Notes under the pieces: generated by a model
Databases searched by the model: none
What the model was told of the DNA's origin: nothing
What the model saw: only the letters and a program-made list of their open reading frames with translations
Translations under genes and position numbers: made by a program
Part shown: piece after piece, positions 1 through 64,000 of the stretch
Layout: each line of letters starts with the position of its first letter
Position numbering within the stretch: position 1 is the stretch's first letter
Origin: Spirochaetia bacterium
Lineage (GTDB): Bacteria > Spirochaetota > Spirochaetia > DSM-2461
NCBI GenBank assembly: GCA_963666985.2
Contig: CAXXIA010000001.1
Span: 352,001 to 416,000 of the forward strand
DNA length: 64,000 nt
Reading direction: 5' to 3'

Positions 1-763
1 TCAGACCGGATGAAACGTTTTCTTCTTCCGAATCCTCATAGCGCAGCAGCATGGCAATCCCTTCCATCGCCGCGCCGCTGTGGAAATCGAGACAGTTCCT
101 GCCGACAACCCGCTGGGATATGTCGATAAATTTCTCTTCCAAATTCGAGAGAAACGAAAGTTCCTGTTCCTCATTCTTTACCGACAGTCCGCTGACCGCG
201 AATACGGCTTGAAAAATTCCGCGGTTTGAAACCTCCCGGTCGAATTCTTCACACAGCTGATTGATGCCGGAATCATTCGGATTGTTGCAGGCCTGGAGAA
301 TCCGCTCCATCACATCTTTTTTATAACGATCCCGACTGACCGCGAGCTGCTGTTCAAGAGCCTTCTCCGGGCTGATTGAGCGGAGCCGACTGCCGATTTT
401 CTTCAGCGTTCGGTTCAGTTCTTCTTTCTGCAGGGGTTTGAGGATGTAGTCATCAACATCCAGTTTGAGGGCCTTCCGGGCGTAATCAAACTCACGATGT
501 CCGGAAATAACGACGAATCGTGTTTTGGCACCCGTGGATTTATGCCGGCGGATCAGTTCCAAACCGTCGATACCCGGCATCCGGATGTCGGTAACGACAA
601 TATCGGGCTTCAGTTTGCTGATTTGATCCAGAGCTTCAAGACCATCCTGGGAATTCCCGATCTCCACCATGTTGAGTTCGGCCCAGTCGACAAGCATGTG
701 GATTAATTTATACCCTTTCGGCTCATCTTCCGCGATGAAAACCCGAATCGGTTCGGAATTCAT
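1..763 (-). CDS. Two-component response regulator (YesN-like receiver domain), truncated by the window start
   Basis: Not in the ORF track. Manual translation from ATG 763 gives MNSEPIRVFIAEDE...KPDIVVTDIRMPGIDGLEL...ISGHREFDYAREALKLDVDDYILKP, a typical receiver domain. The frame stays open to position 1. Confidence 0.9.
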   Translation of the reverse strand, partial: MNSEPIRVFIAEDEPKGYKLIHMLVDWAELNMVEIGNSQDGLEALDQISKLKPDIVVTDIRMPGIDGLELIRRHKSTGAKTRFVVISGHREFDYARKALKLDVDDYILKPLQKEELNRTLKKIGSRLRSISPEKALEQQLAVSRDRYKKDVMERILQACNNPNDSGINQLCEEFDREVSNRGIFQAVFAVSGLSVKNEEQELSFLSNLEEKFIDISQRVVGRNCLDFHSGAAMEGIAMLLRYEDSEEENVSSGL

Positions 764-856
764 GATCGGAATATACCATAAGGGAAGGAAAAAGAGACCC
801 GTTCCGGTCCGGGGAAACGGAGGAAGAAGGCAAGGTTCTCCCTCCGCACCGCAGAT

Positions 857-1840
857 TTATACACGAAAGAGTCTTTCTGCGTTCTTGTGGTAGATCATCT
901 CTTTCTCTTCATCGGTTGCATCAGATTCTTCAATGCAGGAAATACCCGTTTCCATGGAGGAAAGAGGATAATCACAGCCGAAGAGGATATGATCGATGCC
1001 CATGGCCGAGATGGCGCATCGGAGCGTTTCCGGATTATATTCGCCGCTTGTGCTCACATACAGGTTCCGTTTGATGTAGAACGACGGTTCCCGGGTAATC
1101 CGGCCTTTTGAGAGGTAATCGGTTTTGTCCGAGCCTTCGTCGATGCGTCGGAGAAGATACGGCAGAGTCTCTCCGAGGTGGCCGAGAATGAGTTTCGCGC
1201 CCGGGTGCCGTTCGAAGACACCGCCGAAAACAATCCTCAGAGCATGGGTGGTTCCTTCGGCGGCCCAGTTCCACGCCGGGCCGAGCATTTCGGTGTAATC
1301 TCCATAGGCTTCGATTTGATCCGCCGCCGGATGGCCGACATGCAGATACAGAGGAACATCCAATTCTTCCAAAGAGGCCCAAACATCATCAAACTGCATT
1401 TCATCGAGATATTCGAAGTTCGAATGTCCCTGAATCATCACCCCGACGAAGCCGAGTTCTTTTACGCAGCGTTCCAGTTCCATAACGGCCGCGGCCGGAT
1501 CCTGCAGCGGAAGTGTTCCGAAAGCCCGGAAACGGCCGGGATATTCCGAGGCCAGCGAAGCGGTAATATCGTTGTACAGCTTGGCGGCTTCCACCGCTTT
1601 TACGGCATTATCGAAACCTTGCGCGGCCGGCCACATGGCCGAGATAATCTGCATGTCGATTCCGTTTGAATCCATGGAAGGAATACGGTGTTCACCGAAA
1701 GGCTTGTCGCTCAGAGATAATTTCGTTTCCACGAATTTTTTCCCCATAATGTCCGGGAACGCCATCTTCTTTTCCCATTCTTTCATCTGAACCAGCATTT
1801 CTTTTGTTGAAAAATGTTCTTCTATCGCGATTTTTTTCAC
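857..1840 (-). CDS. Amidohydrolase-2 family protein, aromatic acid decarboxylase-like (2,3-DHBA / gamma-resorcylate decarboxylase type)
   Basis: Motifs KIAIEEHF, VPLYLH, ILGHLGETLP, ILFGCDYP. Start moved to GTG 1840, which follows an AGGAG RBS. Confidence 0.8.
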   Translation of the reverse strand: MKKIAIEEHFSTKEMLVQMKEWEKKMAFPDIMGKKFVETKLSLSDKPFGEHRIPSMDSNGIDMQIISAMWPAAQGFDNAVKAVEAAKLYNDITASLASEYPGRFRAFGTLPLQDPAAAVMELERCVKELGFVGVMIQGHSNFEYLDEMQFDDVWASLEELDVPLYLHVGHPAADQIEAYGDYTEMLGPAWNWAAEGTTHALRIVFGGVFERHPGAKLILGHLGETLPYLLRRIDEGSDKTDYLSKGRITREPSFYIKRNLYVSTSGEYNPETLRCAISAMGIDHILFGCDYPLSSMETGISCIEESDATDEEKEMIYHKNAERLFRV

Positions 1841-1883
1841 CTGATTTCTCCTGTAATTATGTGATTCATAAGCTTCAATTTCC

Positions 1884-2912
1884 CTATTGTGCGCTGTTCG
1901 CGGAAGGAGCATGACCTTTGACGAGTTTTGCCTTTCGAATAATGCTTTTCGCCTGATGGGAATCCATGGCTATGGCCGTAACCAGCACCAAGCCCTTTAC
2001 CATATATTGAGGATACACATCGAGCTGCATCATCTGCATCCCGTTGGTGATGACCGTAAGAATCAGAACACCGATGACGACGCTGGAGATTTTTCCGCCG
2101 CCGCCGCCCATCCTGATGCCGCCGAGCATGGCGCCGGCGATAAGGGTGAATTCGGTTCCCGGCCCCATCGAAGAGGTGGAAGAGCCCGACCGGGCGATAA
2201 AGACAATCGTTCCCAGGGCGGTAAAGAAACCCGCGATGGTGTAGACGATAATGCGTATTTTTTGAATATTCACGCCTGAGAGTTCCACGGCCTCGGCGTT
2301 GCTGCCCAGTCCGTAGATATAGCGTCCGAAGTAGGTCTTGTTGAGCATGACGGAGCCGAAGGCGACGACAAGAATCATAATGATGATCGCCACCGGAATC
2401 GGTCCGACATACCCTTGCCCGAGAACCCTGAACTGTTCCGGGAAATTGAAGTATGTCTGGGAGGATGAGATCATGAAAGAGGCTCCCATGAACACGTACT
2501 GGGTCGCCAGAGTGATGATGAACGGAAAAACACCCAGCCAAACATAAAGTAGGCCGTTCATGAGCGACATGGCGCAGCCCATAACCAGACCCAAAGGAAT
2601 AATCAGGCCGATCGGCATGCTTGTATGGGTCATCAGATGCCCGAGGACCACACCGATTAAGGACATCTGATATCCGATGGAAAGATCGATTCCTCCCGAA
2701 AGCATAATCAGGGCGACTCCGACACCGACGATGATGAGATAAGAAGCCTGATTGAGAATGTTGCGCAGGTTTATCGCGGTTAAAAAACGGTCCGACTGCA
2801 ATGAAAAAACAACGATCAACACCAGAAGCACGAAGTACATGATGTGGTCTCTGATAAACGTTGTTATATGTTTGCCCGTTTCGTTCGGCTTTTTATCGAC
2901 AAGCGGATTCAT
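1884..2912 (-). CDS. Monosaccharide (CUT2) ABC transporter permease, RbsC-like
   Basis: Motifs GGIDLSIG, PFIITLAT, T.FGRYIY..GSN.EA..LSG; hydrophobic throughout. Start set at ATG 2912 after GGAGGG. Confidence 0.9.
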   Translation of the reverse strand: MNPLVDKKPNETGKHITTFIRDHIMYFVLLVLIVVFSLQSDRFLTAINLRNILNQASYLIIVGVGVALIMLSGGIDLSIGYQMSLIGVVLGHLMTHTSMPIGLIIPLGLVMGCAMSLMNGLLYVWLGVFPFIITLATQYVFMGASFMISSSQTYFNFPEQFRVLGQGYVGPIPVAIIIMILVVAFGSVMLNKTYFGRYIYGLGSNAEAVELSGVNIQKIRIIVYTIAGFFTALGTIVFIARSGSSTSSMGPGTEFTLIAGAMLGGIRMGGGGGKISSVVIGVLILTVITNGMQMMQLDVYPQYMVKGLVLVTAIAMDSHQAKSIIRKAKLVKGHAPSANSAQ

Positions 2913-4419
2913 ACTTTTTTTCTCCCTCCAATGCGGCGGCCCCGCCTCCGGAAGCCATGTTGAGAATGTATTCCTGTGTGAAGTAATCTTTCGGAACTTC
3001 ACCGACGAATTCTTTTTCGTGAAGAACGACGATTCTGTCGGACATGCCCAGCAGCTCTTCCATATCCGAGGTGATCATAATGATGCATTTCCCTTCGGCG
3101 CACAGATCATTCATGAGCGCGTACATCTCATGCTTCGCGCCGACATCGATCCCCCTGGTCGGTTCATCGAAAACCAGGATGCTCGTATCCGCCGCAAGGG
3201 TTTTCGCCACCACGACTTTTTGCTGATTCCCTCCGGAGAGATTCAAGACTTTTTGTTTCATGTTCGGTGTTTTTATACTCAGCTGCCGAATATACTCCTT
3301 CGCCAGATCCTGCTCTTTTTTCGTATTGACAAGGAGCATTCGGGCAAGTTTTCTAACGGCCGCGAAAACAATGTTCCAGGAGACACCATTCATGAGAAAG
3401 CATCCGTCACGCTTTCGGTCTTCCGGAACCAAACCGATGCCGTATTTCAGGGCATCGGAAGGGGATGTGATGTCCGCCGGTTTACCGTCGACAAGAATTT
3501 CACCCCATTGACGCCGTTCGGCTCCGTATACGACTCTCATTATTTCGGATCGGCCGGCGCCGACGAGACCGGCCATTCCCAGGATTTCTCCCTTTCTTGC
3601 TTTGAAGGAAACGTTTTTCACTCCGTTCCCGGTCAGATTTTTCAGTTCCAGGGCGACGGGTCCCGGCGGCGTCTTTCTAACAGGGTATGTTTCCGCCAGT
3701 TCACGTCCGACCATATCGCATATCAGTTCACTGCGGCATGTGTCCGCAACATTTTTTGTCACAACGAATTCGCCATCTCTGAATACGGTTACCCTGTCCG
3801 CTATTCGGAATATTTCATCCAGTCGATGGGATATATAAATGATGGTGACACCTTCTTTTTTCAGCTGTGTGACGATGTCCATAAGAATGGCAATTTCCGC
3901 GGCCGTCAGCGGCGCGGTCGGTTCATCCATAATGAGGATTCCGGCGTTTTTTGAGACGGCTTTGGCGATTTCAACAATCTGCCGTTTCGCGCTGCTTAAC
4001 GACCTGACGGGTGTTCTCGGATCAATATCCACTTTGAATCGTTCAAAAATCGCCGAAGCGACCTTGTTCATTTCCCGCTGATTGACGAAATGTCCGTATT
4101 TTTTCCCCAGGCAGATATTTTCGGCCGCCGAGAGAAGGTCTATCAGATTGTATTCCTGGTAAATAGCTTCGATACCGTTGGAGCGGGCCTGCGCCGGCGA
4201 AATACCGGCGTAGGTTTTACCGGAAACGGTAATTGTTCCGCTCTCCGGGCGCACCGCGCCGGTAATCACCTTAATGAAGGTGGACTTCCCGGCTCCGTTT
4301 TCTCCCACAATCGCGTGTATTTCACCTTTGCGGAAATCTACGGAAATTTCATTCAGCGCGACGACGCCCGGATAGATCTTAACTATTCTCTCCAGAGATA
4401 AAATTGTATCAGTTTCCAT
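2893..4419 (-). CDS. Monosaccharide ABC transporter ATP-binding protein (two-domain, RbsA/MglA-like)
   Basis: Motifs GENGAGKST, MDEPT, LSGGNQQKV, DEPTRGIDVGAK. Confidence 0.95.
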   Translation of the reverse strand: METDTILSLERIVKIYPGVVALNEISVDFRKGEIHAIVGENGAGKSTFIKVITGAVRPESGTITVSGKTYAGISPAQARSNGIEAIYQEYNLIDLLSAAENICLGKKYGHFVNQREMNKVASAIFERFKVDIDPRTPVRSLSSAKRQIVEIAKAVSKNAGILIMDEPTAPLTAAEIAILMDIVTQLKKEGVTIIYISHRLDEIFRIADRVTVFRDGEFVVTKNVADTCRSELICDMVGRELAETYPVRKTPPGPVALELKNLTGNGVKNVSFKARKGEILGMAGLVGAGRSEIMRVVYGAERRQWGEILVDGKPADITSPSDALKYGIGLVPEDRKRDGCFLMNGVSWNIVFAAVRKLARMLLVNTKKEQDLAKEYIRQLSIKTPNMKQKVLNLSGGNQQKVVVAKTLAADTSILVFDEPTRGIDVGAKHEMYALMNDLCAEGKCIIMITSDMEELLGMSDRIVVLHEKEFVGEVPKDYFTQEYILNMASGGGAAALEGEKKYESACR

Positions 4420-4452
4420 GTTCGCTATCCCTGTGAAAGAAAGAACTCATAA

Positions 4453-5550
4453 TCAGTTCATCAGGAAGTTGTTTTCAGGATTGTCAATCAGGAAGTCGTA
4501 TCCGATGGCATCCACCGTCCAAATGTCGTCAAGAACCCAGAAAGGGGTTTCCGCTTCACCGAACAGAATACGCTTGGTTACCTGGAAGAGCCCTTCGGCC
4601 ATGAAGACCTTCACCTTCTGACCATGAGTTCCGTAATTGCACGATCCCCGAAGGATGCTTTTGTTTCCTTTGGAACTTTCAATCAGGGGTTTGGAGGTTC
4701 CGTCCGAGTAGCTTCCGGCAAACACGGCATATTTCGACAAATCCAGATTTGGCTGAGATGTAATAAAGTTATTGACGCCGACGGCCGGAGCCTCCTGGAA
4801 CGACAGGAAAAGCTTAATCTGGGGATCCATGGTCATGGCTTCTTCGGCGGCGTTATAGCCCAAATCGATTGAATTATGAGCCTTGGCCGTATAGGTAACC
4901 TGTATCCGCGGATCTTCAGCGGCCGCGGCTATCATGGCATCATAAACCTGCTTGAAGATGAAGGTGTTGTTGAATCCGATAACCGCGGCGTGGATATCTC
5001 CTTCTTTGGCATCCGGGTAGTTTTGATCGATCCAAAGCGACCCCATCTTGGCCACCTGTTTTCCGAGTTCCGAGTATTCTACGGCGGCGCCTCCGGAGAG
5101 CTGATCGTAATAAGCCGGATACTGTCCGTTGAACACAACGGGGATTCCGGCATCCATGGCCTGCAGACAAACGGATTTAACGGCTCCCTGATCAATGGGT
5201 GCGCAGATGATGAGATCGACGCCCATGGAAATGAAGTTTTCCATATGGGAAATCATCAGGGAATTGTCTCCCTCGCAGGCCATGACGCTGACATCAACAC
5301 CCAATTCCTGCAAATTTTTTTGAATGTAATCCACCGTCATTTTCAGGAAGGGATTGGAAAGAGTGTTGACGGCGTAACCGACGGTTACGGTTTCTCCGGC
5401 ATCAAGCTTTTCCTGAACGGTTTTTACGGCCTGATTAGCGGCGGTCCCGTTTTTCGAAGCGGACTCCGATTTCTCTTGGGAACATCCGATAAAGCAGCAC
5501 AGCAGCAGGATCGGAATGAGCCCGAGCAGTACACGTCCATTGCTTTTCAT
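4453..5550 (-). CDS. Sugar-type ABC substrate-binding lipoprotein
   Basis: Lipoprotein-like signal (LLLCCFIGC), Peripla_BP-like segments (NTLSNPF, GVDLII, AGIPVV), and position directly upstream of the ATPase and permease. Confidence 0.85.
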   Translation of the reverse strand: MKSNGRVLLGLIPILLLCCFIGCSQEKSESASKNGTAANQAVKTVQEKLDAGETVTVGYAVNTLSNPFLKMTVDYIQKNLQELGVDVSVMACEGDNSLMISHMENFISMGVDLIICAPIDQGAVKSVCLQAMDAGIPVVFNGQYPAYYDQLSGGAAVEYSELGKQVAKMGSLWIDQNYPDAKEGDIHAAVIGFNNTFIFKQVYDAMIAAAAEDPRIQVTYTAKAHNSIDLGYNAAEEAMTMDPQIKLFLSFQEAPAVGVNNFITSQPNLDLSKYAVFAGSYSDGTSKPLIESSKGNKSILRGSCNYGTHGQKVKVFMAEGLFQVTKRILFGEAETPFWVLDDIWTVDAIGYDFLIDNPENNFLMN

Positions 5551-5572
5551 TTTTGTCTCCTTATGCGTTTTG

Positions 5573-6535
5573 TTATATTTTCAGCAAACGCTGAGCGTTT
5601 CGCCGAAATATTTGCTTTTTTTCATCCTCGGGAATGGTCATCTTTTCCACCGATTCGATCGTCAGAGGGATTTCTTTGGGAGTCATTGCGGGAAAATCGG
5701 TCGCGTAGACCATTCTGTCCGGACCGAAAAAGCTGTAGCCCAGTTCCAGGGTGGGTGCCGAATGTCCGTATATGGCGGTATCACCGTAGAACTTGAACAG
5801 GTTTTGATACCAGACTTGTCCCATTTCTCCGCATTTGTTCACCGTGTATGGCGGATCATCGAAATACTGAGCTTTGATTCGTGTATGAAAGGCGGGAACG
5901 AACGCTCCGCAGTGGTGAGTGATGAATTTGATTCCCGGGAACTGTTCGAAAACACCCGAACGGGCAAGAAAAATCATGGCGAGACTGGTATCCAAAGGCC
6001 AATGGAGCATTGTGGCGATATCAAAGGGCTGGGGCAGCGGACCATGGGCAAAAACCGGGTGAATCCAGATAGGAAGATCATAGTCGGCCATCATTTCGTA
6101 GAGGGGAAAGAGACGCTGCGAATCCAGCTGTTCTCCGACGATATTGCTCGATATCTGAATACCTTTCATTCCCAGGTTTTCAACGGCCCGCCGTCCTTCG
6201 GCAAGCGCCGCGCCGATATCCGCCATCGGCAGGGTTGCCGCCGCGGCGATAAAATGGTTTGGAAAGTCCCGAACAAGAGCCGCCATTTCATCATTGGCTA
6301 AGGCCGCAAGATCCGCCGCCGATGACGAATCCGTCATGGATTCCAGATCCGGTCCCATCAATGTGATAACGGATGTATCTCCGGGGGCAACTTCATCCAT
6401 AACTCCGGTACGTTCGATCGGATCGGAGAGAATCGATGCCGGCGGGGAAGGGTGATGGTTGATTTTTCTTTTGTCGAGTTCGCTCAAGTATCGTTTTGGG
6501 AGGACATGAGTAAAAAAGTCGATGTTGCCGGACAT
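5573..6535 (-). CDS. Amidohydrolase-2 family protein (ACMSD/decarboxylase-like)
   Basis: Motifs IDFFTHVLP, LPIWIHP, FITHHCGAFVP, MVYATDFP. Confidence 0.85.
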   Translation of the reverse strand: MSGNIDFFTHVLPKRYLSELDKRKINHHPSPPASILSDPIERTGVMDEVAPGDTSVITLMGPDLESMTDSSSAADLAALANDEMAALVRDFPNHFIAAAATLPMADIGAALAEGRRAVENLGMKGIQISSNIVGEQLDSQRLFPLYEMMADYDLPIWIHPVFAHGPLPQPFDIATMLHWPLDTSLAMIFLARSGVFEQFPGIKFITHHCGAFVPAFHTRIKAQYFDDPPYTVNKCGEMGQVWYQNLFKFYGDTAIYGHSAPTLELGYSFFGPDRMVYATDFPAMTPKEIPLTIESVEKMTIPEDEKKQIFRRNAQRLLKI

Positions 6536-6596
6536 AGATGTACCTCTGTAATATTTCTGAAAGACGGGTGATTCTATTCGTACGAAATTTTCACTG

Positions 6597-8339
6597 TCAA
6601 CGCGGATCTGGGATTTGGATACCTCTTATTGGATTTTGATACATTCGGGTTTGATGAGTGAAAGGATTCACCGTGAGAACGTTTCTTTTTCCGAAAAGAG
6701 CACGGCCATAACGGATTATTCCGCTATGAATCAGGATTTCGATCGCTTCTTCGGCGTCTTCCAATTCCCAGCCCGCCAAACAGCCGAATCCGGGACTTTG
6801 ATCCAATCCCAGCCGTCGGATTTCCATTGTGCGCCGCCCGATCAGGATACGGGCCATTCGGCCTTTGCCGAATCGGCGGTTATTGCGGCGGACTGTTTTT
6901 AGGATGGATTTGAATTCAGGCGGCTCTTTCCAGACCTCTCCGCCGCAGACGTCGCAGCCTGTGCAGTCCTGCGCCTCAATCCCCAGGGATTCCAGAAGCA
7001 TCTCCCTGCGGCAGCGGCCGGCGGAGAGGGCGTAGCGAAGTATGGTATCGCGGCGGACGCGGGCGAGAGATTCGGGAGAGTCTGAAGAGGCATCGAGTGT
7101 TTTTCCGCCGGATGTCCGCATGGTGCCGAGCGGAGAGTTCGATATCGCGCGGAGAGGGGCAGGGCCTTCCAAATCTTCTTTTGAAGCGGCCTGAGAGGAT
7201 CGGTATTCGTTTTGTTTCCCGTGAGGAGCGCTTTTGGGATTATCCGGGTTTTGATAATCAGCCGTATCTTCGGGCGTCAGGATAAGCCAAGCCTTTGCGC
7301 CCTTGCCGTCACGGGAGGCTCTGCCTGATTCCTGGAGATACGCTTCCGCCGAGCTCGGTGGGGCAAGGTGAACGACGGTGCGGATATTGCTCTTATCAAC
7401 GCCCATCCCATAAGCGCAAGTTGCACACAGAATACCGTCGCGGCTCGAAAGAAACCAATCCTCCAGACGCTTTTTCTCGGCGGGAAGCAGGCCCGCATGG
7501 TAGTAGCGGATCTCTTCATCCTTAAGCCGGTGCCGAAGTATTCTGGCGGCGGTTTCCACGGAAGAACGCGTGGGGCCGAATATGATGCAAGGCCTTTGTT
7601 CTTCTCTGACCAAACGCTCCAGGATGTGGAAGCGGCTGAGGGTCGGCAGAACACCGTAGCGGATGGCGGGTCTGTCCGGATCGGCAAGGGCTTCGGATGG
7701 CCTTTCTCCGTTGAAGAGCAGATCGGTTATACGCTCCCTGACGTGCGGACCGGCTGTCGCCGTGAGGGCCAGGACGGCATCGGGATTCCATTCGGTAACG
7801 AGGCGGCCCAATTCGGCGCAGGCCGGTCTGAAGGTTTCGCCCCATTGACTGACGGTATGGGTTTCATCAACCACTAAGAATCGCGGTTTTAAAGCTTTGA
7901 TTCTCTCCGATACGTCCGCGATCGCGAGGATTTCCGGATTGGCCAGAATAATGTGAATCTCGCCGTTTTCCAAAGTGTTCCATACGTCGCGGCGCTCGGC
8001 GGCGTTCAGTCCTCCGCGCAGAACGGCGCACGGTATCTTCGCCGCGTCAAGGCGGCGTTTCTGATCGGACATCAGGGAAAGTAGGGGGAAAACAGCCACG
8101 GTTAGGGCGCCGCTCATCACGGCCGGAAGCATCCAGCAGAGGCTTTTCCCGGCACCGGTGGGAAGAACCGCGATGCGGCGCAGCGGCTCCGGCGCCTCTT
8201 CGTTTTCATTAGCGGGTACAAGAGCATCCAGAACCGATGCGATAACAAGACGCTGCCAAGGATAAGGAAACGAAATTCCGAAAATGATTTGGGCGGTTTT
8301 TTCGATCGGATCTTCACAGTCAAGCGTTTTTAAGTTCAT
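6597..8339 (-). CDS. recQ: RecQ-family ATP-dependent DNA helicase (no HRDC domain apparent)
   Basis: Motifs LPTGAGKS, VVDETH..SQWG..FRP, LTATA, YHAGL, GMGVDK, QESGRA.RDG, and RQC zinc motif CRR...CTGCDVC. Confidence 0.85.
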   Translation of the reverse strand: MNLKTLDCEDPIEKTAQIIFGISFPYPWQRLVIASVLDALVPANENEEAPEPLRRIAVLPTGAGKSLCWMLPAVMSGALTVAVFPLLSLMSDQKRRLDAAKIPCAVLRGGLNAAERRDVWNTLENGEIHIILANPEILAIADVSERIKALKPRFLVVDETHTVSQWGETFRPACAELGRLVTEWNPDAVLALTATAGPHVRERITDLLFNGERPSEALADPDRPAIRYGVLPTLSRFHILERLVREEQRPCIIFGPTRSSVETAARILRHRLKDEEIRYYHAGLLPAEKKRLEDWFLSSRDGILCATCAYGMGVDKSNIRTVVHLAPPSSAEAYLQESGRASRDGKGAKAWLILTPEDTADYQNPDNPKSAPHGKQNEYRSSQAASKEDLEGPAPLRAISNSPLGTMRTSGGKTLDASSDSPESLARVRRDTILRYALSAGRCRREMLLESLGIEAQDCTGCDVCGGEVWKEPPEFKSILKTVRRNNRRFGKGRMARILIGRRTMEIRRLGLDQSPGFGCLAGWELEDAEEAIEILIHSGIIRYGRALFGKRNVLTVNPFTHQTRMYQNPIRGIQIPDPR

Positions 8340-8422
8340 ACGGTATTTTACGTACCGGAATTGAGATTCTCTTGAAGTTCTTCAAATCGAAAGAAAAGAT
8401 AGAATTAATCGAAATAATTTTA

Positions 8423-8450
8423 TTGACCGGAGAAGGTATTCATTGATAAT
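8423..8450 (+). promoter_or_regulatory. Sigma70-like promoter for the GGDEF gene
   Basis: TTGACC-N16-GATAAT, ending 6 nt before ATG 8457. Confidence 0.45.
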
Positions 8451-8456
8451 GAGTAT

Positions 8457-10313
8457 ATGAAATCGTACCGGAAAAGACCGGTAGCCGTGCTCATTATAAT
8501 CTTGTTCTTATTAATGAATGCGGCCATCGCTTATGGAACCCAAGATTATCCCAGGGCGAATAGCGGTTTTATTAATCTGCGGTCATATAATTTTGAAAAA
8601 AATGGGCCTGTTATCTTATCGGGTGAATGGGCCTTTCATTGGGGAGTTCTTATTGATGAAGAGAACTTTCAGCGCCTCAGTGAAATGCGGCCCGCTTATT
8701 ATCATAATGTTCCGGGATATTGGAATACTCTAACAAAATATGATTCGTCTATAACGCCGCACGGCATTGCGACTTATGTGATAAAGATCGATCTAGGTCC
8801 GAATAACCGAGATCAATTGGCCTTAAGATTCCAAAATATTACACCGAATGCCGATATTTATATTAACGGCATTCGTTTGGTTGAATCAGGCGTTGTTCAT
8901 GCCGATCAGAGGATTTCGAAATCAGGAAACCGCCCTCGAATTATCCCTTTGTATCCCATACATGAGAGTCCGATTGTTCTCGCTGTCGGTATCTCCAATT
9001 ATCATTTTATAAAAGGCGGATTGAACAAGCCGATACAAATCGGATTATATGATGATCTTCTTCTCTCAAGGGAACGCATTCTGGTTATCGATGCGTTTTT
9101 TCTCGGAGGACTAATGCTGATGGGCCTGTATCAGCTGGCTCTTTTTTTCCTCAACAGGAAGCGGAAAACAACCCTCTTTATGGCGCTTATCTGCTTTTTA
9201 GCCCTGATGTTCTCAGGATTCCGGAATGAAATGGTCCTCCTTTCACTGTTCCCGGGTTGGGAAGGTGAAACGACTACAAAAATCCTTTATCTGACTTTGG
9301 CTCTGGTTCCTCCGATGATCAGTCTTTACACTTCAAATCTTTATCCTCTCTGCTTTAGAAAATCTTTCCATTTACTTTTTATCCCTATTGGAGTTATCGC
9401 TTTTTTTACAATTCTTTTTACAGATAAGTCCTTTTTTACACGCCTCACACTTTTATTTGAGATTCTGATTGTAAGTGCGACAGTGTATAATCTTGTGGTT
9501 CTTGTCATCGGATATTTTCGAACAAAAGAACGTCCTCTCCTTATTTTTTTGGGCGGTCTTCCCTTTCTTTTCCTCAGCATCGCCATAGGAATAATGGACG
9601 ATGTTAATCCTCATCCGATTCAATGGGCGGGTGGAATCGCCTTTGTTTTTATTCTCTATCAGACTTTTATACAGGCATATTTTTATTCCCATGTTTTTGA
9701 TGAAATTGATGACCTTTCTCTTCAGAAAACTAAGCTTGAAAAACGAAATATTGAATTATTCAATCTGTCGTATATCGACAGTTTAACCGGTATTTGCAAT
9801 AGAAGATTAATGGATGACTATTTAGCCTCAAACTGGAGGGTGAATTCCTTAAGTGAACGATCGTTGGGAATAATTCTCATCGATATTGATAACCTCAAAG
9901 CGTTTAATGATTATTATGGTCAGCGTAAGGGCGATTTATGCATTATGAAAGTTTGCGAACTGATCCGGGAAGGACTCGGGGAAGATGATCGATACACCTT
10001 ATCCCGATATGGAGGTGATGAATTTTCTTTGATTGTTTCCGATGTGGATGAGATAAACCTTTTTCAGCTTGCTGAAACAATTCGCAAAAATGTTGAATCG
10101 GCCGGAATTGAACATTCATCATCTCTCTTGGGCGTGGTTACCATCAGTTTGGGATGCGTAAGTTTTATACCGGATATCGAGCAGACATACGATGTTATCT
10201 TGGATGCAGCATCATCGGCTCTGTGTAAAGCGAAGAAATTGGGAAGAAACAGAACCAACCGATACGGAGTCGACAAAGGGTTGGAACTCTGGCAGCCGAT
10301 TGCTGCGGATTGA
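8457..10313 (+). CDS. Membrane-bound diguanylate cyclase (7TM-DISM-type sensor plus GGDEF)
   Basis: N-terminal LSGEWAFHW...VPGYW beta-sandwich-like domain, about 7 hydrophobic helices, then DSLTGICNRR, DIDNLKAFND, RYGGDEF. Confidence 0.88.
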   Translation: MKSYRKRPVAVLIIILFLLMNAAIAYGTQDYPRANSGFINLRSYNFEKNGPVILSGEWAFHWGVLIDEENFQRLSEMRPAYYHNVPGYWNTLTKYDSSITPHGIATYVIKIDLGPNNRDQLALRFQNITPNADIYINGIRLVESGVVHADQRISKSGNRPRIIPLYPIHESPIVLAVGISNYHFIKGGLNKPIQIGLYDDLLLSRERILVIDAFFLGGLMLMGLYQLALFFLNRKRKTTLFMALICFLALMFSGFRNEMVLLSLFPGWEGETTTKILYLTLALVPPMISLYTSNLYPLCFRKSFHLLFIPIGVIAFFTILFTDKSFFTRLTLLFEILIVSATVYNLVVLVIGYFRTKERPLLIFLGGLPFLFLSIAIGIMDDVNPHPIQWAGGIAFVFILYQTFIQAYFYSHVFDEIDDLSLQKTKLEKRNIELFNLSYIDSLTGICNRRLMDDYLASNWRVNSLSERSLGIILIDIDNLKAFNDYYGQRKGDLCIMKVCELIREGLGEDDRYTLSRYGGDEFSLIVSDVDEINLFQLAETIRKNVESAGIEHSSSLLGVVTISLGCVSFIPDIEQTYDVILDAASSALCKAKKLGRNRTNRYGVDKGLELWQPIAAD

Positions 10314-10414
10314 AAAGACAAAGGCTTCCGTTTTCTGATGTTTAACCGTTTTTGCTTAAGCTTCTATAAAGATGATTATGCGGGTGTCGGATCGGTTTTC
10401 TTTTAAAGTGATCT

Positions 10415-10813
10415 TCAAGTAATTTTCTTTAAAGCCTCTGAGCGTTTATTCGCCAGTTTCTGAAGTGTAATCCGATCCACGGCATGGCGTTCGTTGAACC
10501 CGTGGGCGATTACGCCCGTTTCATCGACCGCTTTCAAAGCGATTCTAATAATGTTGTCGACCACTTCCGTAACTCGCGCTTCTACGGTAATTGTCTCACC
10601 GGCCGGTGTCGGTTCTTCATGCGAAATCTGAATAAGGGCCGTAACGCTTGTAACGCCATCATTCAGAATCGAATCGAGAAGCTGCCATGATGTATTGAGC
10701 ATATAGCGGGTGAGGGCCGCGGTGGAAAGAAACCCGTCGAAAATATCGTTTTTTGCGATATCCCATTGAAGCGTTAAGGACTTGCCGTCCAGCTTTGTTT
10801 TCAAACTGGTCAT
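10415..10813 (-). CDS. Hot-dog fold thioesterase, FlK-like
   Basis: ISHEEPTPAGETITVEARV...DETGVIAHGFNER pattern; 132 aa; GGAGG RBS. Confidence 0.7.
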   Translation of the reverse strand: MTSLKTKLDGKSLTLQWDIAKNDIFDGFLSTAALTRYMLNTSWQLLDSILNDGVTSVTALIQISHEEPTPAGETITVEARVTEVVDNIIRIALKAVDETGVIAHGFNERHAVDRITLQKLANKRSEALKKIT

Positions 10814-10991
10814 AGAGGCCTCCTCACAAGCATATTCTAAGCTTCCTTCGGTGAGGCTTCCAGTTTCAAAAATGTGACTTTGCCAATTAAATCAAACGTG
10901 TTTCACGTTAGCGGAAAGATCGGTGTAAGATGAATTAAGACGATGCCGATCTTCCGTTAACCGGATCGAAAAGTAGTGGTATTCGCCTTGG

Positions 10992-11204
10992 TTAAAAAAT
11001 ATTTTCAGCCGATTGAGACGAAACGAGAAGCGAATCGAGGGAAGGCGGAACCGGTCCTTTCACAACACCCGGGTCCAGGCCTTTTTCCTTCATAAGGGCG
11101 GCGCCGATAGTCTCGGCCGGGATGCCCATGGAAAGAGCCCGATCCACCTTCGCACGTAATTCTAAAGCCGCGTTGATTGTTTTATTATCCACGACGGTTA
11201 CCAT
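10992..11204 (-). CDS. Small hypothetical protein (70 aa)
   Basis: Strong AAAGGAG RBS before ATG 11204 (MVTVVDNK...); fills the intergenic gap; no recognised motif. Confidence 0.55.
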   Translation of the reverse strand: MVTVVDNKTINAALELRAKVDRALSMGIPAETIGAALMKEKGLDPGVVKGPVPPSLDSLLVSSQSAENIF

Positions 11205-11318
11205 TCGATTCTCCTTTATCTGTTCGAACTGCCTCGTTGTTTTATTTTCGTCAGCTTTAAAGGCCGACATTACGAGAGAATCTCTTGGTCTTCCGATAAG
11301 TTTTTCTGGAAATCCGTC

Positions 11319-13685
11319 TCAATAAATGTTTTTATGAAGGGTTCGTATATCCGACGCGCTTTTCATTCTCCATAAACCCTCAATGATCCGATCGGAGCCT
11401 TCGAGTGTTATGATGCTTCGATGGAGGATGTCTTTTGACGATGTTCCCAGCATGATTTCGAATTCCCCCGCTTCAACGACACGTTTCCCGTCCACACGCG
11501 TAAATGAAAGCATGTCCGTGGGAATGGAAAAGGCCACTTCCAGGATTTCCTCCGCATCTACCGAAACACGCCGGAAAGCTTTCAATTCCATGAGAGGGCG
11601 AACAAGTGAGGCATAGCAGTCCCGAACATAGATCTGTATCACCTCTTCGCCTGATCGTTCTCCGAGATTTCGGATGCGGCAGCTTATCTCAACCGTTCCG
11701 TCAATCGGGATTACCGCAGATTCAAGCGCGATATCGGCAATTTGAAACTTTGTATACGATAATCCGAAGCCGAAGGGCCTGAGAGAACCGAATTCGGGCT
11801 GTATCGGAGTTCCCGGCGATTTGAATTTATGATTATAAAAGAACGGCATTGCCCCGGCCGATCGGGGAAAGGAAACAGGCAGTTTTCCTCCCGGATTCAC
11901 CTCGCCGAAGAGGACCCTGGCTATTGATGCCGCTCCCCGGCCGCCGGGCAGTCCGGCGTATAGAATGGCTGCCGATTCTTCATCCGCCCGCCCGAGACGG
12001 TAGGGGCGGCCGCTGGAAAGTACGGTAACTACGGGCTTCCCCGTATCCAGAAGAGCATTCAGCAGCTCCTCTTGAGGACCCGGCAGGGATAAAGATGATC
12101 TATCGGAACCTTCTCCAATGGTTCCGGTGAGAAAAAGACCGGAAAGATCGCCCACCATGGCGACGATGACATCGGCCTCCGAAACGATTTGAGCCGCTTC
12201 CGGGATTCTTGAGGTATCCGTGCTGATCCATGATTTCTGGGCACTGCCGTCCAGTCCCACTTCACCCGGAAAGACCGGAGCGCTGTCGGGACGTCCGATG
12301 AGAACGTCGCAGCCGCGTGTGTGAATCAGTTGATCGTCCAGCCGATTGGATAAGATGTCCTTTAATGTTTCCAAACGGTCCTCATCTTCGCTCTCACCGG
12401 CTGAAATTAAGTGAACAGGGAAGGAATAACCGTTGAGCATCGCAAGAGGATCGTCCGCCAGAGGGCCTGTTAAGGCGATTTTAAGACCCGGTTTCAGCGG
12501 TAGAATCCCGTTGTTTTTTAAGAGGACCATCGAGCGGTCGGCGGCTCTGAGAGAAAGATCGATGCTTTTTTCCGATCTCAGATGAACAGCTTCTTCGTTG
12601 ATGAAAGGATTATCCAGAAGGCCGAGTCTCGATTTTTCTTTGAGAATTCGTCTGACGGCTCTATCGATTACCGAGCCGTCGATAAGTCCTTTATCCATTG
12701 CCCGGGCAAGAGCTTTGCCGTATACCGTATCTCCGGGAAGTTCGATGTCGACCCCGGAACTTATGGCTGCCGCCGCCGCTTCTTCAAAGCCGCTTCTGGT
12801 TCTATGATCGGTATGGAGCTGCGCAATCCCTTCATAGTCCCCGACGACAAGGCCGTCGAATCCCCATTCTTTTCTCAAGATATCGTTGAGATAATAAGAT
12901 GATTCGTGCATGGGAATACCGTCGATGTCATGGTACGCGGGCATAACCGAACCGGCTCCCGCCAGTTTCACCGCCATTTCAAAGGGCAAAAGGAAGGTAT
13001 CGTTTAATTCCCTCATCCCGATCCGGACCGGAGCGTGGTTGCGTCCGCCTTCACTGAAGGAATGGCCGGCGAAATGCTTCAGCGTGGCGATGATACGGCG
13101 GTCCGAACCCTGAAGTCCTTTGACATAAGCACATCCCATGCAGCCGACGAGGTAAGAATCTTCACCGAAGCATTCTTCACTGCGTCCCCATCTGGGATCA
13201 CGGATAACGTCAAGAACCGGAGAAAGGGCCTGTCTTGAACCGACGGCCTGGACTTCGTCACCGATTGCGGCGGCGATATCCCGGACCATGTCTTCATCCC
13301 AGAGGGCGCCCATGTTGACCGAGGACGGAAAAATCGTGCCGCCGCGGGCCATCAGCCCGGCAAGGCACTCTTCATGCGGCAGAGCGGGAATGCCGAGCCG
13401 GGTCCGCTCCACAAGAAATTTCTGGATTCGGTTGAGACTTTTAACACCATCAATCGGATTGATGGGAGCGGCTCCCAGCGGTCTGGTAATTTGGCCGATT
13501 CCATTTTTCATGGCTTCGAAAGGATCCTCATTAGAGGATTCGTGCCGCAAGCCCGCGAGATTCTTTATGGAAATACCACCATCGGTATCGGTTATAAGCC
13601 AGATAGAGTGAAGCTGGGCAATTTTTTCGTCCCAAGTCATGCGGGAAACCAGGTTGGCTGCGCGTTGATCGTGTTGAATCATCAA
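11319..13685 (-). CDS. Glycoside hydrolase family 3 (beta-glucosidase/xylosidase) with C-terminal Fn3-like domain
   Basis: Motifs TRLGIP..HEECLAG, DPRWGRSEE.FGED, TLKHFAG, WGFDGLVVGDY, NPGGKLPVSFP, FGFGLSYT. Confidence 0.93.
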   Translation of the reverse strand: MMIQHDQRAANLVSRMTWDEKIAQLHSIWLITDTDGGISIKNLAGLRHESSNEDPFEAMKNGIGQITRPLGAAPINPIDGVKSLNRIQKFLVERTRLGIPALPHEECLAGLMARGGTIFPSSVNMGALWDEDMVRDIAAAIGDEVQAVGSRQALSPVLDVIRDPRWGRSEECFGEDSYLVGCMGCAYVKGLQGSDRRIIATLKHFAGHSFSEGGRNHAPVRIGMRELNDTFLLPFEMAVKLAGAGSVMPAYHDIDGIPMHESSYYLNDILRKEWGFDGLVVGDYEGIAQLHTDHRTRSGFEEAAAAAISSGVDIELPGDTVYGKALARAMDKGLIDGSVIDRAVRRILKEKSRLGLLDNPFINEEAVHLRSEKSIDLSLRAADRSMVLLKNNGILPLKPGLKIALTGPLADDPLAMLNGYSFPVHLISAGESEDEDRLETLKDILSNRLDDQLIHTRGCDVLIGRPDSAPVFPGEVGLDGSAQKSWISTDTSRIPEAAQIVSEADVIVAMVGDLSGLFLTGTIGEGSDRSSLSLPGPQEELLNALLDTGKPVVTVLSSGRPYRLGRADEESAAILYAGLPGGRGAASIARVLFGEVNPGGKLPVSFPRSAGAMPFFYNHKFKSPGTPIQPEFGSLRPFGFGLSYTKFQIADIALESAVIPIDGTVEISCRIRNLGERSGEEVIQIYVRDCYASLVRPLMELKAFRRVSVDAEEILEVAFSIPTDMLSFTRVDGKRVVEAGEFEIMLGTSSKDILHRSIITLEGSDRIIEGLWRMKSASDIRTLHKNIY

Positions 13686-13702
13686 TGACTCCTCGGTTTA
13701 CC

Positions 13703-14554
13703 TCATTCCTTGATGGAACCGAGGGCTACGCCGGCGATGATATACCTGGACAACAGGAAGTAAATTACGAATAAGGGGAGTACCGTAAGGGATAGTCCGA
13801 GATAAACGGAACCGTATTCGGTTCTATAAATATCTCCCCTGAGTAAGCTTACCATTATCGGCATGGTATATTTGCTTTTGTCGGTTAGAAGAATGAGCGG
13901 TCGGAATAAATCATTCCAGCTGAAAACAAACGAGAAAATTGCTTGAGTGGCCAAAGCCGGTTTCATGATTGGAATGATGATTCTGTTGAATGTGTATAAT
14001 TCTCCGGCGCCGTCAATACGGGCCGAATTAACAATGTCGAGCGATAAAGTCGCCAAGAGATACTGACGCATGAAGAAGACAACGGCGGGAGATGCTATGG
14101 CGGGAAGTATCAAAGGCCATAAACTGTTTGTCCATCCGATGCGGTACATGAACTGGTAGAATCCGATGGTTGAAACCTGCGCCGGAAGCATTAAAACCGC
14201 CATGATGAACGTAAAGAACGGCTGACGAAGTTTCCAGCTGTACGCTACCAATCCGTAGGCGGTTAAAGAAGAAAAATAGACGGCACAAAAGGTTGCCCCT
14301 GTGGATATTAAAAGAGAATTGATAAAGCCTACGAGCGGATTAAAACTTTTACTTAAAAGTATCTTCATGTTGTTCAGCAGATGAGTTGACGGTAAAAGGG
14401 CAACCGAACTCTGCTGAATCTCATAAGTTCCGCGTGTGGCATTAATGAACATTACCCAGAAAGGGAAAATCGATAGAATTGAGAGGAAAATGCAGACAAT
14501 ATAGACAATCGTTTTTGAAATGTTACGCGAAGTTTTCATGCTTTTCGAGATCAT
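13703..14554 (-). CDS. Carbohydrate (CUT1) ABC permease
   Basis: EAA-like motif SARIDGAGE...IIIPIMKP, and FSWND. Confidence 0.92.
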   Translation of the reverse strand: MISKSMKTSRNISKTIVYIVCIFLSILSIFPFWVMFINATRGTYEIQQSSVALLPSTHLLNNMKILLSKSFNPLVGFINSLLISTGATFCAVYFSSLTAYGLVAYSWKLRQPFFTFIMAVLMLPAQVSTIGFYQFMYRIGWTNSLWPLILPAIASPAVVFFMRQYLLATLSLDIVNSARIDGAGELYTFNRIIIPIMKPALATQAIFSFVFSWNDLFRPLILLTDKSKYTMPIMVSLLRGDIYRTEYGSVYLGLSLTVLPLFVIYFLLSRYIIAGVALGSIKE

Positions 14555-15522
14555 ACAGCCATCCCCTTTGCTGCGGCTTTTTGCATTTTTATCCGCGTTT
14601 TCTCATACTTTCTTTCCCGTATCGCTTCTTTATCACGCATGATGAAGAAAAGGATGCCTGAAAGAAGGGCAATAATAAGGAACATAATAAGACTGGCCGC
14701 CGACGCTCTGTTGTACAGATAACTGCCGCTGAAGGCTTGATTGAATATAAAAACACTCGTGGTTAACGTCTCTTGATTCGGTCCGCCCCAAAGATACAGT
14801 TTCGGAATATCGAACATCTGCAGTCCGCCGATTAAGCTGGTGACCAATGTGTAAAGTAAGATGGTTTTCAGCCTGGGCAGGGTGATGCGGAAAAAGATTT
14901 GTGAAGGGCTTGCGCCATCGATTTCAGCGGCTTCAAAGAGCGACGGATTAATTCCCAAAACTCCCGCGATGAGAATAATCATGGTATTCCCATACCACAT
15001 CCAGAATTGGATAAACGCAACCACTCCTTTTGAGGTCCAAGCTTGCTGATGAAAATTGGCGGGAGAATCATATATACCCAAAGCCATAAAAACATCGTTA
15101 ATAGGCCCTTTCGGATAGCCGAAAAGAGAGTTGAAAAGAATGGCGATCGTGGCCGCCGTAATGATATTGGGCATATAGATCAAGACTTTAAAAGCCCCTT
15201 GTCCTTTAACCTTGAGTCGGCTGTTTGTAAACCAAGCGGCTAAAAGAAGGGCCAGCAATATTTGAGGGATGAAATTCATAATCCAGATAATAAATGTTGT
15301 TGATAATGATTTTCGGAACGTCGCGTTATTAAGAATGATCTGGAAGTTTTCAAACGGTTTTTCCAGGATGTGAAACTCGGTCTTCGTAAGACCTCTCAGA
15401 TCCGTAAATCCGATAATCGTTGTAAAAATTACAGGATAAAGAGTAAAAATTAAAAAAGCCAATACGAAAGGTATAGAAAAGAAATATCCATATTTCGCGT
15501 AACTGACACCCTTGCGCCTCAT
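14551..15522 (-). CDS. Carbohydrate (CUT1) ABC permease
   Basis: EAA loop LFEAAEIDGAS..QIFFRITLP; ATGA overlap with the next permease. Confidence 0.92.
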   Translation of the reverse strand: MRRKGVSYAKYGYFFSIPFVLAFLIFTLYPVIFTTIIGFTDLRGLTKTEFHILEKPFENFQIILNNATFRKSLSTTFIIWIMNFIPQILLALLLAAWFTNSRLKVKGQGAFKVLIYMPNIITAATIAILFNSLFGYPKGPINDVFMALGIYDSPANFHQQAWTSKGVVAFIQFWMWYGNTMIILIAGVLGINPSLFEAAEIDGASPSQIFFRITLPRLKTILLYTLVTSLIGGLQMFDIPKLYLWGGPNQETLTTSVFIFNQAFSGSYLYNRASAASLIMFLIIALLSGILFFIMRDKEAIRERKYEKTRIKMQKAAAKGMAV

Positions 15523-15603
15523 AAACCAGATACCTCCATTGATACACCCCTGCGGCCGGCAGTTTTTTTCAACGACAGTCAGAAGATGTTTTCTCTTCTG
15601 ATG

Positions 15604-15643
15604 AAAAAGAAAGGCACGAGAATGGTATCATTCTCGTGCCTTT
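15604..15643 (-). terminator. Strong stem-loop between the binding-protein and permease genes (terminator or mRNA-stabilising hairpin)
   Basis: Perfect 15-bp stem AAAGGCACGAGAATG-GTAT-CATTCTCGTGCCTTT, followed by a T-run on the minus strand. Confidence 0.75.
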
Positions 15644-15656
15644 GCACATACGGTAA

Positions 15657-17006
15657 TTACTTGGAAGGAATAGCGAGGTTATCGGCGACTTGCTGCTTAA
15701 AGTCGGCAATAGCCTGTGCTCGGCTCTTATTGCCCGCAGAGTATTCGCGTACCTGATCCCGCCAGATCATGTTGATGGATTCGTCATACTGGTTTTTGTT
15801 CCGGCCGGTGGCAAAAGCGCCGGCGGGTACAAAGGCGTCGAACATGTTCTGTCCGCCGAGGAACGGAAGTGTACCGTCGGACATTTTCATAACGGTACCG
15901 GAGGCAACCGTGTCTTTTGTTCCGCCGGGGCCGTTGAGAGTACCGTTGGCCCAGTAGTACTGAAGACCGGTTTTGGAACTGTCGAGGGTAATCCATTCGA
16001 TGATTTCACCGACGGCATCTTTGACCTTGCTGTCTTTATTGGCGATCACCCAGGTACCGCCCCAGAAGAATCCCACGGGAGGTTCACAGACGGCCCAGTC
16101 GCCATAAGTGCCTTCGCCGGGAGCCGAACCGCCGCAGTTGCCGGCCATAACGTAGTTTATCAGCCATGCGGGACCGAAATAGCCGAAAATCGGCTGCGGG
16201 CCGGCGTCTTTCATGTCGGCGAACCACGCATCGGTCCAGTCACGAGTATCATTATGATAGCCTTTGTCCAGAAGTTCTTTGGCTATGTCCAGGAAGGCTT
16301 CTCTATCCGGATCGAGATACAGTTTACCGTCGACAACCCAGCCCTTCTTGGAGGCGCCTTCAACGGCATGCCAAATGTCGCCGTCGCCGGAAACGATACC
16401 GTAACCTTTGGCCTTCAGAGCCGCGGCGGCTTGGAAGAATTTATCCCAGCCCGGACCGACTTTGGTCTTAATCACGGCGGGATCGTCCGTTCCCCAGACA
16501 TCCTTGGCGATCGAACGGCGGTAAATGAACGCACCGCCGGTTGCCTGGTAACCCAGTCCGACGAGTTTCCCTGAACCGTTTGTTCCGATTTCAACGGTAT
16601 AGGGTGCAATCTCGGCTTTTTTCAGAAGTGTATCCACATCAATCCCGAGATCTTTATACGGCGCGGCGAATTGAGAGGCATCACCTTGGGTATACTTCAG
16701 AACGAACGCCGATTCCGCGCAGTAGAGGTCGGGCGCATCCGCACCGCCGCTCATAAGCGCCTGATCGAGAGCCGGCTGATAAGCTCCGTCGGTGGTGGCG
16801 ATGATGGTGGTTTTGATTTCATAGTCGAAATCGGGATTCATCTCTTTGTAGCGCGCCAGCATCTTGGGGACTTCGTCGGTGAAACTCCAGACGTTGATTA
16901 CCTTGGGACCTGCGGCCGCCGATGAGCCTTCATCACCGCCGTTGGCGAATACGACGCCGGTAGCCAGTAACGTGATGCTCATAATAACAAGCATGAGCTT
17001 TCTCAT
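15657..17006 (-). CDS. Oligosaccharide ABC substrate-binding protein
   Basis: Signal peptide MRKLML...VFANGG, INVWSFT, GFFWGGTW; AGGAGG RBS; upstream of two CUT1 permeases. Confidence 0.9.
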   Translation of the reverse strand: MRKLMLVIMSITLLATGVVFANGGDEGSSAAAGPKVINVWSFTDEVPKMLARYKEMNPDFDYEIKTTIIATTDGAYQPALDQALMSGGADAPDLYCAESAFVLKYTQGDASQFAAPYKDLGIDVDTLLKKAEIAPYTVEIGTNGSGKLVGLGYQATGGAFIYRRSIAKDVWGTDDPAVIKTKVGPGWDKFFQAAAALKAKGYGIVSGDGDIWHAVEGASKKGWVVDGKLYLDPDREAFLDIAKELLDKGYHNDTRDWTDAWFADMKDAGPQPIFGYFGPAWLINYVMAGNCGGSAPGEGTYGDWAVCEPPVGFFWGGTWVIANKDSKVKDAVGEIIEWITLDSSKTGLQYYWANGTLNGPGGTKDTVASGTVMKMSDGTLPFLGGQNMFDAFVPAGAFATGRNKNQYDESINMIWRDQVREYSAGNKSRAQAIADFKQQVADNLAIPSK

Positions 17007-17128
17007 TAGAATACCTCCTGTTTTTTTACGGATCTCCTTACGGAGTATCCTTAAAATCCAACAGTATTTTATGGGCGAGAAAACCCCTCCCGATAGGGGC
17101 GAAAATTCCGGTTTGCTTATAGGTGGAT

Positions 17129-17779
17129 TTACCTATGAGTGGCTTGAAACCAGGATACGGCGAATCGCCTGACATCGGCGCTGCTTTCCAGATTAAGCTT
17201 TTCTTTCAGGTGTTCCTGATAGGTGTTGACGGTTTTAACCGATAAAGCCAAGTTCCGGGCGATTTCCGTTGCGCCGAATCCTTGGCCGATGAATTCAAGG
17301 ACTTCCGTTTCGCGTTCGGAAAGGCGGTCTATAGGGGAATTCTCACCGTCTTTGGGCGCGGCAAACATCGATTCAAGAATCCTGTTGTTCATTCGTTCCG
17401 ATAAATAGACTCTTCCCGAAAGGACTGTTCGGATGGCTTCAAGAATTGTTTCGGGAGCTTCCTGTTTCATGACAAGTCCGCGGGCGCCGGCTTTCATGGA
17501 ACGTTCCGCGTAGACGATTTCATCATGCATCGTGACAATCAGGACCGGTACGTCCGGATGGATTTTTTTCATTGTCCGAACCAAATCCAGACCGTTGTCG
17601 TTTCGCAAAGAAATATCCACCAGAGCGATATCGGGAGTTAATTGTTCCAAAGATTTTAAGGCTTCTTCGGAACTGCCCGCCTCCGAGGCGACTTTATAAT
17701 CGGTTTGGCTGTGAATCAACGCGACCAATCCTTGCCTGAAAACCGGATGATCGTCCACAACAAGAAAGTGCCTGATCAT
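17129..17779 (-). CDS. NarL/LuxR-family response regulator
   Basis: Motifs VVDDHPVFRQG, DIALVDISL, and LuxR HTH LSERETEVL...LSVKTV. Confidence 0.93.
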   Translation of the reverse strand: MIRHFLVVDDHPVFRQGLVALIHSQTDYKVASEAGSSEEALKSLEQLTPDIALVDISLRNDNGLDLVRTMKKIHPDVPVLIVTMHDEIVYAERSMKAGARGLVMKQEAPETILEAIRTVLSGRVYLSERMNNRILESMFAAPKDGENSPIDRLSERETEVLEFIGQGFGATEIARNLALSVKTVNTYQEHLKEKLNLESSADVRRFAVSWFQATHR

Positions 17780-19875
17780 ATCGTGCCTCTGAGAACGGGG
17801 AGTGTATATCGGACGACGGTACCGGTGGTTCCGGTTTCTATTTTTAAATTTCCTCCGGTTTTCTCGGCTCTATACCGCATTATTTTCAATCCCATGCCGT
17901 CCACGGGTTTTTTTTGAGCAATGCCTTTTCCGTTGTCGGCCACCTCCGCGGTGAAAAACGGGGAACCTTCCGAATCGAAAGTATCCATAATACGGATTTG
18001 AATGCCGCTGCAGCCGCTGTGGCGGACCGAGTTGTGAAGGGCTTCCTGAATTATTCTGTAAATCTCCAAGGTTTGTTCCTTATCATCATCTTCCCATTGG
18101 GAATCAACGGTTACCGATACCGATATGCCCGAACTGGAATGAATCGCCTCGGCAAGAGCCTTGAGCGCCAAGAGAAGCCCTTCTTCCATAAGCCCGACGG
18201 GAAGGAGTCCTCTGGCGATGGCTTTGGTCCGTTCAATGGAATCCGCCAGAAGTTTATTAATTGTCGCGATACCGTCCCGGAGATTTCGGTCTTCGTTTTT
18301 GAGTCTGCTTTCCAAAACGCTGGTGTGCATGGCGATTCCCGCGAGGTATTGGCAGAGATCGTCATGCAGATCCTGACCGATACGCTCCATGGTTCGGCGG
18401 GATATTTCCGTAACTTCGGCCTCCAGGCGAATCCGTTTATCTATTTCTTTGCGGAGCATCCGGTTGGTTTCGGAGATTTGCCTGGTACGCCTGACCACTT
18501 CTTTTTCCAGACTCCGTTCATGTCCTCGGATTTGTTCCAGAAGCTGGGCCCCTTGAAGAGAACTCGCCAGCTGCATGGCCAGAATCTCATAAACATCGCC
18601 GCCCGAAGAGTCCGTGGGAAGAATGAGATAGCCCAGAGCATGATCCAGAAAGACCAAAGGTACGAGAATCCATATCTTTCCGGAACGCGCGGTGAGCAGT
18701 CCTTCGGGCAGAATCCGAGAAGCCGGAACGATGATTTTTTTCTTTGGAAAAACAGACGGTGCTTCTTCAATCAGATTATGGAGTATCCGTTCCGTTGAAT
18801 TTTCATCTCCGCCGTAGAGAACGAGAAATCCGTCGCCGAAACCGATTTTCCGGAGTCCTTCGCGAAGACGGGCAAGAAGAGCCGATGTTTCGAAGGTTTC
18901 GGAAAGTGAAAAGCCGATTTCCCTTAAGACTTTGCTTCGCTCTTTTTCTTCCAGGCGGCGGGTGGCTTGGATATGACTCTGCTGAAGATGTGAAGAGTCC
19001 TTTTCATTCTCTTCATGGGCGGCGCAGCCGCAAGATTGGCGATAAACCGGCCGGCAACCGAGATCGATATTTCGACGTTCTCCTCCTTTCATCATCAGCC
19101 GCAGTTCTTTCATAGCCTCCCGCCCCAGGTCTTTGAGCGGCTGGTGAACCGTTGTGAGAGGAGGATTCGAATACAGTGTTTCCTCAATTCCGTCAAATCC
19201 CGTCAGTGAGATGTCTTCGGGAACACGAATTCCTCTGCATTGGAGTTCCTTCATGGCGGCCAGAGCCATTCTATCGTTGAAACTGATAATGGCATCGGGC
19301 TTTATCGGTGATTCTAAAAACTTTGAGACGGCATCTCTGCCGGATTCGGGTTCGAATGTTCCGTTGAACAGCAGCCGCGGATCCAATGTCAAACCATGAT
19401 CCTTTAAGCGCTGTTCCACGGCCAGCCGGCGCTGTTCCGATTCAACATGCCACCGGGGCCCGGCGATTACGGCGATTCGGGAGCGATGGTGTACATCAAT
19501 AATATGGTCCACCAGCTCTCCGAGGGCATTCCGGTTATCCACACCGACATTGCCCGCGCCTTCCACCGGTACGCCTATGGAAACCATGGGGATAGCTCCG
19601 TGGGCGTCGAAGAGCCGCTGTATCCGTTCCCTTCCAGCATATGTTGAGATTGCTCCGGCGATAACAATCAGACCGCTGATGTTTTCCGGAGTCGCCATTT
19701 CATAAACGGCATTGGCCGCGGCTTCTTGAGCATCAGGCGAATCGATTCTTGAACCCAGAAAGCAGATGACGCTGTCGTCGCTCCGAGAGGCTTCTTCGGT
19801 AATGCCTTCCCATACGCCTTCTTGGTAGGAGTCGCTGAGTTCCGCCGTTAAAACGCCGATTTTTCTTCCTTTCAT
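17776..19875 (-). CDS. Histidine kinase (HisKA_3) with N-terminal LacI-type sugar-binding domain
   Basis: LacI-like segments VPEDISLTGFD, PPLTTVHQP, RQSCGC; H-box RIGQDLHDDLCQ; YRIIQEALHNSVRH; DNGKG; GMGL. No obvious transmembrane helix. Confidence 0.9.
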   Translation of the reverse strand: MKGRKIGVLTAELSDSYQEGVWEGITEEASRSDDSVICFLGSRIDSPDAQEAAANAVYEMATPENISGLIVIAGAISTYAGRERIQRLFDAHGAIPMVSIGVPVEGAGNVGVDNRNALGELVDHIIDVHHRSRIAVIAGPRWHVESEQRRLAVEQRLKDHGLTLDPRLLFNGTFEPESGRDAVSKFLESPIKPDAIISFNDRMALAAMKELQCRGIRVPEDISLTGFDGIEETLYSNPPLTTVHQPLKDLGREAMKELRLMMKGGERRNIDLGCRPVYRQSCGCAAHEENEKDSSHLQQSHIQATRRLEEKERSKVLREIGFSLSETFETSALLARLREGLRKIGFGDGFLVLYGGDENSTERILHNLIEEAPSVFPKKKIIVPASRILPEGLLTARSGKIWILVPLVFLDHALGYLILPTDSSGGDVYEILAMQLASSLQGAQLLEQIRGHERSLEKEVVRRTRQISETNRMLRKEIDKRIRLEAEVTEISRRTMERIGQDLHDDLCQYLAGIAMHTSVLESRLKNEDRNLRDGIATINKLLADSIERTKAIARGLLPVGLMEEGLLLALKALAEAIHSSSGISVSVTVDSQWEDDDKEQTLEIYRIIQEALHNSVRHSGCSGIQIRIMDTFDSEGSPFFTAEVADNGKGIAQKKPVDGMGLKIMRYRAEKTGGNLKIETGTTGTVVRYTLPVLRGTI

Positions 19876-20001
19876 TCCGACCCATGGTACGCCCGGATTG
19901 TCATATATTCAAATAAAAAGCTCCGGCGATGAAGCGCTTGGGGGAGTCTCGGGTTGAAAAAAGAGAGGCGGGCGGAAGCATTCACCGCATAAAGCGGCGG
20001 A

Positions 20002-20919
20002 TTATATTCGATTTTGAAGCCGCGTGATTTTCGTGTCGATCCGGTCGATTTCGGCTTCGATATCGGCTCTTTTACGGACCAGCTTCACCCGTTCCTGCTG
20101 AAGTTTCCATATATAGGCCTGGACATCATGGATTTCGTTATCCATATATTCTTCAACAACATCTCGGATCAGACGTCCCGGAAGCGCCGGATCATTTTTA
20201 TTGCGGCGAAGGGCCTCTTCAAAGGCGGCTTTTCGGTTCTCTTCATCTTTTAGCCGCCCGAATTGCGCCGCCGAGCTCGTGGTGAGGGAGTGAGCGGCAT
20301 CGGCGGTTTTGTTATTTTCGGAAGTTTTTTTTCCCTTCGCCGCGTTTTGAGCATCGGCGGCGTCCGGTACGTCTTCCGGTTCGTCGGCGTCCGCGGGAAA
20401 AGTCTCGGCGGACGCGTCATCGGCGGTTTTTAAAACGGTGTTCGGCTCGGAATCCCCGGAGTCGTCTTCTTTGTCGGTCGATGAGCGCAGCAGGGACTCA
20501 CGGGCCGAACCGGCCCCGACGATAGCGGAAACCCATTGGGCCGATTTCCCGAGTCTTGCCCCAACCTTTTCTTGGTTCCCGTGTTTCTCCACCAGAATGG
20601 CGACTCCTCGTTCAAGGTCTTCCGGCGGCAGAGCCTCGGCCTGAATGTTTTCCACGAGCTGGAATTCCACGAGATCCGCTCCGGAGAGGGGTTTTATAAT
20701 GCGCGCCAAGAAATTAATGCCCAAATGACGGCAGGCATTGGCTCGGCGGTGACCCGTCGCAAGGCGGAATTGATTCTCTTCCCACCAGCCTGTTCCGGGT
20801 TCCAGCTGTCCGTGCTCTTGAATGGATGCGGCAAGAGCACCTGTTTCATCGAGGATGCTTCGAATGTTCGGTGACGACCAGTCTATGTTTTCCGGAGGGA
20901 TTTCTTGTATGTCGATCAT
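20002..20919 (-). CDS. ParB/Srx N-terminal domain protein
   Basis: LAASIQEHGQLEP, LATGHRRANA, LVENIQ, HTH-like QEKVGARLGKSAQWVS, and a C-terminal coiled coil. Confidence 0.8.
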   Translation of the reverse strand: MIDIQEIPPENIDWSSPNIRSILDETGALAASIQEHGQLEPGTGWWEENQFRLATGHRRANACRHLGINFLARIIKPLSGADLVEFQLVENIQAEALPPEDLERGVAILVEKHGNQEKVGARLGKSAQWVSAIVGAGSARESLLRSSTDKEDDSGDSEPNTVLKTADDASAETFPADADEPEDVPDAADAQNAAKGKKTSENNKTADAAHSLTTSSAAQFGRLKDEENRKAAFEEALRRNKNDPALPGRLIRDVVEEYMDNEIHDVQAYIWKLQQERVKLVRKRADIEAEIDRIDTKITRLQNRI

Positions 20920-23312
20920 GATTCAGACGATCCGATACTGTTTTGCTTATCTTCTTTCGTTATTTCCTTAATATGATACAGCCGTGAACCGAAGTCGCCC
21001 ACCAAGCGGATCTGCTCGTTATAGCCCGTGCCGATGAACTGATTCGGCAGTCTGTATCCGGCATACATCAGTTCATCTCCGCCGGCTTCGAAGGAATCTG
21101 TTTTCTGTTCGAACATATAATGATTGCTCACCATCGTATGAACAACACCGTCGGCCTTCATCTTGACCGGACTGATCTGATTTATCAAATCTCCGAAGGC
21201 TTTGATGTTCAAATACTGAGTTCGTCCGCCAACCGCATAAAGAGCATCTTCTTTCAGCCCCAAGGGCCTGATGTCTTCGAATCCCATGTTCGGTTTCTGG
21301 AGTTTCTGATAATCACCCACCATGGCTTCCGAGCCGTCTTCACTGACGACCATCCAGAGAGTTCTGTTCGAATCAAAAGGTGATTCGATACGGTGGAACC
21401 GGCCGAACTGGAACAGATTGCGATGCTCCTTATAGAATTCAATCTGCTTGGTAATCACTTTCTTGTCGAAAGCGTTGATTTTCGTTACATCCAGCTCGTA
21501 GCCCAGAAGTCCGAACGCCGCTGTATTGAACCGCGTTTCGATGGGCGTATTTCGAAGAACCTGGTGAGACGGTTCACCGCTGACATGAGCTCCCATGGTT
21601 GAGAGAGGGTAGGCGAATGAGGTGCCGTATTGGATGTCGAGACGTTCGATCGCGTCGGTATTGTCGCTGGTCCAGGTCTGCGGCATGTAATAGAGCATGC
21701 CTGCGTCGAATCGGTTCCCGCCGCTGGCGCAGGATTCGAAAAGGATATCCGGAAATCGTTTCTTTAGATGATCAAGGATTGCATAAAGGCCCAGAACATA
21801 GCGGTGGACAAGTTCTTTTTGGCGTTCAGGGGGCAGGGCGGCGGAATATGCATCGCTGAGATTCCGGTTCATGTCCCATTTCACATAGCTCACGCCGGAG
21901 CGTTCAAAAAGATCCGTTAAGGTTGTTTTTAAATACTCAACAACCTCATCGTTGGCTAAATCCAGCATCAGCTGATGGCGGCCCTTGGAAGGCGGCCGAT
22001 TCGGCAATTTTATCGCCCAATCGGGATGTTCTTCATAAAGACGGCTTTTTTCATTCACCATCTCCGGTTCCACCCAGAGACCGAATTCCAGTCCGAGTTT
22101 CCGAATCTTGGAACCGAGCCGCTCCAATCCTCCGGGAAGTTTCTTTTTGTCTTCAAACCAGTCCCCGAGACTGCTTGTATCATCGTCCCGTTTGCCGAAC
22201 CATCCGTCGTCCAGAACAAAAAGTTCAATGCCCAGTTTCGCCGCTTCACCGGCAAGGGCAAGAAGTTTCTGCTCATTGAAATCAAAATAGGTGGCTTCCC
22301 AGTTGTTCAGAAGCACCGGTCGCGGAACGCCTTGCCACCGGAGCGGAATGATATGATGGTTGATGAAATCATGAAAGTTTCGGCTCATGCCGTTCAGGCC
22401 TTCGTTCGACCAGGTTAACAGGGATTCGGGTGCCTGAAAGGATTCACCGGCCTCCAGCCTCCAGGAAAAATCGAAGGGATTAATTCCCATCTGCACGCGC
22501 AAAAGATCGTGCGGACTAACCTCCGCGCTTGCCATGTGGCTGCCGCTGTAGACCAGAAGAAATCCGTAAGCTTCGCCCTCCGTCTCTCCTGTTCGTTCAC
22601 CGGCGAGGCACAGAAAAGGATTGTGATTCGCGCTGCTGACGCCTTTTTTGGAATCGATGGAGAACATCCCTTCCCGCAAGGGGGCGCGATGAACATGCCG
22701 TTCCCGAATCCATTTTCCGTCCAGGGTAATCACATCGAAATTCGATCGGGGAAAATCCAGGTTGAAGCTCATCAGCTTTTCCGTGATAACCGGCGAATCG
22801 CCGACATTGATTAGGCGGATGCTTCGGGTAATGATGTCCCGTTCGGAAAAGACGGAATAGCTCAGTTCCGCTTTAATGCCGACGAGATTGTCCGAGAGCG
22901 TTATTACGAGGGTTTGAACATCGCTTTCACCGTCCGCGGGAAACGATGAAGGCAATCCTTCAAGCGGCTCTTTTCCGTTATAAATACGGTGGGATTCATA
23001 CGTACAATCAAGAACACGGGAACCGTCTTCAAAAAGCAAGGATAAGGATGGCTCCCTATAGTCGCCTTTTCCGTAAGAAGCCGCTTCCAGCCGTGTTGAA
23101 TCGAGAGTGAAATGAGCGGTTTTTTCATCGTAGTTCGTACTGCCGCCGGGAGCGAGAGCAAAGTTCCGGTAAAGCCTGATGTAGTCGGATTTTTCGCGGA
23201 TACGCCGACCGTAATAGAGCGTGGAAAGGTGTCCGGAAACGAGAACTTTCATGATATAGCTGGTGTTTTGCGTGGAAAGGTGAAATTCTCCTTTACCGGT
23301 ATCGTGGATCAT
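20916..23312 (-). CDS. Alpha-galactosidase, GH36
   Basis: Motifs LLNNWEATYFDF, LFVLDDGWFG, FGLWVEPEMV, YVKWDMNR, CASGGNRFD, WTSDNTDA. Confidence 0.95.
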   Translation of the reverse strand: MIHDTGKGEFHLSTQNTSYIMKVLVSGHLSTLYYGRRIREKSDYIRLYRNFALAPGGSTNYDEKTAHFTLDSTRLEAASYGKGDYREPSLSLLFEDGSRVLDCTYESHRIYNGKEPLEGLPSSFPADGESDVQTLVITLSDNLVGIKAELSYSVFSERDIITRSIRLINVGDSPVITEKLMSFNLDFPRSNFDVITLDGKWIRERHVHRAPLREGMFSIDSKKGVSSANHNPFLCLAGERTGETEGEAYGFLLVYSGSHMASAEVSPHDLLRVQMGINPFDFSWRLEAGESFQAPESLLTWSNEGLNGMSRNFHDFINHHIIPLRWQGVPRPVLLNNWEATYFDFNEQKLLALAGEAAKLGIELFVLDDGWFGKRDDDTSSLGDWFEDKKKLPGGLERLGSKIRKLGLEFGLWVEPEMVNEKSRLYEEHPDWAIKLPNRPPSKGRHQLMLDLANDEVVEYLKTTLTDLFERSGVSYVKWDMNRNLSDAYSAALPPERQKELVHRYVLGLYAILDHLKKRFPDILFESCASGGNRFDAGMLYYMPQTWTSDNTDAIERLDIQYGTSFAYPLSTMGAHVSGEPSHQVLRNTPIETRFNTAAFGLLGYELDVTKINAFDKKVITKQIEFYKEHRNLFQFGRFHRIESPFDSNRTLWMVVSEDGSEAMVGDYQKLQKPNMGFEDIRPLGLKEDALYAVGGRTQYLNIKAFGDLINQISPVKMKADGVVHTMVSNHYMFEQKTDSFEAGGDELMYAGYRLPNQFIGTGYNEQIRLVGDFGSRLYHIKEITKEDKQNSIGSSES

Positions 23313-23600
23313 GATTCGCTCCTTTCAAATAATGCCGTTGTTTTATGAGATCAGAGAGTTCATCGTGAAGGAACAAAATCAATCGGTCAATAAGGTTATG
23401 ATTTATAAATTTCTGTGTTAAAAAGAGGTGAGAGAGCGAGACTTAACAGCTGATTCGCAAAACGAAACAGCGAACCGATATTTAAACGATTCTCAGCCCT
23501 TTAAAAAAATCGACCGGGTCTATCGGGATTCGTTCAAAAAAGGCGGGAAAAAGCGAATGGGCGGGAAACGGCGACCGGTGCATCGGCCGCCGTTCGTCAG

Positions 23601-25328
23601 TTAGCCTACGCGGCGGTTCGTATAAGAAGTGTGCAGAAGATGATGCGATTTTTCTCCGAGCGGTTCAATCAAGAACTCTTCATACAGTTTTTTGATGGCC
23701 GGATTTTCATGGGACTTTCGAATCTCCATATTCCGATCCACCCGGTAGAGAGCGTCGATCCTTTTCTGTCTTTGGGCATTCGTAGAGCCATAGGGCTGTC
23801 CGCCGCCGCCGATGCAGCCTCCGGGGCAGCACATCACTTCAATAAACGTATAGTCGTTTTCTCCCGATTTAATGGATTCCATAATCTGTTTCGCATGCGC
23901 CAGTCCATGAGCCACGGCGACCTTCACAGGTGTTCCGGCCAGATCCACTTCGGCTTCTTTAATACCTTCCATCCCCCGAACATCTTCGAATTCCACTTCT
24001 TCGAGTTCTTTACCGGTCACAACCTCGTAAACCGTTCTTAAAGCCGCTTCCATAACACCGCCTGTCGCACCGAAGATGGCGGCGGCACCTGTGGAAATCC
24101 CCAGAGGATCATCATATTCGCTTTCTAAAAGCGTGTTGAAATCAATTCCCGCCGAACGCAGCATTCGGCCCAGTTCCCGGGTGGTTAATGCCACATCCAC
24201 ATCACGATAACCGCTGTCGTTCATTTCGGGCCTCTGTGCCTCGTGCTTTTTCGCCGTACAGGGCATGATGGAAACAACAAAGATATCTTCCGCCGGAATT
24301 CCGCTTAGTTGAGAATAGTAAGTTTTCGCCAGAGGACCGAACATCTGCTGAGGCGATTTGCACGTCGATACATGAGGCAAGAGTTCGGGATAATACTGTT
24401 CGATGTAGTTGATCCATCCGGGACTGCAGGAAGTGAGCATGGGCAGTACCCCGCCGTTTTGCAGACGATGAATCAGCTCATGACCTTCCTCAATAATGGT
24501 CAGATCCGCGGTAAAATCGGTATCAAAAACCTTGTCGAATCCCAAAGCCCTCAGGGCACCGACCAGTTTGCCGGTGGAGATTTCCCCCGGCGGGGAATTA
24601 AATTCCTCGGCGATGGAAACCCTTATGGACGGAGCCGTCTGAACCACGACATGTTTCCTTTTATCATCAAGCGCAGACCACACTTCGGAGGTTTGATCTT
24701 TCTCATAAATGGCGCCGACAGGACAGGAGAGAACGCATTGGCCGCAGAGGACGCATCCCACTTCGGAAAGACTTTTACCATATTCGGGAGAAACACAGAT
24801 ATCCGTACTTCTGTTATGGCTGTAGAGGATTCCGACTTCTTGAACATGATGGCAAACCTCGGCGCATCTGCCGCACTTGATGCATTTGTTATTGTCTCGG
24901 ACCAGAGCGGTGGAAGAGAGGTCTAAAGGAAGCCTTTTTTCCTTCTTTTCCGCCTGAATTACCGTTAATCCCAGCATGTCCGATAATTGTCTGAGTTCGC
25001 AGTTCCCGTTGCGAATACACGTAAGGCATTCCTGGGGATGATCCGCCAAAATTAATTCGACAATGGTTTTGACCGTTTCCCGTACCCTTAAGGTATTGGT
25101 GAGGATGCTCATACCTTCTTCAACCACCGTGGAACAGGAAGGTACAAGGTTTTTTCGTCCTTCGATTTCAACAACGCAGACACGGCAATTTGCCTTGACG
25201 CGCTGATCCGGATGATGGCATAAGCTGGGAAGCTTGATCCCGTTTCTTTTGGCCGCTTCCATTATGGTTATTCCCGAAGGAACGGTTATATGATTTCCGT
25301 TCAGACGAATGGCGATATTCTCCTTCAT
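23601..25328 (-). CDS. hydA: [FeFe]-hydrogenase group A catalytic subunit
   Basis: H-cluster motifs TSCSPGW, MPCTAKKHE, EVMCCPGGCIGGGGQP; N-terminal [2Fe-2S], His-ligated [4Fe-4S] and two CxxCxxC ferredoxin motifs. Confidence 0.95.
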   Translation of the reverse strand: MKENIAIRLNGNHITVPSGITIMEAAKRNGIKLPSLCHHPDQRVKANCRVCVVEIEGRKNLVPSCSTVVEEGMSILTNTLRVRETVKTIVELILADHPQECLTCIRNGNCELRQLSDMLGLTVIQAEKKEKRLPLDLSSTALVRDNNKCIKCGRCAEVCHHVQEVGILYSHNRSTDICVSPEYGKSLSEVGCVLCGQCVLSCPVGAIYEKDQTSEVWSALDDKRKHVVVQTAPSIRVSIAEEFNSPPGEISTGKLVGALRALGFDKVFDTDFTADLTIIEEGHELIHRLQNGGVLPMLTSCSPGWINYIEQYYPELLPHVSTCKSPQQMFGPLAKTYYSQLSGIPAEDIFVVSIMPCTAKKHEAQRPEMNDSGYRDVDVALTTRELGRMLRSAGIDFNTLLESEYDDPLGISTGAAAIFGATGGVMEAALRTVYEVVTGKELEEVEFEDVRGMEGIKEAEVDLAGTPVKVAVAHGLAHAKQIMESIKSGENDYTFIEVMCCPGGCIGGGGQPYGSTNAQRQKRIDALYRVDRNMEIRKSHENPAIKKLYEEFLIEPLGEKSHHLLHTSYTNRRVG

Positions 25329-26590
25329 GCGGACATCTCCTCTGCATAACGAACGCAGCCGTTCATATACTCATCTCGGTAATATTTCAGTGACGATTTA
25401 AGACTGTTGCCCGCCGCCTGCCCGAGTCCGCAGAAGGAGGCGTCTTGCATTACACGTGTATACCGATCAAGCCGATCCAGATCTTCTTCGGTTGCTGTTC
25501 TTTTATTCAGCTTTTCAAGAAGGATGTTGACTTGCCGGAGACCCTCACGGCACGGAGTACATTTCCCGCAGCTTTCATGGAGAAAAAAACGAACTCGATT
25601 TCGAACATTTTCGAGAATATCTCGCGTGTCGTCCAAAACAAAAAGTGCTCCGGAACCGATGGTTATTTCTTTTTCCATACAGCATCGATATTCCAAGAGC
25701 GTATCAAGCATTTCCGAGGGAACCAGAACACCCGAAGCTCCTCCGATATTAACGGCTTTCACCTTCCGGCCGTCCTTCGGTCCCCCGCCGTATTCGTAAA
25801 CGATATCGTGGAAACTTGTTCCGTAGGGAACTTCATACAGACCGCGTCTTTTCACATCGCCCGAGAGCGATATAAGTTTTGTTCCCGGACTGTCCTCGGT
25901 TCCTATGGAGCGGTACCACTCGGCACCCTTCTCGATGATTTTCGGGATGTTCGCAAGGGTTTCCACATTGTTGATCAGCGTCGGTTTTCCCAAGTAACCC
26001 GCTTCGGTTGGGTAGGGAGGCTTCAGCCGAGGCCGCCCCTTTTTCCCTTCGAGAGATGATAAGAGGGCCGTTTCTTCACCGCATAAATAACTGCCGGCTC
26101 CCGAAAAGATTTCAAGGTGAAGAGAAAACTCGCCGCCGAGTATATTTTTACCGAAAAGACCGGCTTTTTCAGCCACCGTTATGGCGTTCTTTATCTTTTC
26201 CTGCGCTTCAGGATATTCATGCCTGACATAAATAAATCCTTTTTCGGCTCCTGCCGCGTAAGCGGCGATAAGAATTCCTTCCAGCAGCTGAAAAGGCAGA
26301 TGCGTCAGTATAAATCGATCCTTAAAGGTTCCGGGCTCTCCTTCATCGGCGTTGCAGATGATGAAACGTTCCTTTTCAGAGGCGGAGGCGACCATACCGA
26401 TTTTTATTCCGGTAGGAAAAGCGGCTCCGCCGCGGCCTCTGAGACCGGCGCGATTCAGTTCCTCCACTATGAATGAGGAATCTTGGGACATCACTTTGCG
26501 GAGTGCCGAGAATCCGCCTCTTGAAACGTAGGAATCCAGATCGATAAATTCATCGAAATCGGTATTGAAAATCCAATTGCTATTCTTCAT
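25325..26590 (-). CDS. hydB: NuoF-like flavin/NADH-binding hydrogenase subunit (short form)
   Basis: Motifs LRGRGGAAFPTG, NADEGEPGTFKDR, CGEETAL, NNVETL, ESCGKCTPCREG, SFCGLG. Confidence 0.9.
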   Translation of the reverse strand: MKNSNWIFNTDFDEFIDLDSYVSRGGFSALRKVMSQDSSFIVEELNRAGLRGRGGAAFPTGIKIGMVASASEKERFIICNADEGEPGTFKDRFILTHLPFQLLEGILIAAYAAGAEKGFIYVRHEYPEAQEKIKNAITVAEKAGLFGKNILGGEFSLHLEIFSGAGSYLCGEETALLSSLEGKKGRPRLKPPYPTEAGYLGKPTLINNVETLANIPKIIEKGAEWYRSIGTEDSPGTKLISLSGDVKRRGLYEVPYGTSFHDIVYEYGGGPKDGRKVKAVNIGGASGVLVPSEMLDTLLEYRCCMEKEITIGSGALFVLDDTRDILENVRNRVRFFLHESCGKCTPCREGLRQVNILLEKLNKRTATEEDLDRLDRYTRVMQDASFCGLGQAAGNSLKSSLKYYRDEYMNGCVRYAEEMSA

Positions 26591-27053
26591 CCGTTTGCTC
26601 CATTTTTTTTATGATTTCTACGGCGCTTTCCGGAGTGAGATTCCCGAAAACCTGATCGTCGATTTTCATTGCCGGCGACATATAGCAGGCACCGAGACAG
26701 TTGACAATCTCAAGAGTAAAAAGACCGTCTTCAGTGGTTTCATTCACATCAATGCCCAGTTTGTCTTTGACGGCTCTATGGATCGCTTCTTTACCTGCGT
26801 TTTCACACGGAGCATTACAGCAAATCCTGATGAGGTGTTTTCCCCGGGGAACTAAAGAAATTTCACTGTAGAATGAAGCGGTTGAATACACCCTGCTTCT
26901 GGAAAGATTTAATTTCTCGGCAATTTCTTTTACGTTCTCCTCGCTGATGTAATTACAAGGATTTTTTTTCTGATACTCCAGTAAAACGGGAAGCAAAGAA
27001 TGACTTTGTTCGGACGTTAATGAAGATGCTTTTTCAACGAGAACCATGCTCAT
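26580..27053 (-). CDS. hydC: NuoE-like [2Fe-2S] hydrogenase subunit
   Basis: Motifs ASFY, IRICCNAPC, NCLGAC..SPAM; first gene of the operon. Confidence 0.9.
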   Translation of the reverse strand: MSMVLVEKASSLTSEQSHSLLPVLLEYQKKNPCNYISEENVKEIAEKLNLSRSRVYSTASFYSEISLVPRGKHLIRICCNAPCENAGKEAIHRAVKDKLGIDVNETTEDGLFTLEIVNCLGACYMSPAMKIDDQVFGNLTPESAVEIIKKMEQTDEE

Positions 27054-27866
27054 TAATTAACCTCTCTTTTTGGTTTTTGCGATTCTATTTTGCCTCAATA
27101 ATGAATGTCAATTAATATGTTTTTATCTATAATGGTTATATTTAATTCGCATAATGATGCTTGATAGTGCAAAAATGATTCTTGTAAGAGCGTAAAAGAT
27201 GGTATATCCGGCTCTCGATAATTTGATAATAAATGTTCTGTATTGTAATGATTTTTATCGATATTTTATTTATGAAATATATTTTGGATATTGCAGAGTA
27301 TGAAAGTGATATCTGTTGTTCATGAAAAAGAGCCCTCTTATGATGAGCTGTAAAAAGGATAAAAATATCGATAAAATGAGAATGATTTTACTGCGTTTTT
27401 TTATACTGTTTTTTATCTCATGAAAAAGGTGCGTTCTTAATTCTTAACTTATCGAGAAAATCGAACTGTTCCGGCTTATAATCGGAATTATGAAAAAGTC
27501 TCGTATTTCTCGGATTGCTTTCAGCCCGGCTTCATCGACTCTTATAGCGGTTCTTCCGCTTCCGGCGAGTATCCCGGTCAGCCGGTAATGGGCCTTCTTA
27601 ACATCTCCGAGACCGCGGCGGGATTCGATTGGACGGGATTCACTTGGCGGACCTTGGGGATTCTTACAGTGATTACCGTTCTCTTGTTCTTCTTTTTAAA
27701 CGATATAAAGAATTGAATATAAAAGAGGGAGCGTTGTTTCAGCCGATGAGTTCGGTTTCGATTTTGAAGCCACTATTTCCAAACTTATCGTTTCAGGTAA
27801 ACTTGTTCGCAGGGAACGCATCAGCATGATTCCCGATTGATTCATCGACAAGCCGGGGAGGTACTG

Positions 27867-28481
27867 ATGAATATGGATTCCTGGATAACAGCCTTTTTGG
27901 CCCTTTTTGCGATTCTCAATCCTCTGGGACTTATTCCGCTGTTTACGGAATTTACCGAAGGTTTGGGAGCAAAGGACCGAATTAAGGTTTACAACATAAC
28001 CGTCCTAACCGGTTTCTCGACGATGGCCGTAATGACGTTTTTGGGCGAATGGCTGATAAAAAATCTTTTCCAGATTGATATCGTCGAGTTCCGGATCGCA
28101 GGCGGCATTCTTTTAACGATAATCGCCGTTAAATACATTGTTTTTCCGCAAAAGGAAGAAGCATCCGAAACAAGTGCCGAAGAAATACGGGCGAAAGCCA
28201 TGGAATCGGGGATCGTTCCCATGGGTGTTCCGCTTTTGGTCGGTCCCGGATCTATCGTTACCGGTATTCTGATAATGGATAAGAACGGATTTGTCGTAAC
28301 TTTTACCGCCCTTATTTCCGTTTTCATTACGTGCTGGGGCTTCTTTCAGCTTTCACCTGTTATAAGCCGCCTTATGGGAAAGGTGGGAAGACTTGTTATC
28401 AGCCGTGTTCTTTGGATCTTTATTGCCGCAACCGGTGTGCATTTGCTGCTCTCCGGAATACGGGAGATGTTCGGCATTTAA
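27867..28481 (+). CDS. MarC family integral membrane protein
   Basis: Motifs LFAILNPLG, FRIAGGILL, VPMGVPLLVGPGSI. Start moved to ATG 27867 after GGAGG. Confidence 0.88.
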   Translation: MNMDSWITAFLALFAILNPLGLIPLFTEFTEGLGAKDRIKVYNITVLTGFSTMAVMTFLGEWLIKNLFQIDIVEFRIAGGILLTIIAVKYIVFPQKEEASETSAEEIRAKAMESGIVPMGVPLLVGPGSIVTGILIMDKNGFVVTFTALISVFITCWGFFQLSPVISRLMGKVGRLVISRVLWIFIAATGVHLLLSGIREMFGI

Positions 28482-28521
28482 CGGAAAGCGGATTCGCTGA
28501 GATTCAAGTTTTTCGTCATTA

Positions 28522-29901
28522 TCAATGTTCGGCGGTGAATCCCGTTGAGAGAGAAGCGCTCTTTCCCAGATTTCTGACTTCTCTTACAAGCAGAACGGTT
28601 GTAAGGAGTGTTGAAAGAATATCGGCAATAGGGAAAGAGAACCAAACGCCCGAGGTTCCGATAAACCTGGATAGAATCAACACGAGCGGCAGGAGAATGA
28701 TGAACTGCCTGGAGAGACCCAAAATAAACGACTCATTCGGTTTCCCGACCGATTGGAAATAACTGGATCCGGTTATTTGAATCGCCGCAAAGGGAATCCC
28801 CAAAACCATGATTCGCAGAATACGGGCGCCTTCCGTGCGAAGGGTGCCTTCGGCGCCGAAAAGCGCCATGCAAAACTGCGGCATAATCATCATGATGAGG
28901 TATCCGATAAGGGACGTTAAGAATGCGACGAACAGCGCAAGAGACAGACTTGATTTCACACGGTCAAAACGTTTGGCTCCATAGTTATATCCGGCTATGG
29001 GCTGAAAACCTTGCGCAATACCGACTATCGGAAAAATTATAATACTGTTGAGTCGGGAGATCATACCGAAAATGGCTATTGCGTCGTTTCCGCCGTATGT
29101 TCCGAGCGTATTATTTATAACGAGCTGAAGAAGGCTCATCCCCGCCGATTGAACGAAAACCGGTATACCGAGTACCGTCATTTCGGGAACCAGCGAGAAG
29201 TCGGGCCGGAAATGCTTTTTATTGATGGGAATATTGGAATCCCCGCGGGCATAGATGAAGAGAAAATAAACACATGTGAAGAATTGTCCGATTATGGTGG
29301 CCACGGCCGCTCCGCGAACTCCCATTCCCAGAACGATAATAAGAATAGGATCGAGGATGATGTTAAGAATCGCTCCGATGGCCATTCCTATCATTGCGGA
29401 GCGGGCATTCCCTTCCGATCGGATCAGATTGCTGGCACCCATTCCCAGCGCGAAGAAGAAGAAACCGGGTGCGACGATGGAAATATAGTCGACGGCATAG
29501 GGCATTATTTCATCGGTCGCGCCGAAAAGCCGGAGGACCGATTCCTTAAAAATAAGGAGAATAACGATAAGAAGAAACGTTGCCGTTACGATGATTGTGT
29601 ATGCCGTGCCGGTTGCGCGCGCGGCCGCATCCGAATCCTTGGCACCGAGGCGTCGTGACGTTATTGATGCGGCACCGACGCTGATTGCTTGAGCAAAGGA
29701 AGAAACAAGCATCTGCAGCGGGAAGACGATCGAAAGCGCCGCTATGGCAAGAGGACCCACCCCATGACCGACGAATATTGTGTCTACAATGTTATAAAGT
29801 GCGTTGATTATCATGGCTACCGTAGCAGGCAGAGCCATGCGAAAAAGCAGCGGAAGTACGGCTTCCTCACCGAGAATCTCGCTTCCTTTATTTGGCTTCA
29901 T
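28522..29901 (-). CDS. MATE family efflux transporter (MepA-like)
   Basis: Motifs LYNIVDTIFVG, NIILDPILI..GMGVRGAAVAT, QPIAGYNYGAK. Confidence 0.93.
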   Translation of the reverse strand: MKPNKGSEILGEEAVLPLLFRMALPATVAMIINALYNIVDTIFVGHGVGPLAIAALSIVFPLQMLVSSFAQAISVGAASITSRRLGAKDSDAAARATGTAYTIIVTATFLLIVILLIFKESVLRLFGATDEIMPYAVDYISIVAPGFFFFALGMGASNLIRSEGNARSAMIGMAIGAILNIILDPILIIVLGMGVRGAAVATIIGQFFTCVYFLFIYARGDSNIPINKKHFRPDFSLVPEMTVLGIPVFVQSAGMSLLQLVINNTLGTYGGNDAIAIFGMISRLNSIIIFPIVGIAQGFQPIAGYNYGAKRFDRVKSSLSLALFVAFLTSLIGYLIMMIMPQFCMALFGAEGTLRTEGARILRIMVLGIPFAAIQITGSSYFQSVGKPNESFILGLSRQFIILLPLVLILSRFIGTSGVWFSFPIADILSTLLTTVLLVREVRNLGKSASLSTGFTAEH

Positions 29902-29949
29902 TTCTTTTCTCCTTAGCCTTCTTGATCATTGCATATGCGGGTTATGTAT

Positions 29950-29965
29950 GCAAGTAGTTGCTTGC
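29950..29965. promoter_or_regulatory. Candidate TetR operator
   Basis: Imperfect palindrome GCAAGTAGTTGCTTGC (12 of 16 positions symmetric) between the divergent MATE and TetR genes. Confidence 0.5.
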
Positions 29966-29998
29966 TTTATCGCGAATATTCATATAATATGATGAAAC

Positions 29999-30574
29999 AT
30001 GGGGCAATCGACCGGTGATAGAATCCTGAAAGCGGCACTCGATCTTTTTTCAGAACACGGTTATACGGATGTAACAACCAGAAGAATCGCATCCGCGGCC
30101 GGTGTGAACGAAGTAACTCTGTTTCGACTCTTCGGTACGAAAAAATTGCTTTATATCGGTGTGTTTGAACGGTTCTCTCTGAAACCCGGACCGGACGTTC
30201 TGGAGGGAATAACATACGAGCTGAATACCGACCTGAGAAAATTCGGTCATAAATTCGTAAAGCTGTTTCTGAATAATCTCAGAATTGTCAAAATGAGTTC
30301 ACTGGCGCTTGCCTCGGAAATCCCCGAAGTCCAATCGAAACTCGGCATTCAAATTCATGAACTGAAATACGTTATCGAGCCTTATTTCATCACAATGAAA
30401 AAACGGGGTTCCCTTTTCGGCGATCCGGTTTCTTCATGCGATCTTTTTGTTGATCTTCTTTTCGGTTATGCGGGACACATCGAACGATCCGGAAGAGTGG
30501 ATGAGTTATCGAACTCTCTGGATCGTCTTATTTCAATATTCGCCTCGGGGATAGCTTCAACGGTAAACTCATAG
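29999..30574 (+). CDS. TetR/AcrR family transcriptional regulator
   Basis: HTH RILKAALDLFSEHGY..TTRRIASAAGVNEVTLFRLFGTK; divergent from the MATE gene. Confidence 0.92.
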   Translation: MGQSTGDRILKAALDLFSEHGYTDVTTRRIASAAGVNEVTLFRLFGTKKLLYIGVFERFSLKPGPDVLEGITYELNTDLRKFGHKFVKLFLNNLRIVKMSSLALASEIPEVQSKLGIQIHELKYVIEPYFITMKKRGSLFGDPVSSCDLFVDLLFGYAGHIERSGRVDELSNSLDRLISIFASGIASTVNS

Positions 30575-30953
30575 GGATGCCGGGTAAGTAGGTCGGTCAG
30601 ACCAAACAATGGAATCCGACAAACGGCCGAAGAGGCTTTTCGGAGAGTTCCTAAAAATAACGACTTGGATTAATATAAGAACTTCAACACAAGGTGACAT
30701 CGGCGTCTGTTCGGTAATGATACTCTTTTTTAAGAGTTTCAACTCTTTAATCAACAGTCTTGAGAGGGCGGTCCGGCCCCTCTTGTCCGAAGGCTCTGAA
30801 GCAAAATGCTTAGCCGCAGTTTCTTTGTGATTGTTCGGGATTCTTGAAGAAATGGTGAAGATTTTTAAAAGAACCGAAGATAAATACTGGAAATCATGAC
30901 TTCCTGAAAAAAAGGCGGTAATAAAATAACGAATATGGAGAAAGGATTAAGTA

Positions 30954-32006
30954 ATGGCAAATACGGTCTTTAGTTCACTGCAGCAAAATTTTAAATATAG
31001 AAAATACCAAGGACATGGCAAGCGATGGTTCATTCTGGGAGTCACCGCAGCCGTTCTCCTTCTTCTTTTTGGAATGATCACTTTGCTTTTTTCCGATCAA
31101 ATGATGCTTCAGACTCCCATTATTACTCAGGAGCCTTCGATTATCACTTATTTGGAAGGTGATGTGGAAGCTTTCATTCATGGTGATTGGATAACGGCTG
31201 AGATCGGAACGAAATTGAACGAGGGAGACGGAGTACGGACCGGTTCCGATTCATACGCCGATGTTCGTGTTTATCAAGATTCCGTTTTACGTCTGTTGGC
31301 GGATTCCGAAGTGATATTGGATGAGTCCGCTATAAAAGAACATAATATTGCGGTTAATGCAGGATTGGTTCTCGCGAAAGTTCGGCTGCTGTTTGATGGA
31401 CAGAGCCTGCAGTTTTTCACACCTAATGCCATCGCGGCCGTTCGGGGAACGGAGCTGGTTTTCGAATCGACACCGGAAGGCAGCCGAATTTATGCTCTTT
31501 CGGGAATCACCGAAGTGAACGCTAAAGATTATCCTGAAGAACCGATTTTATTGGCCTATGAGAAAAGCACTACAATTCGGAGCGGATCGCCTCCAACGGA
31601 TCCTGTTCCGATGGAAGCGGAAGATATTGCCAGGTTTCGGCGTGAAATCAATCTGATTCACTCCCAGGAAGTTTTCTTAATAACCCAGGATATTTTGTTT
31701 AAACCCGACAGTGCCGAAGTTTTGTCCGAATCAATAGATACGCTTGATGAGGTGGCGAGGACAATCCGTTTGAAGCGTGTCAATATCCTTATTGCCGGGC
31801 ATACGGCCGATGTGGGGAATACGTCCGCTCAAATCAGGCTATCCGAGGAACGGGCGCAAACGATACGCAATGAATTGATTAAAAGGCATGTTTCCCGGCG
31901 AAGGCTGGAAACCATCGGTTACGGCGGCAGCCAGCCGATCGGTGATAACAATACTCCGGAAGGTCGGGCGCAGAATCGTCGTGTGGAATTTATTCTGACG
32001 GAGTAA
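30954..32006 (+). CDS. FecR-domain / OmpA-like peptidoglycan-binding membrane protein
   Basis: One TM helix; FecR-like GDGVRTGSDS...TPNAIAAVRGT; OmpA C-terminal GHTADVG...LSEERA...GRAQNRRVEF. Confidence 0.85.
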   Translation: MANTVFSSLQQNFKYRKYQGHGKRWFILGVTAAVLLLLFGMITLLFSDQMMLQTPIITQEPSIITYLEGDVEAFIHGDWITAEIGTKLNEGDGVRTGSDSYADVRVYQDSVLRLLADSEVILDESAIKEHNIAVNAGLVLAKVRLLFDGQSLQFFTPNAIAAVRGTELVFESTPEGSRIYALSGITEVNAKDYPEEPILLAYEKSTTIRSGSPPTDPVPMEAEDIARFRREINLIHSQEVFLITQDILFKPDSAEVLSESIDTLDEVARTIRLKRVNILIAGHTADVGNTSAQIRLSEERAQTIRNELIKRHVSRRRLETIGYGGSQPIGDNNTPEGRAQNRRVEFILTE

Positions 32007-32277
32007 TGGAAGATCCGACAGGCTGTTGAAAAGGGCTCTCTCTTTCGCGCTGATAAAGAGTTTTGAGACTCGCCGAATCGCTGAAAGGTTCGATTTTGGG
32101 AACGATTCGGTTCGTAGCCGGCGAGACACGCACCTTGCTGCCGCCGCTGCGGGCCTGATTGGAACCAAAAGGTTGTTTTTCAACAGTTGATCATTCTCCA
32201 TCGAAGTTGTTGAATAAGCCGGCGATAATATTTACAAGGACACTTCTTAAAATCATTTTCCAGGGAGCTGGGATAAA

Positions 32278-33300
32278 GTGAAGAAATCACAATTCAGGCA
32301 ATTCTTACTCTCCCTTTTACTTCTGTTCCTGCTCATCCTTATCGGAACAGGCGGATATTATTTTATTGAAGGCTGGAGTCTGAGAGACAGCCTTTACATG
32401 ACGTTTATTACAATCTCGACGGTTGGTTACGGAGAGGTTCATTCCCTAACGCCGATGGGACAGAACTTTACGATCGTCTTTCTTATTTTTAGTGTCTTTA
32501 CCATTGGATACACCTTGACCAGGCTGCTGACGTTTATTTTCGAAGGGCAGATTGTCCAGACCATGAAGGAGCGCCGAATGAAGCGTTTATTATCGTTGAC
32601 AAAAGAGCACACCATTATTTGCGGTTTTGGTGATATCGGGCGGGAAGTGGCCGAGGAATTTTTAAGAAATAAGATTAAGTTCGTGGTGGTGGACAAAGAG
32701 TTCTCGGAATCTGATGTTGATCGTTATTCGGATGTTCTTTTCATTCAGGGTGATGCGGCGGATGAGGAAACCTTGAAAAATGCCAAAATCGAAAAGGCCA
32801 GAGCTGTTGTTGCCTGTCTTCCCGACGATCAGCAGAATGTTTTCGTGGTTCTGACGGCAAGACAGATGAATCCGAATCTTCAAATTGTGACAAAGGCTTC
32901 GGATGAGCGAAACATTGTTAAATTCACAAAGGCCGGCGCGGATCGGATTATCTCACCCAAACAGATTGCCGGACGGAGGCTCGCCGCCATGAGCAGCCAC
33001 CCTTCCATCGTCAATTTTCTGGAAGTCTTATCCTCCGGAGGGGATGAATCTTTACGAATCGAGTCGGTGAAGCTGGAAGCCGAATCATCACTTATTAATA
33101 AATCTCTGAAGGAAAGTAACATCGGTTCCTATACCGGGGCCATCATCATCGGTATTCTCGGTCCCGACGGCAGAACCCGTATGAATCAAACATCGCTGGC
33201 CACGCTTTCGTCTCTGATTCTTGGAGAAGGGGACGAATTGATCGCCCTGGGAAGCGAAGATCAGCTGGAGAGACTTGTTTCGTTCGCCGAAGGGCATTAG
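32278..33300 (+). CDS. Potassium channel with RCK (TrkA-N/TrkA-C) domains
   Basis: Selectivity filter TISTVGYG between two TM helices; Rossmann motif ICGFGDIG; AGADRIISP. Confidence 0.92.
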   Translation: MKKSQFRQFLLSLLLLFLLILIGTGGYYFIEGWSLRDSLYMTFITISTVGYGEVHSLTPMGQNFTIVFLIFSVFTIGYTLTRLLTFIFEGQIVQTMKERRMKRLLSLTKEHTIICGFGDIGREVAEEFLRNKIKFVVVDKEFSESDVDRYSDVLFIQGDAADEETLKNAKIEKARAVVACLPDDQQNVFVVLTARQMNPNLQIVTKASDERNIVKFTKAGADRIISPKQIAGRRLAAMSSHPSIVNFLEVLSSGGDESLRIESVKLEAESSLINKSLKESNIGSYTGAIIIGILGPDGRTRMNQTSLATLSSLILGEGDELIALGSEDQLERLVSFAEGH

Positions 33301-33340
33301 GGGAAGTTCCAGCACCGCAACAAGGATTGATATCTCTCGG

Positions 33341-33691
33341 TTATTCCGGATATTTCCCATAGGCGTTTTTCCATAAATCCGCGATTTCAAAAAACTTCTG
33401 ATATCCGTGCTCTCGGATGAAATCAATCGCTTCTCTGTATTTTCGATATTTATAGCCGTTCTTGGAATGCCATTCCTTAATGGCGGAACAGGATTCGAAT
33501 TGCGGGCAGTCGGCGCAGGTATCAAGTTGTTTATCTCGGAAACAGCAGAGTTTAAGAGCGCATTTAGCCTTGTTGATGTCCCGCTCTCCGGTATCAAAGC
33601 CGATTTTGCATCCTTTACAGACTCCGGAAAGAAAAGGTTTGCAAGTTTTACAATAAGCGCCGCAGCATCCGGCGAAACGGTTTGGATTCAT
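33341..33691 (-). CDS. Cys-rich small protein, DUF3795-like
   Basis: CCGAYCKTC...CKGC...C.LKLCC...CADCPQFESC pattern; ATGA overlap with the upstream helicase gene. Confidence 0.75.
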   Translation of the reverse strand: MNPNRFAGCCGAYCKTCKPFLSGVCKGCKIGFDTGERDINKAKCALKLCCFRDKQLDTCADCPQFESCSAIKEWHSKNGYKYRKYREAIDFIREHGYQKFFEIADLWKNAYGKYPE

Positions 33692-36600
33692 TGATTCCTT
33701 ACTGCAGCATCATCCAAATGATCAAACAAACTGAGTTGATTGTCCGGCTTCGACTTTCGCCGAGCATTATGCTCCTGAAGGTTTATAAGAGCTTCCTGAA
33801 TGTCTTTAAGGAAGGGGCTCTCCATTCGTGATTCATTTCTTCCGAAGATTTTCCGGTTTTGTGCCCAGGAAAGAATAACCCGCTGTTTCGCCCGAGTCAT
33901 GGCCACGTAGAGAAGCCTCTGTTCTTCTTCCACATCGGTTTTTGCATCTCCCGAGAGAGAATAAGGAAGAAGCCCGTCTTCGCATCCGGGAATGTAAACC
34001 ATGTCGAATTCGAGTCCTTTAGACGCATGGATGGTCATAAGAGAAACCGCCTGAACTCGGCTGTCATAGCGGTCAACACCCGATCCCAAACGGGCCCGAA
34101 CCGTAAAAGCCGCCGCGTCATCATCATCTTTCCAATAGACGGCCAGTTCATGGTCCATTCGATGAGCTGCTTGTGTTTCCTCGTCGGGTTCCGAATGGCC
34201 GTCTGTTGCTTCTTTGAAGCCGTCGCCGATTATAGAATCAGGTGTTTTGCGGAACTCCGCGTTGACCTCGCCGGTTTGTTTAGATTGAAGTCGGAAAAAA
34301 AGATCCACCGCCTTTCCTCGTGAAGAAGGAAGATTGCAGTTTAAAATTTTTGAGAGAGGAATGTCTTTCACTTCACCTACCGGTGAACGATCCGATCCCT
34401 TCTTATTGATGAGGATGCGAATGAAATTCAGAAACGAGCGGTAAGGTTCCTTGGCAAAGAGAGATTCGGTTTGGATAATCCGGAAGGGGATTCGATGATC
34501 CGATAAGGCCTTTTCCAAAAGCGGCATCTGCAGGGATGTTCGGCATAGGACGGCAATCTGTGAGAACGCTGTATCTCCGGAGCCCGATTCGGTAACGCCG
34601 CTGTCGAAGGAGAAAAAACCCACGCCTCCGGTGCAAACTTCAATATCACGGGCAATCTGTTCGGCTTCAAAAGCGGCGCTTGGGTTTTTCAGGATATCAA
34701 TTTTCACTCCGCCTTCCCGGCCGAAAAGCGGGAGATTTTCCGCTTTGAGAACTTGGGAAGAGGCTCTAATGACGGTGTCGGGGCAGCGGTAGCTTTGAGC
34801 CAGGGAAAACACGCGGCCTTGAGGAAAGTCCTCTTGGAATCGCCGGATAAACCCCGGAGAAGACCCGCGAAAGCCGTAAATCGATTGATTCGGATCGCCC
34901 ACGGCACAGAGTTCGGCGGTTTTCGAAAGAGTTCTGATAAGTGCGTATTGGATGGGATTGATATCCTGATATTCGTCGATGATGAGATGCCGGATTGATC
35001 TTCCGACGCTTTCGAGAATTGCCGGTCTTTTTTCGAATAGACGGACCGGCAGATAGACTAAGTCGTCAAAGTCGAAGCAGTTCCCGCGTCTGAGGATTTC
35101 CTGATATCGATGAAAACGGCCGAAATCGGTGCTCTGTTCTTCCGGAAACGGCCGGATGCCGCTTTTTACTTGGGAAGCATATTCGGTCAGTTCTTTTCTT
35201 TCTTCTCTCTTGCCGATCCCGGCCGCAGCCAGCAGCGCCGCTTTTTCCTCGTCGTCGATAATCAGAAAATTCGTATCGCGGCCCAAAAGAGGAAGAGAGG
35301 ATTGAAGAATCGTGAGGCCGAAACTGTGGAAGGTGGAAACTTTCACTCCCGATTGTTTCCGAGGGGGCCGGACCGCGGCCGATGACGCCGCCGGTCGAGG
35401 GGCTCCGGCTGTAACGGGGAGTTGTGTCTTACTCGCTGGTATGGGCGGCGCAGCGGCACTGTCGGCGGCGGAAGGTCTTGGCCGGTCGGCCGACTCGGAT
35501 GCATCGGCGGTGACTGAGGGGCCGCCGTAACCTTCAATCGGAACCTTGAGCGCGGCCAGGCGTTCCCTGAGTTCTTCGGCCGCTTTGTTGGCAAAGGTAA
35601 TGGCGACGATGCCTTCGGGATTTGTTCCGGTTGAAAGAAGAGTGCGAATTTTTTCCACCACGGTGTGTGTTTTCCCTGTTCCCGGACCGGCGATGATAAG
35701 ACTGGGACCGCCCGAATAGGAGGCGGCCGCCTCCTGCTCGGGATTCAGACCCGATGGCCAAGTTTTGCGGGCGGCGTTTTCGGTTTTGTCGGCGGAATCC
35801 TTTCCTGATGATTCAGGAGGTCGGGCGGATGCTGGGTTCTCGGCACGATCTGAGGGTTCGGAAGTTGGGGATTGGGGTGTATCTGCGTTTTGGCAGTCGG
35901 TTCCCGAGGCGGCTGCGAGGGTGTCGTCGGCGTTCTGATCGTTTGAATCGTCACATGATTCCAAAGAATCCGTTCCGCCAGGGAGAGCTGAATCAACCGT
36001 TAGGCCGGAAGTCGGGATCGTCTGAAAATCCGAAACCTCGGCTTTCTTTCTTTTTCGCTGATAGGCGGCCAGATCGAAATCAACCCAAGCGAGAGGCTCA
36101 GGGGCCTGACTCGTGTCGGCCTTTAGATCTGCGGCTGTAGGTGAGTCGAAGAGCGACGGCGTTGCTTCTGATCGCGGCGGAGGATCACCTGCGTTCCAAA
36201 TATGAATCGTTCCGTATTCTCCGTCGTAGCCTTCTTCGACGCGGACCTGCCGTCGCCGCATGCGGTCAACGGCTTCGGCCAGTTCTTCGCCTTCCGCTTG
36301 GGCGATCTCATCCTTCTCTCGATAGAGAAGAATGTCGAACTCGGCTCCGAGAGTTTTCAAACAGTTTTCGTATCGGGATTGGACCTTTTTCGATTGAGGA
36401 CCGACACCCTCAAGCTCCGCCAACAATTCCGGAAGGGGTATCAGGGAATAAAACGGATCCCGGTTGGGACGCTCGGCAACATCGGTCCTGTCGGCCAGTT
36501 GGGCCACACGGTTGAGAACTCCAATGGTAACAGGCCGTCCGCAGACCGGGCAGATTCCGCCGTTTTGAAGTGTTTCCAGGGGAGTCCAAACAACCGAGCA

Positions 36601-37464
36601 TTTACGATGTCCGTCGAAGTGATATTTCCCTTCCTGCGGAAAGAACTCAATCGTCCCCCGAAAACCCGCTTCCGCGCCTTTGGAGAGGGCCCGGATGATG
36701 TCGGGATAAGATAGTTCGGTGTCAAAGAGATTCGCCTCCCGGCCGAGTTTCTCCGGTGAGTGGGCATCCGAGTTGCTGATGATGGTGTAGGAGTCCAGGA
36801 AGGAACACATCCAGTTCATGGGAGGATCGGATGAAAGTCCGGTTTCCACCGCCGAGATGTGTTCCGATAAATCCCGGTAGCATTCTTTGATGGTGTCGAA
36901 TCCGGATTTTGATCCCAAGGCTGAAAACCAGGGGGTCCAGATATGGGCGGGAACGAAGAAAATCCGATCATCGGCTTCCAGGCAGAGTTCCAGAAGATCG
37001 CGGGAATCCAGTCCCAGAATGGGACGGCCGTCGGAGCGAATGTTGCCGCCGAGCTGTTCGATTTTTTCCTGAATCCTGAGGATGGCGGGAAAGTCCGGAG
37101 CAAAGATGACGTTATGGACCTTCCGGACCTTTTCTCCGTATTTATAGATGGAGCTGACTTCGGCGGTCAGGATGAAGCGCGTCCGTGCTTGATTCGCCTC
37201 CGGAGAGGAGGCCGTTCCGTTTTTAATCTCCGCGGAAAGATTATCAGGGATTCGATATTCGTTTTTAAGAACAAAGAGTCCCTCTTCCGCTGGAACAAGA
37301 TGTTCTTTAAGTTCCTGCGTCCAACCGGGGTGTGTGAAATCACCGGTTCCGAGGACGGCGATTCCTTTCTTTCGGGCCCAATAATCCAGTTTCTCCGGTG
37401 TGAGCTGCCGGCTGGTTGCCCGGGAGTAGTGGGAGTGAATATGAAAGTCTCCGGCAAAGCGCAT
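33688..37464 (-). CDS. PHP/endonuclease Q-like domain fused to a UvrD/PcrA helicase
   Basis: N-terminal DFHIHSHYSRATS, GTGDFTHP, HIWTPWF, ETGLSSD, SNSDAHS, HRKC..CPVCG. C-terminal AGPGTGKT, TFHSF, IDEYQD, GDPNQSIYGFRG, TIHASKGLEF, RLLYVAMTRA. Confidence 0.9.
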   Translation of the reverse strand: MRFAGDFHIHSHYSRATSRQLTPEKLDYWARKKGIAVLGTGDFTHPGWTQELKEHLVPAEEGLFVLKNEYRIPDNLSAEIKNGTASSPEANQARTRFILTAEVSSIYKYGEKVRKVHNVIFAPDFPAILRIQEKIEQLGGNIRSDGRPILGLDSRDLLELCLEADDRIFFVPAHIWTPWFSALGSKSGFDTIKECYRDLSEHISAVETGLSSDPPMNWMCSFLDSYTIISNSDAHSPEKLGREANLFDTELSYPDIIRALSKGAEAGFRGTIEFFPQEGKYHFDGHRKCSVVWTPLETLQNGGICPVCGRPVTIGVLNRVAQLADRTDVAERPNRDPFYSLIPLPELLAELEGVGPQSKKVQSRYENCLKTLGAEFDILLYREKDEIAQAEGEELAEAVDRMRRRQVRVEEGYDGEYGTIHIWNAGDPPPRSEATPSLFDSPTAADLKADTSQAPEPLAWVDFDLAAYQRKRKKAEVSDFQTIPTSGLTVDSALPGGTDSLESCDDSNDQNADDTLAAASGTDCQNADTPQSPTSEPSDRAENPASARPPESSGKDSADKTENAARKTWPSGLNPEQEAAASYSGGPSLIIAGPGTGKTHTVVEKIRTLLSTGTNPEGIVAITFANKAAEELRERLAALKVPIEGYGGPSVTADASESADRPRPSAADSAAAPPIPASKTQLPVTAGAPRPAASSAAVRPPRKQSGVKVSTFHSFGLTILQSSLPLLGRDTNFLIIDDEEKAALLAAAGIGKREERKELTEYASQVKSGIRPFPEEQSTDFGRFHRYQEILRRGNCFDFDDLVYLPVRLFEKRPAILESVGRSIRHLIIDEYQDINPIQYALIRTLSKTAELCAVGDPNQSIYGFRGSSPGFIRRFQEDFPQGRVFSLAQSYRCPDTVIRASSQVLKAENLPLFGREGGVKIDILKNPSAAFEAEQIARDIEVCTGGVGFFSFDSGVTESGSGDTAFSQIAVLCRTSLQMPLLEKALSDHRIPFRIIQTESLFAKEPYRSFLNFIRILINKKGSDRSPVGEVKDIPLSKILNCNLPSSRGKAVDLFFRLQSKQTGEVNAEFRKTPDSIIGDGFKEATDGHSEPDEETQAAHRMDHELAVYWKDDDDAAAFTVRARLGSGVDRYDSRVQAVSLMTIHASKGLEFDMVYIPGCEDGLLPYSLSGDAKTDVEEEQRLLYVAMTRAKQRVILSWAQNRKIFGRNESRMESPFLKDIQEALINLQEHNARRKSKPDNQLSLFDHLDDAAVRNQ

Positions 37465-37735
37465 GGTTAACTATACCGAATATTTTTCGGCTGGAGAACG
37501 TGAACTTTTTCCGGGATTGTTTTTGTATTTTACCATTGCCGACTTTAATCCTTTTTAGAAGATTTCGGGTACCGGCCCAATGCTTGTATATGATCATTCC
37601 CTAAGGCTTTCTCTCCTTGGTTTTTGAAATAGGTCTTTTTGAGTAATTTCGATAAAAATTTCACGTAATGAAGTTTCCATGCTAAAATTGACAGTCGTCC
37701 GGAGGGATGAAATTGTCTCATGGGGAGGTGCTTTC

Positions 37736-39019
37736 TTGGCTGATTATGCGATGAGATTGTCCGATGACGAGCGATCTGTTTTAGCCGGAGATAAAGGTGA
37801 AACACTGCGCAAGGCACTGGAAACGGTGGTTCGGTATGGAGAGGTTTTCGGTGCCGATTCTCTGGCGGATGTCGAAAAACCGGTTCATCTGGTCACGTCG
37901 TTCGGTGTACCGCTTTTAAAACCGGTCTTTTCCCTAATGGATGAGTTGATTGAAAACGGATTAAAGACCGCCTATCCCTTTACCGCGGATCCGCGTCCCG
38001 ATTTTTCAAACGTGCCCGCAAATCCGCTGGAAAAACTGATCTTCGGTAAAATCATGTACGGGAAACAGTCCGAATATGAGGAACAGCTGAGAAAAACGGG
38101 CTTGGCTTCCGATGATGCGTTTACCTGCACTTGCTACATGGACGAGGTGGGGAATATCCCTTCTGAGGGAGACATCCTGGCCTGGGCGGAGTCCTCGGCC
38201 GTTGTGTATGCCAATTCGGTTCTCGGAGCCAGAACAAATCGGAATTCAGGAGTACTGGAACTCTTAAGCGGCATCACCGGGAAAACGCCCGTCTTCGGAT
38301 TTCTTAGCGATGAAGGCCGCCGCGCCGACTGGCTGATTCAAGTAAAAACAACCAAGACTCCGGAAGCTCAAGTACTCGGATCGGCCATCGGCATGAAGGT
38401 GATGGAGGATGTTCCCTACATCAAGGGGCTGGACGGATTTCTCGGAAAGGAACTGAACTCCGAGGTAAAGGATTATCTGAAAGATATGGGAGCGGCGACG
38501 GCCTCCAATGGGGCGGTGGGTTTGTACCATGTGGAAAAGCTGACTCCGGAAGCGGTGAAAGGCGGAGAATCCTTGCTGAAAAAAGACTATCGGACCTATG
38601 TCGTCGATGATGCCGAGCTGGAGCGTGTAAAGAACGCCTACCCGGTGATGTGGAAGAATAAAGAAGCGAAGCCGAAGGTCTGTTTTATCGGTTGTCCGCA
38701 TCTTTCCTACAATCAGCTGATCCGCTGGACGGATGAAATCGTCGGCGCTTTGAAGAAATCCGGACGGAAAAAAGTCGCTGTCCGAACCGTCATGACCGCC
38801 GCGCCGGCCGTTATTGAACGGTTTAAAACCAATAAAGACTTTTATGCACGACTGACGGCGACGGGAGTCCGACTAAGTCCTGTTTGCCCGCTGATGTATA
38901 TGAACAACCCGCTTTGCGCGAAAAAGCCGGTAATCACCAATTCCAACAAATTGAGAACCTACACCACCAGCCGGTACTATACCGATTCGGAGATTCTCAA
39001 ATGCCTGGCAAGGAGATGA
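37736..39019 (+). CDS. Aconitase X catalytic (large) subunit, DUF521
   Basis: Motifs AWAESSAVVYANSVLGARTNR, GAATASNGAVGLYHV..TPEA, IGCPH, ITNSNK. Start moved to TTG 37736 after GGAGG. Confidence 0.9.
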   Translation: MADYAMRLSDDERSVLAGDKGETLRKALETVVRYGEVFGADSLADVEKPVHLVTSFGVPLLKPVFSLMDELIENGLKTAYPFTADPRPDFSNVPANPLEKLIFGKIMYGKQSEYEEQLRKTGLASDDAFTCTCYMDEVGNIPSEGDILAWAESSAVVYANSVLGARTNRNSGVLELLSGITGKTPVFGFLSDEGRRADWLIQVKTTKTPEAQVLGSAIGMKVMEDVPYIKGLDGFLGKELNSEVKDYLKDMGAATASNGAVGLYHVEKLTPEAVKGGESLLKKDYRTYVVDDAELERVKNAYPVMWKNKEAKPKVCFIGCPHLSYNQLIRWTDEIVGALKKSGRKKVAVRTVMTAAPAVIERFKTNKDFYARLTATGVRLSPVCPLMYMNNPLCAKKPVITNSNKLRTYTTSRYYTDSEILKCLARR

Positions 39020-39021
39020 AG

Positions 39022-39465
39022 ATGGAGTTTCAAGGACGGGTCATATTAGGCGGGGAATGTACCCTGGAAGCGGTGGTGACAAAACAGGGATTCAATACAC
39101 TGGCTTCCTGCCAAAAATCGGCCATGGCCAAAAAAGATCGGATTCTCTGCTCGGATCAGAACAATCCTGATTTGTTTAACAAAAACATCACCGGAAAAGC
39201 ACTCTGTCTTCCGAAAACCATCGGCTCCACAACCGGAGGAATGGTTCTGCAGACCGTCGCGGATATGGGGATTGCCCCCGCGGCCATGCTGTTCTCCGAA
39301 AGCATCGATTCTCTGGCGGCCAGCGGAGTGATTCTGGCCGATATCTGGAACAAGCATACCATCATTACCATCGACAGACTGGGTGCGGATTTCCTCGATG
39401 CCGTGCGGAGCGGAATGAATCTGGAAATTAAAAAAGACGGGACCGTCATATTAAAGGAGAACTGA
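39022..39465 (+). CDS. Aconitase X swivel (small) subunit, DUF126
   Basis: FQGRVI..G...EAVVT, ITGKALCLP..IGSTTGG, GIAPAAMLF. AGGAG RBS; alternative ATG at 39016 overlaps the upstream stop. Confidence 0.88.
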   Translation: MEFQGRVILGGECTLEAVVTKQGFNTLASCQKSAMAKKDRILCSDQNNPDLFNKNITGKALCLPKTIGSTTGGMVLQTVADMGIAPAAMLFSESIDSLAASGVILADIWNKHTIITIDRLGADFLDAVRSGMNLEIKKDGTVILKEN

Positions 39466-39469
39466 AAAC

Positions 39470-41737
39470 ATGAATTATCAGCAGCGCGTTAAAGAACTTG
39501 TAGACGGATTAGGAACCTGGTATGAGGATGAGTCGGCTCTGGCCTCCGGTAAAATGACGGCGAATCTCCATCCCTATACCTCCATGTTTTCTCCCCTGCA
39601 GATTAACCGTCTGAAAGTGAAGAACCGATTGGTGATGGGGCCGATGGGAAACATCAGCATGGCCGACGAGACGGGGCGTCCGGCGAAGAAGATGATTGAA
39701 TATTTCGTGCGGCGGGCCGAAGGCGGAGTGGGGCTTATTACCTCCGGTTTGGTCCCCATCAGTCACGGAGTCGATCCCACCGTTACGGAACTCGGAGACC
39801 GTTCTTATTTTCCCCGGATCGATAAAAGCCGGTCTGTGTTCGCCGGATGGCGCGACATCGCCGAGCGGTGTCACGGATACGGTACGGCATTCTTCATCCA
39901 GCTTACCCCGGGACTCGGTCGCGTGGGCTCTCCCGAATGCATGATTAATAAAATGAAATTCCCGATTTCGGCCTCCTGGAATCCGAACTTTTACATTCCC
40001 GGTCTGCCGTGCAAGCCGATTCCGGGAAGGGATGCCTGGAAAATCATCAAGAAAGCGGGACAGGCGGCCGCCGATGCCAAGTCCCTGAATATCGACGGTG
40101 TGTATCTGCACGGGCATGAAGGTTATTTCCTGGAACAGATGACCAATCCGGCCTTCAACCGCCGCAAGATGGGTAAGTTCGCCGACTGGAAGGCCTTCGG
40201 TATTGAAATCGTGAAAGAGCTTCGCAGGCGCACAGGTCCCGGCTACCCGATTATGTACCGCATCGATCTGTCTCTGGTCTTAAATGAAACATACAAAGAG
40301 CGGATGAGTACGGTTAAGTCGCTGAAAAAGTTTAAAAATGAGCGAACGGTTGAAATGACTCTGGACTACATGAAAGATCTTGTGGCCGCCGGAGTGGATC
40401 TTTTCGATGTTGATCTCGGATGCTATGACAATTGGTGGCTTCCTCATCCTCCCGGTCCCATGCCTCCCGGATGTTTTCTGGAGGTTTCCCGGATTGTCAA
40501 AGAGTATTTCAGAGAACATAAAATCATCTCCAACGCCGGTGTGGAAGTTCCCATTGTGGCCGTGGGCAAACTCGGTTATCCGGATACTTCCGAGAAGGCG
40601 CTCCGAGACGGCAAATGCGACATGATTATGCTCGGGCGTCCGCTTCTGGCCGATCCTGATTGGCCGAAGAAAGCCTATTCGGGGAAAGTGGATGAGATTG
40701 CCACATGCATCGGCGATCAGGAAGGCTGCATCAATGAGTTCGTTGAAGGCGGCCATCCCCAATGCGCCATCAATCCGGTTACCGGATTTGAAGATGTGTA
40801 TAACGGCAGCGAATTGCAGAGAGCTCCTGTCGGCCGGAAGGTGGCCGTCATTGGGGCCGGGCCTGCCGGTGTTATGGCCGCTTTAACCGCCGCCCGCCGG
40901 GGGCATGATGTAACCCTTTTTGAAAAATCGGGGAGAATCGGCGGTATGCTCAATCCCGGATCGCGCCCGAAAATCAAGTTTGATATCGCCAACTACATCG
41001 CCTATCTGAAACGGCAAATTGAACTGGTATCGGCGGAATACTCGTTGAAGCTGGTTTTGAATTCCGCCCCCTCTCCTGCGGAATTGAAGTCTCAAGGATG
41101 GGATGTCATTATCGTCTCAACCGGAACCGTTCAGAAGAAACCGCCTGTAAACGGCATTGATTCGGAGAATGTGGTTTCGGCCATCGACTTATTGAATAAT
41201 CCGGAACTGGCGGATCAGGCGAAAAAGATCGTGGTTGTCGGCGGCGGTGTTGTGGGCTGTGAAACGGCTTACTTCCTGCGCCACGAGATGAAAAAGGATG
41301 TTCAGATTGTGGAAATGCTGCCTGAAATCATGAAGGGAGTCTGCACCGCCAACAGGGGTTATTTGATTCACTATCTGGAAGAACTGAATGTTCCTCTTCA
41401 TAACTGTACCAGCCTGAAAGAAGTAAAAGCCGGCAAGGCGGTTCTTCTGAAGAACGTTTCGAAAACCGTTCCCGATCCGTATGTCACCTGGACTCCGCTT
41501 CTTCCTGAGAATATCGAGAATCCTTTCGCTAAAAAGATAAAACCGGAGACTCAGGAAATCGAAGTGGAGGCCGATTTGGTGGTTTTGGCCGTCGGTTCGG
41601 TACCGGATGATTCATTCTTCTATGAATGCCAGAGCATTAATGCGGCATCCGAGCTGTACAACATCGGAGATTGCTATCATGCCGGACGGGTGTTCGAAGC
41701 GGTGAAATCCGCCTACCAGGCGGGAATATCCTGCTGA
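39470..41737 (+). CDS. 2-enoate reductase-like flavoenzyme (OYE barrel plus FeS and FAD/NAD domains)
   Basis: KNRLVMGPM, RAEGGVGLI, LHGHEGY.LEQ, GRPLLADP, and two Rossmann motifs (VIGAGPAG, VVGGGVVGCE). Confidence 0.88.
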   Translation: MNYQQRVKELVDGLGTWYEDESALASGKMTANLHPYTSMFSPLQINRLKVKNRLVMGPMGNISMADETGRPAKKMIEYFVRRAEGGVGLITSGLVPISHGVDPTVTELGDRSYFPRIDKSRSVFAGWRDIAERCHGYGTAFFIQLTPGLGRVGSPECMINKMKFPISASWNPNFYIPGLPCKPIPGRDAWKIIKKAGQAAADAKSLNIDGVYLHGHEGYFLEQMTNPAFNRRKMGKFADWKAFGIEIVKELRRRTGPGYPIMYRIDLSLVLNETYKERMSTVKSLKKFKNERTVEMTLDYMKDLVAAGVDLFDVDLGCYDNWWLPHPPGPMPPGCFLEVSRIVKEYFREHKIISNAGVEVPIVAVGKLGYPDTSEKALRDGKCDMIMLGRPLLADPDWPKKAYSGKVDEIATCIGDQEGCINEFVEGGHPQCAINPVTGFEDVYNGSELQRAPVGRKVAVIGAGPAGVMAALTAARRGHDVTLFEKSGRIGGMLNPGSRPKIKFDIANYIAYLKRQIELVSAEYSLKLVLNSAPSPAELKSQGWDVIIVSTGTVQKKPPVNGIDSENVVSAIDLLNNPELADQAKKIVVVGGGVVGCETAYFLRHEMKKDVQIVEMLPEIMKGVCTANRGYLIHYLEELNVPLHNCTSLKEVKAGKAVLLKNVSKTVPDPYVTWTPLLPENIENPFAKKIKPETQEIEVEADLVVLAVGSVPDDSFFYECQSINAASELYNIGDCYHAGRVFEAVKSAYQAGISC

Positions 41738-41878
41738 TTCGCCGATGAGCCGATGCGCCGACGTGGGCCGGCGGCCGTTTTACTTAAAGCTGTCGTCGGC
41801 CTTTCCGGAACTCCCGATTCGGCGGCCTCTGGTGTTTCACCGAACCAGAGTTCATACTGAAACGGCGGGAGAGTGACG

Positions 41879-42730
41879 ATGAAAACGAACGGAACGGTTG
41901 TTTTTCAGAGTGATTTCGGCCTGGTGGACGGAGCGGTTTCCGCTATGTACGGAGTAGCCAATGCCGTTTCTCCGAAGCTTCAGCTTTACAATCTGACGCA
42001 TGAGATTCCTCAATTTAATATTTGGGAAGCTTCATACCGTCTTATTCAAACTTTGGAATACTGGGCGCCGGGAACCGTCTTTGTATCAGTTGTTGATCCC
42101 GGAGTGGGAACGGACAGGAAGAGCGTTGCCGTCTTAACCAATTCCGGACACTATATTGTTACACCGGACAACGGAACACTCACCCACGTTGTCCGGAAAA
42201 TCGGCATAGCGCGCTGTCATGAGATTGAGGAAGCCGTGAATCGTCTGGAGGATTCACGGAATTCTTATACGTTCCACGGCCGGGATGTTTACGCCTATAC
42301 AGGGGCCCGTTTGGCCGCCGGGATTATCGATTTGGATGGAGTCGGACGGGTTTTATCTCCGGAGGATGCGGTTCTTCATCCCTCCACGCAGGCCGGGATG
42401 GAGAGTGGCGTTATCAAGGCATCGGTTGATATTCTGGATTCCCGTTACGGAAGTCTTTGGACAAACTGTTCCGAAGAATTGTTTTCAGAGCTGGAAGTGA
42501 AATACGGAGAATATGTACAAGTTTCCATCTCACACCACGGACGGACAGTTTACGGCAACGATTTGAAGTTCGGAAAATCCTTCAGCGATGTAAACATCGG
42601 CGCTTCGATCGTTTACATTAACTCGCTTATGAATGTCGGCGTGGCCATCAATCAGGGGAATTTCGCCCGGGCTCACGATGTGGGTGCCGGAATCAACTGG
42701 CATATCAATTTTCGCAAAATCATTAAATAA
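41879..42730 (+). CDS. DUF62 SAM hydrolase (SAM hydroxide adenosyltransferase family), copy 1
   Basis: Motifs FQSDFG, VVDPGVGTDR, VTPDNGTL, TFHGRDVYA. Confidence 0.9.
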   Translation: MKTNGTVVFQSDFGLVDGAVSAMYGVANAVSPKLQLYNLTHEIPQFNIWEASYRLIQTLEYWAPGTVFVSVVDPGVGTDRKSVAVLTNSGHYIVTPDNGTLTHVVRKIGIARCHEIEEAVNRLEDSRNSYTFHGRDVYAYTGARLAAGIIDLDGVGRVLSPEDAVLHPSTQAGMESGVIKASVDILDSRYGSLWTNCSEELFSELEVKYGEYVQVSISHHGRTVYGNDLKFGKSFSDVNIGASIVYINSLMNVGVAINQGNFARAHDVGAGINWHINFRKIIK

Positions 42731-42775
42731 CTCTGTTCAATTACCGGCGGAACCCTTTTTGCTTCGTGGGGTCAT

Positions 42776-42801
42776 TGAAAAAAGCCGGCAAAAACCGGCT
42801 T
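42776..42801 (-). terminator. Intrinsic terminator of the small secreted-protein gene
   Basis: AAGCCGG-N6-CCGGCTT stem followed by a T-run on the minus strand. Confidence 0.55.
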
Positions 42802-42826
42802 CCATTAAAAAAATCTCAATTGATAA

Positions 42827-43246
42827 CTATTGCCGAGGACGGTTATCAGCTCCTTCATTGATTCTTTCACAGGAAACAACCCGGATCCGGCCGGAGACAT
42901 GCGTGCTGTCGTTTCTATTTCCTTTTCCCTCAAGACGAATCTGGTTTTCGCGATTATTCTGATCTTGATATGTTACGGTAACGGCATAATTATTTTTATT
43001 CGTCAGTTCCGTTTCTCCCGCTCTGTTTGTTTTTACCTTTACGCCGGAGATTTCATAATTATCCCGCTGCTGACCGGAAATTTGATTATTCTGCTGGTTT
43101 TGTTGATTTTGCTGTGTTTGATTATTCTGCTGCGTCGTCTGTGTCTGCGGCTGATTAGTGCCTGATTTCCCCTGGTCGCCGTTCTGTGCAAAGAGAACCG
43201 TTGAGAGTAACAGTAATGTCGCCGTAAGAGTGATGATTTTCTTCAT
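42827..43246 (-). CDS. Small secreted Gln/Asn-rich hypothetical protein
   Basis: Signal peptide MKKIITLTATLLLLSTVLFA; AGGAG RBS; low-complexity tract QQNNQTQQNQQNQQNNQ. Confidence 0.75.
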   Translation of the reverse strand: MKKIITLTATLLLLSTVLFAQNGDQGKSGTNQPQTQTTQQNNQTQQNQQNQQNNQISGQQRDNYEISGVKVKTNRAGETELTNKNNYAVTVTYQDQNNRENQIRLEGKGNRNDSTHVSGRIRVVSCERINEGADNRPRQ

Positions 43247-43453
43247 TTTCTTCTCCTGTATCAATTTAACTATTTCTAGAATTGATTCTTAATTGTTTTA
43301 CTAAATAGGTATCGCATGAAAGACATATTAACTATGAACGAATCATAGAATTATTATGAATTGATCGGGGTAGGATATCGGCTGAAGGATCAAATGGTGA
43401 ATTACGGCATTCCGGGGCGCCTTTCGGGTATAATTAAGGGAAAGGGTGAATCT

Positions 43454-44320
43454 ATGATACAAAGCAATCGAATCGTTGTTTTTCAAAGCGACTTCGGCCT
43501 TTTGGAAGGAACCGCTGCGCAGATGTACGGTGTGGCCTTGGGCATCGATCCCGATCTAAAGCTGGTGGATCTTTCTCATTACATCGACAGATTCAACACA
43601 TGGGACGCTTCTTACTCTTTGTTTCAGACCTGTCCGGTTTTTCCCGAAGGTACGGTTTTTGTTTCGGTAATCGATCCGGGGGTGGGGACCGGCCGGAAAA
43701 GCGTGGTTGCCCTTACCTCCGCCGGCCATTTCATTGTTACGCCGGATAACGGCACGCTGACTCATCTGAAGAAACACGTGGGTATAACGGATTTGAGGGA
43801 AATCGACGAATCGATGAACAGACGGCCCGGATCGGAAAAATCCCATGTTTTTCACGGAAGGGATGTCTATGCCTATACCGGCGCACGGCTGGCGGCCGGG
43901 ATTATCGATTTTGAAGGGGTTGGTGCCAAGCTCCCGCTGGACGGAATCGTTTGCCATCCGACGCCCGATCCGGAGATTGCTCATAACAAAGTAACCGGAA
44001 GAGTGGATATCACCGACCCGCATTTCGGAATGATTTGGACCAATATCCCCATAGAGGTTTTTGAACGGATGGATATTCCATTCGGAACAATCGTCAATAT
44101 TGTGGTGAAACATCGCGGTGAAGTCCGTTATGATAAACAAGTGCTTTATGGAAAGTCTTTCGGCAGCGTTCCCGAGGGCGAGGATATTCTTTATAACAAC
44201 GAGATAGGCTATTTCGCACTGGGAACCAATTTGCGAAGTTTTATTGAATTGTACGGCATCGCATCCGGACCGGACTGGAGCATCAGTCTGGAAAAGATAG
44301 AATCGAACGAGACTCGGTGA
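43454..44320 (+). CDS. DUF62 SAM hydrolase, copy 2
   Basis: Motifs FQSDFG, VIDPGVGTGR, VTPDNGTL, VFHGRDVYA. Start moved to ATG 43454. Confidence 0.9.
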   Translation: MIQSNRIVVFQSDFGLLEGTAAQMYGVALGIDPDLKLVDLSHYIDRFNTWDASYSLFQTCPVFPEGTVFVSVIDPGVGTGRKSVVALTSAGHFIVTPDNGTLTHLKKHVGITDLREIDESMNRRPGSEKSHVFHGRDVYAYTGARLAAGIIDFEGVGAKLPLDGIVCHPTPDPEIAHNKVTGRVDITDPHFGMIWTNIPIEVFERMDIPFGTIVNIVVKHRGEVRYDKQVLYGKSFGSVPEGEDILYNNEIGYFALGTNLRSFIELYGIASGPDWSISLEKIESNETR

Positions 44321-44371
44321 AAATGTCACAATTTCGCCAAAGAGTCTCCGCTGCTTGATGAGGAGGCAGAA

Positions 44372-44914
44372 ATGTTCAAATTCGGTACAAGGAAAATCGT
44401 CGCGACCGGCATCGGGGCCGCCCTGTTCATGGTTCTGTTCATGTTCGTTAAAATTCCCTCCTGGGTTCCCGAAACACAGTTCCAGACGGCCTATGCCCTC
44501 GGTTCCCTGATGGCCGTCCTCTTCGGGCCCATTGCCGGTTTTCTGATTCAGTTTATCGGCCATGCCTTAAGCGACGCGATTCAGTACGGATCTCCGTGGT
44601 GGAGCTGGGTTATCGCCAGCGGTGTTTCCGGGTTCGTCTTCGGTTTTGCCTATAAGCGGACCGGTGTTGATTCCGGTGATTTTAAAATGAAGGGAATCAT
44701 TGCGTTCAACGTTATTCAAATTATCGGCAATTTGATTGCCTGGCTTGTTGTGGCGCCCGTTTTGGACATCCTGATTTACGCCGAACCGACAAATCTTGTG
44801 TTCACTCAAGGAGCCGTGGCGGCCTTAATGAATATGATCAGCTGCGGCGTTCTCGGGACCTTGCTGATGTTCGCCTGGTCCAAGACCATTCCCAAGAAGG
44901 GCAGCCTGGAATAG
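44372..44914 (+). CDS. ECF transporter substrate-specific (S) component, UPF0397-like
   Basis: IVATGIGAALF, FGPIAG, IGHALSD..YGSPWWSWVIASG, APVLDILIYAEP...FTQG. Confidence 0.88.
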   Translation: MFKFGTRKIVATGIGAALFMVLFMFVKIPSWVPETQFQTAYALGSLMAVLFGPIAGFLIQFIGHALSDAIQYGSPWWSWVIASGVSGFVFGFAYKRTGVDSGDFKMKGIIAFNVIQIIGNLIAWLVVAPVLDILIYAEPTNLVFTQGAVAALMNMISCGVLGTLLMFAWSKTIPKKGSLE

Positions 44915-44922
44915 TTCTCCGT

Positions 44923-46665
44923 ATGGTAAAAGATCCGGTTATCCAATTCTCCGGTTTCTCTTTTACCTATCTCGCTCAGAAGTATCCGACTCTCAAGGAC
45001 CTTAATCTCACGATTTATCGCGGGGAGAAGGTCCTCATTGTCGGTCCGAGCGGGAGCGGTAAAAGCACTCTGGGCAACTGCATCAACGGACTTATTCCCT
45101 TCTCCTATGAGGGCGAAATTCTCGGAGAGGTGAACGTCGGCGGAACGGTTGTAAAGGATTCCAGCGTTTTCGAGCTTTCCAAAACCGTCGGAACGGTAAT
45201 GCAGGATTCCGATGCCCAGTTTGTCGCCCTTTCGGTAGCCGAAGACATTGCCTTCGCACTGGAAAACGATCGGGTTCCGCAAGAGGGAATGAAGGTTCGC
45301 GTGCTGGATGCGGCGAAGATTGTCGGTATGGATGATTACTTGAAGCAGTCGCCTCAGGAACTCTCCGGCGGACAGAAACAGCGGACCTCTCTGGCGGGCA
45401 TCCTGGTGGATGACGTGGATGTTCTGCTTTTCGACGAACCGTTGGCCAATCTGGATCCGCAAACCGGGAAATACGCCATCGAACTTATCGACGAAATCCA
45501 TCGGGGGCGCCATTGGGATGCCGGTGACCATGAGGGCGATACGATTCCACGGACCACGCTTATCATCGAACACCGAATTGAAGATGTCCTTCACAGGGAA
45601 GTGGACCGAATTATTTTGATGGACGATGGGCGCATCGTGGCCGATCTGCCGCCTCATGAAATGATCGCATCGGGGCTGCTGACGGATCACGGACTCCGGG
45701 AACCGCTTTATATCGCCGCTCTCCGTCATGCGGGGGTGGATATAACCGCCAAGCTGCGGCCGGCATACCTTTCAACCGTCGACTTTGATTCCTGCCGCCC
45801 GCGGATGCAGAGTTGGTATGAATCCGTGGAAGATCCGCCGCCGCCGAAAATCGGAGAGGAGGTTATCGCCATTCGGCATTTGGATTTCGAATATTACCAA
45901 GATCGGCCTGTGTTGTCGGATATCAATCTGAACATTGCCGCCGGAGAGATGATTTCCATCGTCGGAACCAACGGAGCGGGAAAGTCCACACTGGCCAAGA
46001 TTATCTGCCGCTTTGAGGATAGTCCGAACGGCACGGTTTTCTTCAGGGGAGAGGATGCCTCCGGACTGAGTATTACCGAGAGAGCATCCTTTGTGGGATT
46101 CATTCTGCAGAATCCCAATCAGATGATCACCAAAACTCAAATCTACGATGAAATCGCTATGGGACTCCGGTTGCGAAAAGTTCCGGATACGGAGATTGAA
46201 GAACGGGTGGACCGGGTAATGGCCGTCTGCGGTTTGGAGCGGTTTAAAAAGTGGCCCGTTTCTGCTTTAAGCTACGGGCAGAAGAAACGGGTAACCATCG
46301 CGTCGATTCTGGTGCTGAATCCGAAGGTTATCATTCTGGATGAGCCGACGGCGGGGCAGGATTACCGTCACTACACGGAAATCATGCGTTTTCTGACGAA
46401 GATAAACGAAATGGGTGTAACGGTGATTATGATTACCCACGATATGCATCTGATGCTGGAATACACCCGGCGATCGGTGGTTATCGACGGCGGCCGGATT
46501 ATAGCCGATACAGATTCCAGCACGGTTCTTACCAGTCCCGATTTGGTGAAAAGAGCCAGCCTGAAGGAAACCTCTCTTTTTCATCTGGCCGAAAGTGTCG
46601 GAATCGAGAGTCCCAAATCCCTGGTGGACCGGTTCATTCTTTTCGAAACGGAGATGAATCGGTGA
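44923..46665 (+). CDS. ECF transporter duplicated ATPase
   Basis: Two ABC domains: GPSGSGKS / LSGGQKQR / DEPLANLDP and GTNGAGKS / LSYGQKKR / DEPTAGQD. Confidence 0.93.
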   Translation: MVKDPVIQFSGFSFTYLAQKYPTLKDLNLTIYRGEKVLIVGPSGSGKSTLGNCINGLIPFSYEGEILGEVNVGGTVVKDSSVFELSKTVGTVMQDSDAQFVALSVAEDIAFALENDRVPQEGMKVRVLDAAKIVGMDDYLKQSPQELSGGQKQRTSLAGILVDDVDVLLFDEPLANLDPQTGKYAIELIDEIHRGRHWDAGDHEGDTIPRTTLIIEHRIEDVLHREVDRIILMDDGRIVADLPPHEMIASGLLTDHGLREPLYIAALRHAGVDITAKLRPAYLSTVDFDSCRPRMQSWYESVEDPPPPKIGEEVIAIRHLDFEYYQDRPVLSDINLNIAAGEMISIVGTNGAGKSTLAKIICRFEDSPNGTVFFRGEDASGLSITERASFVGFILQNPNQMITKTQIYDEIAMGLRLRKVPDTEIEERVDRVMAVCGLERFKKWPVSALSYGQKKRVTIASILVLNPKVIILDEPTAGQDYRHYTEIMRFLTKINEMGVTVIMITHDMHLMLEYTRRSVVIDGGRIIADTDSSTVLTSPDLVKRASLKETSLFHLAESVGIESPKSLVDRFILFETEMNR

Positions 46666-47489
46666 AGCTTTTTAACTACAGCTGCGAAGATACCGTAATT
46701 CACCGTTTATCCGGACTCACAAAACTGCTCTGCTTCATCATGCTTACCGGAGTGGTGATGTATGCCTACGACATCAGAATCTTTTTATTCATTCTCGTTT
46801 TTTCTTTTACCGTTCTTCGAATTGCCCGTATCCCTTTGAAAAACCTGAAACTCATATTCATCTATGTGGGAATTTTTTTGGTGATCAATTTCTTTCTGTC
46901 TTATCTGTTCGATCCGAAATTCGGTCCGGAAACCTACGGTTCATCAACGCTGATATTCCATATTGCCGGAAAATACGATGTAACCCGGGAACAGCTTTTT
47001 TATCAGCTTTCCAAGTTTTTTAAATACGGTTCGGTGATTCCCTTAGGGGTTATTTTCCTTTTTACAACCGATCCCAGCGAATTCGCTTCCAGTCTGAATG
47101 CCGTCTTGATTCCCTATAAGGTTGCCTATGCCGTGGCGCTTACCCTGCGCCATTTCCCCGATGTGCAGAGTGAATACACCACCATCTCCAAGGCTCAGCA
47201 GGCACGAGGACTGGATATTTCCCGGAAAACTTCTTTCCTGCACAGGTTCAAAAATGCGGTTGCTACGATGGTTCCTCTTATTTTTTCATCGCTGGAACGT
47301 ATCGATGTGATTACGAACGCCATGCATCTAAGGGGTTTCTCCAAATACCGCAAGCGGACTTGGTACAGCTTCCGGCCGATGAAAACCGGTGATTTTATCG
47401 CAATCGGGATTTGTCTTGTCATTATTGGCGGGGCCGTGTTTATCGCCGTTTACGTGAACAAAGGGCGATTTTACAATCCGTTTGGATAA
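46662..47489 (+). CDS. ecfT: ECF transporter transmembrane (T) component
   Basis: TTDPSEFA.SL, AQQARG and AMHLRGF coupling motifs. Confidence 0.9.
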   Translation: MKLFNYSCEDTVIHRLSGLTKLLCFIMLTGVVMYAYDIRIFLFILVFSFTVLRIARIPLKNLKLIFIYVGIFLVINFFLSYLFDPKFGPETYGSSTLIFHIAGKYDVTREQLFYQLSKFFKYGSVIPLGVIFLFTTDPSEFASSLNAVLIPYKVAYAVALTLRHFPDVQSEYTTISKAQQARGLDISRKTSFLHRFKNAVATMVPLIFSSLERIDVITNAMHLRGFSKYRKRTWYSFRPMKTGDFIAIGICLVIIGGAVFIAVYVNKGRFYNPFG

Positions 47490-47623
47490 TCGGCGGATAA
47501 ATTACTGCCGTTCAATATGATTTCCATGCAAATTGATATTCTTGCAATGAACGTTTGCATTTCTTTCATTACCTTTACTAAGCTTGTTGTTAACAAAATT
47601 TAACGGAAGCCGGAAGGTAAATT

Positions 47624-50101
47624 ATGTCTTTGCGTGTAAAAACTATCTTTTTGTTTCTCGGAATATTTGTTCTTTTTATCGGTGCGATCGGGATCTATGT
47701 TTTAATTAAGTGTCAGGATACGCAAGATTTAAGTTTAACAAAAAGCTCTGAAGATTTAAGAAACACGATTACCCAAGCCGTTGATGCGAAAAAAGACGTA
47801 TGGCTTACAAATGCTCTTCAAATAGCGAAAAATCCGTTGATTATTCAATCTATGGCCCAATCGGATCGGGAAACGGCTATTGCGATTTTAAATGAATACG
47901 GAAACGATTTTAAGGAATATACCAATTTTAAAAATGTTCGAGTGCATTTAATCGATGCGGAACAAAGATCTTTCGTAAAATCCTGGTCGGCCGATTCGTA
48001 TGGGGAGCTGCTGGATTATTCTGCTGCCTATAAAGATGTAATCGAGAAAGGAATCCCTCTGGTAACAATGGAGGAGGCTCCGAATGGTGTTCGATTGAAG
48101 GGATTGTTTCCTATTACCGATGGAGAGAAATTATTGGGAATAGCCAATTTTGAAGGCGGGCTGAATTCCATTAAGCGCGATTTAAAAGAACGCGAAATCG
48201 ATTTTCTCTATATGATTTCAGAGGATCTTCTTACGGTTGCCGCATCTCTCTCAGAGGCTCCGGCTGTTGCCGGTTATCGTGTGAGCCAAAAAGATGTTGA
48301 TGAAGAGTTTCTGGATTATTGTCAAAACCGCATGAATCTGCAGCAGGCGCTGGACGGATACTCCATTGATTCGGAGTATCTGCTGAGTGCTATTCCGATC
48401 CTTCATGAAAACGGTAAAGAAGTCGGAATGTATCTGGTTGGACAGAAAACGGAATTCGCGATGACTCTTGTTAAACAAAATAACCGTCTGCTTTTAGTTG
48501 TTTTTATTGTCTATGCGATTTCCGCGATGTTTATTCTGATTCTTCTGGTTGTCTTTCTGGAGGTGAGCGTTATCAAACCTGTAAGAGCTTTTACAGGAAC
48601 ATTTAGAAAAATCTCCGAAGGTGATCTTTCCTGCAGTATCGGCATTTCCGAGAAATCTTATCTTGGAGAATTGGCTAAAGCGAGCAGCGCGATGGTGGAG
48701 AAGGTACGGGAGTTTGTACTTGATGTTCAACAGACATCAATGATTATAGAGCAGTCACAAGTTCAATTGGTTAATGAATTGGAAGAATCCATTGCCGCTT
48801 CGAATGTAATCTCTTTTGAAACCGGTTCTTCGGGGCGTGTTGTCGAGGAGTTGCGAGAGAAAATGGGACATTCCTCTACTTCAGTCACACAGATTAATAA
48901 AAATATTCATGCTTTAGCAGATAGAATTGTTGATCATTCCGGAGCGGTGAGCCAGACTACGGCTTCTGTAGATGAAATGTCGGCCTCCATCAGCAGTATT
49001 TCGAAAATCGCCAAGGAGCAAAGTGTTTCATCAGATGAATTGGTTAAATCTACCAATGAAGGCGCCCAGCAGCTTTCTCATACCAATTCGGTGATTGATG
49101 AAATCTCCGGCAGTCTTGATGACATGATGCAATTGGCCCATCTGATTAATGATGTTACCGAGCAAACGAATCTTTTAGCCATGAATGCGGCAATCGAAGC
49201 CGCTCATGCGGGAGAGCAAGGCAAAGGTTTTGCTGTTGTCGCCGGAGAAATTCGGAAACTGGCCGAGTCTACCAATCAGAGTTCCTCAAGCATCTCATCG
49301 ACATTGGACGCTCTTACCAATAAAATTCGATCGGCTGTCGATGCGAGCCAAAGAACCGGGACTGTTTTTGCAACAATTAAGGATACATCGAAAACGGTTG
49401 CTCAATCTTTCCAGAATATAAGCACCAGTACATCGGAATTGGATATCGGTAGCCGTGAGATGGTGAAGGCTTCCGAACAACTCTTGGAGATTGCCCAAGG
49501 TGTTCAGTTAAGTACGGAGGAAATCCGGGGAGCGATGGAAGGTATAACTAAACTGATTCAAACGGTGGAAAATTCTTGCGATCTGGTTTATAGCCAGATG
49601 ACGAATATTCGGGAACGAGCCGTTAATATTAATTCCGCGGTTAAGCGGATAACGGAAAGTTCCATCAATACTTCTGAAAGCTTGGGACGTTCTCTTTCAG
49701 GACTGCTTCAGTTTACGGTTTCTAAGGAGATTCGGGAGAATCAGATCTCTGCGATCAACCGTCTTCATATATCCACGTTGATCCTTCAACATGCTCACTG
49801 GGTAGCCCGTGGGCGAGGCTATATCGATGGAAGCGACAATATCGACCCGGCCACCTTGGTCGATTATCAGCAATGCGCTCTTGGACATTGGATGGTTGAG
49901 GATGATTTAGCCGGAATGCTTGATGAAAAAGTTTACAAAAATTTAGAGGATTCTCATAAGAATTTACACCTAATACTTAAAGAAATTGTCGAATATAGAG
50001 GGCAGGAAAAAAGCGAACGGATCGAAGAACGGTTCCAGGATTTGGTGAAGGCCTCCAATGAAATCATCCAGATCCTGTCCGAAATTCGGGATTCTTTATA
50101 G
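47624..50101 (+). CDS. Methyl-accepting chemotaxis protein (Cache-type sensor, HAMP, MCP signal, C-terminal CZB)
   Basis: Two TM helices; [36 protein letters not shown]-terminal HAHW...CALGHW...H..LH. Confidence 0.92.
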
Positions 50102-50256
50102 CGAAGCAATTCAGTAATTGCTGAAATTACAGATCCGCCTACCGATATTCATCAGTTCCCGTTTTCTATAATTTGAAGAAACGATTTAGTCTGCTTCGGC
50201 TTTAATCTATAAGGAATCTCCGGAGCTTCTGGCCCCAAAAATATATCGGATGTGTA

Positions 50257-51222
50257 TTAGGCCGCTCTGTCGGGCCTTTTGGTTTTTAAAGCGTCCAGGA
50301 GATCCGCGCTTGAAGGTATATGCCTGACGTTCCCATGTGAGTCGAATGAAATCAGGGCTTTCAGCATGCCCAAATCCTTTAAACCGAGGACAATCCACTG
50401 TTCTCCGGTTTCGGAAAAAGGATGATGTTTTTTCGCCATGCCGTCAAAGCTGAAAAGACCGTCTTGATGATCGATTGAAGGAAAGTATTCCCGACGGAAC
50501 AATTCCAATCCGGATCGGTTGAGTTCGGTTTTTACCAGAAATGACCAGCACGTATCGGAAACGGCGAGGTATACACCGGGGAAACCGAGTCTGAAAGAAA
50601 GCAGTTCTAAGTGATTTCTATTTTCCGGACGGTTGTATGGCGGAAAAAGAAGGTATTGATCCGAACGGCTTTTTTTAAAGGGCAGCCTGAAGGAATCCTG
50701 AAGCTCATATCCGGCGGTTTTGAAATCCAAGGTCCCTTGTTTGTAAGAATACGCGGCGTTAGAGAGTTCCTTCCAGTCCGTATCGACATCAAAGCGATTC
50801 TCGATGAGTCTGTAACGCCGTTCAAACCAAATCATCATATCGGTATTGAACGGTATCATCGTACTGAAACGGTCTGAGGAAAAGGCCTCGGTATACCAGC
50901 AGTTGTGGGCATCGTAAGATTTGCAGATGAGGCTTTGATAGGGTTTGTTATGAATGGAGCATTTCCCTTCCGTTCTGTCCAAAAAACCGCATTTACGGCC
51001 CAGATAGATCGTCCATTCACCGGATTGTTTCAGTGCGGGAAAGATTCCGTTGTAACAGGAAGCTAAAGTTAGATTGATAAAATCATTTCGTGTTTCAAGA
51101 CGGAACGGCATGAGCGGCAGATTCGCGCAGCAGTGACTTTGAAAGCATTGACGGCAGGGAGTCTGCAGCCAGGGATCTTGCCTGATTTTGATATCGCCCC
51201 GCAGGGATATTTTTTCTTTCAA
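50257..51222 (-). CDS. Hypothetical protein with a YkgJ-like CxxCxxxCC cysteine cluster
   Basis: CRQCFQSHCC...CGFLD...CSIH..P...CKSY. Start moved to TTG 51222 after GGAGAG, which removes the overlap with the SulP gene. Confidence 0.7.
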   Translation of the reverse strand: MKEKISLRGDIKIRQDPWLQTPCRQCFQSHCCANLPLMPFRLETRNDFINLTLASCYNGIFPALKQSGEWTIYLGRKCGFLDRTEGKCSIHNKPYQSLICKSYDAHNCWYTEAFSSDRFSTMIPFNTDMMIWFERRYRLIENRFDVDTDWKELSNAAYSYKQGTLDFKTAGYELQDSFRLPFKKSRSDQYLLFPPYNRPENRNHLELLSFRLGFPGVYLAVSDTCWSFLVKTELNRSGLELFRREYFPSIDHQDGLFSFDGMAKKHHPFSETGEQWIVLGLKDLGMLKALISFDSHGNVRHIPSSADLLDALKTKRPDRAA

Positions 51223-51334
51223 AAACGAATCTCTCCGATACCGAAGAGATATACTCCAAGGAACAAGATTCTGTAAAGATGGGATTGACCGACAGCCTGA
51301 TTTCTCGCCATACAGTGCTGTGGAGAGAATATAA

Positions 51335-52975
51335 TTGAATAGCATTTTTAATCCCAAGCTCTTTTCTCTTTTACGTCAGGGGATAAGTAGAGATCAAATC
51401 GCCGCAGACATATTTTCCGGTGTGGTTGTCGGCATTGTCGCATTACCTCTTGCAATCGCGTTCGCCGTCGCTTCGGGAGTTTCCCCGCAGAAGGGACTTA
51501 TTACAGCCATTATTGCCGGTTTTTTGATTTCGGCTCTCGGCGGAAGCAGGGTCCAGATCGGCGGGCCGACCGGTGCTTTTGTCGTCATCGTCTACGGTAT
51601 CGTTGAACGCTACGGTATCGACGGTTTGATTGTTTCCACGATGATGGCGGGAGTTCTGTTGGTTGTATTCGGGGTACTGCGATTGGGAGCTCTTTTAAAG
51701 TACTTCCCGCAATCCCTCATTGTCGGATTTACTTCCGGCATCGCTCTGGTGATTTTTTCCACTCAGGTGAAAGATGCCTTGGGGCTGAGTATTTCCCAGG
51801 TCCCATCGGATTTCATTGGTAAATGGCAAGTTTATTTTGAGCATATAGCAACCATTAATCCTTATGCGCTGGGGCTGACGATTTTTACGATTCTTATTAC
51901 GATTACAGCCGGACGGTTTACGGGAAGAGTTCCGGGCTCCTTTATCGCTCTTATTCTCGGAACCCTTATCGTTCTGTTCGGGAAACTCCCGGTTGAAACA
52001 CTGCGGTCAGTATACGGGGCTATGCCTCGCGGATTCAGCGTCGGTTTGCCAACGATCCACTTGTCCGATTTGCCTGCGTATATTCAGCCTGCTGTTAATA
52101 TCGCTTTGTTGGGCGCCATCGAATCACTTTTATCGGCGGTAGTTGCCGACGGAATGATCAGCGGCCATCACCGCTCAAATACGGAGTTAATCGCGCAAGG
52201 AATCGCCAATATCGTTACGCCTCTTTTCGGAGGAATCCCCGCGACGGGCGCCATCGCCAGAACCGCGGTCAATATAAAAAACGGAGGCCGAACGCCCATC
52301 GCCGGAATTGTCCATTCCGTGACTCTTTTGCTGATTATGCTTTTTTTCGGACGATATGCGGAACTGATACCTGTTCCGGTACTGGCCGGCATTCTTATTG
52401 TCGTGGCATACAATATGAGCGAATGGCGTACCTTTATCGGAGTCCTTCGGGGATCTTCCTTTGATATCCTTGTTCTGCTCTCGACGTTCTTTTTAACGGT
52501 TCTTGTGGATCTTACCGTGGCGATTCAGGTTGGTGTCGTTCTTTCGGCATTGCTGTTTATGCGCCGTATGGCCATTATCCCTTCCGGTTTGCCCGCGGAA
52601 GTTGATAAAGATATTATAGAAGATTATTCCGATTTACCCCGTGATGTATCGGTGTATGAAATCAGCGGACCGCTTTTTTTCGCGTCGGCCCGGGAATATG
52701 CCGAAACGATAAAGGTGGCCGGTATTCGGAAAAGGGTTTTGATAATCCGTATGCGGCATGTCCCCTTTATTGATGCTACCGGCCTGCATAATTTGGAATC
52801 GGCCGTTACCATGCTCCGTCATTCGGGGGTGGATGTTATTTTCTCCGGTGTTCGGGAGCAGGTGATTTCAGAATTAACACGATTCGGAATAGGACCCCAA
52901 GAAGGCGGCTTGATGTTTTTCGATACATTCTCCGGGGCCTTGGAATACGCGCTGACTTATAATGGCCAAGAATAA
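51335..52975 (+). CDS. SulP/SLC26 anion transporter with STAS domain
   Basis: VALPLAIAFAVASG, GGSRVQIGGPTGAF, PATGAIART, GPLFFA, FIDATGL. Confidence 0.95.
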   Translation: MNSIFNPKLFSLLRQGISRDQIAADIFSGVVVGIVALPLAIAFAVASGVSPQKGLITAIIAGFLISALGGSRVQIGGPTGAFVVIVYGIVERYGIDGLIVSTMMAGVLLVVFGVLRLGALLKYFPQSLIVGFTSGIALVIFSTQVKDALGLSISQVPSDFIGKWQVYFEHIATINPYALGLTIFTILITITAGRFTGRVPGSFIALILGTLIVLFGKLPVETLRSVYGAMPRGFSVGLPTIHLSDLPAYIQPAVNIALLGAIESLLSAVVADGMISGHHRSNTELIAQGIANIVTPLFGGIPATGAIARTAVNIKNGGRTPIAGIVHSVTLLLIMLFFGRYAELIPVPVLAGILIVVAYNMSEWRTFIGVLRGSSFDILVLLSTFFLTVLVDLTVAIQVGVVLSALLFMRRMAIIPSGLPAEVDKDIIEDYSDLPRDVSVYEISGPLFFASAREYAETIKVAGIRKRVLIIRMRHVPFIDATGLHNLESAVTMLRHSGVDVIFSGVREQVISELTRFGIGPQEGGLMFFDTFSGALEYALTYNGQE

Positions 52976-53127
52976 GGAAAAAGGGCAATTCGCTATAGAT
53001 TGATCATAGGCGTTCCGGAAGAACGTGTGGAGTGGGTACCGCCGTTCGCCTCAGGTGCGGCAAAGGGCATGGAGAGTACCCGGATATCCGGCGTTCGGAG
53101 GAAACGCGAAAGCTGGCTTTGGCAATC

Positions 53128-53475
53128 CTCTCAACTTCAGCGCCTGGTGTTCTTTCGGAACTCAGCCGCTTCGTTTCGGCCATGTGCAAGCTGATGCTTG
53201 CCCGCGGCTCTCAACTTCAGCGCCTGGTGTTCTTTCGGAACTCAGCCGCTTCGTTTCGGCCATGTGCAAGCTGATGCTTGCCCGCGGCTCTCAACTTCAG
53301 CGCCTGGTGTTCTTTCGGAACTCAGCCGCTTCGTTTCGGCCATGTGCAAGCTGATGCTTGCCCGCGGCTCTCAACTTCAGCGCCTGATGTTTTTCCGGAA
53401 CTCAGCCGCTTCGGCTCGACTATGCCCAAACGGTAGTTTGGTCACAGCCCTCGCTCTCAGCGTCTGATGGGAATC
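53128..53475. repeat. 80-bp tandem repeat array: 3 identical units, 1 diverged unit and the start of a fifth
   Basis: Units start at 53128, 53208, 53288, 53368 and 53448. AGCG(C/T)CTG recurs at 53139, 53219, 53299, 53379 and 53459. Confidence 0.95.
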
Positions 53476-53592
53476 CCCTTCAGTCGGCCACGTCGTGTGG
53501 CCTCCTTGCGGGCCGTCTCCGGCGGCTTTCGCCGACATCCTGTCGGCTCATCGCTCCTATTGTCGCGCGCCGCCTCCGCTTCGATTCCCATC
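53466..53592. repeat. Nested-hairpin (REP/MITE-like) element
   Basis: Terminal inverted repeat GATGGGAATC / GATTCCCATC; internal stems GGCCAC-N5-GTGGCC and GCCGACA-N3-TGTCGGC. Confidence 0.65.
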
Positions 53593-53613
53593 GGGCTTAC
53601 TCTGTAGATAAAC

Positions 53614-55336
53614 GGGGCTGTCTCATTAGTTTGAGACAGCCCCTTTTAAAATTTGGTTGACCTCCGAAGACGGGAGGTTCCCTCCCATCCCCTTATCGTT
53701 TCTGTAGCTTCCTCATGTTATGAGCCATACTCAACAGTCCCCATTCAGTACTGACCATCTTCAATCCCCTGGTTCGGAATCTCCGAAATCCCATATTCGT
53801 CTTGATATCTCCGAATACAGATTCGACTTCAATCGGCCTGAGAGAGCGCATTCTCAGTCCTTCCTCTGAAGTCAGCAACTTGCGCACTTCAGACTTATGC
53901 CGTTCCAGGTTTGGACGAACCGTCAGGATGCGCTCTTTGCCTCCGTATTTGCAGCACCGGATTCGGAGAGAACACCTTTGGCATCCAGGGCCTGTATACC
54001 TTTTTTCAGTGGTCGGAAATCCTGAACCTGTTTTCGAGATTCTGGTCTCCTCGTGTTTGAATCGGCGACCCTTGGGGCACCGGTATGTATCATCAGAGGC
54101 ACGATAGTCCCAGTTCTCTTTCATATGAATCTGCTTCTTGAACTTCCGTTTCCGCTCCCTGTGGAAGTAGCTGAACTTGATGTACTTCTCGACACCATGA
54201 TCCTCACACCACTGGTAGTTCTCTTCACTACCATATCCTGAATCAGCAATGATTCTTTTCGGATAGCGTTTCAGATTCTTTTTCAGTTTCTCCATATGTA
54301 GCGGCAATGTCAGGGAGTCACCGGGACTCTGGTGGATGCTATATCCGAGGATGAACTGGTTCTCAGTACCCATTTGGATGTTGTACCCGGGCTTGAGCTG
54401 ACCATTTTTCATATAGTCTTCTTTCATCCGCATGAAAGTCGCATCATAGTCTGTTTTCGAGTAACTATTTCGGTCGCCGAGGATTCTCTTCTGCTGCTCA
54501 TACTTTTTGGCACGAGGGAGATAGTCCTTGCTAGCGGTATTCAATCTCCGTTGAATCTCCTTCTTTTCTCGCTCCTCCCGATCCTTGCGCAGCTCTTCAT
54601 TGAGCTTGGATACCGCATCTTCGAGAATCTCCGACATCGGCCTGCCTTGAGGATCCACATGGGGAAGGTCATGGTCGCCGTACTTCTCATCCTCTTCTTC
54701 ATTGATGCGGTCGATGTATTCGAAAAGCTCATCCATATTGCCGGCCAGGCGCTTCTGGAACTTGTCTGTCGCCCGGCCCCATACCCATGTGTATTTGTTA
54801 GCTGCTGATTCGATTTTTGTGCCGTCGAGAAAGTAGTTCTCCATCTGGACATGTCCGCTCTCGATGAGGCTGTTGGCCATTGAGGCAAAGATTTTCTCGA
54901 TGCTCTTCTTCAATGGACCGTTACGAAATCTGTTTATCGTGTGGAAATCAGGACGGTTATTACCACTGATCCACATGAAGCATATCTGCTCACGAAGAGC
55001 GTCTGCGATTTGACGACAGGAATACAGCTGTTTCGAGTAGGCCAACACCAGAACCTTCAGCATCATCACCGGGTGGTAGCTGCTGGCACCGCCTCCCGGA
55101 TAGGCGTTGAAGAGCTCACTGGTATCCATCGTGTCGATGAAGTTGTTGATTGTGCGGGATATATGGTTTGCGGGAAGCAGTTCATCGAGACTTGGAGGCA
55201 GGAGCATCTGTTGGCTGATTTCGTAATCTTTGAATGTAGCCTTCTTTTTAGTGTCCATGAAGAATTCTACCACCCTTGAATTCAGAAGGGAATTCTTCCA
55301 GACATGAAAAAGGGCCGCCTCTTATGAGACAGCCCC
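53614..55336 (-). mobile_element. Insertion sequence, IS1182 family
   Basis: Terminal inverted repeats GGGGCTGTCTCATTAG (53614) and CTTATGAGACAGCCCC (ends 55336), 15 of 16 matching, enclosing one transposase. No target duplication is evident. Confidence 0.85.
53693..55258 (-). CDS. IS1182-family DDE transposase
   Basis: YHPVMMLKVL, PDFHTINRFR, LDGTKIES.ANKYT, SKTDYDATFMRMKED, ADSGYGSE, EVESVFG...GFRRF. Confidence 0.93.
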   Translation of the reverse strand: MDTKKKATFKDYEISQQMLLPPSLDELLPANHISRTINNFIDTMDTSELFNAYPGGGASSYHPVMMLKVLVLAYSKQLYSCRQIADALREQICFMWISGNNRPDFHTINRFRNGPLKKSIEKIFASMANSLIESGHVQMENYFLDGTKIESAANKYTWVWGRATDKFQKRLAGNMDELFEYIDRINEEEDEKYGDHDLPHVDPQGRPMSEILEDAVSKLNEELRKDREEREKKEIQRRLNTASKDYLPRAKKYEQQKRILGDRNSYSKTDYDATFMRMKEDYMKNGQLKPGYNIQMGTENQFILGYSIHQSPGDSLTLPLHMEKLKKNLKRYPKRIIADSGYGSEENYQWCEDHGVEKYIKFSYFHRERKRKFKKQIHMKENWDYRASDDTYRCPKGRRFKHEETRISKTGSGFPTTEKRYTGPGCQRCSLRIRCCKYGGKERILTVRPNLERHKSEVRKLLTSEEGLRMRSLRPIEVESVFGDIKTNMGFRRFRTRGLKMVSTEWGLLSMAHNMRKLQKR

Positions 55337-55339
55337 TCT

Positions 55340-55412
55340 TGGGGTAGCGCCTGGGAATCGAACCCACGTCACGAGCTTTGGAAGCTTTCCAGGCACCATT
55401 ACATCACCCTGC
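55340..55412 (-). pseudogene. Degenerate tRNA (tRNA-Gly-like body, anticodon loop TTCCAAA)
   Basis: Minus strand reads GCAGGGTGATGTAATGGTGCCTGGAAAGC-TTCCAAA-GCTCGTGACGTGGG-TTCGATT-CCCAGGCGCTACCCCA. T-loop and 3' CCA are intact; acceptor, anticodon and T stems are mismatched. Confidence 0.7.
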
Positions 55413-55430
55413 ATTCTATATGTGGGCTAA

Positions 55431-55459
55431 AGCATAATATGAGTCCGGCTCATTGTCAT
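55431..55459 (-). promoter_or_regulatory. Sigma70-like promoter upstream of the tRNA-like sequence
   Basis: ATGACA-N17-TATGCT on the minus strand; the spacer contains the palindrome ATGAG-N5-CTCAT. Confidence 0.45.
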
Positions 55460-55592
55460 ATTTCCAGGAAATAAAATGCCAATAGAATGCCGGTAGGACT
55501 GGGAACGGTATTCCTTAATTCGTTCAGTTCCATAATGAGTTTATCGGTGTCTAGCAAAGCGGGGAGTTCCAAAAAAGCCTGATTAGCCGCTA

Positions 55593-58500
55593 TTACACAA
55601 GGGCGGTCGTTTCGTCTTCGATATCCAGAACAGGCGAACCGATCAGCATGCTGGCACCAAGATGGGCGGGATCAGATTCCAGAACGTTATGGAAATGGAC
55701 CAGGGCTTCGCTTTTCTGTCCCAGGCCGGCCTTGGCCAAGGCCATGAGAAATCGGCAATGGGTTCTGTTATTCCGGTTGAGATCGTCGTCGAAGAGCTGG
55801 ATATCCGGAAGTGAGACGGCAAAGAAATCGATTTTCACTTCATCAAAAAGATGCTGCTCACCGTAGTCCAGAAGCTTGTTGAAAAGACTTTTTGCCGTTT
55901 TCCTCTTGCCTAGTTTTAGCCATGCCAGAGCTTGATAGAAAATCATATCCGCCGGCTGATCATTGTAGAACATAGCAGCGACAGGCTCGGAATCACCAAG
56001 GGTGGCCAGTTCAAATTCCTCTTTCGCGGCTGCCTCCTCCTTCTGTTTCTGGCGACAGAGACCCAGAAGATAATGAATGTCGTTGTCCTTTCGGCCTATC
56101 AATTTCCCTTCCCCGAGATTGACCGGATAGCTGAGGCTTTTGTTGAGTTTTTCCACCGCGTCTTCAATTCGGCCGTTTTTCATCGATTGAACGGCAAGTT
56201 CTCTCAGGGCAATGACAAATTGAGAGGAAACTTTTCCTTCACCTCCTTCCCAGGGATGGAATCTGGTTTCTTTAATGAAGTCCAGAGCCTTCTGATAATC
56301 GCCCGTGAGATTGAGGAGCGTGGCATATTCAACTTTCAGGTCGTCCCGGACTGGAATAAGCGATAAATGTTTCAGAAAATTCTCCAGTCTATTCTGAGGT
56401 TGGTGGCCGAATTTCTTGTGGAGCTGATCAAGTTCGTAAAACACTCTGGCATCAGTGGGATCGCAGGCGAAAGCGGCTTCCATCTCCTTCATAGCCGAGA
56501 TTTTATCGTTCTTCTTGTTGAACAAGACAATGGAGAGGTTTCTGTGGGACGTTGGGAAATCTGGAGCGATACGTGCGCTTCGGTTCCAGTATTCGAAGGC
56601 ATCGTCGTATCTGCGTTTGTCGTAGCAGAGGTTACCCTGCATGTAAAGCGCCACCCAATCGTTCGGCGAGGCCTCAATGGCGTGTAAAAGGGCGTCCTGA
56701 TCGTCCAGAGTATAGGCAAAACGGGATACGGGCATCTGTCCGGCGGCTTCCTTCAGGAATACTTCATCATTCATTCCCTGCTTTGCTGCGTAGAAGGCTT
56801 TATGGTAGGACACCAGAATGTCTTCTCCTGGGTAGCGCTGAAGTATTTCCAGGGCTTCTTCACAGCAACCTGTTCGGGCGAAGTCCGCGGCCAGGGAGAG
56901 GTAGGTTTCTACACGGCCACCGATTCGCTGATCGATATTGAATCCAACGGCTCGGCTTTCTAGTTTTTCCAGAACGAGGGCGGATCCGTAATCGAAAGGA
57001 TTTTCGATGAGATTCTCTTTGGCCGCCTCGACGGCTTCGGCAAGGTTACCCTTCTTCTGAAGAATGAAGGCTTTCAGGAACCGGGCCGTGGTGTTTCGGG
57101 TATTGTATTGCAGGGCCTGATTGACGAAGGCCAGGGCTTCATTCCAGGCATCTCTCCTACAGGAGATAAAGGACAGCATGGAGAAGGCGACTCCAGCCTG
57201 TCCTTGAGTCCATGTGGCCTTGTAGAAATGGTCGAAAGCCTCTTTCTCACGACCCAGCCGGAACAGGATGAAACCGTAAATCAGATGGGGCTCGCTGTCT
57301 GCGGGATTCGTGTTGAGCATTTCCATGCGTTCGATGGCCTTGCAGCAGTAGGTCTCCGCCAGGGCGGCATCCCCCCGACGGAATTGAAGAGCCGCCATAG
57401 CCGTGTTAATTCGGATGTCACCCGGGTCCCGGCGGAGTCCTTCTTCGTAGTAAAGATCTGGAATGTATGTGGCATGGCGGTACTGTTCGATGTGGCGGCC
57501 CACAAGAAGCAGTTCTTCATTTGTGCGAATTGTATCGGGCGTACCTGGGGCCTTTGCCGGTTCCGGCAAGGGCTTCACCGTGGATTTTTGGGGAGAGTAA
57601 CGGATGAGTTTCCGTCCATTGGAGTCGAAGACGGTTAAGAGCAGTTCCTCCTTTTCGCAATGAATGCCTTCAACCTTTTTCTCGAAGAACATATCTGGAG
57701 AGGTGGAGATAGTTTGATCCACAAAAATTTCTTTTCCGGAGAGAACCACACGAATGTTCTTTTCAGTTCCAGTGGAGTAAACCGCAAACCACGCTGTTCC
57801 TTCTGACACTTCCAGGTTGACAAGGATGTCTTTCGTGGCGTTTTTTACGGAGCCGAGTCCTTTATAGGGAAGGAAATACTGTGTGAAATGCTTTTCCTCG
57901 TACGGCCGAAGCCATGAAAAATCGGGCTGATTATCGGTGTACATTCCCGTCATCAGTTCGATGTAGGGGCCGTTTTTATCAGTGAGGTTCCTGTCCCAGG
58001 CCAGGCCGAAGTCCCCGCATCCCCAGGTCCACTGCTTTTTTCCGGGGGAGACGTGGTGATCGGCTACATGAAGGATTCCCGCTTCCTCTTCGTAGTCGTA
58101 ACCGCCGACGAAATCGTAATCGCTTCGGTAGGCCATGTAGGAGGTGGGAACCGGGAGGTTCTTGTACCGGGAAATATCCACACCTTCCGAATAGTCATAT
58201 TTGTAGTATTCGCCCGTGGCTATCGGGAAGCGGGAAACCGCCCGTTTGCCATGGTCGTATACGGCATGCACGTCCGGAGGGAATATGGACTGGGTATGAT
58301 CGTTGACCGCCACGGCGGGGTTCGCCCACCATAGGAATGTCTGGGTCATGTTGGTGGGGTTGAAAACGCTGGAATTGATTTCAATATAACTTTTTTCGGC
58401 GTGAAGGCAGAACTCCGTCACGACACTGGTTCCGCTGATTCTATCGTAGTCATAAACCTTAACGCTTGATATATCTCCGTCGTTTTCTTCGATGGAATAG

Positions 58501-58895
58501 TCGACATTCATGAATGTCGTGGGACGGTGGTGCTGCGGCCAGTTGAATTCGATTCCTCCGGAAACCCAGGGGCCGAGGAGTCCTACGAGGGCCGGTTTGA
58601 TGACTTCATTGTGGTAGACGAAGTCGTAACCGTTGGTCTTGTCGAAAGCCCGATGGATTTTTCCACCGATTTCCGGAAGTACAAGAACCTTTATATATCT
58701 GTTCTCGAGATAAATTCCTGTGTATTCCTTGTCATGGATGTCGTCCTCAAGGGTATCGATAACCGGATAGGGATAGACTTTCCCGCTGGATCCCTGATAA
58801 ACGCGCTTTTCGAAGAACATTGGGTTCCTGTTCGGCTTTCCCATTCCATAGGTGGGAATTACAACTTTCTCGGTCCATGCCCTTGCGGTTTTCAT
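55593..58895 (-). CDS. DUF5107 domain / TPR repeat protein (E. coli YphG-like)
   Basis: KRVYQGSSGKVYP, LENRYIKV.VLPEIGG, GGIEFNWPQHHRP, PGKKQWTWG, then TPR-like helices. Start moved to ATG 58895 after GGAGG. Confidence 0.85.
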   Translation of the reverse strand: MKTARAWTEKVVIPTYGMGKPNRNPMFFEKRVYQGSSGKVYPYPVIDTLEDDIHDKEYTGIYLENRYIKVLVLPEIGGKIHRAFDKTNGYDFVYHNEVIKPALVGLLGPWVSGGIEFNWPQHHRPTTFMNVDYSIEENDGDISSVKVYDYDRISGTSVVTEFCLHAEKSYIEINSSVFNPTNMTQTFLWWANPAVAVNDHTQSIFPPDVHAVYDHGKRAVSRFPIATGEYYKYDYSEGVDISRYKNLPVPTSYMAYRSDYDFVGGYDYEEEAGILHVADHHVSPGKKQWTWGCGDFGLAWDRNLTDKNGPYIELMTGMYTDNQPDFSWLRPYEEKHFTQYFLPYKGLGSVKNATKDILVNLEVSEGTAWFAVYSTGTEKNIRVVLSGKEIFVDQTISTSPDMFFEKKVEGIHCEKEELLLTVFDSNGRKLIRYSPQKSTVKPLPEPAKAPGTPDTIRTNEELLLVGRHIEQYRHATYIPDLYYEEGLRRDPGDIRINTAMAALQFRRGDAALAETYCCKAIERMEMLNTNPADSEPHLIYGFILFRLGREKEAFDHFYKATWTQGQAGVAFSMLSFISCRRDAWNEALAFVNQALQYNTRNTTARFLKAFILQKKGNLAEAVEAAKENLIENPFDYGSALVLEKLESRAVGFNIDQRIGGRVETYLSLAADFARTGCCEEALEILQRYPGEDILVSYHKAFYAAKQGMNDEVFLKEAAGQMPVSRFAYTLDDQDALLHAIEASPNDWVALYMQGNLCYDKRRYDDAFEYWNRSARIAPDFPTSHRNLSIVLFNKKNDKISAMKEMEAAFACDPTDARVFYELDQLHKKFGHQPQNRLENFLKHLSLIPVRDDLKVEYATLLNLTGDYQKALDFIKETRFHPWEGGEGKVSSQFVIALRELAVQSMKNGRIEDAVEKLNKSLSYPVNLGEGKLIGRKDNDIHYLLGLCRQKQKEEAAAKEEFELATLGDSEPVAAMFYNDQPADMIFYQALAWLKLGKRKTAKSLFNKLLDYGEQHLFDEVKIDFFAVSLPDIQLFDDDLNRNNRTHCRFLMALAKAGLGQKSEALVHFHNVLESDPAHLGASMLIGSPVLDIEDETTALV

Positions 58896-59058
58896 TGCGC
58901 AACGCCTCCATTGGTCGTAGGCATAACGTATCATTCAGATCTTCAACTCGCTATGGCGAGGATTGCGGTTGTATTGCAGAAAATTGCTTATTTGGTTGGA
59001 CGACTTTTTATACAAGGTTTATGGTGTTTACTGAGAACGATCAGTATTGAGTATCGCC

Positions 59059-59898
59059 ATGAAAGTAAACGAAACCGGAGTTCTTGAGAGTTCTGAGGTC
59101 TTCTTTTCAACCCCGAGTGCGGCGGCCCAGTCGATTTTCTTCCATTTGCTTTGCTGTGGTAATTTTGACTGTAATTCGCATTACCGGGTAAAACGAAGCC
59201 AGTATAACAGTATTTTGCTTATATTGGTTGTGCGTGGATCGGGGTACGTCATCAAAGCCGGGAAGAGGGTGGCCTTGAAGGAAGGATCTATGGCCCTTGT
59301 GGACTGTTTCCAACCGCACGAGTACGGTTCAACCTCGGGATGGAAAATCCTCTGGTGCCATTTCCAATCCTCTCAGATTCTGGAGTGGTACAAACGCGCC
59401 GACAGTCAATCCGGAGGAGTCGTTCAACTTCTTGATTTTAACGCCGCTCTTCAGAGTATGAAGCAGATGATCGGACAGTTTAAAAGACAAGAGGAGGCGA
59501 ACGAAGCGGTTACCCACCTTCATCTTACCCGTTTGCTAACCGAATTCCTGCGGCCGCAGTCTCAGGGTTCTAATTCTGGTCAAACCTTTGAAAGTCTTAT
59601 TGCATATATCAATGAGAATCTTGACAAGAGAATTAAGGTTGAGGAACTCGCGGATATGGCCGGACTTTCCGTGTATCATTTTATACGGGAGTTCAAGAAA
59701 GACATCGGATACACGCCCCATGAGTACTTGATTCATGCCCGGATCAATGCCGCCAAGTTTTATCTGAAGACGACGAGAAATCCCATCAAGACGATTGTTT
59801 CCGATTGCGGTTTTTCCAGCGACAGCGCATTCTCCAATTCCTTTAAACGAATTGTGGGAACGACACCGGCTGTATTCCGGGAGTCGGGAGCTGAATGA
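59059..59898 (+). CDS. AraC-family transcriptional regulator
   Basis: Cupin-like N-terminus (PHEYG..GWKILWCHF); HTH ELADMAGLSVYHFIREFK...CGFSSDSAFSNSFKR..G.TP. Confidence 0.93.
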   Translation: MKVNETGVLESSEVFFSTPSAAAQSIFFHLLCCGNFDCNSHYRVKRSQYNSILLILVVRGSGYVIKAGKRVALKEGSMALVDCFQPHEYGSTSGWKILWCHFQSSQILEWYKRADSQSGGVVQLLDFNAALQSMKQMIGQFKRQEEANEAVTHLHLTRLLTEFLRPQSQGSNSGQTFESLIAYINENLDKRIKVEELADMAGLSVYHFIREFKKDIGYTPHEYLIHARINAAKFYLKTTRNPIKTIVSDCGFSSDSAFSNSFKRIVGTTPAVFRESGAE

Positions 59899-59945
59899 AA
59901 AAAGGCTGCCGCCCGAGCCTTTTCAGACTTGGACAACAGCCTTTT
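59898..59945. terminator. Probable bidirectional terminator between convergent genes
   Basis: Imperfect stem AAAAGGCTG...CAGCCTTTT with A and T runs on both sides. Confidence 0.6.
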
Positions 59946-59962
59946 GAATTCAACCGGTCAAA

Positions 59963-60950
59963 TCATTCGGCGTATTTGCCCATGATTTCCTGATAGTTCT
60001 CAGGGGTTACAACAGCTGCGTCAACGGCGGTTTCCATGGGAACGTCGTTTCCGGCGATGATGTCGAGGAGAACTTCAACGGATCCGGCTCCAACGCTTTC
60101 GGAGGAGAAATACGCCGCGGCTTTCATGGCCGATCCGCCTGCCTTCTTGAATTCGTCTTTGGCCATGTAGGCGCCCAGGCCCACGACCACCGATTCGGTA
60201 TCCAGACCGGCGCTTTCCAGGGCGCGAACGGCACCGACGGTTCCTTCTTCATTGGCGCCGGTTACAAGCCATTTCGTAATTTCAGGATGAGCTGTGAACA
60301 CGGCCGAAGAAACCTGGTTGCCCTTATCGGTGGTGCCGTCGTAGTCGGCATAGAAAATTCGGTCTTCCGGGAAATTGGGGGCCATTTCTGTGAACTTGGC
60401 ATATTCACCTTCGGCGCGGGGAACGCAGGAGGAAACTGTGTCCATGGTCATGATCAGAAGACCGACTTTCGGATCGTTGGTCATTTTGTTGTCTGAAGCG
60501 TACTGGGCGAGCCAGGCGCCGTTGGCCTCGCCGATAACATAGGCGTTGATTCCCACCCAGGGAGCAAGCTTTTTGCCATTCTCTTCAAGTGCGTCATCGG
60601 CCGCTACCACGGGGATTCCCGCTTCTTCCAGCTTACTGACTGTAGCCCTGCTCATGGTCTGGTCGGGAATGCAAGTCACAACACCGGCAGCGTTGTTCGC
60701 AATGGCATTATCGATGGCCCGAAGATATTCTTCGGGATTCATTTTTGCATCCACATAAATGAATTCGTATCCGGCCGCTTCGGCTGTGGCTTTCGCGGCT
60801 TCACCTTCATCAATAAACCAGGTCTGATCACCCGCTTTGTAGATTCCGTAGATAACAGGTTTTCCCGAGCTTTTCTCGCCGGAACCTTCAGAGAAGGCAA
60901 ACGCTGCACAGAGAAGAATGAGCAACACTACCAAACCGCTTTTTTTTCAT
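59963..60950 (-). CDS. Monosaccharide ABC substrate-binding protein (AraF-like); apparent +1 frameshift in an A8 tract just after the ATG
   Basis: YKAGDQTWFIDEG, IPVVAADD, GANEEGTVGAVRALE. The RBS-supported ATG 60950 is out of frame with the body ORF (59963..60934). Confidence 0.85.
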
Positions 60951-61017
60951 AAAAACGCTCCTTTATGGGGATAACCCCATGATTTTTATCTATGCCGGCA
61001 GACGCCGGCTGTTTTCC

Positions 61018-62055
61018 TTAAGACCGGGCCGCTTTCTTGCTGGCTTCCAGAAGAGCCCTTTCCCTGTTTCCTTTCCGCAGGAAGTCGCTGGTCAGGGCTA
61101 CAAGAAGGAGTCCGCCACGGGCCACGTACTGCCAGAAAGAGGGGACATTAACCATTGTGAGTCCCGTATTGAAAGCCTGAATGAGGATTATGCCCAGGAA
61201 GGCTCCGGTCATATCACCGATACCGCCGGCAAAGGAAATACCTCCCAGAATTACGCCGGTGATGGCATCGAATTCCAGATTCACATTGGCCGCCGGCTGG
61301 CCGGAGTTCATTCTTGCCGAGAAGACGATTCCCCCGACCGCACTGAGAACACCCATGATGATGAACATGATGGAAATGGTTTTTTTCGGATTGAGTCCGG
61401 CCAGTCTTGCTGCAGAGATGTTTCCGCCTACAGCATAAACGCTTCGGCCGAATTTGGTTCTGGCCAGAATGAATCCGAAGAGGATCATGAGAAGCAGCAT
61501 GATCCAGACGGAAATCGGGAGGCCTATAATCCTGGCTTTGCCCAGGGCAATGTAAACCGGATCGCTGATGGCCACGGGTTTTCCCCCGCAGATGATATAG
61601 GCGAATCCTCGGATAATGGTCTGCGTGACAAGCGTTGCGATGAACGGCTGTAGCTTGATTCTGTTGACCATGAAGCCGTTAAAGAATCCCAACAGGCCTC
61701 CGGCCATCAGTGTGACGATGATGACCAGATAGAAACTCATGCCGACACTCACGAGGGTTGCGGCAAGGACGCCGCTGAACGCCACAAGGGAACCGGGGGA
61801 GAGATCCACCTGAGCCGCGATGATCAGGTAAGTTTCTCCGATGGCTATCAGTCCCGCCAGCGAAGCGGCAACGAGAATGTTGACCATGTTCGTTTTTGAC
61901 AGGAAGTTTCTGTTGAGGGCGGTGAACAGAATGGTAACTGCTATTATGGCGAATACCAGAATTAGTTTCCCGCCGTCGACGCCGGATAGAAAACCGGATT
62001 TCTCTTTTCGGGATTTCGTAACCTTGTTCTGTTTGTTGGATGCTTCGCTACTCAT
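61018..62055 (-). CDS. Monosaccharide ABC permease (AraH/RbsC-like)
   Basis: VDLSPGS, PFIATL, TKFGRSVYAVGGN..AARLAG, GVILGGIS..GG.G. Confidence 0.92.
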   Translation of the reverse strand: MSSEASNKQNKVTKSRKEKSGFLSGVDGGKLILVFAIIAVTILFTALNRNFLSKTNMVNILVAASLAGLIAIGETYLIIAAQVDLSPGSLVAFSGVLAATLVSVGMSFYLVIIVTLMAGGLLGFFNGFMVNRIKLQPFIATLVTQTIIRGFAYIICGGKPVAISDPVYIALGKARIIGLPISVWIMLLLMILFGFILARTKFGRSVYAVGGNISAARLAGLNPKKTISIMFIIMGVLSAVGGIVFSARMNSGQPAANVNLEFDAITGVILGGISFAGGIGDMTGAFLGIILIQAFNTGLTMVNVPSFWQYVARGGLLLVALTSDFLRKGNRERALLEASKKAARS

Positions 62056-63586
62056 ATTCTTTCCTTCGTCCCTTATTCTTTTCTTCCATGGCGAGTCTTA
62101 AAAGAAGGTCTTCCGTTGCATCTTTTCTCATGACTTCACCCGATATTTCACGATTTCGCATAACGATGATGCGATCCGACAAGCCGATGACTTCCGGAAG
62201 TTCACTGGAGATGAGAATGACTCCTAGTCCCTGAGCGGCGAAATCGCAGATCATCTGGTAGAATTCGCTTTTCGCCCCGACATCAATGCCTTTGGTGGGT
62301 TCATCCAGAATGAGAACCTTGGGGTTCGTGGCCATCCAACGGGCCACTATGCATTTCTGCTGGTTACCGCCTGAGAGCTCGACGATCATTTTCTGAGGAT
62401 TGGGCGTTTTGACGTTGAATCGGTCGATGTATTCGGATACAAGGGCCTTTTCCAACGAACGGTTGATTACCCCCATTCGGTTGGTATTGCTGCTCATGGC
62501 CCCTATTGCGATGTTGTCGGCAACGTTGAGGTTCTCCAAAATCCCTTGAGTCTTCCGGTCTTCCGGAACCATTACGATGCCGTTCATGGCCGCTTCGCCT
62601 GGGGATTTATTAAGAATCTCTTTTCCTTCGAGTTTCACCATTCCGGACTGCATTTTGTCGGCGCCTATGATGGCCCTCATGATTTCCGTTCTACCCGCTC
62701 CCACCAGTCCGCTGAAACCGAGAATCTCACCGCGTTGAAGCTTGAAGGATATCGGTTCCACGAAGTCGCTTGAGCAATTCTCGACTTCCAGAAGAACATC
62801 TCCCTGGGAAGAGGCGCGCTCCAGATTCCCGAAGATGTTTCCAAGGTCGCGACCCACCATCATTCGGATCATCGTTTGCTCATCGGTGGTCTTGGCATCC
62901 ACGATGTCGATGAAGCGGCCATCCTTGAAGATGGCCGCTTTGTCGGCAATCTGCTTTATTTCGTTCATGCGGTGGGAAACATATATGACGACTTTCCCTT
63001 CATTCCGAAGCTTTTCGATAATGGCGAAGAGTTTCTCGATTTCTGAATCGCTCAGGGGGGCCGTCGGTTCATCGAAGCAGATGCAGATGAGATTTTCCCG
63101 GCTGTAAGCCTTCATGATTTCCACCATCTGTTGATAGGCGATGGAGAGATCCTTGGCCTTGTCCGTGGCTTTGAAAGGAAGACCGAATTCTTTAATAAGT
63201 GCTTCGGTTTTCCGATTGGCTTCCTTCACATTAATTATACCGAGTCGATTGCTGGGCATTCGTCCGAGGTAAATATTTTCGGCCACCGAGAGTTCCATCA
63301 GGATCTGCCGCTCCTGATAAATCACGCTGACTCCGGCTTCAATGGCCTGATGGGGAGAAGTGAAATGGACCTCTTTGCCGTTCAGCAGATAGCTTCCGCT
63401 GCTGGGTTGATAATCGCCGTTAAGCGTTTTAAGCAGAGTGGATTTTCCCGCTCCGTTTTCGCCGAGGAATGCCAGAACCTCTCCTCCCTGAGATGTGAAA
63501 CTTACATCATCAAGGGCTTTGACTCCGGGGAAGTACTTCGTGATGTTTTTAAACTCGACAGAATTGGACACGATCTCTGCCTCCAT
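62048..63586 (-). CDS. Monosaccharide ABC ATP-binding protein (AraG-like)
   Basis: GENGAGKSTL, FDEPT, LSGGNQQK, DEPTKGIDVGAK. Confidence 0.95.
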   Translation of the reverse strand: MEAEIVSNSVEFKNITKYFPGVKALDDVSFTSQGGEVLAFLGENGAGKSTLLKTLNGDYQPSSGSYLLNGKEVHFTSPHQAIEAGVSVIYQERQILMELSVAENIYLGRMPSNRLGIINVKEANRKTEALIKEFGLPFKATDKAKDLSIAYQQMVEIMKAYSRENLICICFDEPTAPLSDSEIEKLFAIIEKLRNEGKVVIYVSHRMNEIKQIADKAAIFKDGRFIDIVDAKTTDEQTMIRMMVGRDLGNIFGNLERASSQGDVLLEVENCSSDFVEPISFKLQRGEILGFSGLVGAGRTEIMRAIIGADKMQSGMVKLEGKEILNKSPGEAAMNGIVMVPEDRKTQGILENLNVADNIAIGAMSSNTNRMGVINRSLEKALVSEYIDRFNVKTPNPQKMIVELSGGNQQKCIVARWMATNPKVLILDEPTKGIDVGAKSEFYQMICDFAAQGLGVILISSELPEVIGLSDRIIVMRNREISGEVMRKDATEDLLLRLAMEEKNKGRRKEYE

Positions 63587-63702
63587 TACAGGCTAGAAAA
63601 TTACTGTATCACGGTGAATTTAAGGGTGAATTAGTAAAAGTTGCTCACTCTTTGTAAAAAATTGCTCTGTATAGTCATTGATATGTGCGGTAACGTTTTC
63701 CC

Positions 63703-64000
63703 GTGGACAAAATCACCATACTGACCAATCAAGCCTTATCCGTTTCAATTCATCCATTTGGCTGTTCTCTTTTTCGTCTGCTGACTGCCGATGGGTTTTC
63801 TCCTCTTCTGGCAAGCCGAGAACCGGCTATGGCCTATGGAGGGGCCATTATCGGACCATGCTGCGGGAGGATTCCCAATGGTTTCGTTGATATGGACGAC
63901 TGTCAGATTTCTCTCTCAATGAACGAAAAGAAACATCATCTCCACGGTGGATATTTTAGTACAGCCCTTCGGTCCTGGGAACTTATGGAACGGAGTGGCA
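63703..64000 (+). CDS. Aldose 1-epimerase (mutarotase, GalM-like), truncated by the window end
   Basis: Not in the ORF track. Manual translation from GTG 63703 gives ...LTNQALSVSIHPFGCSL...YGGAIIGPCCGRIPNG...LSMNEKKHHLHGG; HLHGG is the mutarotase motif. Confidence 0.75.
   Translation, partial: MDKITILTNQALSVSIHPFGCSLFRLLTADGFSPLLASREPAMAYGGAIIGPCCGRIPNGFVDMDDCQISLSMNEKKHHLHGGYFSTALRSWELMERSG

Follow-up and report, generated by a model that had tools for sequence, protein, structure and literature searches.

A type II aconitase X and an FMN/FeS/FAD reductase as a candidate CoA-independent dehydration–reduction module

In a window of 64,000 nucleotides from a Spirochaetia bacterium (contig CAXXIA010000001.1, positions 352,001 to 416,000), we found one operon of three intact, plus-strand open reading frames coding for the large and small subunits of a split aconitase X (AcnX) and for an FMN/FeS/FAD reductase, which we take, following an earlier note on this DNA, to be of the HEGY type. 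AcnX and the reductase very likely constitute a coupled module. Judged from the encoded proteins, the two enzymes probably act in sequence, dehydration first and reduction second, and we lean towards a CoA-independent dehydration and NADH-dependent reduction of a nonpolar 3-hydroxy acid. The earlier note gave no substrate class; the evidence presented here adds a nonpolar, possibly fatty-acid substrate. The features of the region are as follows.

37660..37688, plus strand: promoter-like site TTCACG-17-TG-TAAAAT, weak
37723..37728, plus strand: ribosome binding site GGGAGG, 7 nt 5′ of TTG 37736 (from sequence)
37736..39019, plus strand: AcnX large subunit, 427 aa from TTG (PF04412)
39010..39015, plus strand: ribosome binding site AAGGAG of the small subunit, within the 3′ end of the large-subunit gene
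39016..39465, plus strand: AcnX small (swivel) subunit, start at 39016 or 39022 (PF01989, 7cnr_B, alignment)
39454..39459, plus strand: ribosome binding site AAGGAG of the reductase (from sequence)
39470..41737, plus strand: reductase of 755 aa with FMN, 4Fe-4S and FAD, partner clade A (PF00724 and PF07992)
41738..41872, plus strand: structured spacer of 135 nt, fold z of -2.39 (6 of 200 shuffles equally good)

The three genes had been described as tightly coupled, and their layout bears this out: the large-subunit TGA (39017–39019) is overlapped by an in-frame small-subunit ATG at 39016, and only 4 nt (AAAC) separate the small-subunit stop (39463–39465) from the reductase ATG at 39470, which has its own AAGGAG. 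A second in-frame small-subunit ATG, at 39022, lies at a more favourable distance from the AAGGAG at 39010–39015 than does the ATG at 39016. TTG 37736, proposed before, is the most likely start of the large subunit, since GGGAGG is suitably placed upstream and the homologs open in agreement with MANYKMSL or MADYKMTL; its residues are numbered here from ATG 37751. The promoter-like site is considered weak because such sites occur in the region at chance level (7 found, 6.6 expected). The spacer is a possible operon end, and no U-tailed terminator was called in it. The SAM-hydrolase and ECF genes further downstream were treated as unrelated because they are absent among the recurring neighbours.

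Pfam assigned the large subunit to PF04412 (E 7.7e-87) and the small subunit to PF01989 (E 1.1e-12), and this tandem together with the AcnX fold identifies a type II aconitase X. The structure model of the large subunit (pLDDT 93.7) matches 7cnr_A with a Z score of 44.9 and an rmsd of 2.4 over 378 residues. ESM Atlas matches bore only AcnX or DUF521 names. C126, C315 and C379, at the cluster sites of subclass IIb, are the predicted 4Fe-4S ligands of the large subunit, where E147, S148, K400 and Y404 are conserved as well; the third Cys, the Lys and the Tyr were placed by motif spacing and alignment with AtAcnX, as the HMMER alignment to TkAcnX stopped earlier. The small subunit retains the general-base Ser, with S69-T70-T71 aligned to S62-T63-V64 of the T. 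kodakarensis enzyme. The catalytic and cluster residues named in PMC8184944 and PMC10040528 are invariant in an alignment of 55/55 large subunits, and AcnX motifs were found in 178–194 of 194 loci.

No more than two AcnX reactions are known, and the bacterial subclasses IIc–IIf lack an assigned function (PMC8184944, PMC10040528). The AcnX of the window is only 23–31% identical to the characterised enzymes (PMC8184944) and scores 150.6 bits on NF051439, short of the cut-off of 700. Where mevalonate-5-phosphate dehydratase has Gly48-Val49-Ser50, Asn53 and Asn79, we found Thr49-Ser50-Phe51, Leu or a variable residue, and Asp80. From the hydroxyproline-type set of Asp203, Trp35, Ile206 and Thr72 only the Thr is retained, with Val48, Leu27 and Phe51 at the other positions. 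The earlier note had set this AcnX apart from both known dehydratases, and identity and residues agree with it. By its residues, the protein is a member of an unstudied subclass.

The genomic surroundings were also compared with the two known routes. As noted before, no proline racemase, UbiD or UbiX was detected among the 35 window proteins scanned with Pfam. Across 40 host genomes, UbiD, the decarboxylase partner expected of a mevalonate-5-phosphate dehydratase, occurs in four and proline racemase reaches its cut-off in five, with none in the window's own genome; the hydroxyproline route was rejected on these grounds. The own genome does carry HMG-CoA reductase and a single UbiD, and the fold and cluster ligands are those of TkAcnX, all of which would suit a known activity, on cis-3-hydroxy-L-proline or mevalonate-5-phosphate, beside an unrelated reductase. 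However, that UbiD lies away from the module and is closest to VdcC-type models, and mevalonate genes of the classical route are clustered in this genome, their diphosphomevalonate decarboxylase scoring above cut-off, so the modified mevalonate route was rejected too. Given also the missing substrate-specific residues, a known activity is extremely improbable.

In place of the hydroxyproline- and mevalonate-phosphate-binding residues, the subclass has nonpolar residues and a hydrophobic inserted helix. Its signature consists of HLVTSFG, D80 and the helix 92–103 with invariant F98 and Y103, which has the highest mean hydrophobicity (0.32) among the 10 helices measured. Mapped by sequence alignment, the amine-binding Asp203 corresponds to invariant Val48, and the phosphate- or ring-contacting Ser50/Ile206 to invariant Phe51. 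These features suggest, on balance, a substrate with a nonpolar tail. They argue against a role of the module as electron sink with a small, polar beta-hydroxy acid as substrate (malate, citrate, 3-hydroxybutyrate, HMG, mevalonate or carnitine), as Val, Thr and Phe replace polar residues, the distal pocket lacks a subclass-specific basic or acidic residue, and a conserved charged-solute transporter was not seen. Such a sink would fit the retention of the module in genomes of about 1 Mb and the BCCT transporter that one relative carries at a distance of four genes; 4/5 hosts gave no match to class I fumarase, a sample too small to be informative on fumarase replacement. We regard a polar substrate as unlikely.

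The predicted pocket is rich in aromatic as well as nonpolar residues, which could accommodate the same two steps on aromatics, from 3-aryl-3-hydroxypropionates through cinnamates to arylpropionates, or an AcnX acting as a hydration/dehydration cis-trans isomerase that feeds a cinnamate-type reductase. Clostridial enoate reductases reduce cinnamates, and many hosts are, by their record titles, herbivore-gut Clostridia. Both partner reductase clades, A and B, are placed among the generic HEGY reductases, as this reading would allow. However, neither an esterase nor a transporter for aromatic acids recurs beside the module, and the enrichment of the module in genomes lacking fatty-acid synthesis (below) would be left unexplained. 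Aromatic substrates appear rather unlikely.

The reductase has the OYE, FeS and FAD architecture with HEGY motif of 2-enoate reductase (EC 1.3.1.31), and its relatives are labelled ‘2-enoate reductase’ by JGI. It does not reach the NCBIfam cut-offs of BilR (292 of 750 bits) and BaiCD (265 of 825 bits), and the partner reductases score 287–362 bits. The second Cys of its FeS motif is an Asp, likewise in 87/120 closest homologs, and this Asp presumably serves as a cluster ligand. A single clade of A and B was rejected (AU p=0.007), and the two were swapped 5–8 times over the AcnX tree.

To assess how widely the genes are paired, we searched GTDB, in which at least 587 stretches matched, and fetched the best 80 loci. 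A partner reductase is present in 77/80 of these top-homolog genomes, in the locus itself in 47 and elsewhere in the genome in 30 of the remaining 33. The adjacency, which the earlier note knew from one genome, thus extends to many species and two reductase lineages. In a sample of 250 genomes of the class, the reductase occurs in 17/18 AcnX-positive vs 6/232 AcnX-negative genomes; the module is common, with 18/250 carriers in this sample and 21/401 in one family. AcnX and the flavin reductase co-occur in many gut and sludge anaerobes; carriers in culture include Caloramator quimbayensis, Mediterraneibacter agrestimuris, Collinsella massiliensis and Clostridium sp. Cult3. Among 923 neighbours we found no third conserved gene, and no transporter or other enzyme family was seen to be conserved beside the module, which fits a membrane-permeable substrate. 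Lipase-like neighbours are sporadic, with a Pfam hydrolase match in just 1/5 tested. TetR regulators adjoin some loci. A literature search judged on listings and abstract openings, with subscription papers mostly outside its coverage, returned no report of AcnX–reductase pairing.

In the proposed reaction, the small-subunit Ser would take the C2 proton of the free acid, and the [4Fe-4S] cluster on C126/C315/C379, with E147 and K400, would remove the C3 hydroxyl to give a 2-enoic acid. NADH would then reduce the double bond via FAD, FeS and FMN, yielding a saturated acid without CoA activation. The direction could be reversed, the flavoenzyme oxidising the saturated acid and AcnX hydrating the enoate, or both enzymes could separately detoxify the same 2-enoic acid. 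AcnX reactions are reversible and BaiCD-type flavoenzymes bidirectional, according to PMC10040528 and PMC11574389, respectively. Against this, conservation does not extend to a downstream 3-hydroxyacid dehydrogenase, lyase or CoA ligase, and a gene labelled as Fe-ADH-like is near in 3 loci only. Oxidation of a saturated acid with NAD+ would also be energetically uphill, and we consider a reverse or parallel arrangement very unlikely.

Most carriers of the module seem, from their gene content, to lack fatty-acid synthesis. No FabZ turned up in 11/12 genomes with AcnX and a clade-B reductase vs 87/250 overall in the class sample, nor in 42/49 additional genomes of this kind, and FabF was not found in 51/61 hosts with a clade-B partner, which points to lipid salvage. 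The absence may follow lineage or genome size, because the hosts are mostly incomplete, small and related MAGs. Of the genomes without FabZ, just ~13% have the module. Within one family, FabF is missing in 7/15 AcnX-positive vs 1/10 negative genomes, a weak difference (one-sided p=0.065); a post hoc, size-matched contrast gave 7/8 vs 1/7, with 162 of 163 genome sizes included. Five hosts of 2.9–3.6 Mb had FabD in 0/5, ACP in 5/5 and DegV/FakB in 4/5. AcnX as a FabZ substitute inside FASII was rejected, since FabF (in most hosts) and FabD are missing too. Clade-A hosts often retain synthesis (FabZ 6/6 in the class sample, FabF 8/15), and the window's own genome has a complete FASII cluster. Close AcnX homologs are present in Smithellaceae, which could beta-oxidise 3-hydroxy fatty acids.

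We tentatively suggest 3-hydroxy fatty acids, perhaps shed by other bacteria, as possible substrates. Bacteria without fatty-acid synthesis would likely gain usable acyl chains, and fatty-acid-making hosts, including that of the window, an NADH sink or detoxification. Faeces contain 3-hydroxy acyl lipids from bacteria (PMC13712783). It is conceivable that CoA-free lipid recycling is widespread, with fatty-acid-auxotrophic gut Clostridia converting 3-hydroxy fatty acids, by a new AcnX class and an enoate reductase, to saturated ones for their own membranes. Lipid A, glycine and ornithine lipids and N-acyl amides of other bacteria might be the sources, and immuno-active lipids and NADH might be consumed. 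Most gut FeS flavoenzymes still lack an assignment (PMC11574389). Should 3-hydroxy fatty acids prove to be the substrates, the module would imply lipid cross-feeding from Gram-negative producers to uncultured fatty-acid auxotrophs, might explain a growth requirement and would offer a CoA-free deoxygenation biocatalyst.

Compared with the known systems, the AcnX is most similar to the IIb mevalonate-5-phosphate dehydratases (T. kodakarensis, PDB 7CNR/7CNS; A. pernix PMDh), with which it shares the two-subunit layout, fold, three cluster Cys, Glu, Lys, Tyr and small-subunit Ser-Thr at 30–31% identity. It differs by the Thr/Ser/Phe and Asp80 in place of the phosphate loop and Asn79, by the inserted hydrophobic helix and by a reductase partner instead of UbiD/UbiX. 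Hydroxyproline-type AcnX shares the fold (Z 33.9) and the beta-elimination residues, and its pathway too has a reductase step after AcnX; however, identity is 23–25%, equivalents of Asp203, Trp35 and Cys510 are missing, and its partner is an imine reductase rather than an OYE/FeS flavoenzyme. The reductase has the OYE barrel, FeS and FAD/NAD domain of clostridial 2-enoate reductase, FadH (1PS9), BaiCD and BilR, and its Glu-Gly-Tyr motif aligns with that of FadH. It matches generic HEGY reductases at 34–38% and differs from these known enzymes by the Asp of its cluster motif, by additional inserts and by a dedicated AcnX partner. Net dehydration followed by enoyl reduction is also achieved by FabZ with FabI/FabK in FASII and by the acyl-CoA dehydratases and reductases of Stickland fermentation, with unrelated folds. 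The substrates of these enzymes are thioesters of ACP or CoA, but the AcnX described here retains the residues that bind a free carboxylate.

The module comprises three genes on the plus strand:

37736-39019, + strand, AcnX large subunit (PF04412), own ribosome-binding site
39016/39022-39465, + strand, AcnX small subunit (PF01989), own ribosome-binding site
39470-41737, + strand, reductase of 755 aa (Pfam PF00724 and PF07992), own ribosome-binding site

The stop of the large-subunit gene overlaps the start of the small-subunit gene, and 4 nt separate the latter from the reductase gene. Open reading frames, overlap, gap, ribosome-binding sites and Pfam families thus bear out the tight coupling, with a separate ribosome-binding site for the reductase, described in the earlier note. 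The GC and GC3 of the operon agree with those of the adjoining genes. The reductase has the OYE/FeS/FAD layout with the motif HGHEGY and scores under the cut-offs for BilR and BaiCD; its second cluster Cys is replaced by Asp, as in 87 of the 120 closest homologs. Its closest named homologs are from Spirochaetales, and near AcnX homologs include those of Smithellaceae and Clostridia. The genome carries a single AcnX and about ten further FeS flavoenzyme paralogs (24-27% identity). Among 40 relatives searched, a single one proved to have a homolog, so the distribution is patchy.

Elsewhere in the window, 41873-47489 holds a pair of SAM hydroxide adenosyltransferase (DUF62) paralogs that share 46% identity and, after them, an ECF transporter (S component PRK13661, ATPase and T); these genes likely serve salvage of SAM or a methionine precursor and are taken to be unrelated to the operon. 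On the minus strand lie a three-gene FeFe hydrogenase with NuoE/NuoF-like subunits (23601-27053, Pfam), a DDE transposase with DUF772 (53693-55273, Pfam) and a 1258-aa protein with long low-complexity linkers (33688-37464), which, judged from its sequence, appears to fuse an N-terminal nuclease/PHP-type domain to a UvrD-like helicase.

To assess coupling we surveyed the best 80 GTDB loci of at least 587 relatives. A HEGY reductase was present in 47/80, mostly on the same strand and within about 50 nt; of the remaining 33 genomes, 29 carried a clade-B reductase elsewhere and one a clade-A reductase, clade A being that of the window. An even sampling drew 250 genomes from the class around G042, the chosen centre; of the 18 with core AcnX, 17 carried a clade A or B reductase, versus 6 of 232 others (one genome unscored, four candidates scored per genome, kin not independent). 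The AcnX of the single exception is cut by a contig end. AcnX identities in this sample grouped into three separate bands (57-64%, 43-44% and 29-34%), and the core group therefore forms a distinct cluster. Both the separate cluster and the recurrent adjacency that the earlier note named as support were thus found, the latter well beyond one genome.

Clades A and B are almost mutually exclusive and share 25-33% identity; their union as one clade was rejected (AU p=0.007, on a tree with long branches), and partners were swapped at least five times on the AcnX tree. Within a single family, 18 of 20 loci had an adjacent reductase, two of them from a third lineage beside divergent AcnX whose inserted helix is more polar. 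These two (L240, L243) also carry TetR, and a third such AcnX (L239) adjoins a Gate-domain membrane protein; all three probably act on different substrates. Comparison of module neighbourhoods revealed no conserved transporter or other enzyme. That one type of enzyme has been recruited repeatedly points to an enoate as the product of AcnX, or else as its substrate; a rival reading has the module run in reverse.

Other AcnX contexts were also observed. The sister group at 43-44% (L163, L164, L165) has no adjoining reductase and, in the two small subunits aligned, lacks the GSTT catalytic-Ser motif; it is possibly non-catalytic. At 29-34% identity, with neighbours labelled from translations, L167 (7040-10000) and L168-L171 show other settings: a small subunit placed between two large subunits, then a TRAP-like transporter, and AcnX adjoining LeuC/LeuD/LeuB-like and RraA-like genes; L167-L171 may represent further AcnX pathways. 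An AcnX of 51% identity from a genome of the same genus (G006, locus L166) has no reductase in its locus; upstream of it lie an acyltransferase-domain gene and a lipase resembling PAF-acetylhydrolase, and an MMPL gene adjoins it.

A clue to the substrate came from fatty-acid synthesis genes. FabZ was found in 163/250 class-sample genomes, yet in only 1/12 with AcnX and clade B and 2/17 with clade B (naive p 4e-6; size-restricted p 0.003). Among further hosts it was found in 7/49 B-type and 6/12 A-type genomes, and FabF in 10/61 B-type, 8/15 A-type and 0/4 B-only genomes. Five larger hosts lack FabD; ACP is kept, and DegV mostly. By these counts, most hosts appear to scavenge fatty acids. Several observations tell against it: the FASII cluster of the window's own genome is complete, FabZ is present in each of the six clade-A genomes from the class sample, and many of the host genomes are incomplete MAGs. 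The planned within-family test was also weak, with FabF missing from 7/15 AcnX-positive versus 1/10 negative genomes (p 0.065; covering, in listed order, 15 of the 20 positive and 10 of the 380 negative genomes). Secreted lipase-like proteins with weak family support lie near module genes in nine partly redundant loci, and faeces contain bacterial 3-hydroxy acyl lipids, according to the portion of PMC13712783 available. Separately, the search for FabZ/FabA found neither in 87 of the 250 genomes, which suggests that fatty-acid auxotrophy is common among uncultured gut Clostridia.

The subclass has an extra helix, 92-103 (large-subunit numbering from ATG 37751), with invariant Phe98 and Tyr103; Leu381/Tyr383 are also invariant. 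This helix is the most hydrophobic of ten measured, with no strong amphipathicity, and its residues, with Leu381/Tyr383, may line the substrate pocket. Aromatic acids and small polar acids are rival substrates. We favour a free nonpolar 3-hydroxy acid, which would be dehydrated with the [4Fe-4S] cluster as Lewis acid; NADH would then drive reduction of the 2-enoate, and the cell would use this either to salvage lipids or as an electron sink. This substrate hypothesis is directly testable.

The known AcnX roles, on hydroxyproline and mevalonate-phosphate, were rejected. The earlier remark that the window has none of the known partners extends to most host genomes: UbiD was found in only 4/40 of them, and proline racemase exceeds the cut-off in only 5/40. 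The window's own genome follows the mevalonate pathway, with this locus:

G000:C1:1165720-1172545, compact classical mevalonate cluster

Its genes include HMG-CoA synthase, IDI-2, mevalonate kinase and diphosphomevalonate decarboxylase; at 1e-8 no NCBIfam match was obtained for the putative phosphomevalonate kinase, and a search of the genome for DXR found none.

No description of an AcnX-reductase module was found in the literature searched, including the available portions of PMC5144071 and PMC11574389. We rate the module as a variant of known enzyme kinds that forms an undescribed pathway. Modelled with AlphaFold (pLDDT 93.7), the large subunit matches AcnX of T. kodakarensis (Z 44.9, 31% identity) and A. 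tumefaciens (Z 33.9, 25% identity). Residue roles were assigned from the available portions of PMC8184944 and PMC10040528. Conservation covers the residues acting on the C1-C2-C3(OH) backbone common to the known substrates: all 55 sequences share the three type-IIb cluster cysteines, Glu147, Ser148, Lys400 and Tyr404 without exception, and the small-subunit Ser-Thr is almost invariant. In contrast, the residues described there as defining hydroxyproline (Asp203/Ile206/Trp35) and mevalonate-phosphate (phosphate loop and Asn79) specificity are replaced in the window AcnX, where the aligned positions of both sets are Val48, Phe51, Leu27, Thr49 and Asp80.
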